A stretch of DNA of 64,000 nt from positions 6,605 to 70,604 of the forward strand of contig JAICUY010000002.1 of assembly GCA_025935615.1 (NCBI GenBank), given 5' to 3'. Under the pieces are notes generated by a model. That model worked only from the letters and a program-made list of their open reading frames with translations, did no database searches and had not been told where the DNA came from. Source of the DNA: Steroidobacteraceae bacterium. Its GTDB lineage: Bacteria; Chloroflexota; Limnocylindria; QHBO01. The position numbers and the translations under genes were made by a program. Positions within the stretch are counted from its first letter, which is position 1. Each line of letters starts with the position of its first letter. This document shows positions 1 through 64,000 of the stretch, one piece after another.

Positions 1-204
1 CTGGCGGGTGATTTCCGCCGTCCAGGTGCGCTCCTCGCCGCCGACTTCGGCGGTCCACACCAGGTGCGTGTCGTCCTGTTGGGTGACCGACTTCACCCCC
101 TCCATGAACTGAGGAAACGACTCGAACTGCGTCCACTGGTTATACGCGACGCTGACAGGAACATTGACTTCGACAGACTGCTCGACGTGCGCCATCGATT
201 CCCT
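1..204 (-). CDS. SRPBCC / polyketide cyclase-dehydrase family protein. The 5' part of the gene is in the window and the gene continues past the left edge.
   Basis: Reverse-strand translation from ATG (revcomp of cat at about 202-204) gives MAHVEQSVEVNVPVSVAYNQWTQFESFPQFMEGVKSVTQQDDTHLVWTAEVGGEERTWTAEITRQ, which looks SRPBCC-like. An AAGGAAGG Shine-Dalgarno sits upstream of the start. No stop occurs before the window edge, so the gene is partial. Confidence 0.5.
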
Positions 205-313
205 TCCTTTCGTATCTGATCGTCATCTGACGTGCGTTGGATAGGGTGCAAGGCATGGGCCAGCGACTGCATGCCCTTGCTCGCTTGGCACGCGCGGTGC
301 TCAAGCGGCCCTC

Positions 314-784
314 GTGGCAACCCGACAATCGACGACGGAAGCCGTCATCACCAGCGACGAACGAGTCGCGGAGGGGCGGCGCGACGAGCGTTCCGGCGGG
401 ATCGGCGCAAGCTTCGCCCACATCGCATCGCGCATCTCCGAGGTCCTCGGTTCGGCCTGGGCCTTTCTGGTCGCCGCGCTGGTCATCCTGCTGTGGGCCA
501 TCACCGGCCCCGTCTTCGGATTCAGCGACACCTGGCAGCTGGTGATCAACACGGGAACCACCATCGTGACCTTCCTGATGGTGTTCGTCATCCAGAACAC
601 CCAGAACCGCGACTCGAAGGCGACTCAGCTCAAGCTCGACGAGTTGCTCCGCGCAGTCGACGACGCGCGCATGACCTTCATCGGCGCCGAGGATGAGGAC
701 GAGGAGCAGCTGAACGAGCAGAAGGAGGAGTTCGAGGCCGAGAAGGCGGACGACGCGGAGCAGGTCGGCGAGGCGGAGGCATGA
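314..784 (+). CDS. Low-affinity iron permease family (Fet4-like) small membrane protein
   Basis: The 156-aa ORF contains AWAFLVAALVILLWAITGPVFGFSDTWQLVINTGTTIVTFLMVFVIQNTQNRD, which fits the low-affinity iron permease family pattern. It ends in a coiled acidic tail and has good GC3 codon bias. Confidence 0.6.
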   Translation: MATRQSTTEAVITSDERVAEGRRDERSGGIGASFAHIASRISEVLGSAWAFLVAALVILLWAITGPVFGFSDTWQLVINTGTTIVTFLMVFVIQNTQNRDSKATQLKLDELLRAVDDARMTFIGAEDEDEEQLNEQKEEFEAEKADDAEQVGEAEA

Positions 785-1284
785 CTGACCGCCTGAGCGA
801 CCTGCTCGTCGGTGCCCGCGCCGGCCTGGTGGCGACCGCCGCCATGAGTTTGCTGATGCTCGCGGCGCGTGCCGCGGGTCTCACCGGTCGACTGCCGCCG
901 GCCAGGATCGCCGACGAGGCGACCAAGGAGCTGCCCCCGGCCGGCCGCCCGAGCCGCGGCCAGCGGGACGCGCTGGGGGCCATCCTGCATTTCGGTTTCG
1001 GTGCGGCGCTCGGCGCGCTGTTCGGGCTGACGACCTCCGGGTTGCGCCGGGTCGGCGCTTCGACCGCGCTGGGGATCGGCTTCGGAACCGTGGTGTACGC
1101 GATCAGCTACCTGGGCTGGATCCCGGCGCTCAACATCCTGCCGCCGGCAACCGAGGACCGTCCCGGCCGCTCGATCACCATGCTGCTCGGCCACTGGCTG
1201 TTCGGCGGCGTGCTCGGCGCGCTGGTCGCCCTCGGAGACGAGCGGCGCGAGGTCGCCAGCCGAGCCCGTCACCGCTTCGGCTGA
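781..1284 (+). CDS. Hypothetical integral membrane protein (DUF-type)
   Basis: The 167-aa ORF overlaps the previous gene in an ATGA arrangement. It is predicted to have 4 TM helices and a GC-rich third position. Confidence 0.5.
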   Translation: MTDRLSDLLVGARAGLVATAAMSLLMLAARAAGLTGRLPPARIADEATKELPPAGRPSRGQRDALGAILHFGFGAALGALFGLTTSGLRRVGASTALGIGFGTVVYAISYLGWIPALNILPPATEDRPGRSITMLLGHWLFGGVLGALVALGDERREVASRARHRFG

Positions 1285-1296
1285 GCGCAACGTCCC

Positions 1297-3501
1297 CTAC
1301 TTGACCGAGACGACCTCGACGGCGCCCCGCTTGTGCAGGACCGAGATCCCGACGTCGTTCGTGCGCCGCTGGAGCGCCAGGTCGATCGAGCCGGCACCGA
1401 CCTTCAGGTCGCTGATCCACAGCTCCTCGATGAAGTCGGGCAGGCGCGAGTGGCTGAAACGGACCTGTCCGCCCAGCCCATCGACCTCCACCCCCAGGCA
1501 CGCCTGCAGCAGCAGGAAGACCGATCCGGCCGCCCAGGCCTGTGGAGAGCAGGCCACCGGATAGGCGGTCGGCCCCTCCCCCGGGCGGCGCGGGAAGCCG
1601 CAGAACAGCTCGGGCAGCCGCCGCAGGTCGATGAACAGGCTGGCGTCGAACATGGCCTCCAGGATCCGAAGCGCCGCATCGGTCAGGCCATAGCGAGCCA
1701 TGCCGGCCGCGATCAGCGCGTTGTCGTGCGGCCAGACCGATCCGTCGTGGTACGACATCGGGTTGTAGCGTGACTCGCCGCGCGCGACGGTGCGGATGCC
1801 CCAGCCGGAGAAGGCGTTCGAGGTGAGCAGGCCCTCGGCGACACGAGCGGCCCGGTCCGGCGATGCGATGGCGGTGAACAGGGCGTGGCCGGCGTTCGAG
1901 GTCCGCACGCGGCACGGCTGCTTGTCGCCGTCGAGCGCTTCGGCGTAGGTGCCCAGCTCCTCCACCCAGAAGGCATCCTCGAACTGCTTGCGCAGCCGTT
2001 CGGCCTGCTGCTGCAGCTCCTCGCCGCGCTGCTCATGGCCGAGCGCCCGCGCCAGCTCGCCCGCGCCGCGGCGTGCGGCATAGCTGTAGCCCTGGATCTC
2101 GCACAGGGCGATCGGACCGTCCGCGAGACGGCCGTCGGCGTGGAAGACCGAATCGAGCGAATCCTTCCAGCCCTGGTTGGCGAGGCCGCGCTGGGTGCGG
2201 CGCTGGTACTCGATGAAGCCGTCGCCGTCCGGATCGCCGTAGCCGTCCATCCAGGCCAGGGCGCGCTCGACGTTCGGCCACAGCTCGCCGACCAGCTCGA
2301 CGTCGCCCGAGCGCCGCCAATACTCGGCGGCCAGCATCACGAACAGGGGCGTCGCGTCGGCGCTGCCGTAATAGCGTCCGAAGGGCACCTCGCCGAGCGC
2401 GGCCATCTCGCCGTGGCGCATCTCGTGCACGATCTTGCCCGGCTCGGCGTCGCGCTCCGGGTCGACCTCATCGGCCTGCGTGGCGGCCAGCACGGTCAGG
2501 ACGCCGCGCGCCATCTCCGGCTCGGCCCACAGGCACTCCATGGCGGTGACCAGCCCATCGCGGCCGAAGACGGTGCTGTACCACGGCACGCCGGCGTACG
2601 GGTAGTCACCGTGCGGAGTGATCGTCGTCATCATCGCCAGGTCCGCGTCGCTGCGGCGGATCCAGTCGTTGAACTGGCCGTTGCTGGTCTGCACGTCGGC
2701 GCCTCGCCGCCGCAGCTGAGCCAGGGACTCGCTGACGGCCTGCGGGGTGGTCGGCGCCGGCACCCGGCGGGGCTCGTCGGACTCTTCGCAGGCAACCACC
2801 ACCTCGACCGCCATCTCCGCCTGCGGCTCGAGCCGGACGTCGTACGCGGCGGTCGTGCGGCTGAGCCGGTCGGGCGGAGGCTCGAACCGCAGCCGAGTGG
2901 AGCGGCTCACGTCATCCAGCCCGTCGTAGCGCAACAGCACGCCGTCGTCGAGGACCTGTGGCTCGCGCTGCGTGCCGCGACGATCGCGCTTCGCACCGCG
3001 GACTTCGAAGATGTCGGCGAAATCGGCATCGAAGCGAAGCTCGATCGGGACGCGCACCGGCGTCAGCCCGTAGTTGCGGAAGACGATCCGGTTGTGGCAC
3101 GCGTCGTCCCATAGGAAGGCCGTGCGGGCGATGTGCACGGTGCCGCGCGCGACGAGAAGCTCGTCGTCCTCCGAGACGTCGGGGTTGGTCAGGTCGACGG
3201 CCAGCAGCGCGTTGTCCTGGCGAATGGTGGAGCTGAGCAGCATCGGCCGCTCGTTGGCCAGGCGCAGCAGCATGCCCGACAGGAAGCGAGTGCCCTGGTG
3301 GTAGAGCCCCTCCTCGCCCAGTCCGACCGGCTTGATGTCGCCGTATCGGTCGAAGACGACGAAGGTCTCGCCCTGCTTGAGAACGCGATCCTCCTCGTCG
3401 GCGAGCGAGGAGGTGGCGAGGATGTAGTAGCGATCCTCGACCTCGAGGATGTCGCTCGGCAGTCCGGTCGAGGGCTCAGGCCGATGCTGTTGAGCGCTCA
3501 C
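1297..3501 (-). CDS. Glycogen-debranching-enzyme-like amylo-alpha-1,6-glucosidase family glycoside hydrolase (GDE_N_bis + GDE_C)
   Basis: The 734-aa ORF carries the conserved C-terminal block NPMSYHDGSVWPHDNALIAAGMARYGL and an N-terminal GDE_N-like region. It appears to start on GTG and overlaps the GT4 gene by 26 nt. Confidence 0.8.
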   Translation of the reverse strand: MSAQQHRPEPSTGLPSDILEVEDRYYILATSSLADEEDRVLKQGETFVVFDRYGDIKPVGLGEEGLYHQGTRFLSGMLLRLANERPMLLSSTIRQDNALLAVDLTNPDVSEDDELLVARGTVHIARTAFLWDDACHNRIVFRNYGLTPVRVPIELRFDADFADIFEVRGAKRDRRGTQREPQVLDDGVLLRYDGLDDVSRSTRLRFEPPPDRLSRTTAAYDVRLEPQAEMAVEVVVACEESDEPRRVPAPTTPQAVSESLAQLRRRGADVQTSNGQFNDWIRRSDADLAMMTTITPHGDYPYAGVPWYSTVFGRDGLVTAMECLWAEPEMARGVLTVLAATQADEVDPERDAEPGKIVHEMRHGEMAALGEVPFGRYYGSADATPLFVMLAAEYWRRSGDVELVGELWPNVERALAWMDGYGDPDGDGFIEYQRRTQRGLANQGWKDSLDSVFHADGRLADGPIALCEIQGYSYAARRGAGELARALGHEQRGEELQQQAERLRKQFEDAFWVEELGTYAEALDGDKQPCRVRTSNAGHALFTAIASPDRAARVAEGLLTSNAFSGWGIRTVARGESRYNPMSYHDGSVWPHDNALIAAGMARYGLTDAALRILEAMFDASLFIDLRRLPELFCGFPRRPGEGPTAYPVACSPQAWAAGSVFLLLQACLGVEVDGLGGQVRFSHSRLPDFIEELWISDLKVGAGSIDLALQRRTNDVGISVLHKRGAVEVVSVK

Positions 3502-4609
3502 CGGACCGATTGTCGACCATCGGCGCCGGCGGCGCCAGCGCGGCCGGCGTTCTCGAAGCGATTCTGACTCCGATTGGCGTCGCTGCCTCCGCTGCCAGCA
3601 GCTCGCCGTACAGCTCCACGTAGTCGCTCGCCATGCGCCGCGCGGTGAAGCGGCGCTCGAACAGCTGGCGGCAGTCGGCGCGGTCCAGCTCGATGACGCG
3701 CTCTACGGCGGCGACCGCGGCTGCCACGTCGTCCACCACGAAGCCGGTCACGCCATCCTCGACCAGCTCCGGCACCGCGCCGTGGCGGAAGCCGATCACC
3801 GGCGTGCCGCATGCCATCGCCTCGATCAGCACCAGTCCGAACGGCTCCGGCCAGTCGATGGGGAAGAGCAGCGCATAGGCGTTGCCCAGCAGCTCGTCAC
3901 GCTCGACGTCGCCGATCTCGCCCAGGAATTCGACGAGCGGGTCGTCGAGCAACGGCAGCACCTGTTCGGCGTAGGCCCGGTCGGTCGGGCTCACCTTGGC
4001 CGCGACCTTGAGCGGCATCCCCACCCGGCGCGCGATGTCGACGGCGCGGTCGACGCGCTTTTCCGGCGAGATGCGACCGACGAAGGCCAGGTAGTCGCCG
4101 TGTCGTTCGCGGAATCGATGCTGCCTCGCCGGAATGCCGTGGTAGACCATGCCCAGCCAGTTGGCCTCGGCCAGCGGGCGCCGCTGGGCGAAGGAGATCG
4201 AGGACAGCGCCAGTCCCGGATAGCGCTCCAGCATGGCTCGCCAGGGACGGCCGTCCATGCGACCGTGGGGTGTGGTCAGGCTGGCGTTGGCGCAGCTGCG
4301 GAGCACCGGGAAGGCGAGATAGTCGACGTGGTTGTGGACGATGTCGAACTGATCGCCCTCGCGCGCGACCTGCCCCATCAGCCGCAGCTGGGCGTCCAGG
4401 CTCTCGCCCGGCCGATCCGCCAGGCGCAGCGCCTCCGCTCCCCACGAGACGAGGCGCGCAGAGGTCGTGGAATCGCCGCTGGCAAAGAGGGTCACCTCGT
4501 GGCCGAGCGCCACCAGCTCCTCGGTGAGGTAGGAGACGACGCGCTCGGTGCCGCCGTACAGGCGTGGCGGCACGCTCTCATAGATCGGCGCGATCTGCGC
4601 GATTCTCAC
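3476..4609 (-). CDS. GT4 family glycosyltransferase
   Basis: The 377-aa ORF begins MRIAQIAPIYESVPPRLYGGTERVV, a typical GT4 N-terminus. An E-x7-E-like region sits at the C-terminus. Confidence 0.8.
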   Translation of the reverse strand: MRIAQIAPIYESVPPRLYGGTERVVSYLTEELVALGHEVTLFASGDSTTSARLVSWGAEALRLADRPGESLDAQLRLMGQVAREGDQFDIVHNHVDYLAFPVLRSCANASLTTPHGRMDGRPWRAMLERYPGLALSSISFAQRRPLAEANWLGMVYHGIPARQHRFRERHGDYLAFVGRISPEKRVDRAVDIARRVGMPLKVAAKVSPTDRAYAEQVLPLLDDPLVEFLGEIGDVERDELLGNAYALLFPIDWPEPFGLVLIEAMACGTPVIGFRHGAVPELVEDGVTGFVVDDVAAAVAAVERVIELDRADCRQLFERRFTARRMASDYVELYGELLAAEAATPIGVRIASRTPAALAPPAPMVDNRSGERSTASA

Positions 4610-4690
4610 GGGACCCCCTTGACGTGCTCGAGACCGAAGCGGTGGCGCACCGTCAACAGCAGTCGGCTTGCCACGCGCGCCGCTGCCGGC

Positions 4691-5155
4691 TCAGCCGGTC
4701 GGCAGGGGGTGGGTGAAGTCGACGATCACGGCGCCAGAGCGGACCTCGGCCGGGAAGCGCTGCAGGCCCGCCTCTGCGTCGATCGGAATACCCTCGTAGG
4801 TCCACGTCGAGCCGTCACAGTCGCGCAGCCGGTCGCCCGCGACCGCCACCTCGCAGCCGGCCACCGGACTCCAGGCGTTGACTGCCGCGACGCCGCCGGC
4901 GACCGTCTGGGAGAGGAGGACGCGCAACGCGACGCGGCGGCCGTTGGGTTGCTCGCCCGGAAGGCCATGCGACTCGTTGAGCAGCAGGCTGCGGGCGAGG
5001 GGCGTGGCCCCGACCTCGGTAGCCGGTGCGACAGCGTAGTTGGCGTCGCCACGCTCCGGCGCGAAGCTGAAGATGAGCGGGCGTACGACGAGCATCAGCG
5101 CGACGAGGACCACCAGGCCCAGCACGGCGGCGACCGCATAGCGGGCGAATGGCAT
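4691..5155 (-). CDS. Hypothetical N-terminally membrane-anchored protein
   Basis: The 154-aa ORF has an N-terminal TM segment (AVAAVLGLVVLVALMLVV). It is the last gene of a 3-gene minus-strand run and shows no recognisable catalytic motif. Confidence 0.4.
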   Translation of the reverse strand: MPFARYAVAAVLGLVVLVALMLVVRPLIFSFAPERGDANYAVAPATEVGATPLARSLLLNESHGLPGEQPNGRRVALRVLLSQTVAGGVAAVNAWSPVAGCEVAVAGDRLRDCDGSTWTYEGIPIDAEAGLQRFPAEVRSGAVIVDFTHPLPTG

Positions 5156-5157
5156 GC

Positions 5158-5850
5158 TCAGCTGCCCGGCGGCACGAGCTCGACCAGGGTGGCGCCCGTG
5201 CAGTTATAGAGCAGCGTCGGGCCGTGGCGCAGGGAGCGATGGTCGAGGCCGCGCCGAACAAGGGCAGTGTGGCCATGGAGCCACAGCGGCGGGCGCAGCC
5301 GATCGATGAGCCAGCGGAACGCGCCGAAGCCTCGATGCGCCAGATCGGCAGCGTCGTTCAGCCCGCGTGGCGGTGCGTGGCTCACGACGAGCATCGGTCC
5401 GCGGCGGCCGACGGAAGCAAGCCAGCCGCGCAGCGACCGCAGCCACATGCCGGCGGCCGATACCTGCACCTTCTCCTTCGGGTCGTTGTACTCGGGCGAG
5501 CCACTGAAACCGAGCAGTGCCAGCCCGTCCTCGACGTGAACTCTTCCGTCGGGCAGCGGCGTTGGCAGGTGCTCGCGCTCGACGACGCGCCACGCCTCCC
5601 CCAGGTCATGGTTGCCGCGCACGTAGACCATCGGCACGCTGGCGAACGCATCGGCCACGAAGGCCAGGTAGTCGGCCCGCAGGTCGCCGCAGCCGATGAT
5701 CAGGTCGATCGGCTCCAGCTCCCGTCTCGTCGCCTCGGACTCGAGCGCCGCGTCCGGTTCATCGGAGATGGCCAGGATCCGCAGCGGCCGACCCTCGCGG
5801 CGAGCGAACAGCTGACGGTCGGGCCACTCCACTCGCAGACGGTCGGTCAC
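5158..5850 (-). CDS. Calcineurin-like metallophosphoesterase
   Basis: The 230-aa ORF has the phosphoesterase motifs LAISDEPD, GCGDL and VRGNHD in the order GDxxD..GNHD. Confidence 0.7.
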   Translation of the reverse strand: MTDRLRVEWPDRQLFARREGRPLRILAISDEPDAALESEATRRELEPIDLIIGCGDLRADYLAFVADAFASVPMVYVRGNHDLGEAWRVVEREHLPTPLPDGRVHVEDGLALLGFSGSPEYNDPKEKVQVSAAGMWLRSLRGWLASVGRRGPMLVVSHAPPRGLNDAADLAHRGFGAFRWLIDRLRPPLWLHGHTALVRRGLDHRSLRHGPTLLYNCTGATLVELVPPGS

Positions 5851-6404
5851 CCTCGTTCCTCCCCGTCATCGGCCAGCAGCTCGCTGCGGGCCTCGGGGAC
5901 GAGATGCTGCTCGGCGGTCGGCGACAGCCGCCCCTCGCCCGCGCTGCGCAGCGCCCGCGCCTCGACCAGGGAGGCCGGAGCCGTGGCCGTCGCCGGCGAG
6001 CTGGGCTCGACGCCCGGGACGACCAGCTCGACCACGTCAGCGTCGATGCCCACCATTCCGGCCTGGCGAGCGGCGGCGACCCGGTTGTGGCCGTCGCTGA
6101 CGAAGTACTCATCCCCGACCTGGATCAGGTCGATCGGGGGCAGCACCGCCAGCCGATCGACAGCGCCCCGGATGCGTTGCCAGCGGGCGCGCCAGTTGTG
6201 CCCGCGCAGCTCGGGGAGCGGCAGAAAATCGTCGGTCACCTGGGACGGCTGGCGGGTCGTTCCGACGATGTTGTCGACCGGCACGATCTGGACGCCGCGC
6301 ATCCGTCGCGTGGCCGATGCGGCGTGCGGGTAGCGGTCGTAGAGGGAGGGCAGCGGCTGGGGGTGGCGAAGGCGTTTCAACCGGTTGCGGAGCGGGCGCA
6401 TCAT
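5847..6404 (-). CDS. ParB/sulfiredoxin-fold (ParB-like nuclease domain) protein
   Basis: The 185-aa ORF contains IVPVDNIVGTTRQ and YFVSDGHNRVAAARQAG, which read as ParBc-like motifs. It overlaps the phosphoesterase gene by 4 nt. An internal ATG near 6302 is a possible alternative start. Confidence 0.55.
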   Translation of the reverse strand: MMRPLRNRLKRLRHPQPLPSLYDRYPHAASATRRMRGVQIVPVDNIVGTTRQPSQVTDDFLPLPELRGHNWRARWQRIRGAVDRLAVLPPIDLIQVGDEYFVSDGHNRVAAARQAGMVGIDADVVELVVPGVEPSSPATATAPASLVEARALRSAGEGRLSPTAEQHLVPEARSELLADDGEERG

Positions 6405-6463
6405 CCATGTGGTTACGTACCGTTTGTCGAGTACTATGGTGCTTCATTCTCGCGTGGACCGTG

Positions 6464-6483
6464 CCGAACGCTCCCGCGTTCGG
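6464..6483. promoter_or_regulatory. Palindrome CCGAACGC-tccc-GCGTTCGG about 30 nt upstream of the sugar ABC ATPase start. It is a candidate operator or hairpin.
   Basis: The site is an 8-bp perfect inverted repeat. It lies in the 108-nt divergent intergenic region, and a tactat -10-like hexamer sits nearby. Confidence 0.25.
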
Positions 6484-6512
6484 TCCCGACCTGTTTCGGA
6501 GGACCGGCTCTC

Positions 6513-7604
<1,092 letters not shown>

Positions 7605-7657
7605 ACGGCGAGGGCGAGTTCGGGGGTAGTACCACCAACCGCATTGGAGGATCCCGC

Positions 7658-8965
7658 ATGACACGTTGGCAGCGCTTGGCGGCTCCGTCGCTGGCTCTCG
7701 CCCTTCTGCTCGCCGCCTGCAGCTCAGGCGGCAACACGAGCTCGCCCGGAGGCAGCGGAGCGCCCGGCGGCAGCGGCCAGGTCGGCGGCACCGTCTCGGT
7801 GATCGGAACGTGGGGAGGCGATGAGGAGAAGGCCTTCCTCCAGATGGTCAAGCCGTTCGAGGACCAGACGGGCATCGATGTGCAGTACACCGGTACGCGC
7901 GACATCAACACCGTGCTGACCACCGGCGTGGCCTCGGGCGTTCTGCCCGATCTCGCCGGCCTGCCCGGCCCGGGCCAGATGCAGGACTTCGCCAACGCCG
8001 ACGCCCTGAAGCCGCTCGATGACGTGCTTGACGTCCAGAGCTACAAGGATCAGACCGCTCCGGCGCTGGTGCAGCTCGGAACGGTCAACGACAAGATCTA
8101 CGGCATCTTCATCAAGTCCGCGGTCAAGGGCCTGATGTGGTACGACCCCAAGGTCACCAATTTCGGCGACAACCCGCCGAAGACCTGGGACGATCTGCAG
8201 GCGGCGCTCAAGGCAAATGCCTCCAAGGCCGATGCGCAGTGGTGCCTGGGCATCGAGTCCGGCGCCGCCACCGGCTGGCCCGCAACCGACTGGATCGAGG
8301 ATCTCGTCCTGCGCCAGGCCGGGCCGGACGTCTACAACCAGTGGTGGCAGGGCAAGGTCAAGTGGAGCGATCCTGCCATCAAGCAGGCGTTCCAGACCTA
8401 CGGCGAAGTGGTTGCGAACTCGAAGGGCGGTGGCAACACGGTTGTCGCCACGAACTTCGCCAACGCGGGCGACCCGCTGTTCGACGACCCGCCGGGTTGC
8501 CAGCTCCTGCACCAGGCCAGCTTCATCACCGGCCTCGGCGCCTTCCCCAAGCAGAAGGCCGGCGAGGACTACGACTTCTTCCCGTTCCCCGACATCAACC
8601 CCGACTACGCGGGCGCGATCGAGGGGGCAGGCGACCTGTTCGGCATGTTCCATGACACCCCGCAGGCCAAGGCACTGATGAAGTACCTGGTCACGCCTGA
8701 GGCTCAGTCGATCTGGGTCGGCATCGGCGGTGCCCTGTCGGCCAACAAGCAGGTCACCAACTATCCGGACGACGTCGCCAAGCGATCGGCCGAGGCGCTG
8801 GTCAACGCGCAGATCTTCGCGTTCGACGCATCCGACCTCATGCCAACCGCCATGAACGACGCCTTCTGGAAGGGCGTGACGGACTACACGCAGCATCCGG
8901 ACAAGCTGGATTCGATCCTCCAGAGCCTGGATCAGACCCAGGCCGATGCGTACGCAGCGCAGTAG
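7658..8965 (+). CDS. Extracellular solute-binding protein family 1 lipoprotein (carbohydrate ABC substrate-binding)
   Basis: The ATG at 7658 is preceded by GGAGG. The protein has a signal peptide with an LAACS lipobox and a Gly/Ser-rich linker, then SBP_bac_1-like sequence. Confidence 0.85.
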   Translation: MTRWQRLAAPSLALALLLAACSSGGNTSSPGGSGAPGGSGQVGGTVSVIGTWGGDEEKAFLQMVKPFEDQTGIDVQYTGTRDINTVLTTGVASGVLPDLAGLPGPGQMQDFANADALKPLDDVLDVQSYKDQTAPALVQLGTVNDKIYGIFIKSAVKGLMWYDPKVTNFGDNPPKTWDDLQAALKANASKADAQWCLGIESGAATGWPATDWIEDLVLRQAGPDVYNQWWQGKVKWSDPAIKQAFQTYGEVVANSKGGGNTVVATNFANAGDPLFDDPPGCQLLHQASFITGLGAFPKQKAGEDYDFFPFPDINPDYAGAIEGAGDLFGMFHDTPQAKALMKYLVTPEAQSIWVGIGGALSANKQVTNYPDDVAKRSAEALVNAQIFAFDASDLMPTAMNDAFWKGVTDYTQHPDKLDSILQSLDQTQADAYAAQ

Positions 8966-8993
8966 CGCGGAGGAGCGAGACATCTGACGGCGA

Positions 8994-9022
8994 GGAGGGC
9001 TGCCGCTCGGCGGCGGCCCTCC
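8994..9022 (+). terminator. Intra-operon stem-loop (GGAGGGC..GCCCTCC) between the binding-protein and permease genes. It is probably an attenuator or processing hairpin.
   Basis: The stem is 7 bp with a 15-nt loop and there is no T-tract. Its position after the binding-protein gene is typical for differential expression of ABC operons. Confidence 0.35.
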
Positions 9023-9050
9023 TCCGCGCACCCGCAGGACGGAGGCGGAG

Positions 9051-10031
9051 ATGGACCCTCGGCTCGTGACCGCGCTGATCGTGCTCATCGGTGTGCCGGC
9101 CGTGCTGGTCGGCTACATCTGGGGCACCGAGCAGGTGCTCAAGGTGTTCCCTGAACGGGTCAAGCCACGCGTGCGGCCCTGGCTGTGGCTCCTGCCGGCC
9201 ATCGCCTTCCTGTTCATCTTCCTGGTCTATCCGACCATCGGCACCATCGTCCGCAGCTTCGAGAGCAAGGGCAACATCCTCGGCGAGAACACCAAGTTCA
9301 TCGGCCTTGACAATTACGTCTGGTTCTTCACCGACGGCCGCGCGCTGAGCGCTCTGAAGAACAACGTCCTCTGGCTCGTCTTCCTGACCCTGTTCACGGT
9401 CGGTCTGGGACTGATCATCGCGGTGCTGGTCGATCGGGTCCGCTACGAGTCGTTCGCCAAGTCGATCATCTTCCTGCCGCTTGCGATCAGCATGGTCGCC
9501 GCGTCGGTTATCTGGAAGTTCATGTACGACTACGATCCGAACGTCGGCACCCTGAACGCCGTCGCCGGCATCTTCGGAGCAGGGCCGGTCAACTGGGCGC
9601 AGACCTCGGGCTTCAGCCTGACGACGTTCATGCTGATCATCGTCATGACGTGGATGTGGACCGGGTTCGCCATGGTCATCATCTCGGCCGGCCTGAAAGG
9701 CATCAACACCGAGCTGCTCGAGGCTGCCCGCGTCGACGGCGCAAACGAGTGGCAGGTCTTCCGCGGGATCATCTTCCCGCTGCTGCTGCCGACGATTGCG
9801 GTGGTGGCAACCACGATCATCATCACCGCCCTCAAGGCGTTCGACATCGTCTACACCATGACCAACGGCAACTTCGACACTGAGGTGGTCGCCAATCTGA
9901 TGTACAAGGAGATGTTCACCAACCAGAACTTCGGCAGGGCCGGGGCTCTGGCCGTCATCCTTCTGCTGGCGATCATCCCGATCATGGCCTTCAACGTCCG
10001 CCGCTTCCAGGCGCAGGAGGCGATCCGATGA
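9051..10031 (+). CDS. Sugar ABC transporter permease (MalF/UgpA-like)
   Basis: The protein has 6 TM segments and the EAA-like loop EAARVDGANEWQVFRGIIFPLL. Confidence 0.85.
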   Translation: MDPRLVTALIVLIGVPAVLVGYIWGTEQVLKVFPERVKPRVRPWLWLLPAIAFLFIFLVYPTIGTIVRSFESKGNILGENTKFIGLDNYVWFFTDGRALSALKNNVLWLVFLTLFTVGLGLIIAVLVDRVRYESFAKSIIFLPLAISMVAASVIWKFMYDYDPNVGTLNAVAGIFGAGPVNWAQTSGFSLTTFMLIIVMTWMWTGFAMVIISAGLKGINTELLEAARVDGANEWQVFRGIIFPLLLPTIAVVATTIIITALKAFDIVYTMTNGNFDTEVVANLMYKEMFTNQNFGRAGALAVILLLAIIPIMAFNVRRFQAQEAIR

Positions 10032-10939
10032 CCGCTGCCGCACCGATCCCCGCCGGCCAGGAACTCGACGTCACCTCGACGCGATCGGTCACCACCGTCG
10101 GCCGGCTGGGCGGGACGTCCTGGGGCGTCCACCTCGCGCTGGCGGTGCTGATGATCGTCTGGCTGATCCCCACCATCGGACTGCTGGTGAACTCGTTCCG
10201 ACCGGCACAGGAGGTGGCCAGCAGCGGCTGGTGGAACGGCATCTTCCCGCCGTACGACCTGTCGTTCGACAACTACGTCCAGGTCGTCGACCAGAACGGC
10301 ATCGGCGCCGCGTTCATCAACAGCCTGTTCATCACCATCCCGGCCACGGTGATCCCGATCTTCGTGGCCGCCTTCGCCGCCTACGCCTTCAGCTGGATGG
10401 ACTTCCCGTTCCGCAACATCCTGTTCGTGCTCGTGGTCGGCCTGCTGGTCGTCCCGCTGCAGACGACGTTCATCCCGATCCTGCAGCTGTTCCGCGTCGT
10501 CGACATCAACGGGTCGTTCCTGGCCCTGTGGTTGGCGCACACCGGCTATGGCCTGCCGTTCGCCATCTACCTGCTGCGCAACTTCATGGGCTCGCTTCCG
10601 CGCGAGGTGTTCGAGTCGGCGGCCATCGACGGCGCAAGCCCGGTGACCGCCTTCTTCCGGCTGGCCCTGCCGATGAGCGTGCCGGCCATCGCTGCCCTCG
10701 CCATCTTCCAGTTCCTGTTCGTGTGGAACGACCTGCTGGTGGCGTTGATCTTCATCGGGCCGAACATTTCGAATCAGCCGCTCACGCAGCAGATCGCCGG
10801 ATTGGTCAATTCGCTGGGAGGCGGATGGCAGCTGCTGGGCGCGGCCGCCTTCATCAGCATGGCCCTGCCGCTGGTCGTCTTCTTCAGTCTCCAGCGCTAC
10901 TTCGTGCGCGGCATCGTCGGCGGCTCGGTCAAGGGCTGA
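10028..10939 (+). CDS. Sugar ABC transporter permease (MalG/UgpE-like)
   Basis: It overlaps the previous permease by 4 nt and carries the EAA motif ESAAIDGASPVTAFFRLALP. Confidence 0.85.
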   Translation: MTAAAPIPAGQELDVTSTRSVTTVGRLGGTSWGVHLALAVLMIVWLIPTIGLLVNSFRPAQEVASSGWWNGIFPPYDLSFDNYVQVVDQNGIGAAFINSLFITIPATVIPIFVAAFAAYAFSWMDFPFRNILFVLVVGLLVVPLQTTFIPILQLFRVVDINGSFLALWLAHTGYGLPFAIYLLRNFMGSLPREVFESAAIDGASPVTAFFRLALPMSVPAIAALAIFQFLFVWNDLLVALIFIGPNISNQPLTQQIAGLVNSLGGGWQLLGAAAFISMALPLVVFFSLQRYFVRGIVGGSVKG

Positions 10940-10952
10940 GCTGATCGTCGAA

Positions 10953-10979
10953 AGGCCGGCACCGCGATGGTGCCGGCCT
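10953..10979. terminator. Bidirectional stem-loop between the convergent permease gene and the small acidic-protein gene
   Basis: The hairpin AGGCCGGCACC-gcgat-GGTGCCGGCCT has an 11-bp perfect stem. Confidence 0.4.
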
Positions 10980-10999
10980 CCGTGCTGCCTGGACCGCCG

Positions 11000-11287
11000 C
11001 TAGCCGGTGTAGATGCGGGCCGCCTCGGGCGGCGTGTCGTTGTCGTCACCGTCGACCTCGTCGGCGGTCGTCCCTTCCCGCTCGGCCTCGACCTCATCCT
11101 CGTACGGCTCGGCGCCCGATCCGGTGTAGCGATTGGCGCTGCCACCGGGCGTCGGGCTGAGCGGCTCCCCGGTCGCCTGCTCCTCCGCCTCCTCGACACG
11201 GCGCTCGTGCTGGCTCTGCAGATCCGGATCTGATCCTTCGTCACGGACGATCGAGCCCTCGCTGCCTGACTGGTTCATGGCTCCCAC
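11000..11287 (-). CDS. Small highly acidic hypothetical protein (95 aa)
   Basis: The ORF has strong GC3 codon bias and an Asp/Glu-rich, low-complexity sequence. I find no recognisable family for it. Confidence 0.4.
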   Translation of the reverse strand: MGAMNQSGSEGSIVRDEGSDPDLQSQHERRVEEAEEQATGEPLSPTPGGSANRYTGSGAEPYEDEVEAEREGTTADEVDGDDNDTPPEAARIYTG

Positions 11288-11348
11288 CTCGTGCTTGGCG
11301 CAGCGTGCGTTGCAGGCGGCGCGCCATGCCCGCGCGCAGGCGCATCGG

Positions 11349-12140
11349 TCAAGCCAGGCGGGTCAGGATCTCCTCGCGGTCGAACGCCCAGGCGCCGACG
11401 ACCAGCACCAGTCCGATCAGCCCGCTCACCAGGAAGTCGCCGAGGATGACCTGGCCCATGTCGAAGGTCGGCTGGCCGCCGAAGAACTGGGCCACCGCGA
11501 CCGCGATGATCGGGATCACCACGAAGCCGCCGATCTGCTGGGCGGTGCGCGGATCGTTGACCCGGGCGCTGACCACGATCCCCAGCAGCACGCTGAAGAT
11601 GCAGATCAGCGGCACCAGCGTGACCATGGCCACCAGCCAGACCTCGCTGAAGACCAGCACCGTGAGGCGATGGTCGGCAATTGCGCCGTTGACGAGGCCA
11701 TAGAGCGCGAAGACGCCCCAGGTCGCGGTCACTGCCGGCAGCGCCGCGGCCAGCGTCTTGCCGGCCAGCAGCTCCGACACCTCCATCGGCGTGGCCAGCT
11801 GCGGTTCGAGCGAGCGCGACACCTTCTCGCCGATGACTGACTGCGTGGCGATGGCCATCGGCACCATGGCCGGGATCAACAGGAAGTAGGCCATGAAGTT
11901 GGTGACGATGAAGCCCTGCGCGGCAAGCTTGGCCGGCAGGTCCGGGAAGTTGGAGATGTACTGCTCGATCTGGCCCAGCTGCTTGGGATCGAGGTCGTTC
12001 ACCTGGATGAAGGCAACCAGGCCGGTCGGAATGGCGGCGAACACCAGCGCCGGCAGCCACACGGCGCCGAGCAGCAGCCGGTTGCTGAGCAGGTCACGCC
12101 ACTCCTTGCTGAAGACGGCCCACACGTATCCCGGACGCAT
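11349..12140 (-). CDS. ABC-2 type exporter permease
   Basis: The 263-aa ORF has 6 TM helices and shares its stop/start junction with the ATPase gene at 12140. Confidence 0.7.
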   Translation of the reverse strand: MRPGYVWAVFSKEWRDLLSNRLLLGAVWLPALVFAAIPTGLVAFIQVNDLDPKQLGQIEQYISNFPDLPAKLAAQGFIVTNFMAYFLLIPAMVPMAIATQSVIGEKVSRSLEPQLATPMEVSELLAGKTLAAALPAVTATWGVFALYGLVNGAIADHRLTVLVFSEVWLVAMVTLVPLICIFSVLLGIVVSARVNDPRTAQQIGGFVVIPIIAVAVAQFFGGQPTFDMGQVILGDFLVSGLIGLVLVVGAWAFDREEILTRLA

Positions 12141-13090
12141 CAGCTGGCCGGCTCCCCCACCAGCTGCAGGTACACCTCCTCCAGTGAGGCACTCTCCTCC
12201 CGGACCGATACGATCCGCGCGCCATCCTGGACCAGCGCGCTGACCAGGTCAGGGTTGTCGCCCGTCGGATCCCGCATCTCGACGCGCAGGACGTGATCGT
12301 CGGCCTGCGCTCCCAGCACGAACGGCAGGGCTGCCAGGGTGCTCAGGAACGATTCCGCGTCGCGTGCGCCGCCAAGCTCGACGCGGGTGCTCGCGCGACC
12401 GTCGTGCCGTCGAAGCGCCGCCGGCGTGTCGACCCGCAGCAGCGTGCCGCGCATGACGCCGATGCGATCGCACAAGCGCTCGGCCTCGTCGAGGTTGTGG
12501 GTGCAGATCACGATCGATCGCCCCAGGCTGCGCAGGCCTCCGACGAAGTCGCGCACGGTCTTCGCGGCCGAGGGATCCAGGCCCGAGGTCGGCTCGTCGA
12601 GATAGATGACCTCCGGCTCGTGGAGCAGAGCCCGCGCGATGGCGACCTTCTGGCGCATTCCCTTGCTGAAGCCACCGACGCGCCGGTCGGCGGCGTACGC
12701 CAGCCCGACCACGCCCAGGTAGCGGTCGACGGCGTCGGCCAGCGGACTGCCGCGCAGGCCGTAGAGGCGACCGTAGTAGGCGAGGTTCTGGCGCGCGGTC
12801 AGCTTGTCGTGCAGCCCCGGGCTCTCGGTCAGGATGCCGCTCATGGCGCGGATCGCCTGGGTGTGGCGGCCCAGCCGCTGGCCGTTGACGGTCGCCTCTC
12901 CCGCACTCGGACCGATCAAGCCGGCCAGCATGCGAACGGTCGTCGTCTTGCCGGCGCCATTCGGACCCAGCAGCCCGAAGATCTCGCCGTCGGCCACGCT
13001 GAACGTGAGATCGTGCACGGCGGTCAGCGCGCCGAAGCGCTTGGTCAGGCCTTCGACAGCGATCACGAGCGAGTCGGCGTCAACATGCAA
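12140..13090 (-). CDS. ABC transporter ATP-binding protein (ABC-2 exporter partner)
   Basis: Walker A GPNGAGKTT, the signature FSKGMRQKVAIARAL and Walker B IYLDEPTSGLD are present. The gene apparently starts on TTG. Confidence 0.85.
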   Translation of the reverse strand: MHVDADSLVIAVEGLTKRFGALTAVHDLTFSVADGEIFGLLGPNGAGKTTTVRMLAGLIGPSAGEATVNGQRLGRHTQAIRAMSGILTESPGLHDKLTARQNLAYYGRLYGLRGSPLADAVDRYLGVVGLAYAADRRVGGFSKGMRQKVAIARALLHEPEVIYLDEPTSGLDPSAAKTVRDFVGGLRSLGRSIVICTHNLDEAERLCDRIGVMRGTLLRVDTPAALRRHDGRASTRVELGGARDAESFLSTLAALPFVLGAQADDHVLRVEMRDPTGDNPDLVSALVQDGARIVSVREESASLEEVYLQLVGEPAS

Positions 13091-13186
13091 TGGATCATGG
13101 GCTGCCAGGGCATGCTACCCACAACGCTGCCGGCGCGCGTACGCGGGAGCAAGCCGGCGGTGCATGCCCGCAACTACCATGCGCTC

Positions 13187-13726
13187 ATGCCAGATCGGAC
13201 ACTCGGCAGCCGCCGCATCTTCGAGGGCCGCGTCTTCACCGTCCGCGTCGACGACGTCGAGCTCGAGAGCGGCCGCCGCTCGACGCGTGAGGTGGTCGAG
13301 CATCCCGGTGCCGTCGGGATCCTGGCCTGGGACGGCGAGCGGCTGGCCTTCGTCAGCCAGTGGCGCCAGCCGGCGGCACGTGACCTGCTCGAGATCCCGG
13401 CCGGGACACTCGATCCGGGCGAGCGGCCCGATGCCACGGCCCGGCGAGAGCTGGCCGAGGAGATGGGCGTCGCCGCCGCGCACTGGGAGGCCGGCCCCGC
13501 CTTTTTCACCGCGCCCGGCTTCTGCAGCGAGCACCTATCGCTGTTCCTGGCCACCGACCTCTCCGAGCAGGCCGATGCGCACGCGGACGACGACGAGGCG
13601 ATCACCCGATCCTGGCTGACCCTCGACGAGGCGCTGGCCGCGATCGACGACCGGCGCATCGCCGATGCCAAGACCATCGCGGGCGTCCTGTGGCTGGCGC
13701 GCCGGTTGCGTATCGGTAGCGCGTGA
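13187..13726 (+). CDS. NUDIX hydrolase (ADP-ribose pyrophosphatase-like)
   Basis: The NUDIX box GTLDPGERPDATARRELAEEMGV is present. I place the start at the ATG at 13187, where MPDRTLGSRRIFEGRVF matches the family N-terminus. An alternative ATG lies at 13085, and the 477-aa track ORF is an extension. Confidence 0.75.
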   Translation: MPDRTLGSRRIFEGRVFTVRVDDVELESGRRSTREVVEHPGAVGILAWDGERLAFVSQWRQPAARDLLEIPAGTLDPGERPDATARRELAEEMGVAAAHWEAGPAFFTAPGFCSEHLSLFLATDLSEQADAHADDDEAITRSWLTLDEALAAIDDRRIADAKTIAGVLWLARRLRIGSA

Positions 13727-14841
13727 TCGAGCGCCTGGATCCCGAGGACTCCGCTGAAGAAGCAGGCCTGCGCTACGTCAGCGATGAGATGCCCGGCATT
13801 CGCCGCAGGCGCGCCGGCCGGGGCTGGAGCTATCTGGACGCCGACGGCAACCGCGTCACCGACCCCGCCCGGCTGGCCTGGTTCAAGCGGCTGGCGATCC
13901 CGCCGGCCTGGACCGACGTCTGGATTTGCCCCATCAAGCGTGGTCACCTCCAGGCCACCGGCCGCGATGCGCGCGGGCGCAAGGTGTACCGCTACCACCC
14001 GCGCTGGCGTGACGTGCGCGACGAGGCGAAGTACGGCCGCCTGATTGACTTCGGCAAGGCCCTGCCGCTCATCCGCCGGCGAGTTGCGAAGGACCTGCGA
14101 CGGCGCGGATTGCCGCGCGAGAAGGTGCTTGCCGCGGTTGTGGCGCTGTTGGAGAAGACGAGCATCCGGGTCGGCAACGAGGAATACGCGCGCGAGAACC
14201 GGTCATTCGGGCTGACCACCATGCGCGACCGGCACGCCAGGATCGAGGCCGGCAAGATCCGCTTCCGCTTCCGTGGAAAGTCGGGAAAGCAGCACGAGGT
14301 GCCCATCATCGACCGCCGCCTGGCCGGCATCGTGCGGCGTTGCCAGGAGCTGCCGGGCCAGGAGCTGTTCCAGTACGTCGACGAGGACGGCGAGCAGCGC
14401 AGCGTCGACTCCACCGACGTCAACGGCTACATCCGCGACATCTCGGGCGCCGACTTCACCGCTAAGGACTTCCGCACGTGGCGTGGCACGGTCCTCGCCG
14501 CCTGGGCGCTGAAGGAGTTCGAGGAGGTCGACTCGCAGGCGCAGGCCAAGAAGAACGTGGTGCGCGCGGTGGAGCAGGTCGCCGGCGCGCTGGGCAACAC
14601 GCCGGCCGTGTCGCGCCGGTCGTACGTCGATCCGCGCGTCATCGATGCGTACCTGGACGGCAACGTGGTGCGCGAGACGCGCAAGGCGGCCGACCGGGCG
14701 ATCGGTGAGTCACTCGCCGAGCTGACTCCCGAAGAGGCGGCGGTGCTCGTCCTGCTCCGGCAGCGCCTGCGCGAGGAGGAGAAGGCGCAGCGCGGACGCC
14801 GGGGTCAAGCGGCCTCGAGCCGGCCCAGGGCGCGCCGGTAG
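13723..14841 (+). CDS. DNA topoisomerase IB (bacterial/poxvirus type)
   Basis: Conserved TopIB blocks are present: LAIPPAWTDVWI, HLQATGRDARGRKVYRYH, IRVGNEEYARENRSFGLTT, TAKDFRTW and the catalytic-Tyr region SRRSYVDP. The GTG start overlaps the NUDIX stop in a GTGA arrangement. Confidence 0.85.
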   Translation: MIERLDPEDSAEEAGLRYVSDEMPGIRRRRAGRGWSYLDADGNRVTDPARLAWFKRLAIPPAWTDVWICPIKRGHLQATGRDARGRKVYRYHPRWRDVRDEAKYGRLIDFGKALPLIRRRVAKDLRRRGLPREKVLAAVVALLEKTSIRVGNEEYARENRSFGLTTMRDRHARIEAGKIRFRFRGKSGKQHEVPIIDRRLAGIVRRCQELPGQELFQYVDEDGEQRSVDSTDVNGYIRDISGADFTAKDFRTWRGTVLAAWALKEFEEVDSQAQAKKNVVRAVEQVAGALGNTPAVSRRSYVDPRVIDAYLDGNVVRETRKAADRAIGESLAELTPEEAAVLVLLRQRLREEEKAQRGRRGQAASSRPRARR

Positions 14842-15176
14842 TCCTCGTTCTGCGGTCGGAGCGCCACGGCCAGCTTCAGGTGACGGCGCGCCGCATCGGT
14901 CTCACCCAGTCGGCGATAGGCCAGGCCGAGCGCGAAATGGCTGTAGTGCGCCACCGGGTCGCGGTCGACGATCTGGCGGAAGCGGTCGGCGGCGAGCTCC
15001 AGCTGGCCCTGGTTGTAGTAGGCACGGCCCAGTGCCTCGAGGATCGACGCCTTGCCGGGTTCGAGCCGTGCGGCTCGCTCGAGGACGACGGCCGCGGCAC
15101 CCGGATGGTGCTCCGCCAGCAATCGCGAGCCGCGCCGGAACAGCTCGTAGGCCGACTCCCGCTCGCCTGGTTCCAT
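14805..15176 (-). CDS. TPR-repeat protein
   Basis: Two or three TPR-like repeats are visible (AYELFRRGSRLLAE.., LGRAYYNQGQLELAADRF.., FALGLAYRRLGETDAA). I chose the internal ATG at 15176 to avoid overlap with the upstream gene. The long form would extend to 15290. Confidence 0.55.
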   Translation of the reverse strand: MEPGERESAYELFRRGSRLLAEHHPGAAAVVLERAARLEPGKASILEALGRAYYNQGQLELAADRFRQIVDRDPVAHYSHFALGLAYRRLGETDAARRHLKLAVALRPQNEDYRRALGRLEAA

Positions 15177-15207
15177 GCCCGCCAGCCCTTGCCAGACCGA
15201 TGCCGGA

Positions 15208-16263
15208 TCAGGCGTCGAGGTCGATCCGCTCGAGTCGCGGATTGTCGGTGCGCCCGGGGATCCGCCCGCGCTTGGCGATCGGGCGGCCATCGATCTCCTT
15301 CAGGTCGCCGGTGAAGTCGACCGGGCTGGCATCCGAGATGGCGGAGCCGACCGCGAACGAGTCGACCGGGGCCCCGGCCTCCTTGAAGTAGGTGATCCGG
15401 TCGGCATCGAGGCCGCCCGAGACGACGATCCGCACGTTGGGGTGGCCTGCCAGGTCGAGCCGCGCCCGGACCTCCTTGACCAGGTCGGCAGTGACGCGGC
15501 CGCGCTCGCTGGGCGTGTCGAGGCGCACGCCCCAGAGCCGCTCGCCGAGGGCGTCGGCGACGCGGACCGATTCCTCGGCCTCGTCCTTGAAGGTGTCGAC
15601 CAGGGCGATCCGCGGCACGTCCGGATCGATGTGCCGGTCGAACGCCTCGACCGCGCGGACGGTGTCGCCGAAGATCAGGATCAGCGCGTGCGGCATGGTC
15701 CCGGTCGGCGCCAGGCCGGCCATCCGCGCGCCGGCTGGGGTGGACGCGCCGATGCAGCCGCCGACCACGCTCGCATAGTCCATCTGATCGGCGACGGACG
15801 GATGCACGTGCCGCGCGCCGAAGCCGATGACCGGGATGGGAGCCGCCACGTCGACGATGTGCCGAGCCGCTGTGGCCCAGCCCGTCGACTGAGCCAGGAT
15901 GCCGAGGATGGCCGTCTCGTACAGGCCGAAGGCGGAGTAGCGCGCGCTGATGCGCATCACGACCTCCTTGCGGCTGATGGCATCACCGTCGTGCAGCGAC
16001 TCGACCAGCGGCTGGTGGTCGAAGCGCTTGCCGTTGCCCAGGATCTCGCGCAGGTAGGCCAGGGACTCCTCGGCACCGCACAGGATGGCATCGGCCCGCG
16101 CGAAGATCTCCATGGTGACGATCGGGTCGAGATGCTCCGCCCGGAGGATGGCGGCGGTGCGCTCGAAATAGATGTCGGCCGTCTCGCCGGACAGCACGTC
16201 AGCGGCCGGCTCGAATCGCGGCGTGGCCGGGGCCGGCTTGCTCACTGCCTGGTCAATCGACAT
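15208..16263 (-). CDS. Nicotinate phosphoribosyltransferase (archaeal/type-II NAPRTase family)
   Basis: The 351-aa ORF follows the quinolinate/nicotinate PRTase fold pattern, with HALILIFGD and a VSGGLD C-terminal block. Confidence 0.7.
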   Translation of the reverse strand: MSIDQAVSKPAPATPRFEPAADVLSGETADIYFERTAAILRAEHLDPIVTMEIFARADAILCGAEESLAYLREILGNGKRFDHQPLVESLHDGDAISRKEVVMRISARYSAFGLYETAILGILAQSTGWATAARHIVDVAAPIPVIGFGARHVHPSVADQMDYASVVGGCIGASTPAGARMAGLAPTGTMPHALILIFGDTVRAVEAFDRHIDPDVPRIALVDTFKDEAEESVRVADALGERLWGVRLDTPSERGRVTADLVKEVRARLDLAGHPNVRIVVSGGLDADRITYFKEAGAPVDSFAVGSAISDASPVDFTGDLKEIDGRPIAKRGRIPGRTDNPRLERIDLDA

Positions 16264-18229
16264 TGGCGGTCAGTGTACGACGGCGACGCAGCAGATAGCC
16301 CGTGGCAGCCAGGCCGACGAGGACGATGATCCCCGCGCTCACCAGCCGCAGTGTTCCGCTGGTGCTGGCCGACTCGAGGGCGAGCCGGGCCTGCGCCGTG
16401 GCGTCGGCCGCGCCACGCAGGTCGCCGTCGGCGAAGCGCCCGTGCGCCTCGGCCAGCAGCGCGTCCGGAGCCGGCGAGCCGAGCTGGCCGACGCGCTCGA
16501 CGAACGAGCGGCCCCCGGCGGCGCGATCGAGCACGTCGCGATAGTCGTCGACCACCGCGCGCTCGGCCTGCAGCTCGACCCGCGCGTCGCTGCCGCCGCC
16601 GGCGACGTCGTACGCGTCGCGCAGCCGCTGCGGGGTCGAAAGGCCGGCGCCGTCGATGGCCGCCAGCAGCTCGTCCCGGTCCCCAAGCCAGGACATCGCC
16701 GCAGCGATCTGCTGCGCGGCGTCGTCGAAGCTCCACGCCGCCATCGCGCGGCGCACGGGCTCAGGCGCTCCCCAGTCGCCGGCTGCGGTGAGCAACTCGT
16801 CGTAGGAGCGGCGGGCCTGGTTGCGCTGGTCGAGCAGCGCGTCGGAAGCATCTCCGAAGACGGTGGATCGGAATTCGTCGGCGAGATCGCGGCCGCTGAC
16901 GGCCTCGAGCTGATCGAGCAGCGTGCGCGAGTCGAGGGGAGTGCGCGCGTCCAGGGGCGCGACCGGCCCTGCGGCCGGGCCTGGCGCCGCGACGACCGGG
17001 TCGTAGGCGCCGATCCCCTGTCTCGTGCGCTGCAGGACCGCGCGCAGCGCATTTCCGCCGGCCTTGGCTGCGACGCGTTCCATCAGGTCCCACGAGGCCG
17101 GATAGCCGTACGCGGCGTCACTCGGCGGGCTGTCGCTCGTCCACTCCTCGAGGGCGAAGGCATCGTCGCGCTGGCGACCAGCCTCGGCGGCCGGCGCGTA
17201 CGGACGGCTGACATCGAGCCGGCGGGCCACCTGCGCCGCAACGTACGAGGCATACCCCTCCCGGATCCAGCGGTCGCCGACGAGGTCCGTTCCGAGCCAG
17301 ACGTGCGCGGCCTGGTGGAGCACGGTGAACGGTGGCTGGTCGAAGGCCACCTGCAGCTCCTGGCCCGAGCCGCCGGCCTCCGTGAGCGGCGACGCGACCG
17401 ACGGCACCGCCTCGCTGACCACCAGCGGGCCGACCCCGCTGTACGGCAACCCGATCGCCTGCTCGAGCGCCGGCAGCGCGCGGGCCAGCAGGTTCAGGGT
17501 GCGCCGGCCCCACGCCGCGTCGTCGCTCCAGGACCTGATGGTGAGGTCGACGGTGCCGCCGTCGAGCGGGACCGTGCGCGACAGGCTGCGCATCTCCGTC
17601 TGGCGATTGGCGGTCACGACGGCCAGCCAGCGCTGCGGCTCGCCGATCGTGCCGCTGGTGAGGGCAGTCTGATCGCCGTCTCGCTCTGCGCGCAGCGGAT
17701 CGCCGTCGGCGCTGACCTCGTAGCTCGACGGCAGCTCGACGCGCACCTCGCTGCGCGTCCCGAAGCTCCACACCGGAAAGACGACCACCGACGGGCGAAC
17801 CCGGATATCGTCCTCGCCGCCGTCGCGCAGCGTGTAGGTCAACGTGAAGCGTGCGGTGCGGCCGAAACGGAGCGGCCGCCGCAGCTCCACCGTCGCCACG
17901 TTGACGCGGTCGCCGTCCGAGCCGGCGCGTCGCCTGACGCTGACGTCGAGGCGGCCCTTGGCGTCGCGAGCCCTGACGGCTGCGGCTGCGTCGTGGACGG
18001 CAATCGGAACGTCGGTGAAGACGCTGAACTGGCCGGATGGGTTCGGGGTCCGGTTCGTGAAGCGGCCGTCGATGGTCACCTTGATCTCGCGGGCGTCAGG
18101 CTCGACCTGGTAGCGCGCCTCCGTCTCCAGCGCATAGCGCTCGGCGGCGCGCGCCGGTGCTGGCTCCCCGAGTGACACCAGCCCGCTGGCCAGGATGACC
18201 AGGCCGAGGAGCGCTGCCAGGCGCCTCAT
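16253..18229 (-). CDS. Secreted/membrane-tethered gluzincin (M1-like) fold protein with HQxxH in place of HExxH. This is a putative pseudo-peptidase.
   Basis: The protein has a signal peptide (MRRLAALLGLVILASGLVSLG) and a C-terminal TM anchor (LVSAGIIVLVGLAATGYLLRRRR). The motif HQAAHVWLGTDLVGDRWIREGYASYVA parallels M1 HExxHxWFG...NEGFAxY, but the catalytic Glu is replaced by Gln. Confidence 0.5.
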   Translation of the reverse strand: MRRLAALLGLVILASGLVSLGEPAPARAAERYALETEARYQVEPDAREIKVTIDGRFTNRTPNPSGQFSVFTDVPIAVHDAAAAVRARDAKGRLDVSVRRRAGSDGDRVNVATVELRRPLRFGRTARFTLTYTLRDGGEDDIRVRPSVVVFPVWSFGTRSEVRVELPSSYEVSADGDPLRAERDGDQTALTSGTIGEPQRWLAVVTANRQTEMRSLSRTVPLDGGTVDLTIRSWSDDAAWGRRTLNLLARALPALEQAIGLPYSGVGPLVVSEAVPSVASPLTEAGGSGQELQVAFDQPPFTVLHQAAHVWLGTDLVGDRWIREGYASYVAAQVARRLDVSRPYAPAAEAGRQRDDAFALEEWTSDSPPSDAAYGYPASWDLMERVAAKAGGNALRAVLQRTRQGIGAYDPVVAAPGPAAGPVAPLDARTPLDSRTLLDQLEAVSGRDLADEFRSTVFGDASDALLDQRNQARRSYDELLTAAGDWGAPEPVRRAMAAWSFDDAAQQIAAAMSWLGDRDELLAAIDGAGLSTPQRLRDAYDVAGGGSDARVELQAERAVVDDYRDVLDRAAGGRSFVERVGQLGSPAPDALLAEAHGRFADGDLRGAADATAQARLALESASTSGTLRLVSAGIIVLVGLAATGYLLRRRRTLTANVD

Positions 18230-18254
18230 CGGCTGCCGAGAGGCCGCGAGGCGC

Positions 18255-18848
18255 TCATCGGCCGCCGAGAAGCCGCGTGATCAATCCCCGGCGCCGTACC
18301 CGGGGAACCGGCGCGGACCAGTCGGGCATCTCGGACTCGACCTCGGCCCGATACCTCGCCAGCAGCAGCGGATTGCGCGACTGGCGTTCGCTCCAGTCGG
18401 GCAGGGCGCCGCGATCGGCGACGGCGGCAGCAGTCTCCTCGAGGAGCCGGTCGGCGGTGACCGCCAGCCGGACGAGGCCGCGGCCGACCGCGTCGCGGCT
18501 CACCGCATCGGTGGGTAGCTCGGTCATCAACATCGGGCGGTCGTCATCGGTCAGGGCGAACTTGAGGTGGGGGTAGTCGAAGTTGGCGCGGAGCATCCGA
18601 ACATGGGTCTTCTTCGGGATCTCCATCGCTTCCAGCCCGTAGTATGCCCACAGCCCGAGGCCGACGCCCGTCACCCAGGCGAGCGTGACGCGCATGTCGA
18701 AGCGGCGCTCGCCGTCGATCACCACGTCACGGCTGAAGGCCGCGTCGTCCAATGCCCCGGCGGCACCCACGACCTCGAGCCCGAGCTCGGCCAGCCAGGC
18801 GTCGATCGGCGGCGCCGGCGTATCGGTCCGGGCCGCCTCAGCTTCCAT
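18255..18848 (-). CDS. YbjN-like (type III secretion chaperone-like / putative sensory transduction regulator) domain protein
   Basis: The internal ATG at 18848 gives a 197-aa product beginning MEAEAARTDTPAPPIDAWLAELGLE. The upstream part of the 284-aa track ORF overlaps glgC and has poor composition. Confidence 0.5.
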   Translation of the reverse strand: MEAEAARTDTPAPPIDAWLAELGLEVVGAAGALDDAAFSRDVVIDGERRFDMRVTLAWVTGVGLGLWAYYGLEAMEIPKKTHVRMLRANFDYPHLKFALTDDDRPMLMTELPTDAVSRDAVGRGLVRLAVTADRLLEETAAAVADRGALPDWSERQSRNPLLLARYRAEVESEMPDWSAPVPRVRRRGLITRLLGGR

Positions 18849-20097
18849 GGGCCACCGTCTCGCCGGAGCCGACACTGCGTCGTCGACGAAAGTCGCGCTC
18901 GACCACGCCGGGGTCGATGCGGCAGTTGCGCCCGACCCGTACGCCACGCGGCACGCGCGCCTGCTTGCCGACCAGCGAGAGGCCGGCGTACAGCCGCTCC
19001 GGCTCGTTGCGGTTCGGGCGCAGGTCATCCCCCTGGCCCACCACCGCACCCTCGCCGATGACGCACTCCTTGTCGACGATCGCGCGATCGAGCACCGCGT
19101 CCGGGCCAATCACCGAGTCGAACATGACGATCGAGTCGCGAACCACGGCGCCGGGACCGACGCGCACCCCGGGCGACAGGATGCTGTGCTCCACCGTTCC
19201 CTCGATCATGCAGCCGTGGCTGATCATGCTGCGCTGCACGCGCGCCTCGGCGGCGATCATGGCCGGCGCGCGCTCCTCGCTGCGGGTGTAGATCAGCCAG
19301 CCGCGGTCGTACAGGTCGATCTCGGGCTGGTCGCCGACCAGGTCGAGGTTCGCGGTCCAATAGCTTTCCACCGTGCCGACGTCCTGCCAGTAGCCGCCGT
19401 ACTCGTAGGCGAAGACGCGGCGCCCGGAGGCGACCATGTGCGGCAGCACGTCACGCCCGAAGTCGACCCGCTCGCTGGAGAGGATGTCGCGCAGGAACGG
19501 CCACGAGAAGACGTAGACGCCCATGCTGACCAGGTTCGACGGCGGGTTGGCCGGCTTCTCGATGAACTCGGTCACCCGTCCGTCGGGGTCGACCGTCAGG
19601 ATCCCGAACCGATGCGCCTCCTCGATCGGAACGGTCCGCACGGCACAGGTGACGTCGGCCTGCTTCTCGCGGTGCAGACCGATGAAGGGGCGGTAGTCCA
19701 TCTTGTACACGTGGTCGCCCGCCAGCACCAGGACGACCTCCGGATCGCGATCCGCGACGAAATCGAGATTCTGGAGCACCGCGTCGGCGGTGCCGCGATA
19801 CCAGTCGCGCGCCCGGCCGCGGCCGATGTACGGCTGAAGCAGGCTCACGCCGCCACGCGAGCGGTCAAGGTCCCACGGCCGGCCGACGCCGATGTGATCG
19901 ATCAGGGAGCGCGGCGCGTACTGCGTCAGGATGCCGACGTCGGTGAGGCCGGAATTGACGGTGTTGCTGAGGGCGAAGTCGATGATTCGGTACTTCCCGC
20001 CGAACGGGACGCCGGGCTTGGCGCGCACCTGGGACAGGATCGACAGCCGCTCACCCTCGCCACCGGCGAGGATCAGGGTCAGGACCGATGCGGGCAC
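18838..20097 (-). CDS. glgC: Glucose-1-phosphate adenylyltransferase
   Basis: GlgC hallmarks are present: LILAGGEGERLSILS, GTADAV, a C-terminal left-handed beta-helix region and FGGKYRIIDF. Confidence 0.9.
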   Translation of the reverse strand: MPASVLTLILAGGEGERLSILSQVRAKPGVPFGGKYRIIDFALSNTVNSGLTDVGILTQYAPRSLIDHIGVGRPWDLDRSRGGVSLLQPYIGRGRARDWYRGTADAVLQNLDFVADRDPEVVLVLAGDHVYKMDYRPFIGLHREKQADVTCAVRTVPIEEAHRFGILTVDPDGRVTEFIEKPANPPSNLVSMGVYVFSWPFLRDILSSERVDFGRDVLPHMVASGRRVFAYEYGGYWQDVGTVESYWTANLDLVGDQPEIDLYDRGWLIYTRSEERAPAMIAAEARVQRSMISHGCMIEGTVEHSILSPGVRVGPGAVVRDSIVMFDSVIGPDAVLDRAIVDKECVIGEGAVVGQGDDLRPNRNEPERLYAGLSLVGKQARVPRGVRVGRNCRIDPGVVERDFRRRRSVGSGETVAHGS

Positions 20098-20106
20098 GCC
20101 GCGATT

Positions 20107-22869
20107 CTAGCGGCGCCCGGTCCGCCTCCACAGGAGGCCGCCCGATGAGACGAGACCCAGGCTCAGCATGCCGAGCGGCACCATCCCGGTCTGCACGCTC
20201 TGGGTGACGTCGCGACTCGGTGGGCACGGCTTGCCGTGCTTCGGCTTGCAACTGGGCTGCGGCTTCGGCGTCGTGGGCGGCTCGCTGCCGCGGGGCTTGG
20301 GACCATCGGTGTGTCGCGGCTCTGGCGCAAGCCGGTTGCCGCAGATGGAGCCACCGAACCCGCTGTTGCCCGGTACCGGCGCGATCCGCAGGCGATAGGT
20401 GTCGAAATGCTCCTTGATCTCGTCCGGGTCGCCGACCGCGCCGGTTCTGCCGTTGACATAGCGATCGGCCCACTGCTGCGCCGAGTCGATCCACTCCTTC
20501 GGGCGCCGGGAGTCGTTGCGGACCTCCTGCACGATGTCGAAGCACCCGTTGGTGTGGACGTTGTCGGGCTCGGGTTCGGTGCCCTTCAAGAACGGAAGGT
20601 CGCGCGTCGGACCGCAGCTCGACGTGGCGCGCATGCCGCTGAACTGGCAGACCTTGACCATCTCGACGTCATCGGGGCGGTTGAAGTCGGTCTGCGGAAC
20701 CGGCTTGTGGTCGTTCCAGTCCCACTTGCGGTTGAGCGCCTCGGTCATGAAGTCGTGCCACAGGTAGAGCGGACCGTCGGCCGAGAAGAGCCCCTGGCCG
20801 AGAACGGTCGACATCGGCTCCTGATTGTTGTTGCCCATCCACACGCCGGTGACGAGGCTGTCGGGCACGTAGCCGAAGCCCGACACGTCGCGGAAATCGT
20901 TGGTCGTCCCGGTCTTGAATCCGGCGTGACGGCGCTGGCCATCACGATCGCGCAGCTCGGCGCGCGAGCCCCACACCACGTTCGTGTCGGGGTTGGTGTT
21001 GCCCTCGAGGATCCAGTGCATCAGGTACGCCTCGCCCTTGCTCAGCGGATGCGATGGATCGGCAAGGTGGTCGTCGAGCGAGTAGATGATCCGGTTGTCG
21101 CGATCGCGGATCTCACGGATCGTGGTCGCCGGATGCAGGACGCCCTGCTGGGCGAAGACGCCGTATGCCTGCGTCATGTTGGTCAGATTGACGGGCACCG
21201 AGCCGAGGGTCAGGGTCAGGCCGGGATCCTGGTCCGTGATGTACTTCGAGCTCGCGATGCCCATCTCCTCGGCGAAGCGGGCGGTGGTGTCCGTGCCGGC
21301 CAGGTACTGCATCATCACCGACGGCACGTTGAGCGAGTAGCGGATGGCGTCGGTCGCCAGCAGCGGCCCGTGGTCCTCGATGTCGGCGTTGGTCGGGATG
21401 TAGGCGGTCTGCGGCGTCGGTCCGAACTGCGTCGTGTTGTCGACGAAGAACGTGCCCGGCGTCGCCTCGCGCGCCTTGAAGGCCGAGCTGTAGGTGATCG
21501 GCTTGAAGGCGGAACCCGGCTGCCGGCGGCCGAGGCCGGCGACATCGAATTGCCCCTGAACGCGCGGGTCCTTGCGGTTGTAGTAGTCGACGCTGCCGAT
21601 GTAGGCGACGATCTCGCCGGTACGCGAGTCGATCGAGACGAGGGCACCGTTGTGAACGTTCTTGTCCTGCAGCGCCTTGACCCACTTCTCGACCTGCTCA
21701 TGCGCGACCTGCTGCAGCCCCATGTCGATGGTGGTGGTGATGCGCAGCCCACCGGTGCGGACCGCCTGCGCAGGATTCTTGTAGCCGAGCGATTCGAGGA
21801 TTCCCTCCGCCTCACGCCGCACGCGGAAGGTGAAGTGCGGCTCGCGCAGCGGGGTCGACGTGCGGCTGGGATCCATCTGTTTCCACGTCACCTTGCTCGC
21901 GTCGTCGTACTGCGCCTTGGTGATGTAGCCGTCGTCCAGCATCCGCTGCAGGACCTGGTCGCGGCGCTGCATGGCCCGATCCGGACCGTGATCATTGAGG
22001 TACGGGTCGTAGGTGCCGGGCGCCTGCGGCAAGCCCGCCAGGAAGGCGGCCTGGCTGAGCGATAGTTCGCCCAGATCGGTGATTCCGAAATAGTTGGCGG
22101 CCGCGGCCTTGATGCCGTACGAGCCGTTGCCGTAGTTGATGAGGTTCAGGTAGGTGGCGAGGATCTTCTCCTTCCCCTCGCGGCCGGGATAGGCCTCGGT
22201 GACCTTGGTGGCCATGATCTGCTCGCGGATCTTGTCCTCGAACGAGCGACCGGCGAGGAAGGTCAGCTCCGGCGGCTTGCAGACGTCCGTCTCGCTCTCA
22301 TTTTCGGCGGCGTTGGGATCGAGCTCGGCTGATGGCGCCGGCGCACCACTGGCCAGCGCTCCGGATTGCTCCTGCTGAATCGATCCGGCGTACTTGATGA
22401 CCTGCTGCGTGATGGTCGACGCGCCCTGGACGATCTCGCCGGCCTCCAGGTTGGCCACGATGGCACGCCCGACGCCCTGGATGTCGACACCATTGTTCGT
22501 CCAGAACGTCCGGTCCTCAATGGCGACCGTCGCATTCACGACGTCCTCGGGGATCTGGTCGAAGGTGACCGACTCCCGGTTCTGGCACTCGAAGCGGGCC
22601 AGCAGGGTCTTGCCGGTGCGGTCGTAGACATAGCTCGACTGCGGCAGGTCGACGTTGTCGAGGATGCGCGGGTCGGGCAGGCTGGCGGCGAAATAGTTGT
22701 AGGCCGCGAACATGCCGCCGGCGGTGCCGGCCAGCGACCCGCCGATCATGAGGCCGATCGCGGCCAGCGTGCCGAGCAGGAAGGTGGCGAGCCCGCGGCG
22801 CGGTGCCCGCCGCTGGGTGGTCCGACGCAGCATCAGACGATGCCGGCGCCGTTGCATGGCCGGATGCAT
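20107..22869 (-). CDS. Class A penicillin-binding protein (bifunctional GT51 transglycosylase / transpeptidase) with a C-terminal extension
   Basis: GT51 motifs EDRTFWTNNGVD and TITQQ are present, as are the transpeptidase motifs SAFKP, SLN (RYSLNVPS) and KTGTT. There is an N-terminal TM segment and a long Pro-rich C-terminal tail ending in a second TM-like segment. Confidence 0.9.
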   Translation of the reverse strand: MHPAMQRRRHRLMLRRTTQRRAPRRGLATFLLGTLAAIGLMIGGSLAGTAGGMFAAYNYFAASLPDPRILDNVDLPQSSYVYDRTGKTLLARFECQNRESVTFDQIPEDVVNATVAIEDRTFWTNNGVDIQGVGRAIVANLEAGEIVQGASTITQQVIKYAGSIQQEQSGALASGAPAPSAELDPNAAENESETDVCKPPELTFLAGRSFEDKIREQIMATKVTEAYPGREGKEKILATYLNLINYGNGSYGIKAAAANYFGITDLGELSLSQAAFLAGLPQAPGTYDPYLNDHGPDRAMQRRDQVLQRMLDDGYITKAQYDDASKVTWKQMDPSRTSTPLREPHFTFRVRREAEGILESLGYKNPAQAVRTGGLRITTTIDMGLQQVAHEQVEKWVKALQDKNVHNGALVSIDSRTGEIVAYIGSVDYYNRKDPRVQGQFDVAGLGRRQPGSAFKPITYSSAFKAREATPGTFFVDNTTQFGPTPQTAYIPTNADIEDHGPLLATDAIRYSLNVPSVMMQYLAGTDTTARFAEEMGIASSKYITDQDPGLTLTLGSVPVNLTNMTQAYGVFAQQGVLHPATTIREIRDRDNRIIYSLDDHLADPSHPLSKGEAYLMHWILEGNTNPDTNVVWGSRAELRDRDGQRRHAGFKTGTTNDFRDVSGFGYVPDSLVTGVWMGNNNQEPMSTVLGQGLFSADGPLYLWHDFMTEALNRKWDWNDHKPVPQTDFNRPDDVEMVKVCQFSGMRATSSCGPTRDLPFLKGTEPEPDNVHTNGCFDIVQEVRNDSRRPKEWIDSAQQWADRYVNGRTGAVGDPDEIKEHFDTYRLRIAPVPGNSGFGGSICGNRLAPEPRHTDGPKPRGSEPPTTPKPQPSCKPKHGKPCPPSRDVTQSVQTGMVPLGMLSLGLVSSGGLLWRRTGRR

Positions 22870-22946
22870 CGGGCGCTACGGTAGCAGCCGGTGGGCCAGC
22901 GGTCGAATCGGAGGGCGAGCCGCGCGCTTGCGCGCTCCCCGGATGA

Positions 22947-24275
22947 CTAGGGCAGGTAGTCGCGCGGGTTGACGGCTCCGTCGTCGAACATCACCTGCAG
23001 GTGCAGGTGGCATCCGGTCGCCATGCCGGTCGCACCCTCGTAGCCGAGCAGCTGGCCGGCCTTCACCTTCTGTCCGACGCTGACGATCTCGCGCGACATG
23101 TGCCAGTACCAGCTCTGCAGCCGTTGGGAGTGGCCGACGACGACGCCGATCGCGGTGTCGCCCGGGGCCGCCGGATGGCCGTCGGCCAGGACCACGCCGT
23201 CCGCGACCGCGTAGATCGGCGACCCGCATCCGGACGCCATGTCGAGGCCAGTGTGGAAGTGACGGTAATAGACGCCCTCGTAGGTGTACGGCGGCTCGAG
23301 CTTGAACCTGGTCGGTCCGAACTCCTGGGTGACCACGACGTGGCCGCGCTCCGGCCAGGCAAACCGACCATGGAAGGCGATGTCGAGCTTGGCGGCCTGC
23401 TTCTTGAGCCGCCGCACCAGGGCGCGCTGGGCGTCGAGCGCCTCCTGGTAGCGCCGCACGAGGCGGCGCTGCTGCTTGGCATTGTCGGCGGTACGCGCAA
23501 GCTGTCTCTCCTGGGCGCGCTTCAGATGGCGCAGCTCGGCGCGCTTGGCGTCGAGGAGGCGCTTGGCGGCCGCGACCTGCTCCTGCTGCGCGTCGAGCTC
23601 GGCTTCGCGCTGCGCCGTGGCGTCGCGCAGGTCGCGGAGCGTTTCGCGTCCTTCGCGCAGGGTCTGCTCCTTGATCTCGAGCCGTTCGCGGGCGAGCTTG
23701 ATCTCCTCCGCCAGCCGCGCGTCCTCGTCGGACAGCGTCAGCATGAAGCCGAGGTGGTTCGTGGCGTCGCTGAGGGAATCGGTCGAGAGCAGCACCTCGA
23801 GCAGCGAGGTCTGGCTCTGCTCGTAGGCGGCTCGCAGGTGGTCCTGCAGCAGCGCCTGCCGGTTGGCCAGGTCGACCTTGGACTGCTCGATGCCGGCAGC
23901 CACATCCTTGAGATCCGACTCGAGCGTGTCGATGCGGTGCTCGTAGTCGTGCAGGTCGCGGCGCGCCTGCTTGAGGTTCGTCGTCAACCGGTCCAGCCGC
24001 CGAGCGGTGCGATTGATCTGGGTGCCGACGCTGTCCAGGTCGCCGCTGATCTGCGCCAGGCTGCTCGTCAGCACCGCGGCGCTGCGGCGCAGCGCTGCCA
24101 GCGCGGCTCGGTGTGCGGCCAGCGCCGACTCCATCTGCTGCTGCTGAGCGATGGCCTCGTTGACGTCCGGGTCATCGGCCGAAACGGGACGACTGCCCGC
24201 GCCCGTGAAGACGAGCGCGGTGAGGAGAAGCGCGGAGGTGAGCGTCGCAAGGCGGCGCCGGGACTCAGTCGACAT
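22947..24275 (-). CDS. M23 family peptidoglycan DD-metalloendopeptidase with N-terminal coiled-coil (EnvC-like)
   Basis: The protein has a signal peptide and about 250 aa of Gln/Ala/Arg-rich coiled coil. The C-terminal LytM domain carries HTGLD and HLHLQV motifs. Confidence 0.85.
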   Translation of the reverse strand: MSTESRRRLATLTSALLLTALVFTGAGSRPVSADDPDVNEAIAQQQQMESALAAHRAALAALRRSAAVLTSSLAQISGDLDSVGTQINRTARRLDRLTTNLKQARRDLHDYEHRIDTLESDLKDVAAGIEQSKVDLANRQALLQDHLRAAYEQSQTSLLEVLLSTDSLSDATNHLGFMLTLSDEDARLAEEIKLARERLEIKEQTLREGRETLRDLRDATAQREAELDAQQEQVAAAKRLLDAKRAELRHLKRAQERQLARTADNAKQQRRLVRRYQEALDAQRALVRRLKKQAAKLDIAFHGRFAWPERGHVVVTQEFGPTRFKLEPPYTYEGVYYRHFHTGLDMASGCGSPIYAVADGVVLADGHPAAPGDTAIGVVVGHSQRLQSWYWHMSREIVSVGQKVKAGQLLGYEGATGMATGCHLHLQVMFDDGAVNPRDYLP

Positions 24276-24374
24276 GAGCTCCTGGTCGAGAGGCGAGCAG
24301 ACGATTGGGCGTCGCGCGGCGGAAGCTGCGCGGCTCGGAATGGACGCTCGTGGCGGAGCGCCCGCGACAGGATA

Positions 24375-25115
24375 TCACCATCGCAGCAGGCTTCCCAGCA
24401 TGGCGACTCCACCGCCAAGCAGGTGCGGCTCGCGCAGCAGGGTGACCACCGCTCCGGCGACCAGGAACGGGCCGAACGGGATGTAGCTCTTGAGGCCTGC
24501 GCGACGCGAGACGAGCAGCGCCACGCCCGCCAGCGCGGCGAGAAGGCCGGCGACGAAGATGGCGATGAAGATCGACGGCCACCCCAGCAGCAGGCCAAGC
24601 GGCGCGATCAGGTACAGGTCGCCGAGCGCCACCCCACCCCGCACCAGCAGGCCGAGCAGGCCCAGGAATCCGACCGCCGCGGCTCCGCCCAGCACCGCGT
24701 CGGTGACGCTCACGCTCGGGTTGAAGGGCACGAACAGAATCGAGGCCAGGATGAGCGGGTCGAGCAGGACATGCGGCAGGCGGCGCTGCTCGAGGTCCGT
24801 CGCCGACAGCACGATGAGGATGGCGAGGAAGCCGAGGTAGGCGGCGGTGGCCCATGGCGGCAGCTGCGACCGCGAGACGAGCGCAGCCGCAGCAACGCCG
24901 GAGACCGCAGCGAGCAGCAGCGTCCGCGGACCGGGCCGGCGGCGGCTCGGCTCATCGGCCGGCCACACGCTGGCAACCCGCTCGGCTGCAGCGCCGAAGG
25001 CGGCAAAGGCGAACCCTACGGCGATCACGACGGGCACTCGGCCTGCTTCTCCCTGTGGACATCGGTGCGGAGCGGCACCGCGCCACATCCTACTCAATGC
25101 GGCCCGGCCGACCAT
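24375..25115 (-). CDS. A24 family prepilin peptidase-like membrane protein
   Basis: The C-terminal region GGVALGDLYLIAPLGLLLGW...IPFGPFLVAGA is typical of type IV prepilin peptidases. I chose the start at ATG 25115. The 303-aa track ORF has an implausible N-terminus. Confidence 0.55.
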   Translation of the reverse strand: MVGRAALSRMWRGAAPHRCPQGEAGRVPVVIAVGFAFAAFGAAAERVASVWPADEPSRRRPGPRTLLLAAVSGVAAAALVSRSQLPPWATAAYLGFLAILIVLSATDLEQRRLPHVLLDPLILASILFVPFNPSVSVTDAVLGGAAAVGFLGLLGLLVRGGVALGDLYLIAPLGLLLGWPSIFIAIFVAGLLAALAGVALLVSRRAGLKSYIPFGPFLVAGAVVTLLREPHLLGGGVAMLGSLLRW

Positions 25116-25206
25116 GGGCCGATCGTCCTGCCGCCACGTCTGGCACGCCTCGTGCGTTCCTGCGCTCGGCGACCGAACGGTCGCACGTACGTGGAGGAAC
25201 AGCTCG

Positions 25207-25395
25207 ATGGACAAGGATCGCATCGAAGGAAACATCAAGCAGGGTTGGGGCAAGGCCGAGGAGGCCGTGGGCGACGCCACCGACAACCCCGAGACCGAGG
25301 CCGAGGGTCAGCAGGACCAGGCCGAGGGTTCGCTCCAGGAGGGCTGGGGCAAGGTCAAGGACGCCGGCCGCGATCTCGTCGACGACGACGCCTGA
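25207..25395 (+). CDS. CsbD-like general stress protein (62 aa)
   Basis: The sequence MDKDRIEGNIKQGWGKAEEAVGDATDNPETEAEGQQDQAEGSLQEGWGKVKDAGRD shows the CsbD repeat pattern. A GGAGG Shine-Dalgarno lies 8 nt upstream. Confidence 0.6.
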   Translation: MDKDRIEGNIKQGWGKAEEAVGDATDNPETEAEGQQDQAEGSLQEGWGKVKDAGRDLVDDDA

Positions 25396-25450
25396 TCCTC
25401 GACCTGCCGACAGGACCGATGCGGGCGCCGGCCATGCCGGCGCCCGTTCG

Positions 25451-26944
25451 TCATGCTCGGGGCTTCGGCCCCGCGGCGTAATCCATGGCCAGACGGGCAA
25501 GGGTCGTCACGCCGGTGCCGACGCAGCCCTTCGGGCTCCACGCCTTGTCCGCGGTGAGGTACGCCGTGCCCGCGATGTCGACGTGGACCCACGGCTTGGT
25601 CACGAACTCGTGCAGGAAGATGGCGCTCTTGATCAGTGATCCGTCACGCGTGCCCGAGTTCTTGATATCGGCATGCGGCGTGTCGAGCGACGGCCGGTAT
25701 TCGGTGGCCAGCGGCATCTCCCAGAACCACTCCCCGGTGGCATCGGCGGCGGCCTGGATCTCGGTCCCCCATTCGCGCGGCTTGCAGAAGTAGGCGCTGA
25801 TCAGCTCGCCGAAGGCGACGGCACAGGCTCCGGTCAGCGTCGCGATGTCGACGAGGTGGGTCGCTCCCTGGGTCTCGGCCCAGTGCAGCGCATCGGCCAG
25901 GATCAGCCGGCCTTCGGCGTCCGTGTTGATGACCTCGACGGTGCGGCCGTTCATGGCCTTGACCACGTCGCCCGGCCGCTGGGCGTTGCCACCCGGCATG
26001 TTCTCGACCATCGGCGCGACCGCCATGAGCGGAGTGTCCGGTGCCAGTCGCGCGACCGCGCGGGCCGCGGCGATGACGGCCGCGGCGCCCGACTTGTCGT
26101 GCTTCATCTCCTCCATGCGGTCGGCCGGCTTGATGCTGATGCCGCCGGAGTCGAAGCAGACGCCCTTGCCGACGATCGCCAGCCGGCGGTCGTCGGATGC
26201 CTTGTCCCAGCCCGGCAGCTTGATGGCGATCAGCCGCGGGTCGTGGGTCGCTCCCTGCCCGACCCCCAGCAGCGATCCCATGCCGAGCGCGCGCATCTCG
26301 TCCGGATCAAGCACCGCGACGCTGCAGCCGTCCTCCTCGAGGGTTCGGGCGACCTCCGCCATCTTCTCGGGATAGAGGTCGTTCGAGGCACGGTTGGCGA
26401 GCGTCCTCCCCCACTCGACCGCATCGGCCAGGATGTCTGACCGATCCAGGAGCTGCTGGCCGCCCGGCACGTCGAGGAATACGATCTCGCCGACGCTGCG
26501 CTTCATGGCATCGGTATCACGCACGCGCCCGTAGACGTCCATCGGCCGGTAGGTGCCCTGCCGTGCGCCGACGACGGCGGCGCTGAAGGCGTCTTCGTCC
26601 TCCCCATCGCGCAGCCAGAGCGCCATGCGCTCGACACCGTGTCCCTGCAGCCGCCGGGTGGCGGTGGCCGCGATGCGACGAGCGCGCCAGGCGCCACGCC
26701 CGCGACGGACGCCATTGACCAGCAGGATGCGCGATACCGCCAGCGAGCCGCCATCCACGAGTGCGGTGTAGTGCTCCAGGATGTTGAACTCGCCCCACTC
26801 GATCGCCTCGGCGATGACCCCGCCGGCGGCGGCATCCAGCTTGGCGAGGTCGCCGCTCAGGGGAATGTCGTCCTTGTAGATGGGTACCGCCAGCACATCG
26901 GCCTGGACCGAAGCCGGATCGGACTGTTCCGCGCGCACGCGCAT
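25451..26944 (-). CDS. pepA: Leucyl aminopeptidase (M17)
   Basis: The M17 signature NTDAEGRLILADAL is present, along with a C-terminal catalytic domain and an N-terminal M17_N domain. Confidence 0.9.
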   Translation of the reverse strand: MRVRAEQSDPASVQADVLAVPIYKDDIPLSGDLAKLDAAAGGVIAEAIEWGEFNILEHYTALVDGGSLAVSRILLVNGVRRGRGAWRARRIAATATRRLQGHGVERMALWLRDGEDEDAFSAAVVGARQGTYRPMDVYGRVRDTDAMKRSVGEIVFLDVPGGQQLLDRSDILADAVEWGRTLANRASNDLYPEKMAEVARTLEEDGCSVAVLDPDEMRALGMGSLLGVGQGATHDPRLIAIKLPGWDKASDDRRLAIVGKGVCFDSGGISIKPADRMEEMKHDKSGAAAVIAAARAVARLAPDTPLMAVAPMVENMPGGNAQRPGDVVKAMNGRTVEVINTDAEGRLILADALHWAETQGATHLVDIATLTGACAVAFGELISAYFCKPREWGTEIQAAADATGEWFWEMPLATEYRPSLDTPHADIKNSGTRDGSLIKSAIFLHEFVTKPWVHVDIAGTAYLTADKAWSPKGCVGTGVTTLARLAMDYAAGPKPRA

Positions 26945-27028
26945 GCAGCTGCTCTCCTTATGTCTCCCATGGGACCGATGCGGCGGCGCAGCGGCGCCGC
27001 CGATCGTTGACAGAGTACAGGACCGCCT

Positions 27029-28258
27029 TCAGTCGAACGGGCGGTAGGCGTACATCGTGAAGCGGCTGCCCTGCTCGACGACCTGGCCGGCGGCAGGCTC
27101 CTGGTCATAGATGCCGGCCGGGTGCGCATCGGTCTCCTGCCAGCGGATCGTCCAGCTCAAGTTCGCCCGCCGAGCCGCCGCTTCACCGTCCGCCTCGCTC
27201 AGGCCGACCGTATTCGGCACCCGAACCGTACCGGGACGCAGCGTCGGCGACGGTGCCGGCGTCGGCGAGCGCCTGCCCCGGCCGTCGTCGCCGGTGCCCA
27301 GGCCGATCGCCACGACGGCGACCACGGCTGCGGCCACGACCAGCATCGCCAGCAGTGGCAGCCACGAGCGCCGGCCAGGCGATCGGGCCGGAGCGACGGC
27401 TGCCACCACCGGCTCGGTCGACGGCTGCGCGTCGCGCAGCGTGCCCCGCAGCGCTCGCGACATCGCTTGGGCGCTCTGGAAGCGCCGCGCCGGCACCGGG
27501 TCGATGGCCTGGACGACCGCCGCGTCGAGCGCCGGAGAGACACCCGCCACGAGCGCGGAAGGCGGCAGCGGTCGAGCCGCCTCCTCGGCGGCCAGCACCG
27601 TCTCGGGATCGTTCCCCGGATACGGCACACGACCGGTGAGCCCGGCGTACAGGATCGCACCGGCCGCGAACAGGTCGCTGGCCGGGGTCAGCGGCTCGCC
27701 ACGCAGCTGCTCCGGCGGCATCGCGTGCAGCGAGCCGATGGTCGTCTCGCCGGCCGGCTCGCCTTCGGGCGCCCGTGCGATGCCGAAGTCGATCAGCTTG
27801 GCCGGCCCGGGTCCCATCATCACGTTGCCGGGCTTGACATCGCAATGGATGAGGCCGTGGGAATGGACCGCTGCCAGCCCGGCCAGCAACTGCTCGCTCA
27901 GCCGCAGCGCGTCGTCGACGCCCAAGGGACCCTCCCGCTCGAGGATCGCGCGGAGCGAGCGATACCCTTCGAGGAGCTCCATGACGATGAACCGCAGCTC
28001 GCCGTCGGTCCCGGTGTCGTAGACGTGGATCAGGTTCGGATGGGACAGGCCGGCAACCGCACGAGCCTCGGCCAGGAAGCGGTCGGCGAACGCGGGGTCG
28101 CTCGCATACGCCGGCGCCAGGACCTTGAGCGCCACATCGCGCTCGAGCCGCAGGTCGCGCGCACGATAGACGGTGGACATCCCGCCGGCGGCGACGATCG
28201 CGTCGATCCGATAGCGGTCGCCGACGATGCGACCAATGAGGCCAGGCGACGCGCTCAC
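27029..28258 (-). CDS. Ser/Thr protein kinase with TM segment and a single C-terminal PASTA domain. The catalytic loop is non-RD (HCD).
   Basis: The Gly-loop region IVGDRYRIDAIVAAGGMSTVYRA, the catalytic loop LIHCDVKPGN and DFG (LIDFGIA) are present. The TM segment WLPLLAMLVVAAAVVAVVAIGL is followed by a PASTA domain. The GTG start overlaps the upstream gene's TGA stop (GTGA). Confidence 0.85.
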   Translation of the reverse strand: MSASPGLIGRIVGDRYRIDAIVAAGGMSTVYRARDLRLERDVALKVLAPAYASDPAFADRFLAEARAVAGLSHPNLIHVYDTGTDGELRFIVMELLEGYRSLRAILEREGPLGVDDALRLSEQLLAGLAAVHSHGLIHCDVKPGNVMMGPGPAKLIDFGIARAPEGEPAGETTIGSLHAMPPEQLRGEPLTPASDLFAAGAILYAGLTGRVPYPGNDPETVLAAEEAARPLPPSALVAGVSPALDAAVVQAIDPVPARRFQSAQAMSRALRGTLRDAQPSTEPVVAAVAPARSPGRRSWLPLLAMLVVAAAVVAVVAIGLGTGDDGRGRRSPTPAPSPTLRPGTVRVPNTVGLSEADGEAAARRANLSWTIRWQETDAHPAGIYDQEPAAGQVVEQGSRFTMYAYRPFD

Positions 28259-29148
28259 GGCTGGTCCCCGCCGAGCAGCGGCGCCACCTCGTCGCGCGCG
28301 CTGGTCACCTTGGCCACCAGGTCGGCCAGCCGCGCCAGCGCCGGTTGAGCGACCGCCCCGCCCCCCTCGGAGAGTGCGATCGCCAGGGCCCGATCCGCCC
28401 GGCTCGCCTGCCGCGCGGCGCGGCGGTAGGCCGCCAGTCCCTCCCGCTCGCCACGCGCATCGCCGTCGACACGAGCGGCCACGACCTCGCGCAGCGCGCC
28501 GAGCAGCCGATCGATGGTCCGTGTCCAGAACGGCAGCGTGGCAAGCGCACCGGGCCACGCCCGCACCTCGGCCAGGGAGGTCGCCGCCTCGTCGAGTGCC
28601 TCGCTCGCCATCGATCGATCGTCCCGGGTGACGGCCGCCAGCGCTCGGCGCAGCTCATCGAGGACCGAGCGGCTGGCGTGGCGCATCTCCGCGAACGCGT
28701 CGGCCGCCTCGGCCGTGTCGCGCAGCTGTGCGGCGATCGACGAGAGATCCGCGCCTGCCACGAGCAGCCGCGGCGGGTCGTTATCGCTGCCGATGGCCAG
28801 CATGCCGGCGACGCGCACCAGCCGCCGGGCAGCGTCATCGGCTGTCGGGCCGGCGGCGACGAGCCGGTCCGCCGCGGCGCGGAACGCCTCGGACGGCGCG
28901 GCGTCTCCGCTCACCGTGGCCGCGGCCCCGTCCCGTGCGGCGTCGAGCGCCCGATCGACGGCTGCCGCCAGGTCGGCGAGCGTCGTGTCCGCAGCCCGTG
29001 CCGTATCGGCCAGCTCGGCGCGATAGGCAACGCTGGTGGCGGGGCCGCGATCACTGGAGCCCATTCCCAGCAGCGTGCCCAGGGCCAGGGCGCCGGCAAC
29101 GCCGAGCGCGACCCCTGCGCCGGACGGCAGCCGCCGGACCCGTATCAT
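28255..29148 (-). CDS. Membrane-anchored Ala/Asp/Arg-rich helical protein, translationally coupled to the PASTA kinase
   Basis: The ATG at 29148 gives MIRVRRLPSGAGVALGVAGALALGTLLGM (basic N-terminus plus hydrophobic anchor). This is followed by about 260 aa of low-complexity helical sequence. The 499-aa track ORF extends antisense into the add gene. Confidence 0.45.
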   Translation of the reverse strand: MIRVRRLPSGAGVALGVAGALALGTLLGMGSSDRGPATSVAYRAELADTARAADTTLADLAAAVDRALDAARDGAAATVSGDAAPSEAFRAAADRLVAAGPTADDAARRLVRVAGMLAIGSDNDPPRLLVAGADLSSIAAQLRDTAEAADAFAEMRHASRSVLDELRRALAAVTRDDRSMASEALDEAATSLAEVRAWPGALATLPFWTRTIDRLLGALREVVAARVDGDARGEREGLAAYRRAARQASRADRALAIALSEGGGAVAQPALARLADLVAKVTSARDEVAPLLGGDQP

Positions 29149-29154
29149 CCCGCG

Positions 29155-30189
29155 GTGGACCTGGTCGACCAGCTGCGCGCGCTGCCCAAGGCGGAGCTGC
29201 ACCAGCACCTTGACGGGGCGCTGCGCCCGGCGACCGCCGTCGAGCTGGTGGGCGACATCGGCCTGCGCCTGTCGCTCGACGAGGCGCGCCGCCGGCTCAT
29301 CGCCCCGGTCCGCTGCGCGGACCAGGCTGAGCTGCTCACCTACATCGACCTGCCGATCGCGCTGTTGCAGAGCGCCGCCGCGCTGCGCCGCGCGGCGTCC
29401 GAGCTCGTCGCGGACATGGCCGCCGACGGTGTCACGTACGGAGAGATCCGCTGGGCGCCTCGCCTCCACCTCGATCGCGGCCTGGGCGTCGACGACGTGA
29501 TCGAGGCGGTGGCCGCCGGCGTGGCCGAATCCCGTGCGGCGCTCGGCGACGGCGCGCCGCTGATCGGGCTGATCGTCACCGCCATGCGCTCGCATCCACC
29601 GGCCGCCAACGTGGCACTTGCACGCAGCGCGGCGGCCTTCGGGCCGCCGGTCGTCGGCTTCGACCTCGCCGGCGCGGAGGCGGCCTTTCCCGCTCCCCCG
29701 CACGCCGCCGCCTTCCGCGCGGCGGAAGCCGGCGGCCTGGCGCTCACCGCCCACGCCGGCGAGGTCGCCGGCGCGCAGCGCATCCGGGAGGCGGTCGACC
29801 TCGGCGTGTCACGCATCGCCCACGGCGTCACCGCCGTCGAAGACCCGGCGATCGTGGAACTGCTCATCGAACGTGACATCACGCTGGACCTGTGCCCCAC
29901 CAGCAACGTGCAGGCGGGCATCGTCCCCGAGCTCGCTGCACATCCGCTGGCGCGGCTCCGTCGGGCCGGCGTGAGTGTCACCATCTCGACCGACGACCGC
30001 ACGGTCAGCGACACGACGCTCAGCGCGGAACTGGCGCGTACCGCCGCCGCGCTCGACATCCCGCGCGCTGAGCTGGCGGCGATCGCGCTGAACGGCTTTC
30101 GTCGCGGATTCACGCCGGGCGCCACGCTGGTTGGGCTCCAGCGAGCGGCGGCCACGCCCTGGAGCGGCTGGGTGGCGACCATCAGCTGA
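29155..30189 (+). CDS. add: Adenosine deaminase
   Basis: The N-terminal motif LPKAELHQHLDG, LTAHAGE and ISTDDRTVS (the SLNTDDP equivalent) are present. The start is probably the GTG at 29155, because no in-frame ATG lies upstream of the conserved N-terminus. Confidence 0.8.
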   Translation: MDLVDQLRALPKAELHQHLDGALRPATAVELVGDIGLRLSLDEARRRLIAPVRCADQAELLTYIDLPIALLQSAAALRRAASELVADMAADGVTYGEIRWAPRLHLDRGLGVDDVIEAVAAGVAESRAALGDGAPLIGLIVTAMRSHPPAANVALARSAAAFGPPVVGFDLAGAEAAFPAPPHAAAFRAAEAGGLALTAHAGEVAGAQRIREAVDLGVSRIAHGVTAVEDPAIVELLIERDITLDLCPTSNVQAGIVPELAAHPLARLRRAGVSVTISTDDRTVSDTTLSAELARTAAALDIPRAELAAIALNGFRRGFTPGATLVGLQRAAATPWSGWVATIS

Positions 30190-31033
30190 GCCACGCGCCG
30201 AGCCGGTCTGCCAGCTCGGCCGGGTCGCGGGCCACCATCCATGGCCGATGGTCGCCGCTCAGCGCATCGGCCGCCTCGGCATCGGCCACGCCGGTCAGGA
30301 CCAGCGCGCAGCGGATGCCGGCGCGGTTGGCCGCGACCACGTCGGCATCCGGGTTGTCGCCGACGACCACCGCTGCCGACGGTGGCGTGCCGGTCTGCTC
30401 GAGGATCGCCTCGAACATCGCCGGCGACGGCTTGCCGATCACCACCGGCGCAACCCCGGACGCAGTGGCGATGGCGGCGACCATGGCACCGGCGCCGGGC
30501 AGGAAGCCGCGGCGGGTGGGGTAGCGGGCATCGGCGTTGGTGGCGACGAACGACGCACCGCCAAGCAGCGCCGCCTGCGCCGCTGCGAGAGCGTGGAAGC
30601 CGAACGAGAGGTCGAGGCCGGCGACGACCGCGTCGTAGTGCTCGTTCAGCGGCCCGTCCTCGCCCTGCCGCGCGGCCTCGGCTGCGCGCGTGACCCGGTA
30701 GCCGGCGGCCTGCAGCATGCCGTGCAGCCCGTCCTCCCCGACCGCGAGCACGCTCCTCACCTCGGGGAGGTGCCGCTGCAGGTGGTCGATGGTGGCGGTG
30801 GTGGAGGTCACGATCTCCTCTGCACGCGTGGCCACACCGATCGCCTCCAGCCGGCGCGCGAAGTCCTCAGGACGGCGCATCGAATTGTTGGTGGCGAATC
30901 GCACGGCGATCCGCGCTCGCCGCAGGCCATCGATCAGCAGCGGCGCACCCGGAACGGCGCGGTCACCGCGGTAGACGACCCCGTCCAGATCGAAGATGAC
31001 CAGCTGCGGCCGTGGGCCTGGGTCGCTCTGCAT
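30182..31033 (-). CDS. HAD superfamily subfamily IIA hydrolase (NagD-like sugar phosphatase)
   Basis: The start ATG at 31033 gives MQSDPGPRPQLVIFDLDGVVY (DxD motif I). Motif II FATNNS and motif IV GDNPDADV are also present. Confidence 0.7.
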   Translation of the reverse strand: MQSDPGPRPQLVIFDLDGVVYRGDRAVPGAPLLIDGLRRARIAVRFATNNSMRRPEDFARRLEAIGVATRAEEIVTSTTATIDHLQRHLPEVRSVLAVGEDGLHGMLQAAGYRVTRAAEAARQGEDGPLNEHYDAVVAGLDLSFGFHALAAAQAALLGGASFVATNADARYPTRRGFLPGAGAMVAAIATASGVAPVVIGKPSPAMFEAILEQTGTPPSAAVVVGDNPDADVVAANRAGIRCALVLTGVADAEAADALSGDHRPWMVARDPAELADRLGAWLS

Positions 31034-31214
31034 CGGCGCGATGATATCGGCGCGACCACATGGCGCGTGCACGGCATGTCGGACTGCAACGCACATTTGC
31101 ATTGAGCGCCGCTCAGCGGAGGCAGTATCATGCCGCGGATTCGCGCCGGGGTGTCCACCCGGCTGCGCACGAGCGCGCCGTCAAGCGGCGCACCACGGAG
31201 GCTAAGGAGATTCC

Positions 31215-32333
31215 ATGCGGAAGCAACGGTTCGGCCTGCTGGCCAGCCTCAGCGTCGCGGCTCTCATCCTGGGAGCCTGCCAGGGCACCGGTCCGGGCAC
31301 CGGCAGCGGAAGCCAGGGCCCGACGAGCGACTTGAAGATCGGCCTGGTGACCGACGTCGGCACGCTCGACGACAAGAACTTCAACCAGTTCAGCTGGGAG
31401 GGTGCCAAGCAGGGCGCTCAGGCGATCGGCGCGCCGGAGCCGCAGTCGGTCGTGACGACCGCATCGGCCGACTACGCCAAGAACATCCAGTCCTTCGTTG
31501 ACCAGGACTACGACATCATCGTCACGGTCGGCTTTGCCCTCGGCAACGACACCACCAAGGCTGCCAAGGCCAATCCGAACATCAAGTTCATCGGTGTCGA
31601 CCAGGGCCTGTGCGTCACCGAGAGTGGTGATCCCGACCCCGATTTCGGCTGCAAGGGTGACGCCGCCAAGCTGCTACCGAATTACCAGGGCCTTGTCTTC
31701 AAGGAGCAGCAGCCCGGGTACCTGGCCGGCATCGTGGCGGCCAGCATCAGCAAGTCCGGCCACATCGCGGCCATCGGCGGCACGAAGGTCGTTCCCGCCG
31801 TCGCCAACTACATTGCCGGCTACGCCAACGGCGCGATGTCGGTCAATCCCGACATCAAGGTCGAGCAGCAGTTCGTCTCCGAGGCGCCCGACAACGCGGC
31901 GTTCAACGACCCGGCCGGCGGCAAGGCCTTCGCCGAGCAGCTGCTCGCCCAGAATCCGGACGTCGACGTCCTGTTCCAGGTCGCCGGCAAGACGGGCAAT
32001 GGCGTGCTGCAGGCAGCGTGCGACGCCAACATCCACGCCATCGGCGTCGACGTCGACCAGCACGAGTCGACCCCCGAGTCGGCGAAGTGCATCGTGACCA
32101 GCGCCGAGAAGAAGCTGACCAAGGCAGTCTCGGACGCGATCAAGCGCGTCGCGGACGGGTCCGATAAGGGCGGCACGGTGCCGCTCGACATCACGACCGA
32201 CAGCATTGGTCTGGCTCCCTTCTACGACGCCCAGAGCCTGATCACCCCGGACATCCAGTCGAAGATCGACGCGGCGATCAAGGGGCTCAAGGACGGCTCG
32301 ATCGATCCGTGCAGCCCCACCGCCTGCGTGTGA
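31215..32333 (+). CDS. BMP family (PnrA/Med-like) nucleoside-binding ABC substrate-binding lipoprotein
   Basis: The signal peptide has an LGAC lipobox and the body is BMP-family sequence. An AAGGAG Shine-Dalgarno lies 7 nt upstream. Confidence 0.85.
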   Translation: MRKQRFGLLASLSVAALILGACQGTGPGTGSGSQGPTSDLKIGLVTDVGTLDDKNFNQFSWEGAKQGAQAIGAPEPQSVVTTASADYAKNIQSFVDQDYDIIVTVGFALGNDTTKAAKANPNIKFIGVDQGLCVTESGDPDPDFGCKGDAAKLLPNYQGLVFKEQQPGYLAGIVAASISKSGHIAAIGGTKVVPAVANYIAGYANGAMSVNPDIKVEQQFVSEAPDNAAFNDPAGGKAFAEQLLAQNPDVDVLFQVAGKTGNGVLQAACDANIHAIGVDVDQHESTPESAKCIVTSAEKKLTKAVSDAIKRVADGSDKGGTVPLDITTDSIGLAPFYDAQSLITPDIQSKIDAAIKGLKDGSIDPCSPTACV

Positions 32334-32364
32334 TTCGAACGCCTCTGACCTGAGAGCGATCACG

Positions 32365-32393
32365 AGCGGGCCGTCCCACGGGGCGGCCCGCTC
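32365..32393 (+). terminator. Intra-operon stem-loop after the binding-protein gene (GAGCGGGCCG..CGGCCCGCTC)
   Basis: The stem is 10 bp. It sits between the BMP binding-protein gene and the ATPase gene. Confidence 0.3.
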
Positions 32394-32408
32394 GCTGTTC
32401 GACCATCG

Positions 32409-33986
32409 ATGACCGAGCCGACCGCACCCCTCGAGCAGCACGGTCCCCCGCCGGCGCTCGAGATGCGCGGCATCACCAAGCGCTATCCGGGGGTGCTGGC
32501 GAACGACGGGATCGACCTGCAGGTCCACCCCGGCGAGATCCACGCGTTGCTCGGCGAGAACGGCGCCGGCAAGACGACCCTGATGAACATCCTGTACGGG
32601 CTGGCGACGCCCGATGCCGGACAGATCCTGCTCGACGGCGAGCCGGTCAGCATCTCGAGCCCATCGGACGCCATCCGCCGCGGCATCAGCATGGTCCACC
32701 AGCACTTCATGCTGGTTCCGGTACTGTCGGTGGCAGACAACATCCTGCTTGGCGAGGAGCCGATGGCAGGACCGGTCTTCCTCGATCGCCGTTCGGCGTA
32801 CGGGCGCCTGCGGGACCTCGCCACGTTCTTCGGCTGGGAGATCGATCTGGATGCTCCGGTCGGGACCCTGTCGGTCGGCTGGCAGCAGCGCGTCGAGATC
32901 CTCAAGGCCGTGTACCGCAATGCACAGATCCTCGTCCTCGACGAGCCGACGGCGGTCCTGACACCCCAGGAGACCCGCGAGATCTTCACCATGCTGCGCC
33001 GGCTGACCACCGAGGGCTACAGCATCATCTTCATCAGCCACAAGCTGTATGAAGTGCTCGAGATCGCGAACCGCATCACCGTCATCCGACGCGGGCGCGT
33101 CGTCGGCGAGCGCCTTCCGTCGCAGACCGATGAGGAGGACCTGGCTCAGCTGATGGTCGGCCGCGAGGTACAGCTCACCGTCGACCGCGGCACGAGCCAC
33201 CCCGGAGAGCCGCGGCTGGTGGTCGACGACCTGTATGCGCGGGATGATCGCGGCCACGAAGTGGTTCACGGCGTCAGCCTCGAGGTCCGCGCCGGTGAGG
33301 TGCTCGGCATCGCCGGCGTGGCGGGCAACGGGCAGGACGAGCTGGTCGAGGCGCTGGTCGGCCTGCGGCGGCCCAGCGCGGGTCGAGTGCAGCTCGACGG
33401 CCACGACGTGACGGGTGCCGGACCGCGCGACCTCCACCAGCGGGGCATGGCCTTCGTCCCCGCCGACAGGCATCGATTCGGCCTCGTGCTGTCGTACCCG
33501 CTCACCGACAACCTGGTGCTGACCGACTACTTCCGTCCGCCGTACGCGCGCGGCATCATGCGGGACGAGGACGCGATCCGGGTCCAGGCCGGGAAGGCGG
33601 TCGAGCAGTACGACATCCGCACGCCGTCGGTCGACGTGGCGGCCGCCACGCTATCCGGCGGCAACCAGCAGAAGGTCATCGTGGCCCGCGAGCTCGACCG
33701 CGACCTGCGGCTGCTGGTCCTCGACCAGCCGACCCGCGGCCTCGACGTCGGCAGCATCGAGTTCATCCACCGCCAGGCGATCGCCAAGCGCGACGCCGGC
33801 ACGGCCATCCTGCTCGTCTCGGCCGAGCTCGACGAGGTCCTCGAGCTGTCGGATCGGATCGGCGTCATGTACCGCGGCCGGCTCGTCGCGCTGATGGACG
33901 CCCGCAGCGCGACGCGCGAAGCCGTCGGCCTGCTGATGGCGACCGGAGGCAGCCAGCCGCAGAAGACCGATACGGGCGCGGCATGA
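32409..33986 (+). CDS. ABC transporter ATP-binding protein with two nucleotide-binding domains (nucleoside/sugar type)
   Basis: There are two Walker A sites (GENGAGKTT and GVAGNGQDE) and two signature regions (LSVGWQQRVEI and LSGGNQQKV). Confidence 0.9.
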   Translation: MTEPTAPLEQHGPPPALEMRGITKRYPGVLANDGIDLQVHPGEIHALLGENGAGKTTLMNILYGLATPDAGQILLDGEPVSISSPSDAIRRGISMVHQHFMLVPVLSVADNILLGEEPMAGPVFLDRRSAYGRLRDLATFFGWEIDLDAPVGTLSVGWQQRVEILKAVYRNAQILVLDEPTAVLTPQETREIFTMLRRLTTEGYSIIFISHKLYEVLEIANRITVIRRGRVVGERLPSQTDEEDLAQLMVGREVQLTVDRGTSHPGEPRLVVDDLYARDDRGHEVVHGVSLEVRAGEVLGIAGVAGNGQDELVEALVGLRRPSAGRVQLDGHDVTGAGPRDLHQRGMAFVPADRHRFGLVLSYPLTDNLVLTDYFRPPYARGIMRDEDAIRVQAGKAVEQYDIRTPSVDVAAATLSGGNQQKVIVARELDRDLRLLVLDQPTRGLDVGSIEFIHRQAIAKRDAGTAILLVSAELDEVLELSDRIGVMYRGRLVALMDARSATREAVGLLMATGGSQPQKTDTGAA

Positions 33987-35098
33987 ACCTGCGCCGCACG
34001 CTGTCGCTGGTCACCATCCCGCTCCTGGCCATCGTGCTGGCCCTGATCGTCGGGGCGGTCGTGATCATCGCCAGCTCGCCGCTGGTCAGCGGCCATCTCG
34101 ACCTGGTCCTCCCGCTGCGCGCCTACGCGGCACTGGTGAGCGGCGCATTCGGGACCGTGAACGGGCTGATCCAGACCATCGTCAGCGCCTCGCCGCTCAT
34201 CCTGGCCGGCCTCGCGGTCAGCATCGGCTTCAAGGCAGGCCTCTTCAACATCGGCGCCCAGGGGCAGTTCCTGGTCGGCGCGGTCGCCGCCGCAGCCGTC
34301 GGTGCCGGCCTCGCGCACGCGCCGGCGCCGGTCGCGATCGGCGTTTCGATTCTCGCGGCACTGGTGGCGGGCGCGGTCTACGGCTTCATCCCCGGCTTCC
34401 TCAAGGCGTTCACCGGAGCGCACGAGGTGGTCACCACGATCATGCTCAACTACATCGCCATCCAGTTCGTGGCGTATCTGATCACCGGGCCGCTGCGCGC
34501 CACCGGCGCGACCTTCGCGCGTTCGCCATCGGTCGGCGCCGCCGAGCTGCCCGTTCTCATCGGCCGCAACGGGCACCTCGGAATCCTGTTCGCGCTGGTG
34601 GCGGTGCCGATCGCCTGGTGGCTGCTGTATCGCACCACCATCGGCTTCGAAGTCCGCACCGTTGGCGCCAATCCCGACGCCGCACGCTACGCCGGGATGT
34701 CGCCGCGTTGGATAGTGATCGCCACCATGACGGTCTGCGGCCTACTGGCCGGGCTGGCCGGAGCGGGCGAAATCCTGGGCATCACCGGCTACATGCCGGC
34801 GGGCTATTCAACCAATGTCGGCTTCGACGGCATCACCGTCGCGCTGCTGGGTCGAGCAAATCCCATCGGCATCCTGTTCGGCGGGCTGCTGCTGGGCGCC
34901 ATGCGCGCCGGGTCGAACCTGATGCAGATCCAGGCGGGCGTGCCCGTTCAGATGATCGACGTGCTGCAGGGCGTGATCCTCTTCTTCCTTGCCGCCGAGC
35001 TGGTCGTGCGCTATGTCTTCCGCGTCCGCGCGGCTCGGGCCCAGGTCACGGAGCTGCAGACGGTGTCGCGCTCGTACGGCCAGCAGACCACGCCGTAG
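33983..35098 (+). CDS. ABC transporter permease (BPD_transp_2 type)
   Basis: The 371-aa ORF has multiple TM segments and overlaps the ATPase gene by 4 nt. Confidence 0.8.
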   Translation: MNLRRTLSLVTIPLLAIVLALIVGAVVIIASSPLVSGHLDLVLPLRAYAALVSGAFGTVNGLIQTIVSASPLILAGLAVSIGFKAGLFNIGAQGQFLVGAVAAAAVGAGLAHAPAPVAIGVSILAALVAGAVYGFIPGFLKAFTGAHEVVTTIMLNYIAIQFVAYLITGPLRATGATFARSPSVGAAELPVLIGRNGHLGILFALVAVPIAWWLLYRTTIGFEVRTVGANPDAARYAGMSPRWIVIATMTVCGLLAGLAGAGEILGITGYMPAGYSTNVGFDGITVALLGRANPIGILFGGLLLGAMRAGSNLMQIQAGVPVQMIDVLQGVILFFLAAELVVRYVFRVRAARAQVTELQTVSRSYGQQTTP

Positions 35099-35101
35099 GC
35101 C

Positions 35102-36166
35102 ATGGAAGCCATCCTCGACCTGCCGGTCATCGGCCTGATTCTCCAGTTCATCGGCTACCTGGTGCAGGTCGTCGTGCTCAACGGTGGACTGATCATCACG
35201 CTGTCCACGCCGATCGGTCTCGGCGCCCTGTGCGGCTTCATGAACGAACGCTCCGGCGTGGTGAACATCGGCATCGAGGGGATGATGCTGGCCAGCGCCT
35301 TCGGTGCCTGGTATGTCGCGTCGATCAGCGCCGGCTTCCTCCCGGACGCGGCGGGGCCGCTTGGCTTCACCCTCCCGCTGCTGATCGGCCTGCTGGCCGG
35401 GCTCGCCACGGGCGTGCTGGTGTCGCTGGCCCATGCGTGGCTGTCGATCACCGTGCGCGCCGACCAGATCATCTCGGGCACGATCATCAACATCGTGGCG
35501 CTCGGCATCACCGGCTACCTGGCGCTGCTGATCAGCCAGAGCTCGCCGCGCTCCGCCGGCAATCTTTCGGCCCTGAACCTGCCGCAGCCGGTGACCGACA
35601 TCCCGGTCCTCGGCTGGCTGCTGGCGACCTTCCTGGAGCACGGACCGATCACCCTCTCGATGCTGGTCGTGGTGGTGGTTCTGCAGGTGCTCCTCTACCG
35701 CTCGCGCTGGGGCCTGCGCACCAGGGCTGTCGGCGAGCACCCGCGCGCCGCTGAGACGGTCGGCATCGACGTCATCGCGCTGCGCTACCGCAACGTCCTG
35801 CTCGGCGGCCTGCTGGCCGGACTGGCGGGAGCCTGGTTCACGATCGAGTACGGCAACTCGTTCCAGAGCGGCATGACGAACGGCCGCGGCTTCATCGCCC
35901 TGGCCGCCCTCATCTTCGGTCGCTGGACACCGCTCGGATCGGTGGGCGCCGCGCTGCTGTTCGGGCTTGCCGATACGTTCGGGCGTGCCATCCGGCAGAC
36001 GCCGCCGGCCGGCGATCTGGGTGCGGTGCTGGGCGCCATCCCGCCGCAGGTGTTTGCCGCCCTGCCCTACATCGTGACCATCATCGTGCTGGCAGGCGTG
36101 GTGGGCCGCAGCATTCCGCCGGCGGCCGACGGACAGCCGTATGAGCGCGAGGCGACCGCCCGCTAA
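35102..36166 (+). CDS. ABC transporter permease (BPD_transp_2 type)
   Basis: The 354-aa ORF has multiple TM segments and is the last gene of the BMP operon. Confidence 0.8.
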   Translation: MEAILDLPVIGLILQFIGYLVQVVVLNGGLIITLSTPIGLGALCGFMNERSGVVNIGIEGMMLASAFGAWYVASISAGFLPDAAGPLGFTLPLLIGLLAGLATGVLVSLAHAWLSITVRADQIISGTIINIVALGITGYLALLISQSSPRSAGNLSALNLPQPVTDIPVLGWLLATFLEHGPITLSMLVVVVVLQVLLYRSRWGLRTRAVGEHPRAAETVGIDVIALRYRNVLLGGLLAGLAGAWFTIEYGNSFQSGMTNGRGFIALAALIFGRWTPLGSVGAALLFGLADTFGRAIRQTPPAGDLGAVLGAIPPQVFAALPYIVTIIVLAGVVGRSIPPAADGQPYEREATAR

Positions 36167-36183
36167 ACGCGTGCGGACGCCCG

Positions 36184-36951
36184 TCAGCCGGTCGCCAACT
36201 CCAAACCACCGGGCTGCGCCGTCGGCGGACGCGCACTGGGCGGCACGCGAAGCAGCTCGTCGCTCAGCTCGAGACCGCGCAGCGCGGCGAAGACGGGCCG
36301 CTGGTCGTAGTCGACGCTGCGGAAGCCGATGGCCACGTCCGGCTGGCCGATGTAGACCACCGCGTAGCGGGCGCGGCCATCGCCGTCGAGCCCGCAGCCG
36401 ACGGACCCGGCGGCCACGAAATGGCTCTGCCCCACGATGCGGTGGAAGCTCTCGTGGGTGTGGCCGAAGCAGAACAGGTCATCGGCCTCGTCGCTGGCGA
36501 TGCGGGCGAAGTAGCGCGACGGCCGATCGGCCCACAGGTACTCGGTAGCCTTCAGTGGCGATCCGTGGAAGAGCAGGATCGAGCGGCCGTCGACGCTGAA
36601 GCGCTGGCTGGTCGGCAGGTTCCGCAGCCAGGCCCGGTTTTCGTCGGTGATGACGCGCTGCGTCCACGACAGCGAGGTCATACCCTGCTCCTCCGCCTCG
36701 GGGCCGGCGAAGACCGCACCACTTTCGACGCGGTCCATGCCAACCGCCTCGTCCCAGTTGCCCTGCACGGTCGGGATGTCGAGCGCGCGCAGCATCTCGA
36801 CCACCTCGTTCGGATGCGGGCCGCGACCGACCACGTCACCGGCGCACCACACCGTCTCGCAGCCGATGGCGGCGGCGTCGTCGAGCACGGCGCGCAGCGC
36901 GGGCAGGTTGGCGTGGATGTCGGCGATCAGGGCGGCGCGCATGGCCGCCAT
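36184..36951 (-). CDS. Metallophosphoesterase
   Basis: The motifs LIADIHAN, GDVVGRGP and GNWD are present (calcineurin-like phosphoesterase). Confidence 0.7.
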   Translation of the reverse strand: MAAMRAALIADIHANLPALRAVLDDAAAIGCETVWCAGDVVGRGPHPNEVVEMLRALDIPTVQGNWDEAVGMDRVESGAVFAGPEAEEQGMTSLSWTQRVITDENRAWLRNLPTSQRFSVDGRSILLFHGSPLKATEYLWADRPSRYFARIASDEADDLFCFGHTHESFHRIVGQSHFVAAGSVGCGLDGDGRARYAVVYIGQPDVAIGFRSVDYDQRPVFAALRGLELSDELLRVPPSARPPTAQPGGLELATG

Positions 36952-37016
36952 TCTAGAAGCGACCTAGACCGCGGCAATCACCCAATGTGCGCGCCCGGCG
37001 TGGTACGTCGGGGTCG

Positions 37017-38114
37017 TCAGCTGGCGGCCGCGGCGAGCCCGCCGCCGGCAAACGGCGCCGCCACCACGCTCACGCGGCCGGCGACCGTGCGTGCCAGCCC
37101 GCGCAGCGCCGTCGCCGCGGCCGAATCCTCCGATCCGGGGTACTGCGTCGAGGTGATCGGCACGCCGGCATCGCCGCCGGTGCGCACGCCGGGCTCCAGC
37201 GGGACGCGGCCCAGCACCTCCAGCTCGAGCTCGCGGGCGATCTTCTCGCCGCCGCCCGAGCCGAAGATGTCGTGCTCCTCGCGACAGTTGGGACAGATGA
37301 AGCCGCTCATGTTCTCGACCACGCCCAGCGTGCGGACGTTCACCTTGTTGAACATGGCGATCGCCTTGCGCGCATCGGTCAGGGAGACCTCCTGCGGCGT
37401 CGTCACCACCACCGCGCCGGTGAGCGGGATCAGCTGCGACAGCGACAGCGCCGCGTCACCGGTCCCGGGCGGCAGGTCGACGACCAGGTAGTCGAGCTCG
37501 CCCCACTCCACGTCGCGCAGGAACTGCTGGATGGCCGAGTGGATGAGCGGACCACGCCAGATCACCGGGGCATCGCCGGTGAGGAAGTACTGGATGCTCA
37601 TCATCTGCACGCCGTGGCTGATCACCGGGTTGACGCGGCCCGCGGCGCCGGTGACGTGCGCGCCTTCGGTGCCCATCATCAGCGGCACGTTGGGTCCGGT
37701 GATGTCGGCGTCCAGCAGGCCCACCCGTGCGCCGTCGCGCGCCAGGCTGACGGCCAGGTTGACCGCGACGGTGGTCTTGCCCACGCCGCCCTTGCCGGAT
37801 GCCACGGCGATGGTGTTGCGCACTCCGGGAATCAGGTCGGCGGCCGGTCCGCCGAAGGAGCGCTTGACGTTCGATGCCCAATCGACCCGAACGGCCGCGG
37901 CGCCCAGCGCCGCCAGCTCGTCGACGATCTCGGACTCGATCTTGGCTTTGAGGGGGCAGGCGGGGGTGGTCAGCTCGACGGTGAGGTCCACCGTGCTGCC
38001 GTCGATGGCGATCTCCTTCACCATCCCCAGTGAGACGAGGTCGCGCCCGATCTCCGGATCCTTGACCCGCGACAGGGCGCTCATGATGTTCTCGTTGGTC
38101 AGCGCGTCAGGCAT
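37017..38114 (-). CDS. mrp: Mrp/ApbC Fe-S cluster carrier ATPase with N-terminal DUF59 (MIP18) domain
   Basis: The start at ATG 38114 gives MPDALTNENIMSALSRVKDPEIGRDL (DUF59). The P-loop GKGGVGKTT and the CxxC motif CPNC are present. Confidence 0.85.
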   Translation of the reverse strand: MPDALTNENIMSALSRVKDPEIGRDLVSLGMVKEIAIDGSTVDLTVELTTPACPLKAKIESEIVDELAALGAAAVRVDWASNVKRSFGGPAADLIPGVRNTIAVASGKGGVGKTTVAVNLAVSLARDGARVGLLDADITGPNVPLMMGTEGAHVTGAAGRVNPVISHGVQMMSIQYFLTGDAPVIWRGPLIHSAIQQFLRDVEWGELDYLVVDLPPGTGDAALSLSQLIPLTGAVVVTTPQEVSLTDARKAIAMFNKVNVRTLGVVENMSGFICPNCREEHDIFGSGGGEKIARELELEVLGRVPLEPGVRTGGDAGVPITSTQYPGSEDSAAATALRGLARTVAGRVSVVAAPFAGGGLAAAAS

Positions 38115-38178
38115 GGGCTGAGCGTAGCAGAGGCGGGCGCATTGGTCCCGGAGCGCCTCCGACCGGCGGCCTCGCGAG

Positions 38179-39039
38179 TCAGTCGAGGCCGGAGAAGAGG
38201 TCGGTGTCCGCGGCTGCCTCGACGCCTGCCGCGACCGGCAGGTTGCTGCGCGCCAGGCGATAGGACTCGGTCGCCAGGAATCGGTCGCGCGCGTCGGCGG
38301 GCCAGTCGCTGAAGGGGCCGTCGGATCCGGTCTGCGAGACATGCCGGCTGATGGCCGCCAGCTTCAGTCCTGCCAGGTCACCCAGCTCGAGGGTCAGGGT
38401 CGGTCCCTGCTGCGAGCCGTAGCCTGCCGGGGCGCCTTCCCCGGCGGCGACCAGCTGCTCGGCCGGAACCACCAGGTGGTACAGCTTGGCCGCCCGCCAG
38501 GCCACCTGGTCCTCCTCGATGTCGTCCTCGTAGGCCAGCGGCTGCGCCGCGCGCTCGAAGGCGGTGTCGACGGCACGCGCCAGGCTGATGTGATCGGCGT
38601 CGCCGGTGACGCCATCCGGCCCGAACGACAAGATCACCTCGGGCCGATGCATGCGGATGGGCTCGACCAGGCGGCCGATCAGCTCGTCGGGCTTGACCGA
38701 TGCCAGCTCGTCCTCGGCGTAGTCGAGCATGCGCAGCACCCGCACGCCGAGCAGCGCCACCGAGCGCCGCAGCTCATCCTCGCGAACGGTGTCGAGGTTG
38801 CGCCACACGACCGGCTTGGCGTAGGACCGATTCCGACCGCCGGGCGCCGGTGCGGGATCGAGCAGTCGGGAATCGAAGAAGCCCCGCGTCGCGCACACCA
38901 CCACCACGTAGGCGCCGGCCGCGGCGGCGGCGGCGATCGCTCCACCGAAGCCGAACGCCTCGTCGCCCGGGTGGGCGACGACGACCATCAGGCTGCGCGC
39001 TGGATTGCGCTCTCGGACCGGCCGCCAGATCGAGGACAC
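38179..39039 (-). CDS. PIG-L/LmbE family N-acetylglucosaminyl deacetylase
   Basis: The VVVAHPGDEAF motif and the overall architecture fit this family. The 286-aa ORF may instead start at the internal ATG at 38988. Confidence 0.7.
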   Translation of the reverse strand: MSSIWRPVRERNPARSLMVVVAHPGDEAFGFGGAIAAAAAAGAYVVVVCATRGFFDSRLLDPAPAPGGRNRSYAKPVVWRNLDTVREDELRRSVALLGVRVLRMLDYAEDELASVKPDELIGRLVEPIRMHRPEVILSFGPDGVTGDADHISLARAVDTAFERAAQPLAYEDDIEEDQVAWRAAKLYHLVVPAEQLVAAGEGAPAGYGSQQGPTLTLELGDLAGLKLAAISRHVSQTGSDGPFSDWPADARDRFLATESYRLARSNLPVAAGVEAAADTDLFSGLD

Positions 39040-39057
39040 GGCCGGGAGTATAGAGGC

Positions 39058-40131
39058 CTAGCCGCCCGCTCCGACGCCGATCGGCGCATCGGTCGACACG
39101 TGCCGGTCGAGCGGCAATGGCGTCGGCTCGAGCGTTGGTGCGCGGTCGACGAAGCTGGCGCGGTGGGCGGTCGCGATCGTCTCGCGCACCTCGTCGAGCG
39201 ACAGGATCTCGTGGCGCAGCAGCAGGTTGAACTCATTGCGGAGGGTGGTTCGCAGCATCTCCGGACCATCGGTTGAGATGGCCACCGGCACGTGGTGCTC
39301 GAGCAGCCGCCGCAGCAGGCGCCGCACCTCCCCGAGGTCACGCAGCACGGCGGTGTTCAGGTTCGAGCTGGGGCAGACCTCGAGGACGATGCCGCGCTCG
39401 CGCAGCATCCCCATCACGGTCTCATCGAGGGCACTCTTGATGCCATGACCGATGCGCGCCGGCTCGAGCGCCTCGATCGCCTCGCGCACCTCGTCCGGAC
39501 CACCCGTCTCGCCGGCGTGAACGGTGATCCCCAGGCCGGCGCGACGGCACTCGGCGAAGATCTGGCGGTAGTCGTCGAAGCGGAACGACTCGACCACGGG
39601 ACCGGCGATGTCGACCGCCACCACGCCGCGGCTGCGCCAGCTGATGGCCTTGGCCGCGATGATCTCGTTGAGCTCCACGCTGAAGCCGCGGTCAAGACAG
39701 ACGACGAGCCCCGCCCGCACCTGCGGGTACTCGAGCACGGCGCGGTCCATGCCGCGCACGGCCGCCGCGATGATGTGGTCGAGGTCCTGCTCACCGCCGC
39801 GATTCCGCGTCATCGGGTTGAAGCGCAGCTCGATGTCGGTGACGTTGTTCTTGCGGTAGGCGCCGCCAATGACCTCGTAGACGCTGCGTTCGATGGCGGT
39901 CGGGCTGGACTGGATCAGCTCGGTCCAGTGGAACAGGTCGAGGTACGCCTGAAAGCTCCGCTTGCGGCGTCCGACGGTGATGAGGTCGCGGAAGGCCCAG
40001 TAGTCCTTGGTCGGCAGCCGGATTCCCTGCGCGTGGGCGATGCCCCACATGATCGCCGGCGTGACGGCTGCGCCGAGATGGACGTGCAGCTCGGTCAACG
40101 GGGTGCGCGGATCGAGTCTGGGCCGGGGCAT
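39058..40131 (-). CDS. Adenosine deaminase family paralog with divergent motifs
   Basis: The A_deaminase-family blocks LHVHLGAAV, ITVHAGE and ISTDGP are present. It lacks the canonical HxHLDG and TDDP forms, so it is probably a distinct subfamily. Confidence 0.7.
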   Translation of the reverse strand: MPRPRLDPRTPLTELHVHLGAAVTPAIMWGIAHAQGIRLPTKDYWAFRDLITVGRRKRSFQAYLDLFHWTELIQSSPTAIERSVYEVIGGAYRKNNVTDIELRFNPMTRNRGGEQDLDHIIAAAVRGMDRAVLEYPQVRAGLVVCLDRGFSVELNEIIAAKAISWRSRGVVAVDIAGPVVESFRFDDYRQIFAECRRAGLGITVHAGETGGPDEVREAIEALEPARIGHGIKSALDETVMGMLRERGIVLEVCPSSNLNTAVLRDLGEVRRLLRRLLEHHVPVAISTDGPEMLRTTLRNEFNLLLRHEILSLDEVRETIATAHRASFVDRAPTLEPTPLPLDRHVSTDAPIGVGAGG

Positions 40132-40215
40132 GGACCTCTCGTTGCGGGCTGCCTGGTGAGCCGGTTCGGGCGAGTGTAGCAGCCGTCCGGCGCGCCGGCT
40201 GAGGGCCCCAAGCCG

Positions 40216-40629
40216 GTGCTAGAATCGCGGCCGATGGACGTCAAAGCGTGGATCGAATGGATCGGGAACGACAGCGGCACGACGCTGGCCACCATCTTTC
40301 CCTACCTGCTGCTCGGCCTCGCCGGCCTCTACCTGCTGTGGCTGGTACTCGGCTACCTGCGCGTCTCCCAGGTCGGCGTCGAGGCGCCGGCCGCCGCCAG
40401 CCCGGCGCTTCCCATGCAGCGCGCTCCCGACGGCGTGCTGGAGGCCCCGCGCGGCGTCCCCTACTGCCCGGTCGACGACCTGCAGTTCCCGGCCGAGGCA
40501 CGGATCTGCCCCGTCTGCGAGAGCGACCTGCTGGTCGAGTGCGCCAACTGCGGCGCAACCATCCGTGCCGCGGACGACTCGTGCTATCGCTGCGGGACGC
40601 GGCAGCCCATCAACGCTGACGCTGCCTAG
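40216..40629 (+). CDS. Small membrane protein with C-terminal zinc-ribbon (CPxD..CPVC..CANC..CYRC)
   Basis: There is one TM segment (TLATIFPYLLLGLAGLYLLWLVLGY) and four Cys pairs at the C-terminus. Confidence 0.5.
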   Translation: MLESRPMDVKAWIEWIGNDSGTTLATIFPYLLLGLAGLYLLWLVLGYLRVSQVGVEAPAAASPALPMQRAPDGVLEAPRGVPYCPVDDLQFPAEARICPVCESDLLVECANCGATIRAADDSCYRCGTRQPINADAA

Positions 40630-41618
40630 CGCATCACCGAGCGAACGTAGGCGCGCATCCGCGCCAGGTTGGGGATGATCACCCAGCCGCGGCCGGTCCC
40701 GGGTTCGATGCCCATGAAGCGGGCGTAGCCCGGGCCGAGCACCTCGTGGCTGATCGTTGCATCGGCGCTGCGGCGGCCGATGGCCAGCAGCGTGGGCAGC
40801 TCGTCGAGCGGCAGGTCGGTCTTCAGCGAGCGCAGCGAACGCAGCAGGTGATGGAAGTCGATCTTGGCCTTGGGCCTGACGAGCTTGCGGAAGACGGCCA
40901 TCAGCACCTGCTGCTGCCGGCCCTGCCGGGCGAAGTCTCCATCCTGGTGGCGCGTCCGCGCGTAGTGCAGCGCCTGGTCGCCGTCGAGGTGGTGCCGGCC
41001 GGCGCTGAGGGCGATGTGGACCGTCGAATCGTAGAGCGCGTACGGGACGCGTACGTTGACGCCGCCCACGGCGTCGACGAGCTCGCCAAAGTCGGCCATG
41101 TTCAGCGCCACGTGGTAGTCGATCGGGACGCCGTAGGTGCGTTCGAGTGCGCCCTGCAGGGCATTGATCCCGCGCGCCGCGTACAGCGAGTTGATCTTGC
41201 GAGGCCAGGAGCCGCCGCCCTTCAGCGGGATGTCGACCGTGTCGCGCGGCAACGAGACGATCGCAATGCGGTTGTGCCGGCGATTGACGCTGACCACGAT
41301 CATCGCATCGGTGTTCACCGGAAAGTTGCGCCGCACGCGGCTGGGGCTCGAGTCGATGCCGGCCACGAGCACGGTGATCCGACGCGCCAGCAGCTTCTGG
41401 TCGAGCGGTGAAGGCGTTGGCTTCGGCGTCGGCGTCGGCGTCGGAGACGGTGACGGTGTGGCCGATGCTGTCGGCGAGGGCGGTGGCGTCGTGAGCGGTA
41501 CAGGCGTAGGCCGGGGCGTCGCGGGCGGACTGCCGCAGGCCACCAGCAGCGCGGCGAGCGCGACTGCGGCCAGCCGGGGCCCGACCGGTCGGCGGAGGGA
41601 CGCGAACATCGGCGGCAT
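40626..41618 (-). CDS. LytR-CpsA-Psr (LCP) family protein
   Basis: The start ATG at 41618 gives MPPMFASLRRPVGPRLAAVALAALLVAC. A Pro/Thr-rich linker precedes the LCP domain (NTDAMIVVSVN..LPRD..). Confidence 0.8.
   Translation of the reverse strand: MPPMFASLRRPVGPRLAAVALAALLVACGSPPATPRPTPVPLTTPPPSPTASATPSPSPTPTPTPKPTPSPLDQKLLARRITVLVAGIDSSPSRVRRNFPVNTDAMIVVSVNRRHNRIAIVSLPRDTVDIPLKGGGSWPRKINSLYAARGINALQGALERTYGVPIDYHVALNMADFGELVDAVGGVNVRVPYALYDSTVHIALSAGRHHLDGDQALHYARTRHQDGDFARQGRQQQVLMAVFRKLVRPKAKIDFHHLLRSLRSLKTDLPLDELPTLLAIGRRSADATISHEVLGPGYARFMGIEPGTGRGWVIIPNLARMRAYVRSVMR
41413..41446 (-). repeat. Tandem GGCGTC hexanucleotide repeat encoding the PT-rich linker of the LCP protein
   Basis: The block ggcgttggcttcggcgtcggcgtcggcgtcgg is about 5 tandem units. 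It is a coding low-complexity region and a potential slippage site. Confidence 0.4.
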
Positions 41619-41642
41619 GATAGCCGGTGCTACGCTGCCCGC

Positions 41643-42056
41643 GTGGAGACGAGGGAGGTCGCGATCGAGACCCGCAACCGCCGCGGTGTCTTCGACCTGA
41701 CCGATGCCTGCCACGGCTTCCTGTCCGATGCGGCCCCTGGCGCTGATGGCCTCCTGAGCCTGTTCGTGCCGCACGCCACGGCCGGACTGCTGATCATGGA
41801 GCTTGGATCCGGGTCCGACGCCGATCTGCTCGACGCGCTCGATCGGTTGCTGCCTCGTGACGACCGCTGGCGGCACGCCCACGGATCGCCGGGTCACGGC
41901 GCCGATCACGTCCTGCCGCTGCTGAGCGCGCCGTCCCTCACCGTTCCGGTCGTGGGCGGGGCGATGGCCCTGGGGACCTGGCAGTCGGTCGCACTCATCG
42001 ACCCCAATCCGGACAACGGCCGGCGGCTCGTGCGGCTGTCGTTCCTCGCCGGCTAA
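41643..42056 (+). CDS. YjbQ/UPF0047 family (secondary thiamine-phosphate synthase-like) protein
   Basis: The 137-aa ORF contains [34 protein letters not shown] and [10 protein letters not shown], which match the YjbQ pattern. Confidence 0.75.
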
Positions 42057-44095
42057 CCTCGGACCGCTCGCTCGACCTGCCGCGCCGCGTTCGCGGGATC
42101 GCCGGTCGGCTCCTCGCAGGCATAGCCGCGGCAGACGTAGGCCGTGGCGTGGCCGTCGACCGGGACCTTGTCGAGGAACACCGGCCATGCCTGGGTCGCG
42201 GCGCCGGACGTGACGCCAGCCACGACAAGATCCGGCGCGAAGGGCCTGGACACCGCGCGACGCAGGGCCATGGCAGTCTGCGTCCGCGGATCGGCGGCGG
42301 CGACGACCGCATCCGAGGCGGGCACCAGCGAGCGATCGACCGCACTCAGCATGCGGCCGAACACCGACGGCTGGCGCTCGAGCGCCGGCCCCACGGTCCG
42401 CAGGATCGACCGCGCGCGGCGGTCGTAGTCGGGCTCGCCGGTCAGCAACGCCAGGCGCAGCAGGACGTCGGCCGCGACCGAGTTCGCCGACGGGGTCGCC
42501 GAGTCGACCAGCGAACGCGGCCGGACCACGGTTGTCTCGTGCTCGGCGCTGGTGTCATACAGCGTGCCCGACTCGTCGTCCCAGAAGTCGACGACCAGGC
42601 GGTCGATCAGCGCCCGTGCGAGCACCAGGTGCGCCGCCTCCCCCGTCGCCGCGTGAGCGGCCAGCAGCCCGTCGGCCAGGTCGGCATAGTCCTCGGCGAA
42701 GGCTGGCGTGTGGGCCACGCCACCGCGCGCCGTGCGCCACAGGCGATCGCCGTCGCGCAGCAGCTGCGAACGGACGAAGGCCACCAGCCCGTCGACCGCC
42801 GCCAGGTAGCGGTCGTCCCCCAGCACCAGCACGCCCCCGGCCAGGGCCCGCAGCGCAAGCCCGTTCCAGGCGGCCAGCTGCTTCTCGTCGCGCGCCGGCC
42901 GGACCCGCGACGAGCGGCTGGCCATCAGGGCGCTTCGGGCTCGCTCGATGAGCGGAGCCGGAGGCGCCGGTCCGCGGACGTGCAGGATGTTTCGTCCCTC
43001 CCAGTTTCCGCCGTCGGTGACATCCCAATGGGCGCACACCGCCCCAACCTCGTCGTCGGCCAGCCCGGCCGCGGCGAGCACCGAACGCACCTCGTCCGCC
43101 GACCAGACGTAGTAGCGCCCCTCGTCCCCCTCGCTGTCCGCGTCGAGCGCGGCCGCGAGGCCGCCGTCACCGGTTCGCAGCTCGGCCAGCATGAAATCGA
43201 GCGTGTCACCGGCCACCTCGGCGTAGCGCTGCACGCCGAAGGCACGGAACGCATCGAGGTAGCACAGGGCCAGCAGTGCGTTGTCGTACAGCATCTTTTC
43301 GAAGTGCGGCACGAGCCAGGCAGCATCGGTGCTGTAGCGGGCGAAGCCGCCGCCGAGCTGGTCATGGATGCCGCCGTCGGCCATGCGATCGAGCGTGATC
43401 GTCACCGCGCGCCGAACAGCGTCGTCGCCACTGCGGTGCCAGGAGCGCATCAGGAACTCGAGGCTCATGGACGCGGGAAACTTGGGAGCGCCGCCGAATC
43501 CGCCATGCACCGGATCGAACGATGCCAGCAGCCGCTGCGCCGCGAGCTCGAGCTGCCGGCGTTCCGGATCGATCGATCCGGCCGGAAGTGCCACCTGGCT
43601 GCGCACATGGTCCGCCAGCTGCCGCGCCTGCGCGTCGATCTCCGTTCGCCGCGTCCGATACGCGTCCGCCACCGCCTCCAGCACGCGCCGGAAGGCCGGC
43701 AGGCCGTGCCGGTCCTCGGGCGGGAAATAGGTGCCCCCGAAGAACGGCTGCAGCTCGGGAGTCAGGAACACGCTCATCGGCCAGCCGCCGCTGCCGGTCA
43801 TCGCCTGAACGGCGGCCATGTACACGTCGTCGAGGTCGGGCCGCTCCTCGCGGTCGATCTTGACATTGACGAAATACTCGTTCATCAGCGCGGCCGTCTC
43901 GTCGTTCTCGAACGACTCGCGTTCCATGACGTGGCACCAATGGCAGGCGGAGTAGCCGATCGAGACGAACAGCGGCCGGTCCTCGCGACGCGCGCGCTCG
44001 AGCGCCTCGGGACCCCACGGATACCAGTCGACCGGATTGTGCGCATGCTGCAGTAGGTACGGGCTCGTCTCGTTGGCGAGCCGGTTGGAAGCCAT
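42053..44095 (-). CDS. Thioredoxin-domain protein YyaL (DUF255 + six-hairpin glycosidase-like)
   Basis: The N-terminal sequence [25 protein letters not shown]...[16 protein letters not shown] is the YyaL hallmark. Confidence 0.85.
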
Positions 44096-44097
44096 CG

Positions 44098-46008
44098 TCA
44101 GGCTCCGACTGCCTCGCGGCCGGCCGCGAACTGCTCCTGGTACAGCCGGGCGTAGAGGCCCTCGTGCCGCAGCAGCTCGGCGTGCGTGCCACGCTCGACG
44201 ATGCGCCCCCGCTCGAAGACGAGGATCAGGTCGGCGCGCAGGATGGTGGACAGGCGGTGCGCGATGGCGATCGTCGTTCGCCCTTCCATCAGCCGCGCCA
44301 GCGCCTGCTGGATCAGCCGCTCGCTGACGGTGTCCAGCGCCGAGGTGGCCTCGTCCAGGATCAGGATGCGCGGGTCCTTGAGCAGGACACGGGCGATCGC
44401 CACCCGCTGCTTCTCGCCGCCCGACAGCTTGTAGCCGCGCTCGCCGACCACGGTGTCGTAGCCGTCGGGCAGCTCCAGGATGCGCTCATGGATGGCCGCT
44501 GCACGCGACGCCTCCTCGATCTGCTGCATGGTTGCGTCCGGGCGCGCATAACGCAGGTTCTCGAGCACGGTGTTGTGGAACAGGTACGTCTCCTGGGTGA
44601 CGATCCCGATCACGCGCCCAAGCGACTCGAGCCGAACGCGGCGCACGTCGATCCCGTCGATCTCGACGCTCCCGGCATCGACGTCGTAGAGGCGCGGGAT
44701 GAGATAGGTGCTCGTCGTCTTGCCGGCCCCCGAAGGGCCGACCAGCGCCACCAGCTGTCCCGGCAGCGCCTCGAACGACAGGTCAGCGAGCGCGAATGGC
44801 CGCACGGTGGTCGGCACGGCGCGGCCGGTCGCCTCGGCCTCGGCTGCCTCGCCGGCGACGGCGAGCTGCGCCGCCGCCACCGGATAGTGGAAAGAGACGT
44901 CGTCGAACGACACCTCGCCGCGCAGACGCGCCGGGTCGAGGTCGATCGCGTCGGGCGCATCGGTGATCTCCTGCGGCAGCTCGAGGTACTCGAAGATCCG
45001 GTCGAACAGGGCCAGGGCGCCCTGGATCTCGACCTGCACGTTGAGCATCTGGCCCATGGGGAAGAAGAGCCGCGACTGGAGCGTGGTGAAGGCCACGATC
45101 GAGCCGATGCTGACGTTCGTATCGCCACCGATGATCAGCACGCCAGCCAGCAGGTAGACCAGCGCCGGGCTGATGCTGAAGAAGGTGCCGATCAGCGCGA
45201 AGAACCAGCGCCCGATCATCTGCTGCCGGATCTGCAGGTCGCCCAGCCGTCGCGACTCCTTGCGGAAACGTTCGACCGATGCCTGTTGCTGGCCGAACGT
45301 CTTCGACAGCAGGATGCCCGACACCGACAGGGACTCCTCGGTGATGGCGCTCACCTCGGCCAGCGACTGCTGGGTCAGGGTCGACACCTGCCGACGCACC
45401 TTGCCGACCCGGTAGGTGATGTACGCAAAGAGCGGCAGCATGCCGAGGCTCAGCAGCGTCAGGCGCCAGTCGATGATGACCATGGCGATCACCGTGGTCG
45501 CCACGGTGGCGAAGTTGGAAAGCAGCGAGGCGGCCGTATCGGTCACCACCGACTGCACGCCGTTGACGTCGTTGCCGATGCGGCTCTGGATCTCGCCCGT
45601 CCGCGTCTCGGTGAAGAAGCGCAGCGGCATCCACTGGAGGTGGGTGTAGAGCGCGAGCCGCAGGTCGTCCATGACTCGCTGGCCGACCACGTTGGAGAGG
45701 TACGACTGCCCCACCCCGATCAGGCTGGTGATCACCGGCAGGACGACCATCAGCGACACCTGCAGGTACAGCAGGCCCAGGTCCCGCGGTCCGCCGGGCA
45801 GCAGGTTGTCGAGGACGAACTTGATCAGGATCGGGTTGACGACACCGATGCTGACGCTGACCAGGATCGCGACCGCGATGATCCCCAGCCGGCCGCGATA
45901 GGGCCTGAAGAACCCGATGATGCGCCGCAGCGTGCGACCGCCGCTCCCCGGCCGTCGGCGCAGGTCCGGCTCCGGGCCTCCGCCCCAGTGGCCGCCGCGC
46001 CTGGTCAT
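44098..46008 (-). CDS. Fused ABC exporter (TMD+NBD, MsbA/CydDC-like)
   Basis: Six TM helices are followed by Walker [10 protein letters not shown], the signature [15 protein letters not shown] and Walker [13 protein letters not shown]. Confidence 0.85.
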
Positions 46009-46018
46009 GCGCCGGTCG

Positions 46019-46774
46019 TCACTCGAGGATGATCGATGCGAACGCCTGGGCCAGGCCCATGCCCTGTGGGGCGCCGATCAGCTCGGCGCGCTCGCGCACC
46101 CGCTTCTCGACGTCGTCCGGGTCGTCGATCTGGCTGACGTGCCGGCGCAGCGCCTCGAGGCCGACGTCCCAGGTATCCGAGACGTCGATCCACAAGTTCG
46201 GCTGCTCGACCCCCGAGAGCAGCACCTGCCGCACCTTCCAGGGCTCGAAGCCCTCCGACACCAGCTCCGGGAAGTTCAGGAAGTCACGCGCCGCCGGATA
46301 GACCGATGCGAGCGTCGCCTCGCCGGTGGCGAGGTGATCGGGATGGCCGATGAACGGGTTGTGGTCGAGCCGGCGCTGCGGGTTCTGGGTGATGACCAGG
46401 TCCGGCCGGAAGCGCCGGATCTGACGGCTGATGTCGCGCCGCAGGTCGAGCGAGGGCAGCAGGTAGCCGTCCGGATAGCCGAGGTGCACGATCTCGGTCA
46501 CGCCGAGGACGTCGGCCGCCGCGCGCTGCTCCGCGATGCGCGTCGCCGCCAGCTGCTCGGGCGTGACGGCCGGGTCCTCGGTCCCCTTGCCTCCGTCGGT
46601 GGTGACGACGTAATCGACCCGGACGCCTGCGCGCGTCAGGCTGGCGATGGTTGCCGCTGCCGCGAACTCGGCGTCGTCCGGATGGCTGATCACCACCAGC
46701 GCCCGTTCCAGCGGGCTGATCAGCTCGTGCTTCTCGATCTCGATCATCCGATGCATGCTACTGCGAACCACCAC
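46019..46774 (-). CDS. PIG-L/LmbE family deacetylase (MshB/BshB-like)
   Basis: The VVISHPDDAEF and GHPDH motifs are present. The 251-aa ORF heads a minus-strand operon with the exporter and YyaL. Confidence 0.75.
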   Translation of the reverse strand: MVVRSSMHRMIEIEKHELISPLERALVVISHPDDAEFAAAATIASLTRAGVRVDYVVTTDGGKGTEDPAVTPEQLAATRIAEQRAAADVLGVTEIVHLGYPDGYLLPSLDLRRDISRQIRRFRPDLVITQNPQRRLDHNPFIGHPDHLATGEATLASVYPAARDFLNFPELVSEGFEPWKVRQVLLSGVEQPNLWIDVSDTWDVGLEALRRHVSQIDDPDDVEKRVRERAELIGAPQGMGLAQAFASIILE

Positions 46775-46818
46775 AAGTGTCCGCGCCGCGCGATTGACCG
46801 CGGCGCGGCACGGCGGCG

Positions 46819-46835
46819 ATACTCTCCCGCAGTAT
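46819..46835. promoter_or_regulatory. Palindrome ATACT-ctcccgc-AGTAT overlapping the CsoR-family gene start codon. It is a candidate CsoR-type operator.
   Basis: The sequence is a perfect 5-bp-arm inverted repeat of the ATAC..GTAT type. It sits in the 59-nt divergent region between the CsoR gene and the PIG-L operon. Confidence 0.35.
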
Positions 46836-47178
46836 GGAACCCACCCATTTTCGGCACGCCTATTCGAAGGATCGCCGCCTGCTGCTCAACCGCCTGAAGC
46901 GGATCGAGGGACAGGCGCGCGGCATCCAGCGCCTGGTCGGCGAGGAGGCATACTGCCTGGACGTCCTCCAGCAGGTCGAGGCGCTGAAGGCGGCCGCGGA
47001 CCAGGTCGCCATGCTCGTGCTCGAGGATCACATCGCCGGCTGCCTGGCCCATGCGGTGGAGACCGGGCAGGGCCAGCCCTACGTCGATGAGGTCATGACC
47101 GTGGTGCGGCGAGCGGTCGGACGGCCGGCCGGTCGCGCCTCGCGCCGGCCCACCACGCAGCGCGATAACCGCGGCTGA
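46834..47178 (+). CDS. CsoR/RcnR/FrmR family (DUF156) metal- or thiol-sensing transcriptional repressor
   Basis: The sequence LNRLKRIEGQARGIQRLVGEEAYCLDVLQQVEALKAAADQVAMLVLEDHIAGCL matches the family. It has the C-H-C sensing triad (YC...H...C). Confidence 0.8.
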   Translation: MEPTHFRHAYSKDRRLLLNRLKRIEGQARGIQRLVGEEAYCLDVLQQVEALKAAADQVAMLVLEDHIAGCLAHAVETGQGQPYVDEVMTVVRRAVGRPAGRASRRPTTQRDNRG

Positions 47179-47188
47179 CACAAACAAC

Positions 47189-47221
47189 GGGAGTGCCGCA
47201 GGGGGGAACCACGGCACTCCC
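47189..47221. terminator. Bidirectional terminator hairpin between convergent genes (GGGAGTGCCG..CGGCACTCCC)
   Basis: The stem is 10 bp perfect with a 13-nt loop. It lies 11 nt after the CsoR stop and 50 nt after the 923-aa gene stop. Confidence 0.45.
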
Positions 47222-47270
47222 GGCCAGAGTGTAGCGATCTGCGTCAAGGAACGGCGGACCGCTTGGCCGC

Positions 47271-50042
47271 TTACTCGCCGAAGATCGTCAGCTGCTCGCC
47301 GCCGCGCTCGATGAGGGGGTCTAGGCCGAGCACCGGCTCGAGCCGATCCAGCCCGGCACCGGGCCGCGCCGCCAGGGCATCGAGGTGCTGCCACTTCAGG
47401 ACGTGCCAGTTCTGGCGATCCATTTCGGAACGGAGCCACGGCGAGCGCTCCAGCTTCAGGCGCAGCAGCTCGCCACGCTCCGCGGGCAGGACCAGGAAGC
47501 GCGCCTGTTGGTCGTCGCTCGGGATCTGTGCTCCACGTCGGAGCACAGCCTCCCCGACCATGGCGGTCCATTCCACCTCGAACAGGAAGACGAGTCTGCC
47601 GCGCACGTACCACAGCGCGTCGACCGCGCCGAGTGCGTCCGCCGGCGCGCGTAGGACGAGCGGGAGGTAGACGCGACGCTCCTCGTCGGCGAGTCGCTCA
47701 CCGAGCGGCGTCCCATCGATGAGCCGAGCCTGCTCGCGTTTGCTGATCCAGACCCGCAGGCCGAGGCGATGGCCGTAGTCGGCGAGCGCTGCCAGCACCC
47801 TGCCGTGATCCTCGATGCGGCCTGCCAGCTCGTCCTCGGTTCGCAGCTCTCCACGCTCGTTGACCGCCGCATAGGCGGCCAGGCAGGCACGCACCAGCTC
47901 CTCGTCCGGCGCCGCGAGCCCCGGGAAGATGGCGTAGATCCGCTCCAGGAAGGCGGCCGTGTCGAGGCGGCCGGCGGTGGACAGGATCGAGAAGGTGGCC
48001 CACTCGACCCGGTCGGCGAGCGGCGACTCCGCCAGCTCCGGCTGGCGCAGCCACCACAGCGGCCGCGCCTCGTCGCCGAGCCGCTCGAGCGTCGGATGGT
48101 CGTCGCGCCACAGCTCCTCGCGCAGGAGGCGCGCGAGCAATGCGGAGCCGGCGCGCTCCATGCGCTGGTCGCCGTCGTCGGGCGTGCCGTGTTCAGCGCC
48201 GCGCTGCAGCGCCAGCCGCCGCAGCAGGCCGCGCCGCTCGAGCTCGAGCACGACTGCCGCCGCGACCCGTGTCAGGCCTGCCGGCTCACCGCGGTCGCGC
48301 AACAGGCCGAGCGTGGCCGCCTCCATCGCCTCGGCCAGCTCCGGATAGGTGAGCCGCTCTCCTTCCGCCCCCAGTCGCAGCGGCCGCGGCTGGACGGCGT
48401 GACGCAGCCGGTCCTCGACGGACGGCTTGCGGAAATGGAGCCGCAATCCGTCGCCCGAGCGGCGCGACTCCCGCACGACCACGTCGGTCAGCTCGAGGCC
48501 GGCGGCGGCACCGGCCACTGCGAGCCCCAGCAGGCGATCGGGATCGTCACCCTCCAGGATGACCGCGAACCATCCGTCGGGCTTCAGGGTGCTCGCCGCG
48601 GATGCGACGGCGTGGCGCAGCGCAGTCGCCTCGGCTGCCTGGCTGCGGTCGATCCCCGATCCGAACAGTGGCTCCAGCCGCAGCGTCTCGGCTGCCTCGC
48701 GACCCATCAGCCAACCCGTGGCGAGGTACTCGAAGCTGAGCTCGTCGACGCTCGGCGGCGGCGCTGCCGAACCGAGGACGAGATCGACGCTTTCCGCAGG
48801 CAGGTACTGCCCGACCACCGCCGGCCGGCAACGGACCCACAGCAAATTTGCGGCGCTGACGCTGCCGAGGTCCGAGAAGTCGGTCGCAAAGCGCGCCGGG
48901 CGGCGGTCGTCGGCACCGATCGACAGCGCGGTGCGCACATCATCCACCGCCGCCTCGAACAGCTGCCAGACGTTCGCCTCGCGCTGGTAGCGCGATGCCG
49001 GCTGCCGGACGTGCCCGTTGCTGATGCGCAGCGAGGCGACGCGCCCCGGGTACCCGTTCAGCCGGCTGGCCGGGAGCAGGCATGCGGCCAGCGCAAGGCG
49101 CATGACCGCCGCCATCGGCTGGCTGCGGAACTCGGCGTCGATCTTGTTTGCAATCGTCTGCAGCGCGTACAGGTTGCGCGGCGTGAACAGCTCGAGCAGC
49201 TCATCGACGAGCTCGTGGCGGCCGTCGAGCACCGGAAAGCGCTCACGCAGCTGTGTGTAGTGCTGGCTGTGCTGCACGTCGGCGGTCGGCTGACTGATGC
49301 TCTCGGGCCGCACCGTCGATGCGTAGCGGGGACCGGCCGACAGGGCCGCGCCGGATGCGGAACCCCGGCGGCCAGGGGGTGGAGGCCCGCCCGGCTCTCC
49401 GAGCGGCTGCTCCGGCATGCCGGTCAGGCCCGTCGGCGCCGGCGGCAGGTCCTCATCGAGGTCGGCCGCGAGCTCGGGTGTGCTGCGTGGGGCGGCATCC
49501 TCGATGCCGAGCTTGGCCAGGTCGCCCTCGTCGACCGGGGCCACGCGTTCCTCGGGCCCACCAACCGACACGTCGCAGTTCGCGCAGTGGTACATCTTGC
49601 GGCCCGGCGCGTCGGCATCGCGTGGCCAGATGAACTGGTCGCCCACCACCGGTCGCCGGCACGTGCCACACCGCGTCGCGTACAGCTCCTCGATGTGCTG
49701 GCGGAGAGGCACGTCCACCCGGCGCGATCGAGCCAGCTGCTCGAACGCGGCCTGAATGGACCCCTCGTCCGGCGACGTCAGGAAGGCCTGCGCCACCAAC
49801 TGGGCAAACGGGCTTGGATCCGCCGCGACCGCCCGGAGGCCGTGCGCGGTTGCGCGGCGCGCGGTCCAGCCGGTCCCGGCCCACGGGTCGAGCACGGTGT
49901 CGCCCGCCGCGGCGAACGCATCGAGCTCGGCGTCGATCAGGTTGTCGGCGGGCGACGGAAAGTAGCGCTCGAGGAGCGCCAGGCCGGGGAGGCGTCGCGG
50001 AAGGACGACGTGATCGTGTCGCTTCCGATCAGCCTCGCGCAT
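47271..50042 (-). CDS. Large orphan protein (923 aa) with N-terminal N6/N4-DNA-methylase motif-I-like segment, CxxC..CxxC zinc ribbon and C-terminal PD-(D/E)xK-like strand
   Basis: The segment VLDPWAGTGWTARRATAHGLRAVAADPSPFAQLV resembles the VLDPFAGSGTT..GR..IGIE motif of N6_N4_Mtase. A Zn ribbon (RCGTCRRPV...HCANCD) follows. The C-terminal ..DALWYVRGRLVFLFEVEWT is PD-(D/E)xK-like. No Walker motifs are present. Composition is good across the whole length. Confidence 0.6.
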   Translation of the reverse strand: MREADRKRHDHVVLPRRLPGLALLERYFPSPADNLIDAELDAFAAAGDTVLDPWAGTGWTARRATAHGLRAVAADPSPFAQLVAQAFLTSPDEGSIQAAFEQLARSRRVDVPLRQHIEELYATRCGTCRRPVVGDQFIWPRDADAPGRKMYHCANCDVSVGGPEERVAPVDEGDLAKLGIEDAAPRSTPELAADLDEDLPPAPTGLTGMPEQPLGEPGGPPPPGRRGSASGAALSAGPRYASTVRPESISQPTADVQHSQHYTQLRERFPVLDGRHELVDELLELFTPRNLYALQTIANKIDAEFRSQPMAAVMRLALAACLLPASRLNGYPGRVASLRISNGHVRQPASRYQREANVWQLFEAAVDDVRTALSIGADDRRPARFATDFSDLGSVSAANLLWVRCRPAVVGQYLPAESVDLVLGSAAPPPSVDELSFEYLATGWLMGREAAETLRLEPLFGSGIDRSQAAEATALRHAVASAASTLKPDGWFAVILEGDDPDRLLGLAVAGAAAGLELTDVVVRESRRSGDGLRLHFRKPSVEDRLRHAVQPRPLRLGAEGERLTYPELAEAMEAATLGLLRDRGEPAGLTRVAAAVVLELERRGLLRRLALQRGAEHGTPDDGDQRMERAGSALLARLLREELWRDDHPTLERLGDEARPLWWLRQPELAESPLADRVEWATFSILSTAGRLDTAAFLERIYAIFPGLAAPDEELVRACLAAYAAVNERGELRTEDELAGRIEDHGRVLAALADYGHRLGLRVWISKREQARLIDGTPLGERLADEERRVYLPLVLRAPADALGAVDALWYVRGRLVFLFEVEWTAMVGEAVLRRGAQIPSDDQQARFLVLPAERGELLRLKLERSPWLRSEMDRQNWHVLKWQHLDALAARPGAGLDRLEPVLGLDPLIERGGEQLTIFGE

Positions 50043-50048
50043 CGGCTC

Positions 50049-50924
50049 CTACGATTCTTCGAGCAGCTCTTCCTCGAGCTCAGGCTCGGCTGAGAACTCC
50101 GGGAGCGTGGTGTCGAGCTCCTCGACTTCCTCGGACTCCTCGTCGAGCTCTTCGCTCTCCTCCTCGTCATCGTAGCGGAGCGCCGTGCCCTTCATGTACG
50201 GTCGCACGTCACCCGCGCGAGCCGCCGTGGTGCCGGGGAATGACACCTTGCCGAAGTTGGAGGGATGGCCGAAGACTTCCCGGATGATGATCCGCACGTC
50301 GTCGTTGCTGACCACGGTGATGGCGGCTTCGTAGCGATTGCCGCCCTCGACCAGCTTGACGAGGCGCGTACCGATCCGAGGCTCGACCTGTCCGATCTCG
50401 GACTGGCCGGCCATGGCGACCAGCTGCTCCCCCTCGACGCGCAACTCGACTCCGTCGCCCGGCGATAGTGGAGCCAGGACGCGAGGAGCGGCCAGGTTGA
50501 TGAGGCGGGCATGGCCCGTCTTGCCCATCTCCTCGATGAAGTGCGCCGCCGAGGCCTTCTCGGGGCGGCCGTTGGGCGCCTTGGCTCCGTGGCCGTCGGA
50601 GCGATTGGCGACGAGCACCCGCAGCCGCTCGACGTTGCGCTCGGCAATGCGGTTGGTGTTATCGCGCTCGAGCGCGTGCTCATAGGCCTCGAGCGCCTCA
50701 TCCTCGCGGCCGAGCTCGGCCAGGGCCTTACCCAGCCGGTTGTAGGTGTCGGTATCCGGTCCGAGCTCCAGCAGCTCGCGGTTGGCATCGACGGCAGCCT
50801 CCCACTCGCCGCGGGTGGCATGTCCGATCGCCGTATCGGCGAGCTGTCGGCGCTGGCGGTTGATGGTGTCGATCTCACCGAGCGTCATCAGTTCTGACGT
50901 CTCCAGTTCTGGCGCAAGTAGCAC
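50049..50924 (-). CDS. TPR-repeat protein with C-terminal poly-acidic tail, co-operonic with the 923-aa protein
   Basis: TPR-like repeats sit at the N-terminus (YNRLGKALAELGREDEALEAYEHALERD). A beta-rich middle domain is followed by the tail DDEEESEELDEESEEVEELD..EEELLEES. There is a 6-nt gap to the downstream gene. Confidence 0.55.
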   Translation of the reverse strand: MLLAPELETSELMTLGEIDTINRQRRQLADTAIGHATRGEWEAAVDANRELLELGPDTDTYNRLGKALAELGREDEALEAYEHALERDNTNRIAERNVERLRVLVANRSDGHGAKAPNGRPEKASAAHFIEEMGKTGHARLINLAAPRVLAPLSPGDGVELRVEGEQLVAMAGQSEIGQVEPRIGTRLVKLVEGGNRYEAAITVVSNDDVRIIIREVFGHPSNFGKVSFPGTTAARAGDVRPYMKGTALRYDDEEESEELDEESEEVEELDTTLPEFSAEPELEEELLEES

Positions 50925-51035
50925 GAAAGCCCCTCGACGGGTCGGTTCCCGGCGAGAGGGCGCCTTGTTGTAGCACCGCCCATCGGTGGTGTCAACGCGA
51001 TGGAAAGCGACCGAGCGCCTGCCCGCCGGAACGCG

Positions 51036-51815
51036 TCAGCCGATCTGATGCAGGAGGAGTGCCATCAACAGGCCGAGCAGGGCCAGCGCGCCGAACTCGA
51101 GCGCGACACTGCGATTGCTGCGGCCCTCGTCGAGCGCCTCGACCGCGCCACCCCACACGTAGAAGGAGAGCGCGACGACCGCGGGTGCGGCGACCCCCGG
51201 AAGGGCCAGCAGGACCAATGCCGCGCCGGCCTGTGCGACCGCCAGGCTGTGCAGCAGCGCCAGCCCGAGCGCACGGAGACCGGTGCTGCCCCGGCCTTCC
51301 GCCGCGCGCACCGCGAGCACGAAGCTGACGAGACCGATCAGCGCCAGCGGGGGCGGCCAAGTCGACTGCCCAAAGAGCCGCCAGATGCCGGCTGCTGCCA
51401 GGAAGAGGATCCCCACCAGCGCCAGGTCGAGCGTGGTGCGCGCTCCGAGTCCCACCGCGGTGCGCATCTCCAACCACAGGACGGCCCAGATCAGCACCGC
51501 CGCCAGCGGCGTCAGCAGCACGGCCGTGCCCGGCGCGAGCAGCCGGCCCGCGAGCGTCAATGACAGTGCGGTGATGGCCGGCGTCGCGTATCGCGCCAGC
51601 CCGAGCTCGGGACGCGCCGGGCCGATGAGCCGCACCGCACCGGCCCCGCCGATCGCGAGCTGCAGGCCGACCGCGACCGCCAACCACGTCCCGCCGCTGA
51701 CCCAGCCGACGGCCGCCAGCACGGCGAGCACCAGGGACAGGCCGACCACCTCCGGCCGATCGATGCGCTGGAGCAGGCGCTGCGCCCGACTGCCGCGAAG
51801 CATGCCGTCCATCAT
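51036..51815 (-). CDS. Polytopic integral membrane protein of unknown function
   Basis: At least 7 TM helices are predicted. The ATG at 51815 forms an ATGA overlap with the PolX stop, and the longer track form would overlap PolX by 67 nt. Confidence 0.5.
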   Translation of the reverse strand: MMDGMLRGSRAQRLLQRIDRPEVVGLSLVLAVLAAVGWVSGGTWLAVAVGLQLAIGGAGAVRLIGPARPELGLARYATPAITALSLTLAGRLLAPGTAVLLTPLAAVLIWAVLWLEMRTAVGLGARTTLDLALVGILFLAAAGIWRLFGQSTWPPPLALIGLVSFVLAVRAAEGRGSTGLRALGLALLHSLAVAQAGAALVLLALPGVAAPAVVALSFYVWGGAVEALDEGRSNRSVALEFGALALLGLLMALLLHQIG

Positions 51816-53566
51816 CGGACCAGCTCGAGCAGTTCGCCGACCGATCGCGTCGACAGCAGCTGGGCCGGAGTCAACCACGCGCGACGCGCCATCGAGACGG
51901 CGTAGCGCAGCTGATCGAGCTCCTCCGTCCGGTGCGCGTCGCTCGCCACGGTCAGGCGGGCGCCGGCCGCCGCCGCCGCCCGGGCCAGCGTGTCATCCAG
52001 ATCGAGGCGAGGGCTGCCGTTGATCTCGAGCGCAGTGCCGTGCTTCGCCGCCGCGTCGAAGACGCGCGGCCAGTCGAGCATCAGCGGATCGCGCCGGTTC
52101 ACGATTCGCCCGGTGGGATGCGCCAGCACGTCCACGTGCGGATTGGTGATGGCGGCCAGCGCGCGCGTGGTGAGCTGCTCGGACGGCTGTGCCCGGCCGG
52201 TATGGATGCTCGCGATGACGAGGTCGAACCGCGCCAGCAGCTCATCGGGATAGTCCAGCGTGCCGTCGGCGCGGATCTCGAGTTCGGTGCCATGGAGGAT
52301 GCGAAATGGCGCCAGCTCCGCGTTGAGCCGCGCGATCTCGGTGCGCTGCTGCTCGACGCGGTCAGGCGCCAGGCCTCGGGCTATTCCCAGCGACGGCGTG
52401 TGGTCGGTGAGAACGATCCATGCGCGTCCCACGTCTCGTGCGGCTCGGGCCATGACCTCGATGCTGTCGACGCCGTCGGTCCAATCCGAGTGGGTGTGCG
52501 TGTCGCCGCGGATGTCGTCGAGCGTGACGAGGTCGGGCAGCGTTCCCAGCGCGGCCGCCTCGATCTCGCCGGTCCCCTCGCGCAGCTCCGGTGCGATCCA
52601 CGCCAGGTCGAGGCGCTCATAGACCTCTTCCTCGGTCGCAGCCAGGAGCAACTCCCCGCTGTCGAGCACCTTGAACCCCTTCTCCGACAGCGACCAGCCG
52701 CGTGCCAGGGCACGGCCGCGGAGCGCGATGTTGTGGTCGGCGCGGCCGGTGAAATGAACGAGATGCGTGCCCCACGCCGCGGGCGGACAGAGCATGAGGT
52801 CGACCTGGGGCCCGTCACGCAGCACGATGCTCGACTTGTCCGTCCCGGCCGAAACGACATGGTCGACCTCCGCCAGGCCGTCGAGCGCTGCGATCAACGG
52901 CGCCGGATCGCTGACCGCCGCCAGCAGGTCCAGGTCGCCGATCGTAGCCCGGCGGCGGCGCAGCGAGCCTGCCGGCTCGATCGACACGACGCCGGCGGTG
53001 TTCCGCAGCCGTGCGAGCAGCGAGCCGACCAGCTCGTCCGCCTCGTGGAGCAGCAACCGCGTGCTGCGTCGCTCGATGCGGCCGATGCCGGCCAGGATGT
53101 TCTCCTCGGTGCGCGCCGAGAGGCCCTTGAGCGAACGCAGCTGGCCACCTTCCGCGGCCGCCCGAAGCGCCTCGACCGAGTCGATGCGCAGCTCGTCGTG
53201 CAGCTGCTTGACGGTGCGCGGGCCGACGCCCGGCACGCGCAGCATGTCGAGCAGCCCGACGGGCACCTGGGCACGCAAGCGGTCGTGGTACTCGAGACGG
53301 CCCGTCTCGGCGAGCTCGGCCAGCTTGGCGCCGATGGCCGCCCCCGCGCCCGGAATCTTCGGCGGCTCGCCACGGCGGTAGAGGGCCGCCACGTCATCGG
53401 GATAGCGCTCGATCGCGTCAGCCACGCGCCGGTAGGCGACCGCCTTGTACACGACCTCGCCCAGGATCTCGAGCGTGTCGCCGATCTCGTTGAAGATGCG
53501 CGCCAGCTCGGAGTTGCTGAGCACGCCGGGCTCGCCACTGCGCGGCGCGGCACGAGGTCGAGGCAT
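51812..53566 (-). CDS. DNA polymerase X family protein with C-terminal PHP phosphoesterase domain
   Basis: An HhH region (LSNSELARIFNEIGDTLEILGE) and the pol-beta nucleotidyltransferase motif GSLRRRRATIGDLDLL are present. The PHP motif GDTHTHSDWTDG is also present. The start is the ATG at 53566, with a TTG alternative at 53587. Confidence 0.85.
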   Translation of the reverse strand: MPRPRAAPRSGEPGVLSNSELARIFNEIGDTLEILGEVVYKAVAYRRVADAIERYPDDVAALYRRGEPPKIPGAGAAIGAKLAELAETGRLEYHDRLRAQVPVGLLDMLRVPGVGPRTVKQLHDELRIDSVEALRAAAEGGQLRSLKGLSARTEENILAGIGRIERRSTRLLLHEADELVGSLLARLRNTAGVVSIEPAGSLRRRRATIGDLDLLAAVSDPAPLIAALDGLAEVDHVVSAGTDKSSIVLRDGPQVDLMLCPPAAWGTHLVHFTGRADHNIALRGRALARGWSLSEKGFKVLDSGELLLAATEEEVYERLDLAWIAPELREGTGEIEAAALGTLPDLVTLDDIRGDTHTHSDWTDGVDSIEVMARAARDVGRAWIVLTDHTPSLGIARGLAPDRVEQQRTEIARLNAELAPFRILHGTELEIRADGTLDYPDELLARFDLVIASIHTGRAQPSEQLTTRALAAITNPHVDVLAHPTGRIVNRRDPLMLDWPRVFDAAAKHGTALEINGSPRLDLDDTLARAAAAAGARLTVASDAHRTEELDQLRYAVSMARRAWLTPAQLLSTRSVGELLELVR

Positions 53567-53626
53567 CTGCGCAGATTCTAGAGACAAGCGAAGGGCCGCC
53601 CCCTGTGTGGGAGCGGCCCGTATCGG

Positions 53627-53797
53627 TCAGCTCTGTTCAGGCTGACGCATCCGGCTGCGTCTGGTGCGTGGCAGGGCGAGGCCGAAGATTCTGCCCTGAC
53701 GACGGCGGCGGGAGGTTGCAGCGACGCGTCGGTTACGCGCGTCGTCGAGCAGCTCCTGCTGACGCAGCTCGGCCTGCATCTCCCAGAAGCTGGTCAT
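53627..53797 (-). CDS. Small basic hypothetical protein (56 aa) with a strong Shine-Dalgarno
   Basis: AAGGAGG lies 7 nt upstream of the ATG. The protein is MTSFWEMQAELRQQELLDDARNRRVAATSRRRRQGRIFGLALPRTRRSRMRQPEQS. Its C-terminal half is Arg-rich. I find no family match. Confidence 0.4.
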   Translation of the reverse strand: MTSFWEMQAELRQQELLDDARNRRVAATSRRRRQGRIFGLALPRTRRSRMRQPEQS

Positions 53798-53866
53798 ATG
53801 CATGCCTCCTTGGTGTTCAGATGTCGAGTCGCGGTGCTCCTGTAAAACCGCGCCGGCTGTCGACAC

Positions 53867-54035
53867 CGACCGCGGCGCCCGCCATGGCCACGGCCAGGAC
53901 GATCGCCAGGATCACGAAGGTCACCATCGGTTCGCTCCTTCCGCGCGTGTAACTCGTAGATGTGCTTTGACTGGTTACATGCCAATCCTAGGCGGATGGC
54001 CGTAACTTGTCAAGCGGTATATACTGGTTACAGTT
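53867..54035. promoter_or_regulatory. AT-richer divergent promoter region with a 10-bp direct repeat ACTGGTTACA (twice) and TTGACT / TATATACT hexamers
   Basis: This is the only clearly lower-GC stretch in the window. The repeats lie at about 53958 and 54022. The two copies are TTGACTGGTTACA and TATACTGGTTACAG. Confidence 0.3.
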
Positions 54036-54665
54036 ATGAGCCTGAACCACGAGAGCCTTCCCGAGCCGAACGCGGCCGGCGAGCTCTTCGTCGATTTCGC
54101 CAACACGCTGGAGTACGACCGCGGAGAGGCAATCGACTCGGTGCCTGAGCCGGATGCGCTCCTCACCTGGCTGCGCGAACGCGACCTGATCAGTGACCGC
54201 GGACGTGCGACCGAGAGCGCTCGTCTGCGCCGCGACCCGCAGGAGGCGGCTCGGCGGCTCGAGCGCTTCGGCCACCTGCGGCAGCTCCTGCACGATGTCG
54301 CCGAGTCGGTCGGGCGCTCCGGCCATCCGTCGAAGCGCCAGGTGCGCGAGCTGAACCACATCCTGCGGCACGGGCTCCACTACCACGAGCTTCGGCTCGA
54401 CAGCGACGGGACGCGCTACGCGTTCGCCCAGGTCGGCGACCGCCTGGATCAGGCGCGAGCCACCATCGCCAGCTCGCTCGCCCATTTCCTGGCCGACGAC
54501 GACGCCTCTCGACTGCGCGCCTGCGCCAATCCGGCCTGCCGGCTCGTCTTCGTCGATCATTCGCCCACCGGCCGGCGGCGCTGGTGCGACATGCGCACCT
54601 GCGGCAACCAGGCAAAGGTCGCGCGTCACCGTGCTCGGGCGCGGGAGAGCGCGGAGCACGGGTAG
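54036..54665 (+). CDS. ABATE + CGNR zinc-finger domain putative stress-responsive regulator
   Basis: The C-terminal sequence CANPACRLVFVDHSPTGRRRWCDMRTCGNQAKVARHR matches the CGNR zinc-finger signature. Confidence 0.8.
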   Translation: MSLNHESLPEPNAAGELFVDFANTLEYDRGEAIDSVPEPDALLTWLRERDLISDRGRATESARLRRDPQEAARRLERFGHLRQLLHDVAESVGRSGHPSKRQVRELNHILRHGLHYHELRLDSDGTRYAFAQVGDRLDQARATIASSLAHFLADDDASRLRACANPACRLVFVDHSPTGRRRWCDMRTCGNQAKVARHRARARESAEHG

Positions 54666-54886
54666 AATGCGCGGTGCGCCGGCCCAGCCGGCGACCGCGA
54701 TCGAATCCGTAGCGAGGCAACGCGCGACCAACGTGGACGCCGGACCCAGTAGACGCAATCAGCGCGCCCTCGGCGGACGACCGGAGCGCGAGGTGATCAT
54801 CTAGCGTCGCAGTCGACGCAGCCACTTCGCGACCGCCGACCACCCGCTCACGGCGCAGGAGCCCGATCGAGCGAGGTGGTCGTTCC

Positions 54887-56155
54887 ATGCTCTTCCTGAG
54901 CCAGATCCTCGGCAAGCCGGTCCAGGACCGGCACGGCGAGCCGTTCGGCAAGGTGCGCGACCTGATCGTGGCGCTCGGCGAGAAATACCCGCCCGTCACC
55001 GGGCTCGTCGTCGGCGTGGCCAGCGGCCGAGACATCTTCCTGCCTTGGTCGGACGTCGAGGCAGTCGACGGCTCAGGGGCGCGGCTGCGCAGCTCGAGCA
55101 TCAACATCGCCGCATTCCGGCAGCGGCCCAACGAGATCCGAGTCTGGCTCGACCTGCAGGACAAGCAGATCGTCGACGTCGAGGGACGCAAGATCGTGCG
55201 GGTCAACGACATCCAGCTCGCGCCCGTTCGCGGCCGGCTGCGGCTGGTGGCCGTCGACGTGGGGCTGGCCGGCATCCTGCGCCGGCTCGGCCTCTCCGGT
55301 CCCGGCGAGCGCCTGGCGCGCGCGCTGGGGATCGAGGTCGCCAACTACATCGAGTGGGAGGACGTCGATCCGGTGGAGTCGAGCGTCAGCTCGCTCAAGC
55401 TGCGCGTCCCGCACCAGGCCCTGTCGACCCTGCACCCGGCGGACGTGGCCCACATCGTCGAGCAGCTCGCCCCTCGTGACCGCACCGGCATCCTCGCCGC
55501 GCTCGATGACGAGCGGGCAGCCGATGTCATGGAGGAGCTCGACGCCGAGGACCAGGTCGACGTGCTGGAAGCGCTGCCGCCCGAGCGCGCCGCCGACATC
55601 CTGGAGGAGATGGGTCCCGACGAGGCAGCCGACCTGATGGCCGATCTCTCCGAGGAGCGCCAGAACGAGCTGCTGAGCCTCATGCAGCCGGAAGAGGCGG
55701 AGGAAGTCCGCGAGCTGCTCGCGTACGGCGAGGAGACGGCCGGCGGGCTGATGACGACCGACTTCATCACCGTCTCGCCCGACGAGACGGCCCAGGACGT
55801 GATCGACCGGCTGCGGGAGCTCGCTCCCCCATCCGACCGCACCTATTACCTCTATGTGACCGATGCCGGCGGCGTGCTCGAGGGGACGGTCACGCTGCGC
55901 GGACTCATCGTGGCGCGGCCGGAGACGGCCGTGCGCGAGTTCATGCGCGGCGATCCGATCTCGGTCGGCGCCGACGTCGACGCCGAGCAGGTCGGCGCGG
56001 CGATCGCCCGCTACAACCTGCTCGCACTGCCGGTGGTCGACGATGCGGGCGTGCTGCTCGGCATCGTGACGGTGGACGACGCCTTCGAGCGAGCGTTGGG
56101 TGAGGGCTGGCGGCGACGCCTGCCGGAGATCTTCGAGCGGGCCGAGGAGCGGTGA
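54887..56155 (+). CDS. Standalone MgtE cytoplasmic module with PRC-barrel, MgtE_N and tandem CBS domains but no transmembrane pore
   Basis: A PRC-barrel-like N-terminus (FLSQILGKPVQDRHGEPFGKVRDLIV) is followed by the acidic MgtE_N helical bundle (DVMEELDAEDQVDVLEALPPERAADILEEMGPDEAADLMADL). Two CBS domains come next. The sequence has no hydrophobic TM segment. The stop overlaps the GTG start of the next gene (GTGA). Confidence 0.8.
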   Translation: MLFLSQILGKPVQDRHGEPFGKVRDLIVALGEKYPPVTGLVVGVASGRDIFLPWSDVEAVDGSGARLRSSSINIAAFRQRPNEIRVWLDLQDKQIVDVEGRKIVRVNDIQLAPVRGRLRLVAVDVGLAGILRRLGLSGPGERLARALGIEVANYIEWEDVDPVESSVSSLKLRVPHQALSTLHPADVAHIVEQLAPRDRTGILAALDDERAADVMEELDAEDQVDVLEALPPERAADILEEMGPDEAADLMADLSEERQNELLSLMQPEEAEEVRELLAYGEETAGGLMTTDFITVSPDETAQDVIDRLRELAPPSDRTYYLYVTDAGGVLEGTVTLRGLIVARPETAVREFMRGDPISVGADVDAEQVGAAIARYNLLALPVVDDAGVLLGIVTVDDAFERALGEGWRRRLPEIFERAEER

Positions 56156-57459
56156 GCCGGCTCGCGATTCCACGCCCCGTCCGGCGCGCTCAGCGCGCGG
56201 TTCGCGAGCGCCTGCCGAACTTCCGGGTGCATCGCTCCGGCGTGCTCGCCTTCCTGGGGGTGCTGGGGCCAGGGCTCATCGCCGGACTGGCGGGCAACGA
56301 TGCGGGCGGCATCCTGACCTACAGCGTCCTCGGCGCCGAGACCGGGCTCAGCCTGTTGTGGATCCTGCCCATCACGACGCTGATGCTCATCGTGGTGCTC
56401 GAGATGGCCGCGCGCATGGGCGCCGTCTCGGGACAGGGGCTGGGCGATCTCATCCGGGACGACTTCGGCATCCGCTGGACCCTGTTCGCCATGGTCGTGC
56501 TGCTGGTCGCCAACGGCTCGAACATTGCCGCCGAGTTCGCCGGCGCCGCGGCCGCGCTCGAGATCTTCGATGTGCCGCGCTGGATCACCGTACCGGTCGT
56601 CGCGGCGGGCATCTGGGCGCTGGTCGTGTTCGGATCGTATCGGCTCGTCGAGCGCGTCTTCCTGAGCGTGGCGGTGGTCTTCCTTGCCTACATCGTCAGC
56701 GCTTTCATGGCAGGCCCCGCCTGGGGAGACGTCGGGCGCGCGTTGGTGTCGCCGTCGCTGAACTTCGAGCCGAACGTGCTGCTGCTGATGGTCGCCACGG
56801 TCGGCACCACCGTGACGCCCTACATGTTCTTCTACCTGCAGTCGTCAGTGGCCGATAAGGGGCTCGGGCCGGAGGAGCTCGGCTATGAGCGGGCCGATGC
56901 AGTCCTCGGCGCTATCTGGACGAACGTCATCGCCCTGTTCATCGTGGTCGTCACTGCCGTGACGCTGTTCGGCGTGGGCGTGGAGCTCACGACGGCTGAC
57001 CAGGCGGCGCGCGCGCTGGCGCCGATCGCCGGCAACTTCGCCGAGGCGCTCTTCGCCTTCGGGCTGTTCGGCGCGTCGGTCCTGGCGGCCACCGTCATGC
57101 CGCTCACGACCAGCTACACGGTCTGCGAGTCGTTCGGATGGGAATCGGGCCTCTCGCGCCGCTTCAGCGAGGCGCCGGTGTTCATGGGCCTCTATACCGC
57201 GCTGATCGTGATCGGCGCGCTGGTCGTGCTGGTGCCCGGTATCCCGCTGACCGGGCTGATCATCGTCAGCCAGAACTTGAACGGCATCCTGCTGCCGATC
57301 ATCCTGGTCTTCATGCTGCGCCTCGTGAACAACTCGCGGATCATGGGCGAGCACGTCAACCCGTGGTGGCTGAACGTCGTCGCATGGGCCCTGACCGGCC
57401 TGGTGATCGCCCTGACCCTGGTCCTCTTCGGCGCCACGCTGCTCGACTGGCTCACCTGA
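56152..57459 (+). CDS. NRAMP (SLC11)-related transporter with non-canonical metal-binding residues
   Basis: The protein has 11-12 TM helices of NRAMP topology. TM1 reads AGLAGNDAGGIL where canonical NRAMPs have DPGN. TM6 reads GTTVTPYMF where they have GAxxMPHN, so the soft Met and the His are both absent. Confidence 0.85.
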   Translation: MSRLAIPRPVRRAQRAVRERLPNFRVHRSGVLAFLGVLGPGLIAGLAGNDAGGILTYSVLGAETGLSLLWILPITTLMLIVVLEMAARMGAVSGQGLGDLIRDDFGIRWTLFAMVVLLVANGSNIAAEFAGAAAALEIFDVPRWITVPVVAAGIWALVVFGSYRLVERVFLSVAVVFLAYIVSAFMAGPAWGDVGRALVSPSLNFEPNVLLLMVATVGTTVTPYMFFYLQSSVADKGLGPEELGYERADAVLGAIWTNVIALFIVVVTAVTLFGVGVELTTADQAARALAPIAGNFAEALFAFGLFGASVLAATVMPLTTSYTVCESFGWESGLSRRFSEAPVFMGLYTALIVIGALVVLVPGIPLTGLIIVSQNLNGILLPIILVFMLRLVNNSRIMGEHVNPWWLNVVAWALTGLVIALTLVLFGATLLDWLT

Positions 57460-57647
57460 GCGGCCGCTCGTTGAGGTCCCGATTCACCCGTAAATGTGAA
57501 CCAGCACGGACGACGGATGACGCGCGGTTTCGCCCAGTTGTGAATGTGGGGCGACCCGGTCTTCGTGGTCGTGAACTTCGGCACGGCTCCTGTCGGCCCG
57601 CGTTGCCATCGCGAGCGAGATCACGAGAGCGGCGGCACGCGAGCTGA

Positions 57648-58622
57648 TCAGGCGCCGATCGGATGCCAGACCGTCTTGGTCTCGACGAACTGGCCGATGA
57701 GATACGGCGATTGGGCAGCGTCGGCCAGCCAGTCGTAGCGCTGCAGGCCACCGGACGGTGGCCGCACCAGGCGCTTCACGTTCTCGACGCCGGCGTCCTC
57801 GACCGCGGCCGCCTCGGATGGGGCAACGCCGAACGCATCGAGCGCGTTCACGTCCATGTGGGCAGCCAGCGCCGGCACGATCTCGCGGCGGAGCCCGGTG
57901 ACCACGTTGACGACGCCACCCGGCACATCGGACGTGGCGAGCACCTCGGTCAACGTCACCACGGGGAGCGGCCGGGTCTCGGATGCGACGACGACCGCCG
58001 TGTTGCCTGACACGATGACCGGCGCCAGGCGGCTCACCAGTCCCAGCAGCGACGACTCCTCGGGCGCGATGACGCCGACCACGCCGGTCGGCTCCGGCAC
58101 GCTGAAGTTGAAGTACGGGCCGTTGACTGGGTTGACCGAACCGATCACCTGGCTGAACTTGTCGGCCCAGCCCGCGTACCAGACCCAGCGGTCGATGGCC
58201 GCGTCAACCTCGCGCGTCGCGCGGCGGCGTGAGACGCCCTGCGCAGCGGCGACCTCGGCCACGAACTGCTCGCGCCGGCCCTCCATCAGCTCGGCGATGC
58301 GGTACAGGATCTGCGATCGGTTGTAGGCCGTCTTGGCCGCCCAGCCGGGCAGCGCCTTGCGCGCGGCGCGCACCGCCTCGCGAATGTCCTTGCGCGTGCC
58401 GCGGCTGGCGTTGGCCAGCAGCCGGCCGCGTGCGTCGAAGACCTCGTACGACCGCCCCGACTCGGTACGCGGGAAGGCGCCGCCGATGTACAGCTTGTAG
58501 GTCTTGCGCACCTCGACCCGCTCGCTGGCCGCACCATTGCGCGAGGTCGCCAGCGGCTGCATCGGTCTGTCGTCCAGCACCGATGCGCGCGTGCGGCGCG
58601 TGGTTGCGGTGCGCGGGCTCAT
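57648..58622 (-). CDS. Truncated aldehyde-dehydrogenase-family paralog lacking the catalytic Cys domain
   Basis: The 324-aa ORF aligns to ALDH N-terminal and cofactor-binding regions (KLYIGGAF.., PWNFP-like GPYFNFSVPEP, GNTAVV). It ends before the catalytic Cys region. It overlaps the full ALDH gene by 4 nt. Confidence 0.6.
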   Translation of the reverse strand: MSPRTATTRRTRASVLDDRPMQPLATSRNGAASERVEVRKTYKLYIGGAFPRTESGRSYEVFDARGRLLANASRGTRKDIREAVRAARKALPGWAAKTAYNRSQILYRIAELMEGRREQFVAEVAAAQGVSRRRATREVDAAIDRWVWYAGWADKFSQVIGSVNPVNGPYFNFSVPEPTGVVGVIAPEESSLLGLVSRLAPVIVSGNTAVVVASETRPLPVVTLTEVLATSDVPGGVVNVVTGLRREIVPALAAHMDVNALDAFGVAPSEAAAVEDAGVENVKRLVRPPSGGLQRYDWLADAAQSPYLIGQFVETKTVWHPIGA

Positions 58623-60127
58623 GCGTCGAGCCGCACGTAGGCGGCGAGCCCGTGAAGGCCGCCCTCGCGGCCGTAGCCCGACTCCTTGTAGCCGCCGAAG
58701 GGGGAGGTCGGATCAAATCGGTTGAAGGTGTTCGCCCACACCACGCCGGCGCGCATGGCGGCCACCATCTTGAAGATACGGCTGCCCTTCTCGGTCCATA
58801 CCCCGGCCGACAGCCCGTAGGGCGTGTTGTTCGCCTTCTCGATCGCCTCCTCGGGCGTGCGGAAGGTGAGCACCGACAGCACCGGGCCGAAGATCTCCTC
58901 CTGGGCGATGCGATGCGACTGCGAGACGCCGGTGAACAGCGTTGGGCGGAAGAAGAAGCCGCGATCGGGTAGCTGACAGTCGGGCTGGAAGATCTCGGCA
59001 CCCTCCTCAATCCCCGACTCGACCAGCTCCTGGACCTTGGCCAGCTGGCCGGCCGAGTTGATGGCGCCGACATCGGTGTTCTTGTCGAGCGGATCGCCGA
59101 CCCGAAGCGTCGAGAGGCGTGCCTTGAGCTTGTCGAGCAGCGGCTCGTAGACGCTCTCCTGCACAAAGAGGCGCGAGCCTGCGCAGCACACCTCGCCCTG
59201 GTTGAAGTAGATGCCGTTGATGATGCCCTCGATGGCCTGGTCGATCGGCGCGTCGTCGAAGACGATGTTGGCGGCCTTGCCCCCGAGCTCGAGGGTCAGC
59301 TTCTTGTCCGACCCCGCCACCGCCCGCGCGATCATCTTGCCGACCGCGGTCGAGCCGGTGAAGGCGACCTTGTTGACCTCGGGATGCCGCACGAGCTCCA
59401 TCCCGATCTCGCCAGGCCCGGTGATGATGTTGACCACACCCGGCGGAAGCTCCGCCTGGCGGACGACGTCAGCGAACAGGTACGCGGTCAACGGGGTGGT
59501 GCTGGCCGGCTTGAGGACCACCGTGTTGCCGCAGGCCAGTGCCGGGGCGATCTTCCAGGCCAGCATCATCAGCGGGAAATTCCACGGGATGATCTGCGCC
59601 GCGACACCGAGCGAGCGCGGCTGCCGGTTCGGGAAGGCATAGTCGAGCTTGTCGGCCCAGCCGGCGTAGTAGAAGAAGTGAGCTGCGGCAAGTGGGACGT
59701 CGACGTCGCGGCTCTCCTTGATCGGCTTGCCGGAGTTCAGCGTCTCAACCACCGCGAATTCGCGGCTGCGCTCCTGGATGATTCGCGCAATCCGATACAG
59801 GTACTTGGCCCGCTCGCTGCCCGGCAGCTTCGACCAGGTGTTGTGATACGCGCCCCGCGCCACCGTCACCGCGCGATCGACGTCCTTGGCCGATGCGCGC
59901 GCCACGCGCGCGAGCACCTCCTCGGTGGCCGGGTTGATGACCTCGAAGGTGCGCTTCGGCTTCGATGGGGCGAACTCGTTGCCAATGAACAGGCCGTACT
60001 CCGGCTTGATCTGGACGTGGTCGGTCGACTCGGGAGCCGACGCGTACTCCCACGGAACGTGGGCGCCGGCGGCGAGGCCCCACGACGCCGGCGCAGGGCG
60101 GGTCTCAGGCTTCTTGGTCATCGTCAT
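58619..60127 (-). CDS. Aldehyde dehydrogenase (NAD(P)+)
   Basis: The 502-aa ORF contains ELGGKAANIVF, the catalytic Cys motif FNQGEVCCAGSRLFV and the NAD-binding motifs GSTAVG and PWNFP. Confidence 0.9.
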   Translation of the reverse strand: MTMTKKPETRPAPASWGLAAGAHVPWEYASAPESTDHVQIKPEYGLFIGNEFAPSKPKRTFEVINPATEEVLARVARASAKDVDRAVTVARGAYHNTWSKLPGSERAKYLYRIARIIQERSREFAVVETLNSGKPIKESRDVDVPLAAAHFFYYAGWADKLDYAFPNRQPRSLGVAAQIIPWNFPLMMLAWKIAPALACGNTVVLKPASTTPLTAYLFADVVRQAELPPGVVNIITGPGEIGMELVRHPEVNKVAFTGSTAVGKMIARAVAGSDKKLTLELGGKAANIVFDDAPIDQAIEGIINGIYFNQGEVCCAGSRLFVQESVYEPLLDKLKARLSTLRVGDPLDKNTDVGAINSAGQLAKVQELVESGIEEGAEIFQPDCQLPDRGFFFRPTLFTGVSQSHRIAQEEIFGPVLSVLTFRTPEEAIEKANNTPYGLSAGVWTEKGSRIFKMVAAMRAGVVWANTFNRFDPTSPFGGYKESGYGREGGLHGLAAYVRLDA

Positions 60128-60630
60128 GTGATGCCGATTATGGCATTCATGATCTCGCTCACCACTTCGGGCGCGGGTCGATTGGCCTCGACCACGATTC
60201 CCGGCTCGTCCGGTCCGAGTGGCTCGAGCGTCTGCAGCTGGCTGTCGAGCAGGCTGACCGGCATGTAGTGACCGCTGCGGTACCGCATGCGTTCGGCGAG
60301 CACGGCGCGTGGGGCGACGAGATGGACGAACCAGACGGACGGGTGGCCGCGCCGCAGCAGCTGGCGGTAGGCGCGCCGCAGTGCCGAGCAGGTGACGAGG
60401 GCGCTCTCGCCGGCCTGCTCGCGGTCACCGATCCAGGCCGCGATCGATTCGAGCCATGGCCAGCGGTCGGCATCGTCGAGCGCATGTCCGGCAGCCATCT
60501 TTTCGACGTTCGCAGTGGGATGGAACTCGTCGCCCTCCGCGGTTGGCCATCCCAGGCGGTCGACGAGCGCCTGCATGACGGTTGTCTTGCCGGTGCCGGT
60601 GACCCCCATGATGACGACGGTCGTCGTCAT
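60124..60630 (-). CDS. gntK: Gluconokinase (GntK family P-loop kinase)
   Basis: The sequence VVIMGVTGTGKTTVMQALVDRLGWPTAEGDEFHPTANVEKMAAGHALDDADRWPWL matches the GntK pattern. It overlaps the ALDH start by 4 nt. Confidence 0.75.
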   Translation of the reverse strand: MTTTVVIMGVTGTGKTTVMQALVDRLGWPTAEGDEFHPTANVEKMAAGHALDDADRWPWLESIAAWIGDREQAGESALVTCSALRRAYRQLLRRGHPSVWFVHLVAPRAVLAERMRYRSGHYMPVSLLDSQLQTLEPLGPDEPGIVVEANRPAPEVVSEIMNAIIGIT

Positions 60631-63600
60631 GCGTCGGCGGCGTCGAGCTCGAGCTGTCGCAGGAACCGATTTCGGTGAAAGTCCGCCCAGCGCCGAAGGC
60701 CGCGGGCCTCCGCCGCTGCGGCGATGCGTTCGGCGATGGCTCTGGCCGTCGCGAAATCACCACGCACCGCGTGCACCTCGGCGTCGACGCGGTCAATCTC
60801 CTCAGTGACCGGCTGCATCACGAGACCCACCATCCGGGCCCGAGCCCGGTCGAGGAGCAGGCTCGCCGCAGCTGCCTCACCGATATGGGCTCGGGCAAGT
60901 GCCTCGGCGATGTCCAGCGTCACCTGATCGGCGATGTCGTCCTCGCGGCCCATCGAACGTGCCCGGGCAACGATCGAAAGTGCTCGCCGTGCGTCACCAA
61001 TGCGGCTGAGGGCGAGCGCCCAGTAGGCCATCTCATTGACCAGGACCCGGCTTTCGCCCATCCGCTCCGAGGCCTCAGCCTTCTCGCGGTTGAGGCGCTC
61101 GGTTTCGGCGAGATCACCTTCGATGTATGCCATCAGCGCCAGGAAGTGGAGCGCGCCCCGTGCCGCGCCGTGGGAGCCGGTCTGCAGGAGCAGATCCGCC
61201 TGGTGCATCAGCCCTTCTCGGACCTGATCAGCGCTCGCGCTCCCGGCCAGGTATTCGAGCGGAAGCCCCAGGGCGTTCAACGAAGCCAGCATCAGCGGCC
61301 CGGCGTTCGTTTCGAGATCTCGTCGCAGGTCAGCCACCAGGCGGCGCTGGTCGTCGACCGCCGTGCCGGCGAACGACGCCGTGATCACTGTCATCATGGC
61401 CAGGTGCATCTGCTGAAACGGACGATGTCCGCCGCGTAGCAGCTCGAACGCGCGGCGATAGGCGGCATGGGCGCGATCGGCGCGACACTCGAGCCATTCC
61501 GCTGTCGCAATCGCCCTGTCGCAGCGCACGATGCTCATGACGTCACCGCGCTCGACCAACGCCGGTCGCATCGCTTCGAGCTCGTTGACGAGCTCATCGG
61601 CTGATCGTCCCTGGCCCAGTGGATCGATGCCCACCTCGATCGCCAGCGCGGTTGTTCGATCTGTCTCGCTGCCGGCGCGCAGCTCGCCCATCAATGGCGG
61701 GATCTCGGGCAGCAGGCCGGCCGCGTCGAGGGCGATCGCCAAGTCGGGGACGAGCGAGCGGCGCACATCGCCTTCGGGGAGCAGGTCGTGCGCGCGACGG
61801 AGCAGGCTCACCGCCGAGTGCGTGTCACCGCGCGCGACGGCTGCGCGCCCGGCGCGACTGAGCCGCTCTGCCGCCTGATTCGAGAGCCGCTCGAGCAACG
61901 CCGAATCGGCGCCGAGGTCGGCCTGGTAGCGCGCCGCGCGCTCGTAGTGGTAGCCGACGATCTCGTCCTGCTCGAAGAGGTCACCGTGCCCGTCCAGCCA
62001 CTGCGCAAAACGCTCATGCAGCTCCGCGCGGACGGCTTTGGGCAGTGACTCGTAGGCCGTGTCGCGGATCAGCAGGTGGCGGAAGCGGAATGCGTCATCG
62101 CCCGGGATCTGCGAGCGATCGGGACGAACCAGCTCCTTGCGGACCAGGGCCAGCAGGTCGGCCGGGATCTGCTCGCGTGATGGTGCGGCCACGAGGGCGG
62201 TCACCGAGCCGCGGTGGAAGATCTTACCCTCGACCGCGCCACGCTCGATCACACTGCGCTCGTGATCGTTGAGCGCGTCGAGCCGAGCCTGCAGCACGGC
62301 GTGGATGGTCGGCGGGACGCGCAGCTCGCCGGACGTCTCGCGCGCCAGAGCCGCCATCTCTTCGAGGAACAGTGGGTTGCCATCGGCCATCTCGATGATG
62401 CGCGTGCGGGTCGCATCGGTCAGGTCGAGGCCCTCGAGCAGCGAATCCGCCAAGCCGGCCGCATCAGTCTCAGCCAGCGGCTCGAGCAGGATGGCAGTCG
62501 CGTTTGGCTTGCCGCCGCCCCATCCCGGGCGCACGTCGACGAGCTCGGGACGACCGATGCAGAGGACGAAGATGGGCGCGTCGCGCACCCAGTCGACGAT
62601 GTGCTCGATGAGGTCGAACAGCGGTGCCTCGGCCCACTGCAGGTCGTCGAAGACGAGCACCAGCGGCCGCTCCTCGGCGATGCCTTCGAGCAGGGCCCGC
62701 GTGGCGAGCTGGGTGTCGGCGGGTGAGGTGCGGATCGCGGCCTCTGGATCGATTCCAAGCTGGACCAGCATCTCGACCAGCGGCCAGTAGGTGATCCCTT
62801 CCCCGTACGACAGGGCGCGGCCGCGCGCCACGGTCACGTCCTCCAGCCCGTCGAGGAAGTCCGCCACGAGACGCGACTTGCCCACGCCGGCCGGCCCGAT
62901 CAGGGTGAACAGGCGGCTGCTGCGTCCGGCCACGCCGTCGTCGAAATCGCCGCGCAGGCGCGCCCGTTCTCGCTCGCGTCCCACCATCGGACGGTCCAGC
63001 TGGCGACTGATCCCGGGCGCGGCCGCCTCGAGCCGGGTGAGCCGATGCGCCATGACCGCATCAGGCTTTCCCTTCAACTGCAGCTCGACCGGATCCGTCT
63101 CGACCGCATCGCGGACGAGGCGAGCCGTCTCGGCACCGAGCAGGATCTCGCCTGCGCCGGCCGCCTGCTCCAGCCGAGCCGCCACGTTGACCGCATCGCC
63201 GGTGATGAGGGTGTCGCCCTCGCCGGCGACGACCTCCCCGGTGTTGATGCCGATCCGGGCATCGAGCTCGAGCTGGTGGACGGTGTCGCGCAGCTCGACC
63301 GCGGCGCGCACCGCGCGCAGCGCATCGTCCTCGGTCGCGACCGGGATGCCGAAGACGGCCATGACCGCATCCCCGACGAACTTCTCGACGGTGCCGCCAT
63401 GCCGCTCGAGCACGGCGCGAGCCGTCTCGTAGTACCGGCGCATCGTGCCGCGCAGCGTCTCGGGATCCGTCCGGTCACCCAGAGCGGTCGAGCCGGTCAG
63501 GTCGCAGAACAGGACGGTGACCACCTTGCGCACCTCGCGCGGGGCCGCGGCGGGCGTCAGCGGCGATCCGCAGCTCGGGCAGAAGGCGAACTCGGAGGGG

Positions 63601-63632
63601 CTCTCGTGACCGCAGCTCGGGCAGGTGATCAC
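60627..63632 (-). CDS. Multidomain signalling protein: N-terminal Zn-ribbon, class III adenylate/guanylate cyclase domain, STAND/AAA ATPase and TPR-like C-terminal region
   Basis: The N-terminal CPSCGHE..CPSCG ribbon is followed by the cyclase homology domain (VTVLFCDLTGSTAL..FVGDAVMAVFG). The P-loop is LIGPAGVGKSRL. Helical repeats follow. The gene starts on GTG, 9 nt after the ogt stop. Confidence 0.85.
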   Translation of the reverse strand: MITCPSCGHESPSEFAFCPSCGSPLTPAAAPREVRKVVTVLFCDLTGSTALGDRTDPETLRGTMRRYYETARAVLERHGGTVEKFVGDAVMAVFGIPVATEDDALRAVRAAVELRDTVHQLELDARIGINTGEVVAGEGDTLITGDAVNVAARLEQAAGAGEILLGAETARLVRDAVETDPVELQLKGKPDAVMAHRLTRLEAAAPGISRQLDRPMVGRERERARLRGDFDDGVAGRSSRLFTLIGPAGVGKSRLVADFLDGLEDVTVARGRALSYGEGITYWPLVEMLVQLGIDPEAAIRTSPADTQLATRALLEGIAEERPLVLVFDDLQWAEAPLFDLIEHIVDWVRDAPIFVLCIGRPELVDVRPGWGGGKPNATAILLEPLAETDAAGLADSLLEGLDLTDATRTRIIEMADGNPLFLEEMAALARETSGELRVPPTIHAVLQARLDALNDHERSVIERGAVEGKIFHRGSVTALVAAPSREQIPADLLALVRKELVRPDRSQIPGDDAFRFRHLLIRDTAYESLPKAVRAELHERFAQWLDGHGDLFEQDEIVGYHYERAARYQADLGADSALLERLSNQAAERLSRAGRAAVARGDTHSAVSLLRRAHDLLPEGDVRRSLVPDLAIALDAAGLLPEIPPLMGELRAGSETDRTTALAIEVGIDPLGQGRSADELVNELEAMRPALVERGDVMSIVRCDRAIATAEWLECRADRAHAAYRRAFELLRGGHRPFQQMHLAMMTVITASFAGTAVDDQRRLVADLRRDLETNAGPLMLASLNALGLPLEYLAGSASADQVREGLMHQADLLLQTGSHGAARGALHFLALMAYIEGDLAETERLNREKAEASERMGESRVLVNEMAYWALALSRIGDARRALSIVARARSMGREDDIADQVTLDIAEALARAHIGEAAAASLLLDRARARMVGLVMQPVTEEIDRVDAEVHAVRGDFATARAIAERIAAAAEARGLRRWADFHRNRFLRQLELDAADA

Positions 63633-63641
63633 GCGCGGAGT

Positions 63642-64000
63642 CTAGTCGGCTCGTACACCCTCGAGGCGGAGCAGGAAGCGCTTGCGGTCGAGGCCGCCGG
63701 TGTAGCCGCCCAGCCCGCCGCCGGAATGCAGGACACGATGGCAGGGCACCACGATGGGAATGGGGTTGGAGCCGAGCGCATTGCCCGCGGCACGATAGGC
63801 ACGAGGCGATCCCGCCTCCGAGGCGACTTCCTGATACGTCGACACCGAGCCGAATGGGATCCGTGCGGTGGCCTGCAGCACGTTGCCGGCGAACCCGTGG
63901 ACCAGCGACCAGTCGAGCGGCAGGTCGAACGACTGCCGCCGACCGGCGAAATACTCGTCGAGCTCGCGACGGACGTGGTCGGTGCGTTCCGGGGCTGCCA
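63642..64000 (-). CDS. ogt: Methylated-DNA-protein-cysteine methyltransferase. The C-terminal domain is complete and the gene continues beyond the window edge.
   Basis: The active-site PCHRV motif (IPIVVPCHRVL) is present. Reverse translation upstream of the 79-aa track ORF stays open and reads ..ELDEYFAGRRQSFDLPLDWSLVHGFAGNVLQATARIPFGSV, a typical Ogt region. Confidence 0.7.
   Translation of the reverse strand, partial: AAPERTDHVRRELDEYFAGRRQSFDLPLDWSLVHGFAGNVLQATARIPFGSVSTYQEVASEAGSPRAYRAAGNALGSNPIPIVVPCHRVLHSGGGLGGYTGGLDRKRFLLRLEGVRAD

Follow-up and report, generated by a model that had tools for sequence, protein, structure and literature searches.

The locus considered here, part of a 64,000-nt window from a Limnocylindria (Chloroflexota) contig, raises the question of what function is served by a 923-aa protein that begins with a methylase-like motif, ends with a restriction endonuclease-like strand, and is encoded next to a gene for a TPR protein (Table 1). 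A preliminary description labelled it an orphan with an isolated motif I and about 600 aa of unassignable sequence, and considered it a degenerate or repurposed methylase-like DNA-binding protein, a single-chain defence or repair factor, or something unrelated reusing a Rossmann fragment. The orphan label had to be dropped, since a profile search (E<=1e-3) yielded 1665 cluster representatives related to the protein; close homologues number 444, and the named members of the branch containing it belong to Chloroflexota in every case. An AlphaFold2 model of the protein has a pLDDT of 87.4 and a pTM of 0.86.

Table 1. Features of the locus, in window coordinates
Feature	Position	Strand	Basis or detail
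Intrinsic-terminator-like hairpin	47188..47222	(-)	14 bp with 10 G-C pairs, plus T-rich tail; directly past 923-aa stop codon
923-aa ORF	47271..50042	(-)	ATG start; degenerate PglXI/BrxXI-like methyltransferase, then helical/winged-helix region, restriction-enzyme-like domain, QLxLF tail
Conserved C-terminal tail GLDPLIERGGEQLTIFGE	47274..47327	(-)	Conservation
NmeDI_C-like, restriction-endonuclease-like domain (aa 741-905)	47328..47822	(-)	Family-level Pfam/PADLOC matches
Candidate nuclease triad D808 ... E822-V-E824, DALWYVRGRLVFLFEVE	47571..47621	(-)	Alignment
Helical/winged-helix region (aa 546-740)	47823..48407	(-)	Helices and beta-hairpins in AlphaFold2 model
Rossmann second half, strands 3 to 7 (aa 400-545)	48408..48845	(-)	Model strands, profile, Foldseek
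Degenerate motif IV position (aa 419-432), VDLVLGSAAPPPSV replacing hhhh(D/N/S)PP(Y/F)	48747..48788	(-)	Alignment
TRD-like alpha+beta insert, ~300 aa (aa 95-399), separating core strands 2 and 3	48846..49760	(-)	Predicted secondary structure
Limnocylindria-specific Pro-rich disordered loop (aa 180-258), within insert	49269..49505	(-)	Model, alignment
4-Cys zinc ribbon (C125, C128, C153, C156)	49575..49670	(-)	Conservation, model
Motifs X, I, II (aa 27-80), YFPSPADN...VLDPWAGTGWT...AVAAD75PSPF	49803..49964	(-)	Rossmann strands 1 and 2
AGGAG Shine-Dalgarno sequence	50046..50050	(-)	Overlaps TPR stop codon, upstream of 923-aa ATG; read from sequence
TPR/acidic-tail partner ORF	50049..50924	(-)	TPR region, conserved domain of unknown fold, acidic tail
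Acidic C-terminal tail of partner, 42 aa, net charge -22	50052..50177	(-)	Carries conserved EEVEELDTxLPE(F/Y)S
Co-oriented upstream genes	51036..53587	(-)	280-aa membrane protein 51036-51878; PolX 51812-53587

The likeness of the N-terminus to N6/N4 DNA methylases, which had been noticed from motif I, proved to be genuine. The segment VLDPWAGTGWTARRATAHGLRAVAADPSPF (aa 50-79) resembles motifs X, I and II of beta-class enzymes, and 2zie is matched at an E-value of 0.003 by the single sequence and 8.6e-12 by the family profile searched against PDB, which also matches M.RsrI (1.4e-10) and CcrM (1.7e-6), with the motif X/I and motif IV regions aligning separately. In the AlphaFold2 model, strands are predicted at E49-52 and E70-74 of the motif X/I/II segment, and again at E400-403, E419-425, E486-497, E517-524 and E532-538, where the family profile aligns with 2zie and RsrI in their N-terminal halves; class I methyltransferases are among the Foldseek matches. 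Thus, motif I is not isolated: the PDB profile matches and the confident model together show a complete amino-methyltransferase fold of N6/N4 type, in an order circularly permuted with respect to PF01555, and its completeness rules out an unrelated protein reusing a Rossmann fragment. As already suspected from the missing DPPY, no (D/N/S)PP(Y/F) was found after motif I. The motif IV position (VDLVLGSAAPPPS, aa 419-431) is degenerate but recognisable; it aligns with SVHLVVTSPPYW of 2zie and FTDPPYG of canonical relatives, and its tetrapeptide differs even between Limnocylindria. Motif IV is retained in none of 64 Chloroflexota-type sequences, all 64 of which have the zinc finger and 59 the CBM-like tail, while canonical DPFxGSG and DPPY survive in four distant relatives. 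Homology to real N6/N4 DNA methyltransferases with loss of catalytic motif IV is therefore supported, in line with the first of the three options.

The supposedly unassignable sequence resolves into the TRD-like insert, the remaining Rossmann strands (3 to 7) and the helical/winged-helix region. Conserved motifs of the insert, YTPRNL (R289) and ERNVW (E355/N357/W359), are carried by canonical relatives as well; in family alignments R289 and E355 are invariant, and conservation of N357 and W359 is 90% or more. The CxxC...CxxC zinc ribbon had been correctly recognised: all four cysteines are invariant in a 29-sequence alignment of distant members, and in a 68-sequence alignment only C156 varies, with conservation still at 90% or above. 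It is modelled with beta-hairpins (E131-140, E148-151) and gives weak matches to TFIIS/Rpb9 zinc ribbons. The Pro-rich loop, with pLDDT <50 over aa 202-253, is missing from distant homologues. In the helical/winged-helix region, RGEP (aa 584-587) and PLxDRVE (aa 674-680) are conserved in both the 923-aa family and canonical relatives, and the counterpart in relatives yields weak winged-helix (Stork_head) Pfam matches.

Further downstream, the strand that had prompted comparison with restriction endonucleases is indeed present (D808...FLFEVEWT, with E822 and E824), and aa 741-905 are predicted in the AlphaFold2 model to follow the order alpha-beta-beta-beta-alpha-beta. The restriction-endonuclease-like assignment is supported at the family level by Pfam PF27126 NmeDI_C, precomputed on homologues, and by PADLOC REase_II PDLC03534, which matches 11 of 20 C-terminal domains of the family (best E 1.7e-6); it did not carry over to the protein's own C-terminal domain, which was not matched by PDLC03534 when scanned alone, nor was it confirmed by fold search. 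The acidic triad is invariant in Limnocylindria, their sister lineage and canonical relatives, and is gone from most other Chloroflexota members, indicating that nuclease activity is not a family-wide function.

The protein terminates in QLTIF (aa 917-921, nt 47280-47294), which fits the QLxLF consensus established for beta clamp binding at the extreme C-terminus (PMC4549789) and is best read as a candidate beta sliding clamp-binding motif. Nearly all members of the family share a QLxLF ending. The strict pattern occurs within the last 12 aa of 166 out of 177 close and intermediate homologues, as opposed to 0/120 TPR homologues and 1/341 window ORFs, and a looser pattern is found in 52/70 distant representatives. 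With a dN/dS of 0.007 the tail is the most constrained segment of the gene, and pLDDT in it drops to 65 and then 43. Both this most conserved feature and the PglXI/BrxXI-type kinship had previously been overlooked.

As to that kinship, canonical relatives match PADLOC PglXI at 1e-45 to 1e-72, plus NCBIfam DUF1156_antiphage, and the PglXI model is still matched by 11 of 29 degenerate members (best E 1.9e-10). We show that the 923-aa protein is a member of a large family with PglXI/BrxXI-type N6-adenine DNA methyltransferases as its ancestors. The family fuses the methyltransferase core, at its C-terminal side, to an NmeDI-like restriction-endonuclease domain, and its Chloroflexota branch has lost the catalytic (D/N/S)PP(Y/F) loop and kept the zinc finger, the scaffold motifs of the TRD and the QLxLF peptide.

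The TPR partner (TPR_1 match, 6.9e-8) lies 6 nt upstream and has the poly-acidic tail that was originally described; judging by its homologues, its start codon is most likely the ATG at 50888 (MTLGE...), giving 279 aa. Overlap of AGGAG with its stop codon suggests translational coupling of the two genes. The TPR gene adjoins the upstream side of the 923-aa gene in 76/76 Limnocylindria loci, is nearby but not adjacent in the sister lineage, and was not found in the examined loci of more distant homologues; co-occurrence thus holds within these two lineages and breaks down beyond them, and the two-gene operon is lineage-specific rather than a property of the family.

As first reported, no helicase or ATPase partner was found near the 923-aa gene. 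One flank carries a CsoR-type repressor, PIG-L, an ABC transporter and a DsbH-like thioredoxin; the other carries a membrane protein and PolX, the latter identified by Pfam PolX/PHP domains. Neither BrxC, PglZ, a helicase nor a DUF499 partner was seen in any locus examined, and distant homologues reside in housekeeping contexts lacking defence partners. No terminator-like site is predicted between the upstream genes, and PolX and the membrane-protein gene may share a transcription unit with the pair. PolX is located upstream in 65/65 loci having at least 4 kb of flank; since conservation within the class extends equally to the downstream neighbours, this synteny possibly reflects plain inheritance. 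In Limnocylindria the 923-aa gene is shown to be single, syntenic and under strongly purifying selection, and it is a core gene of Chloroflexota that is passed on vertically, which suggests a defence enzyme turned replication or repair factor.

We give about an even chance to the explanation that the degenerate BREX-type methylase, the restriction-like domain and the clamp-type tail make up a DNA-recognition factor tethered to the clamp, which may also be a nuclease. DNA methylation would have been abandoned, with the methylase-derived TRD and HTH surfaces recognising DNA, and the flexible QLTIF tail would tether the protein to the beta sliding clamp, allowing it to act in the wake of replication or repair forks. 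Limnocylindria and the sister lineage have motif I intact together with the acidic residue, a likely SAM pocket in which SAM binding may persist, and their D808/E822/E824 triad may still enable the protein to cut or nick DNA. The TPR/acidic-tail protein would be a lineage-specific, translationally coupled accessory in a conserved PolX block, and may regulate or bridge the larger protein. By analogy, the mode of action could resemble that of NucS/EndoMS, a restriction-fold nuclease activated via its C-terminal clamp motif. With a pI of 5.35 and a net charge of -25, the 923-aa protein as a whole is acidic, an uncommon property among DNA binders that counts against DNA recognition.

TPR domains typically have C-terminal peptides as ligands, and the 923-aa protein could instead be a non-enzymatic DNA-binding or scaffold protein with its tail docked to a non-clamp partner, in Limnocylindria the TPR protein. 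We regard this as unlikely: conservation of the tail reaches past the pentapeptide (GLDPxxE...QLxLF), for which another partner, such as the TPR protein, is conceivable, the TPR gene is coupled and adjacent throughout the class, and many members are without both catalytic sites, but the tail is also conserved in lineages with no TPR partner near the gene, and its terminal QLxLF is in itself an established clamp-binding consensus. A still active methyltransferase that uses SAM, either through a non-canonical catalytic loop or on a substrate other than DNA (protein, RNA or small molecule), is rather improbable, even if GxG and the acidic residue closing strand 2 are retained in 11/11 Limnocylindria, where motif I and that residue are invariant (dN/dS 0.043 for the motif X/I/II segment), as is DELSFEY right behind the motif IV position. 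The ELS..W helix past motif IV is conserved in canonical relatives too, so its role is structural and it does not mark a new active site; in most Chloroflexota members the GxG loop and the acidic residue have disappeared but the zinc finger, TRD motifs and tail persist, so that SAM chemistry is not the conserved function of the branch; and the TRD and HTH modules, being of DNA-methylase type, indicate a DNA ligand.

A single polypeptide still working in restriction-modification or defence (Type IIG/IIC-like or BREX-related), methylating self and cutting foreign DNA, would fit the methyltransferase-plus-restriction-domain layout, the closest profile matches (the defence methylases MTase_II, PglXI and DUF1156), the intact motif I and acidic triad in Limnocylindria, and the occurrence of canonical relatives on a viral contig and beside an AAA_15/21 ATPase. 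It is nevertheless very unlikely: motif IV is absent and the loop in its place varies freely between close relatives, the TRD is not diversifying (dN/dS 0.034, among the most constrained segments), synteny is strict class-wide, with no GC anomaly at the gene, and the partners sought above are missing from every locus examined. Vertical inheritance, fixed synteny, strong purifying selection and lack of defence neighbours thus disfavour the single-chain defence factor proposed earlier. Finally, almost no credence can be given to a decaying, pseudogene-like relic of a restriction-modification gene, functionless today: catalytic motifs are gone, but full-length ORFs are found in at least 195 species-representative genomes, dN/dS is 0.07 for the whole gene and at most 0.11 in every segment (the top value being that of the Pro-rich loop), which already contradicts such decay, and residues are invariant even across 25%-identical sequences.

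Comparison of the 923-aa protein, read as a clamp-tethered DNA-recognition factor, with known systems shows several partial resemblances. NucS/EndoMS is a restriction-endonuclease-fold mismatch endonuclease that cooperates with the sliding clamp and bears a clamp-binding motif at its C-terminus (PMC6159521); the likeness is one of functional analogy alone, as the DNA-recognition modules are wholly unlike, NucS models were absent from Pfam scans, and sequence kinship was not detected. Type IIG/IIC enzymes (MmeI, BsaXI) likewise combine methyltransferase, TRD and nuclease in one polypeptide, and BsaXI is among the weak Foldseek matches of the model, but they are gamma-class, with an N-terminal nuclease, intact catalytic motifs and sporadic distribution. 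R.NmeDI-type Type II endonucleases match aa 741-905 at the family level, and the D...ExE triad is kept in the lineage; in contrast to them, the domain forms part of a fusion with a methylase-like module, has no cognate C5-methylase or Vsr gene, and lacks the triad in many relatives, and the 923-aa protein's own sequence is matched only weakly. The PF01555 enzymes (M.RsrI, TTHA0409, CcrM, M.PvuII) share motifs X, I, II and the surroundings of motif IV (E 1e-10 to 1e-12), whereas the 923-aa protein is permuted (X and I first, IV later), with a 300-aa insert and no catalytic tetrapeptide. BrxXI/PglXI (Type-3 BREX) and DUF1156 methylases possess a Rossmann core, a zinc-finger TRD insert between strands 2 and 3, and then HTH domains (PMC12839542). 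The 923-aa protein differs from these DUF1156 (COG1743) “BR” methyltransferases in the loss of motif IV, in the NmeDI-like domain and QLxLF tail, in having no BrxC/PglZ/BrxHII or DUF499/helicase genes nearby, and in being encoded by a vertically inherited core gene rather than in a defence island, but has in common with them the Rossmann core, the 4-Cys TRD insert, the helical/HTH domains and direct profile matches.

The gene for the 923-aa methylase-like protein (hereafter the big protein) and, ending 6 nt upstream of it, that for its TPR/acidic-tail partner were recovered as claimed in the preliminary description, with an AGGAG ribosome-binding site ahead of the big gene overlapping the TPR stop codon. 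Sequence reading also bore out the N-terminal motif-I segment of the big protein (VLDPWAGTGWT...AVAADPSPF), its CxxC...CxxC pattern (C125, C128, C153 and C156) and its C-terminal strand DALWYVRGRLVFLFEVEWT, together with the acidic tail of the partner, which spans 42 residues with a net charge of -22. Since all TPR homologues begin at the equivalent of M13 (MTLGE...), the partner probably starts at an inner ATG, yielding 279 aa. The GC content of the window is nothing unusual, and neither tRNAs nor Rfam families were found in it. Opposite the big gene runs an ORF that was not considered a gene: rich in Arg, Pro and Gly, it has the composition usual for spurious frames on the antisense strand of 70% GC DNA.

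Positions of features at the locus (nucleotides of the window; residues of the big protein unless the TPR partner is named)
Feature	Nucleotides	Strand	Residues	Remark
Big gene	47271-50042	-		
TPR gene	50049-50924	-		
TPR start as listed, GTG	50924	-		region 50886-50924
TPR start, probable, ATG	50888	-		
Middle domain of TPR partner	50250-50560	-	~125-248 (TPR partner)	
PolX/PHP DNA polymerase and membrane protein	51036-53587	-		
Strong terminator-like hairpin, 3' of big gene	47222-47188	-		computed
774-aa antisense ORF	47769-50093	+		
Rossmann strands 1, 2			49-52, 70-74	AlphaFold2 model
Insert between strands 2 and 3			95-399	AlphaFold2 model; includes lineage-specific disordered loop
Pro-rich loop	49269-49505	-	180-258	
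Rossmann strands 3 to 7			400-538 (strand 3, 400-403)	AlphaFold2 model
Second piece of PDB alignment			~405-432	
Helical region with two beta-hairpins			546-740	model; ~195 aa
Elements of restriction-enzyme-like domain			alpha 739-759, beta 763-766, beta 809-813, beta 817-823, alpha 830-839, beta 846-852	AlphaFold2 model
QLTIF			917-921 of 923	

The label "orphan" had to be abandoned. Taken as a single sequence, the big protein shows sub-threshold similarity to Pfam N6_N4_Mtase (E 0.06) and weak MTase_II, PHROG and PDB matches limited to aa 2-127, and has 444 close homologues, most of which are 65-80% identical to it and bear the name of Candidatus Limnocylindria or Chloroflexota. When 1.84 billion cluster representatives were searched with a profile, 1665 scored E<=1e-3 and 296 reached E<=1e-30, and many were full-length (750-980 aa). 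The family is annotated as "hypothetical protein" only, with occasional weak "site-specific DNA-methyltransferase" names. All named members of the branch are Chloroflexota MAGs (Limnocylindria, Anaerolineae, Dehalococcoidales and "Chloroflexi bacterium"), the taxonomy of distant members being taken from cluster-member names; a genome scan with a 9-sequence alignment kept 80 loci, all from Limnocylindria, and carries no taxonomic information on distant members. Several near-identical homologues also come from MAGs assigned to Steroidobacteraceae, Binatia, Zixibacteria, Dormibacteraeota, Acidoferrum and Myxococcaceae (L045, L054, L059, L060; P0036, P0012, P0193, P0206), and are probably mis-binned Limnocylindria contigs, because they display full Limnocylindria synteny and 66-76% identity. 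Two MAGs, MFD01275.bin.2.46 and LH_M65, each hold two contigs with a full PolX-TPR-big gene block (L074 and L088; L079 and L086), which suggests mixed strains in the bin or segmental duplication.

Motif I, described earlier as isolated, proved to be part of a whole, permuted methyltransferase fold, detected both by profile comparison with PDB and in the structural model. Matches of the 68-sequence family profile are to beta-class N6/N4 DNA methyltransferases: TTHA0409 (2zie, E 8.6e-12), M.RsrI (1.4e-10), the N4-cytosine enzyme 8s9n (1.1e-8), M.MboIIA (5e-7) and CcrM (1.7e-6). The alignment falls into two separate collinear pieces, in the first of which the N-terminus of the big protein pairs with the C-terminal motifs X and I of the targets, and in the second a more distal segment pairs with their N-terminal "...SVHLVVTSPPYW" (motif IV). 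An AlphaFold2 model from the same 68 sequences (pLDDT 87.4, pTM 0.86), which superseded one from 18 close homologues with pLDDT 58 and a poor N-terminal half, contains the seven strands of a class I Rossmann amino-methyltransferase core. Foldseek retrieved class I methyltransferases from PDB, including 2zie, CcrM, M.EcoKI and BsaXI, and, as the best match in the viral library, a Pandoravirus N4-cytosine DNA methylase (1.7e-7).

Between core strands 2 and 3 lies an alpha+beta insert corresponding to the target-recognition domain (TRD) of PglXI/BrxXI. In its position and its 4-Cys zinc ribbon it is like the ~250-residue insert of BrxXI/PglXI (Type-3 BREX) and DUF1156 "BR" methylases, the apex of which bears a 4-Cys zinc finger and which is located between the same strands, with HTH domains following the core (PMC12839542). 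The four Cys are invariant in 29 sequences, with C156 conserved in at least 90% of 68, and the insert has two further conserved motifs, YTPRNL (R289) and ERNVW; in the helical region after the core, winged-helix Pfam matches were weak and confined to relatives. Four distant members, the canonical relatives (motif I DPFxGSGVT, motif IV FTDPPY(G/W), C-terminus D...EVE(N/H)T), match PADLOC PglXI at 1e-45 to 1e-72, Pfam N6_N4_Mtase at ~1e-20 and NCBIfam DUF1156_antiphage, and PglXI is still matched by 11 of 29 degenerate members (best E 1.9e-10). The big protein descends from PglXI-like zinc-finger-TRD methylases, of whose signature it keeps motif I (FxGxG, here DPWAGTG) and lacks motif IV, (D/N)PP(Y/F), which is replaced by a variable GSAAPPPS. 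Unlike in Type-3 BREX, the BrxC/PglZ/BrxHII operon is absent from the window and all fetched loci, as is a DUF499 ATPase plus helicase, in agreement with the earlier remark that no helicase or ATPase partner is nearby. Canonical relatives (P0328, P0339, P0378, P0388) also carry an N-terminal HK(F/Y)W(A/T)RKP motif, which we take to resemble the DUF1156 signature. The Pro-rich disordered loop of the TRD is specific to Limnocylindria and absent from all other lineages; its short conserved motifs (DLPPAPxGLT, LGExGxPP, ASTVxP) may constitute a protein-binding linear motif.

Retention of motifs by group, as column read-outs of the 68-sequence alignment
Group	n	GxG	Strand-2 acidic residue	Motif IV	D808/E822/E824	4 Cys	QLxLF-like tail
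Canonical distant relatives	4	4	4	4	4/4/4	3	2
Limnocylindria	11	11	11	0	11/11/11	11	11
Sister lineage (36-42% identity)	17	16	17	0	17/17/17	17	17
Other Chloroflexota-type	36	1	14	0	28/7/11	36	31

The C-terminal tail of the big protein, LIERGGEQLTIFGE, had been overlooked. The protein ends in ...GLDPLIERGGEQLTIFGE, and its QLTIF, a candidate clamp-binding motif, fits the QL[SD]LF/QLxLF type; the beta-clamp-binding consensus of bacteria is Q-L-x-L-F, which clamp clients typically carry on a flexible C-terminal end (PMC4549789). Among homologues at close and intermediate distance with 850 aa or more, 166/177 have a strict Q[LIM]x[LIM][FL] pattern in their last 12 aa, as compared with 0/120 TPR-partner homologues and one of the window's 341 stop-to-stop ORFs (100 aa or longer). 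With a looser pattern, the same interval scored in 52 of 70 distant representatives of at least 700 aa; those missing it are mostly truncated or frame-shifted, or have the motif slightly further in (QLPLFEAGP...). Model confidence drops to 65 and then 43 in the tail, and the residues before it pack at 95. The zinc finger and TRD motifs are conserved family-wide, as is the QLxLF-like tail, and motif IV is lost; conservation across the branch falls on the DNA-recognition scaffold and the tail, catalytic sites excepted. A scaffold without enzymatic activity, with a tail that docks on a partner other than the clamp, would agree with the loss of both catalytic sites in many members; we find it rather unlikely.

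In amino-methyltransferases, (D/N/S)PP(Y/F/W) has established roles: its leading residue contacts the amino group to be methylated, and its aromatic one stacks against the base that is flipped out. Motif IV is kept in 0/64 Chloroflexota-type sequences, and DNA methyl transfer by the big protein is therefore very unlikely. Within Limnocylindria, where the proteins are ~70% identical, the tetrapeptide at this position is free to vary (SAAP, SVGA, MPSV, SPPP and others). A methyltransferase that is still active, through a non-canonical site or on an unusual substrate, would account for the GxG and strand-2 acidic residue still in place there; we rate it as unlikely.

The C-terminal domain is probably NmeDI-like. 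Pfam PF27126 (NmeDI_C) is precomputed on P0001, a protein identical to that of the window, and on many homologues, the match being unmarked and strong (E<=1e-5) on P0261, P0328 and P0339 and marked weak on P0402 and P0406 from the sister lineage. An independent model, PADLOC REase_II (PDLC03534), matches 11/20 C-terminal domains when these are cut out of their proteins, the best at E 1.7e-6; that of the window protein gives no match by itself. Our local Pfam copy gave no match for the domain, PF27126 never appearing in local scans; its profile had no match in PDB, and Foldseek with the poorer model, aimed at the C-terminal half, retrieved methyltransferases only. In the model, D808 directly precedes the second strand and E822-x-E824 ends the third, and the predicted order of elements and placement of these residues are compatible with a PD-(D/E)xK core. 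R.NmeDI itself has been characterised as a Type II restriction endonuclease, in a paper with no catalytic-residue information (PMC2095814). A methylase core is fused here to a domain that appears NmeDI-like. The gene next downstream of the big gene in the sister lineage encodes a DUF885 protein (L003:10977-12659, L004:10987-12681), and P0394 (1524 aa) combines PF27126 and PF05960, either through read-through or miscalling or because the two genes are truly fused.

The gene order in Limnocylindria runs from PolX through membrane protein, TPR and big gene to CsoR, which is encoded on the opposite strand, and then PIG-L, with TPR immediately upstream of the big gene in 76/76 loci with enough flank and PolX upstream in 65/65 loci with at least 4 kb of flank. 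In the window, the genes for PolX/PHP polymerase and a 280-aa membrane protein without a Pfam match precede the TPR gene in the same orientation; the PolX-membrane-TPR stretch has no predicted terminator-like site before the TPR gene, the PolX and membrane genes share a 4-nt overlap in locus L001, and the four genes from PolX to the big gene may form an operon. In the sister lineage (~40% identity over most of the length, best local segment up to 53%), PolX, membrane protein and TPR are retained, a MoxR/DUF58/DUF4129 operon on the other strand intervenes between TPR and the big gene, and downstream genes differ. At the more distant Chloroflexota loci fetched, the big gene stands alone among housekeeping genes, for example between an HD-domain protein and histidine ammonia-lyase or near RsfS and NDK, with neither TPR protein nor defence partners. 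The proposed TPR partnership thus holds for Limnocylindria, where the genes are adjacent, and for the sister lineage, where they are near each other, and fails beyond; the partner is lineage-specific. Another Chloroflexota lineage has a conserved neighbourhood of its own, in which a ~210-aa HD-domain protein always precedes the homologue (L005:4792-5448, L006, L007, L094:5208-5828) and histidine ammonia-lyase follows it 3', directly or past a small toxin-antitoxin pair. Contexts of canonical relatives are less informative or possibly mobile: one lies after an AAA_15/21 ATPase. A full-length canonical-type relative, 42% identical to P0328, is on an IMG/VR viral contig (L095).

The middle domain of the TPR partner (FIEEMGKTG...LSPGD.V.L...G.VEPR...GNRYEA...RIIIREVF...KVSFP) has no match in Pfam or PDB; a HIRAN-like fold, considered from a loose sequence pattern, found no support in either profile search, and an SSB-tail-like role for its LPEF motif was rejected because LPEF is internal, not C-terminal.

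Identity to the window across Limnocylindria loci is 62-78% for the big protein, a range similar to those of PolX (70-81%) and PIG-L (69-86%). Nei-Gojobori dN/dS over ten pairs with 92-98% amino-acid identity is 0.070 for the whole gene, and by segment 0.007 for the C-terminal tail (the tightest constraint of any), 0.034 for TRD aa 256-400, 0.043 for the motif I region, 0.063 for the restriction-enzyme-like domain and 0.112 for the Pro-rich loop. The big gene is vertically inherited under strong purifying selection. Its fused methylase and putative nuclease domains recall single-chain Type IIG/IIC enzymes, in which an active methyltransferase and nuclease share one chain; those are sporadic and mobile, unlike the big gene, with its missing motif IV, class-wide synteny and dN/dS of 0.07, so that a still active restriction-modification or defence enzyme is distinctly unlikely. 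Despite the lost motif, there is a negligible chance of a decaying relic at such dN/dS.

We infer that the big protein no longer methylates DNA and, from its conserved motifs, that it would recognise DNA while tethered to the sliding clamp; the Limnocylindria and sister-lineage proteins may have kept SAM binding and DNA cleavage. C-terminal peptides are common ligands of TPR domains, and DNA could be mimicked by a poly-acidic tail; we propose that the TPR/acidic protein may regulate the big protein. In its complete form, this reading would have a clamp-tethered, SAM-binding, non-methylating, sequence- or structure-specific nuclease in these two lineages, forming with the TPR partner and PolX a new post-replicative DNA-surveillance or repair module, and a purely clamp-associated DNA reader elsewhere in Chloroflexota; as a whole we consider it unlikely. 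If true, an exapted BREX/RM-type methylase-nuclease fusion would perform a job analogous to that of MutH or NucS.

Full-text searches gave no paper on the family or PF27126, and none joining clamp-binding motif, restriction-modification and inactive methyltransferase; no methylase-like protein of bacteria is known to us to carry a clamp motif. Should the clamp-tethered reading hold, an anti-phage-type enzyme (PglXI-like methylase plus restriction domain) would have become a vertically inherited, replisome-associated factor of a whole phylum, and a new class of beta-clamp client. Chloroflexota are little studied and mostly uncultured, and the family provides a candidate for unexplored DNA-maintenance functions in them, as well as a testable annotation for >1600 clusters of "hypothetical proteins".

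The nearest functional precedent would be NucS/EndoMS, a restriction-fold nuclease working through a C-terminal clamp motif (PMC6159521), by analogy and with no sequence relationship. The family is a variation on PglXI/DUF1156-type methylases and methylase-nuclease fusions, set apart, as far as its sequences indicate, by three features: apparent loss of catalysis, a putative clamp-binding-type tail and core-gene behaviour across the phylum.

Follow-up and report, generated by a model that had tools for sequence, protein, structure and literature searches.

The gene pair at positions 54887-57459 of the window, the whole stretch of 64,000 nucleotides analysed here, belongs to a type of bicistronic operon known since 2014, of which it is an ordinary and well-conserved example. 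We are nearly certain of its identity as an NRMT operon that includes the conserved MgtE-like partner, carried here by a genome of the Chloroflexota ('Candidatus Limnocylindria'). The ORF list of the window contains both open reading frames at these coordinates, on the + strand, as are all features of the pair given below. ORF A (54887..56155; 422 aa) encodes the soluble MgtE-like partner, as identified by Pfam and NCBIfam profiles and by fold search. ORF B (56152..57459; 435 aa) encodes the transporter, an NRMT (NRAMP-related magnesium transporter), as identified by the Pfam Nramp profile and by alignment with EleNRMT from Eggerthella lenta.

Such pairs were reported by Shin et al. in 2014 (PLoS Genet 10:e1004429, PMC4072509), who found that most NrmT genes adjoin a gene for a homologue of the MgtE cytoplasmic domain and proposed feedback regulation by this MgtE-like partner. 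The preliminary description of this DNA was therefore wrong in stating that no system with this architecture had been described. The NrmT operons of that study (Ca_c0685 and Ca_c3329 in C. acetobutylicum, ACP2976/ACP2977 in A. capsulatum) have the same two genes in the same order as here, and the role proposed for the partner, cytoplasmic feedback regulation, is also the same. They differ from the present pair by their hosts, ours being an uncultured Chloroflexota lineage, and ORF A is a single gene while the partner is split in C. acetobutylicum. In the literature searched, the MgtE-like partner is discussed only by Shin et al. The term NrmT is absent from a 2026 review of bacterial Mg2+ transporters, in which NRAMP appears only as the host NRAMP1.

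Organisation and conservation of the gene pair

At the gene junction (56144..56155), a GAGGAG motif (56144-56149) precedes the GTG start of ORF B (56152-56154), and the TGA stop of ORF A lies at 56153-56155. The GTGA at 56152-56155 is thus a real overlap of 4 nt between the two genes, which are probably translationally coupled. Across genomes, a homologue of ORF A is found immediately upstream of the transporter gene and on the same strand in 74 of 80 NRMT loci, with a median gap of 19 nt over the 74 paired loci and a 4-nt overlap in 15 of them. Both the overlap and the tight, conserved linkage of the pair agree with what had been proposed beforehand. The paired loci span at least eight phyla and include Chloroflexota, Syntrophales, Bacillota, Actinomycetota, Acidobacteriota, Myxococcota, Bacteroidota and candidate phyla, and an NRMT-like gene occurs in at least 595 species-level genomes. 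For both proteins, hundreds of homologues with more than 80% identity share the same architecture, so the pair is not a chance feature. The partners in a Clostridium locus (L044) and in an Acidobacteriota locus (L052) have a domain layout like that of ORF A.

The MgtE-like partner is absent within 4 kb in 5 of the 79 assessable NRMT loci, so a partner is not strictly required for the transporter. One NRMT (locus L042) has only a PRC-like ORF beside it. No fusion of sensor and transporter, and no evidence of direct contact from this side, was found among the 80 loci; apparent fusion ORFs of ~850 aa in three of them (L034, L036 and L074), an artefact of tblastn alignments that crossed a stop codon, turned out to be separate genes that are about 30 bp apart or overlap in shifted frames.

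The surroundings of the pair were also searched for regulatory elements. Neither an M-box (RF00380) nor a riboswitch of any other kind was found upstream of ORF A by Rfam scan, at E<=1 in the region 50000-60000 and at the gathering threshold over the whole window. The A. capsulatum pair likewise has no M-box, while many, though not all, NrmT operons do. Among the 78 loci included in the Rfam scan (L078 and L079 were left out), an M-box lies directly upstream of the pair in five (L044, L053, L063, L066 and L077; 107-154 bits), and this links the pair to Mg2+. Scans for promoter and terminator consensus sequences around the pair yielded nothing useful. The upstream gene for a CGNR zinc-finger/ABATE protein (54036-54665) was considered as a dedicated regulator and rejected. 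It is syntenic, together with PolX and ALDH genes, only in the nine closest relatives and is missing beside more distant pairs, which argues for local gene order with no functional link.

The transporter and its MgtE-like partner

ORF B matches the Pfam Nramp family (PF01566) over 356 of 357 profile positions (E=3.8e-88). With EleNRMT (PDB 7qia/7qic; Ramanadane et al. 2022, eLife 11:e74589) it aligns without gaps over 396 residues, with E=4.9e-109 to 7qia and 46% identity. Canonical Nramp/MntH structures give E-values of only about 1e-20 to 1e-27 (best 1.5e-27), and the MntH NCBIfam model scores 124 bits for a cut-off of 430. By sequence, ORF B is a member of the NRMT clade of SLC11, nearer to the characterised NRMTs than to canonical Nramps. 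With the latter (DraNramp, ScaDMT, EcoDMT) it shares the SLC11/LeuT fold, the Pfam family, the TM1 aspartate and the TM10 glutamine.

The metal site is where ORF B departs from canonical Nramps, and translation of the DNA confirms both of its motifs. In the HMMER alignment to DraNramp, the TM1 motif GNDAGG (56293..56310) falls on DPGN, with D50, A51, G52 and G53 at the positions of D, P, G and N, and the TM6 motif TTVTPY (56806..56823) falls on A-T-V-M-P-H, with T219, T222 and Y224 at the positions of A, M and H. In TM1 the aspartate is kept and the asparagine is replaced by glycine (D-x-G-G for D-P-G-N), an NRMT feature set out in PMC8806188. In TM6, A-x-x-M-P-H becomes T-x-x-T-P-Y, with a threonine for the canonical alanine and the thioether methionine missing. 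The α-6b histidines of the proton pathway, which are implicated in proton coupling, are lost from ORF B, where Y224 and L229 stand in their place, and EleNRMT has Trp and Asn at these two positions (PMC8806188). The two NRMTs have an identical NDAGG in TM1 and differ at the canonical Met position (Thr, T222, in ORF B; Ala in EleNRMT) and at the canonical His position (Tyr in ORF B; Trp in EleNRMT).

All functionally tested site residues of EleNRMT are kept in ORF B: D55, G58, E133, T224 and Q379 correspond to D50, G53, E128, T219 and Q374. In EleNRMT, which carries Mn2+ as well as Mg2+, transport is severely impaired by mutation of D55 or Q379, and T224A shows no detectable transport of Mg2+ (PMC8806188). 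NDAGG is present in 79 of the 80 NRMT loci, whereas TM6 comes in two main forms, TTxTPY-type (37 loci) and TTIAPW-type (38 loci). Judged by its residues, the site of ORF B belongs to one of the two types that are standard among NRMTs. The preliminary description had assigned the transporter to the NRMT clade and had placed GNDAGG and TTVTPY at the true TM1 and TM6 positions, and the alignments bear it out on both points. Its "remodelled metal site" does depart from the canonical one, but it is a standard NRMT type and not special to ORF B.

ORF A opens with a PRC-barrel domain (residues 2-61; 54890..55069; Pfam PF05239, E=4e-11), modelled by AF2 as a beta barrel with pLDDT values mostly of 66-92. 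Further on, a conserved middle segment (residues 88-135; 55148..55291) carries the motif DKQxxDxxGxxxxRVND...VDxGxxGxxRRxG, the residues of which are conserved at 90% or more across 70 partners. This segment gives a weak PRC match (E=0.018, below the Pfam cut-off), AF2 places beta strands at residues 95-122 with low confidence, and it possibly forms a second PRC-like barrel. A second PRC barrel extending over the whole of residues 62-181 was not retained, given this sub-threshold Pfam match and the low AF2 confidence. The N-terminal PRC module (~180 aa) is carried throughout the partner family, including partners from other phyla.

The remainder of ORF A corresponds to the cytoplasmic part of MgtE. 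It comprises an MgtE_N helical domain (residues 182-283; 55430..55735; Pfam E=2.3e-28), very acidic with 32 D+E for 6 K+R, and a CBS pair (residues 288-402; 55748..56092; Pfam E=1e-18). Over residues 172-401, ORF A shares 38% identity with the N domain and CBS pair of T. thermophilus MgtE (PDB 2yvx/2zy9; cytoplasmic domain 2yvy). MgtE cytoplasmic domains are matched by sequence with E=7.7e-41, and they are the best matches of the fold search (8gpv and 2yvy, E about 1e-18). The mgtE model TIGR00400 is covered only over positions 24-249 of 450, its cytoplasmic half, and scores 167 bits, below the cut-off of 232.75. No membrane segment was detected in ORF A: the Kyte-Doolittle mean over 19 residues peaks at 2.0, within the CBS fold, and exceeds 1.6 in only two 19-residue windows as against 101 in ORF B, and the AF2 model is devoid of TM helices. 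Compared with MgtE, ORF A has the additional PRC module and no five-helix pore domain, and it is therefore not an MgtE channel. This is in agreement with the earlier proposal of an MgtE cytoplasmic module without a pore, composed of PRC, MgtE_N and CBS domains.

Which Mg2+ ligands ORF A retains was assessed against the ligand list of T. thermophilus MgtE (TtMgtE; PMC5882242), with counts over 70 aligned partners. In the MgtE_N domain, D213, D245 and D249 correspond to E59 (Mg7), D91 (Mg4) and D95 (Mg6) of TtMgtE, and in the CBS pair N377, D398 and E401 correspond to D226 (Mg5), D247 (Mg4) and D250 (Mg5). The Mg6 ligand D95 is Asp in 70/70 partners and the Mg7 ligand E59 is D/E in 69/70, while the Mg4 ligands D91 and D247 are D/D in about 52 of the 70, ORF A included. 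At Mg5, ORF A and most partners have Asn in place of D226, so that half of this site is kept. The C-terminal tail, ALGEGWRRRLPEIFERAEER (56093..56152), is placed by alignment at the position of the MgtE acidic plug helix and is predicted by AF2 to be helical at residues 408-415. Here the Mg2/Mg3 plug-helix ligands E258 and D259 are both replaced by Arg, and the tail is basic, of the WRRRLP type; the motif W-[KR]-[KR]-R-L-P is kept in the tails of many partners. As far as residue identity can tell, ORF A has thus kept the ligands of Mg4, Mg6 and Mg7, at the N/CBS interface, and lost those of Mg2 and Mg3. With D226 replaced by Asn and the Mg2/Mg3 ligands gone, sensing by ORF A cannot be identical to that of MgtE. 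In the literature searched, we found no description of ligand retention in NRMT partners, nor of their PRC module and basic tail.

Proposed regulation in trans and alternative roles of the partner

In MgtE, the sensor holds its own pore shut via the acidic plug helix. We can propose the following mechanism for the pair. ORF B would most likely import Mg2+, and could carry Mn2+ too, without proton coupling. ORF A would probably close up at high cytoplasmic Mg2+ as MgtE does, because the N/CBS architecture and the acidic ligands of the N/CBS interface are kept. It may then dock on the NRMT or on the adjacent membrane surface through its PRC module, its W-R-R-R-L-P tail or both, and the docked form would slow transport by the NRMT when the cell is Mg2+ replete. 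The substrate preference of ORF B, its contact with ORF A and the direction of regulation are what we infer. Regulation in trans by the Mg2+-sensing domains of MgtE, as put forward in the preliminary description, is plausible and agrees with the ligands that are kept. We lean slightly towards the proposal as a whole, an NRMT operon for the import of Mg2+ (and Mn2+) that includes gating by ORF A; for the trans-gating step alone, in which the ORF A sensor regulates the NRMT, our confidence falls just short of an even balance.

Functional data on such operons come from the study of Shin et al. (PMC4072509). M-box-controlled Clostridium NrmT genes rescue a B. subtilis strain deficient in Mg2+ transport, and these transporters are functional without their partner in heterologous hosts. 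The sole experiment with a partner of this kind was the co-expression of A. capsulatum ACP2976 and ACP2977, and it brought no gain in Mg2+ rescue. Since a negative regulator is not expected to improve rescue, this result is weak evidence against gating. ACP2977 behaved mainly as a Mn2+ transporter, indicating that substrate preference varies within the NRMT clade. This A. capsulatum protein, whose gene lies beside an MgtE-like one and lacks an M-box, gave full rescue of a mutant in Mn2+ transport and corrected the Mg2+ defect only at low-millimolar Mg2+. Together with the transport of Mn2+ by EleNRMT and the lack of an M-box in the window, this would fit a system that imports chiefly Mn2+, or a mixture of divalent cations, and whose partner responds to Mn2+ rather than Mg2+. 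We regard this as unlikely. The TM6 type of ORF B, TTxTPY, is that of all four M-box Bacillota operons, while the Acidobacteriota locus L052 has the other type, TTIAPW; moreover, ORF A has kept hard-oxygen ligands, those of the Mg2+ sites in MgtE, and a non-systematic look revealed no His-/Cys-rich site typical of Mn2+/Fe2+ sensors.

The linkage might also reflect co-expression only, with the partner serving to chaperone or buffer metal ions, or as a sensor whose signal goes elsewhere, for example from the PRC barrel to RNA or other proteins. PRC barrels occur in RNA-metabolism proteins such as RimM, to which ORF A gives a faint NCBIfam match (E=0.052). The activity of the transporters without a partner and the NRMT adjoined by a PRC-like ORF only (L042) are consistent with such a role, and a chaperone was one alternative raised by Shin et al. 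(PMC4072509). Nevertheless, strict adjacency in the same order, with short or overlapping junctions in at least eight phyla, is the usual signature of co-acting subunits, and the domains kept are those performing Mg2+-dependent gating in MgtE, so that we give a role outside gating a rather low probability. Finally, ORF A matches the mgtE model in its cytoplasmic half only, as would the remnant of a once complete MgtE gene that is in decay, having lost its pore, and has no function of its own. This reading is effectively refuted by the conservation data: ORF A is full length and intact, more than 100 independent sequences from metagenomes and genomes match it at 81-100% identity over 422 aa, and its homologues across phyla, at 33-60% identity, share the N-terminal module and the tail that are specific to the family. 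Such maintenance would not be seen in a remnant.

The discovery value of the pair is small, the operon type being common and published since 2014. Its value lies in the role of the partner, for which D213, D245, D249 and D398 are candidate ligands and the PRC module and conserved basic tail are candidate docking elements. Regulation at the protein level should be easiest to see in lineages without riboswitch control, such as the host studied here. Returning to gating by ORF A, we can tentatively suggest, with somewhat less than even confidence, that the MgtE-type sensor is a portable module, detached from its channel and re-targeted to a LeuT-fold SLC11 carrier by means of the PRC module and the basic tail. 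If true, this would be the first case in which an MgtE sensor gates a secondary transporter in trans.

The transporter and its metal site

ORF B (56152..57459, forward strand, 435 aa) belongs to the Nramp family (Pfam, E=3.8e-88). It aligns without gaps to EleNRMT, the NRAMP-related magnesium transporter (NRMT) of Eggerthella lenta (PDB 7qia; E=4.9e-109, 46% identity), while its matches to canonical Nramps range from E=1e-20 to 1e-27. Alignment to DraNramp showed that the canonical motifs are indeed replaced, as had been read from the sequence alone: GNDAGG (56293-56310) stands for DPGN in TM1 and TTVTPY (56806-56823) for A-x-x-M-P-H in TM6. Residues D55, G58, E133, T224 and Q379 of EleNRMT correspond to D50, G53, E128, T219 and Q374 of ORF B, the chain numbering of the alignment agreeing with that of the published work. 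In EleNRMT, mutants of D55 or Q379 are strongly compromised in transport, T224A abolishes detectable Mg2+ transport, and other residues stand in for the two alpha-6b histidines found in proton-coupled Nramps (Ramanadane et al. 2022, PMC8806188). In ORF B, these histidine positions are occupied by Y224 and L229. Within the site, the two proteins differ only at the canonical Met position (Thr in ORF B, Ala in EleNRMT) and at the His position (Tyr and Trp, respectively). Since the site residues are shared and the alpha-6b histidines replaced, ORF B has, at the sequence level, all the hallmarks of the NRMT clade, in line with the preliminary description.

Among 80 NRMT loci drawn from species-representative genomes, NDAGG is found in TM1 of 79, and TM6 reads TTxTPY in 37 (window included), TTIAPW in 38 and intermediate forms in 5. 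Thus, the motifs of the "remodelled" metal site are real but not peculiar to ORF B: this is the standard NRMT site.

A soluble MgtE-like partner

ORF A (54887..56155, forward strand, 422 aa) lies directly upstream, and the GTG start of ORF B overlaps its TGA stop (GTGA, 56152-56155) as first proposed, with a GAGGAG just 5' of the overlap. The view of ORF A as a soluble MgtE module devoid of a pore was borne out. Pfam places a PRC barrel at residues 2-61 (E=4e-11) and an MgtE_N domain at 182-283 (E=2.3e-28), then a CBS pair that runs as far as residue 402 (E=1e-18). Against the NCBIfam mgtE equivalog model, the match stays below the cut-off and covers only positions 24-249 of 450, so that ORF A holds just the cytoplasmic half of MgtE. 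Neither 19-residue Kyte-Doolittle profiles nor the AlphaFold2 model (mean pLDDT 69.7) revealed a membrane segment in ORF A; two windows exceed a mean of 1.6, both within the CBS fold, as against 101 in ORF B. The top structural matches to the model are the MgtE cytoplasmic domains 8gpv and 2yvy (E about 1e-18). Seven partners of diverse phylogenetic origin were scanned; in each of them a PRC-barrel region comes before MgtE_N, which starts at residue 176-189, so the partner exceeds a bare MgtE fragment. Residues 88-135, among the best-conserved stretches in an alignment of 70 partners, may form a second PRC-like barrel, with sub-threshold support.

We placed the regulatory Mg2+ ligands of TtMgtE, the Thermus thermophilus channel (Maruyama et al. 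2018, PMC5882242), on these 70 partners. The Mg6 ligand D95 is Asp in 70/70 (D249 in the window) and the Mg7 ligand E59 is D/E in 69/70 (D213). The Mg4 pair D91 and D247 is D/D in about 52 (D245, D398); substitutions at the two positions are nearly equal in number, the first Asp giving way to Ser in 18 partners (52 keep it) and the second to Asn in 17 (53 keep it). For Mg5, D226 is Asn in most partners (N377) and D250 is D/E in 62 (E401). E258 and D259 of Mg2 and Mg3 are Lys/Arg in most partners (R409, R410/R411); past residue 250, the TtMgtE sequence used was checked against the residue names of Maruyama et al. The tail motif W-[KR]-[KR]-R-L-P is conserved in Chloroflexota and several other lineages. 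In MgtE, the plug helix bears the Mg2 and Mg3 ligands and connects the sensor with the pore of the channel itself; loss of these ligands in the partners may mean that the tail region was re-purposed for a different target. Syntrophales-type partners carry the tail FKNLLEVVAPxLGK in place of the basic WKKRLP motif, and the Mg4-substituted forms appear to belong to them; in this subfamily, one Mg2+ site may thus be missing and another kind of C-terminal element be in use.

Conservation and genomic context

Conservation of the pair across genomes, a check named in the preliminary description, was confirmed. Using tblastn with ORF A, a homologue was found directly upstream of the NRMT gene, on the same strand, in 74/80 loci; one further locus lacks upstream sequence and is not assessable. 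Partners are mostly 410-424 aa long, with alignments starting at residue 1 of ORF A in most, and the intergenic gap has a median of 19 nt (15 loci share the 4-nt overlap of the window). The loci span Chloroflexota, Syntrophales, Bacillota (including Clostridium puniceum), Actinomycetota, Acidobacteriota, Myxococcota, Bacteroidota and candidate phyla, and, judged by the source names of the closest homologues, the window belongs to a Chloroflexota/'Candidatus Limnocylindria' genome. It is nearly certain that the pair is an NRMT operon with a conserved MgtE-like partner.

In the actinomycetotal locus L042 (NRMT at 3814-5112), no MgtE-like partner lies upstream; a 191-aa ORF just downstream (5257-5832, forward strand) resembles only the N-terminal PRC module (residues 1-181 of ORF A, BLASTP E=1e-7, with the motif KQIxDxEG...RVxD shared; Pfam PRC E=4.9e-5). 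From this single case there is a hint that the PRC module alone may be the NRMT-associated element. In L077 (Actinomycetota, UBA6100), the partner as called here (2114-3976, forward strand) reaches 620 aa: the usual order of PRC, MgtE_N and CBS domains takes up the first ~410 residues, and ~200 extra C-terminal residues lack a Pfam match; this operon carries an M-box riboswitch.

Of the 78 loci scanned, 5 (4 Bacillota, 1 Actinomycetota) have an M-box directly ahead of the pair, and all four Bacillota operons share the TTxTPY site type of the window. None was found in the window or in any Chloroflexota or Syntrophales locus among these 78, and an Rfam scan of the whole 64-kb window at gathering threshold returned no RNA family of any kind, be it a tRNA, an rRNA or a riboswitch. 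The stretch that immediately precedes the sensor gene in several Smithella/Syntrophaceae loci holds, on the other strand, a PyrR binding-site RNA (RF00515) scoring just over the gathering threshold (L038:2511-2613, L039:2502-2606, L051:2458-2567, L067:2430-2537, all reverse strand); these elements are part of a divergent pyrimidine operon unrelated to the NRMT pair.

On its upstream side in the window, the pair has a PolX-type polymerase gene in divergent orientation and, on its own strand, a gene for an ABATE and CGNR zinc-finger protein, a putative stress-induced transcription regulator (54036-54665, forward strand, 221 nt from ORF A); downstream lie convergent, tandem aldehyde-dehydrogenase-family genes (57648-58622 and 58619-60127, reverse strand, 4-nt overlap). 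This synteny is confined to the nine closest relatives; the functional unit is thus the two-gene operon, and the ABATE/CGNR gene is probably not specific to it. The downstream dehydrogenase gene (324 aa) matches only Aldedh profile positions 9-232 of 461, its first half, and is hence a truncated paralogue, kept at 76-87% identity in related genomes. Further on, a large signalling ATPase of 1001 aa (60627-63632, reverse strand) has a zinc ribbon at its N-terminus and carries both the catalytic domain of an adenylate/guanylate cyclase and an ATPase domain of the AAA_16 family.

Possible roles of the partner

The architecture had been presumed undescribed; in fact, it was published by Shin et al. 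(2014, PMC4072509), who named the NrmT group and speculated that the MgtE-like neighbour gene acts in cytoplasmic feedback regulation or as a metal chaperone. The mechanistic idea of the preliminary description coincides with that speculation. In the literature searched, we found no later paper on the partner and none containing both "PRC-barrel" and "MgtE"; the EleNRMT structural paper is silent on it.

ORF B is likely a Mg2+ importer that can take Mn2+ instead and works without proton coupling. Mg2+ import is predicted because of the homology to EleNRMT and the association of the M-box with the same site type. The rival reading is a Mn2+-centred system, and the A. capsulatum transporter was shown to rescue a Mn2+ defect (PMC4072509). 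As for ORF A, we tentatively propose that it might sense cytoplasmic Mg2+ at the retained N/CBS-interface sites and down-regulate ORF B through direct contact; where a lineage lacks an M-box, no second control responsive to Mg2+ would be in view at the locus. Alternatively, the partner could be a chaperone, buffer or signalling protein without gating activity. Co-expression of the A. capsulatum pair gave no improvement of Mg2+ rescue (PMC4072509), a result that does not refute gating by ORF A, since better rescue at low Mg2+ is not what one would expect of an inhibitor. A decaying relic, in turn, is excluded by the conservation data. What keeps these operons of interest is the possible role of the partner, together with its putative adaptor features, the PRC module and the basic tail.
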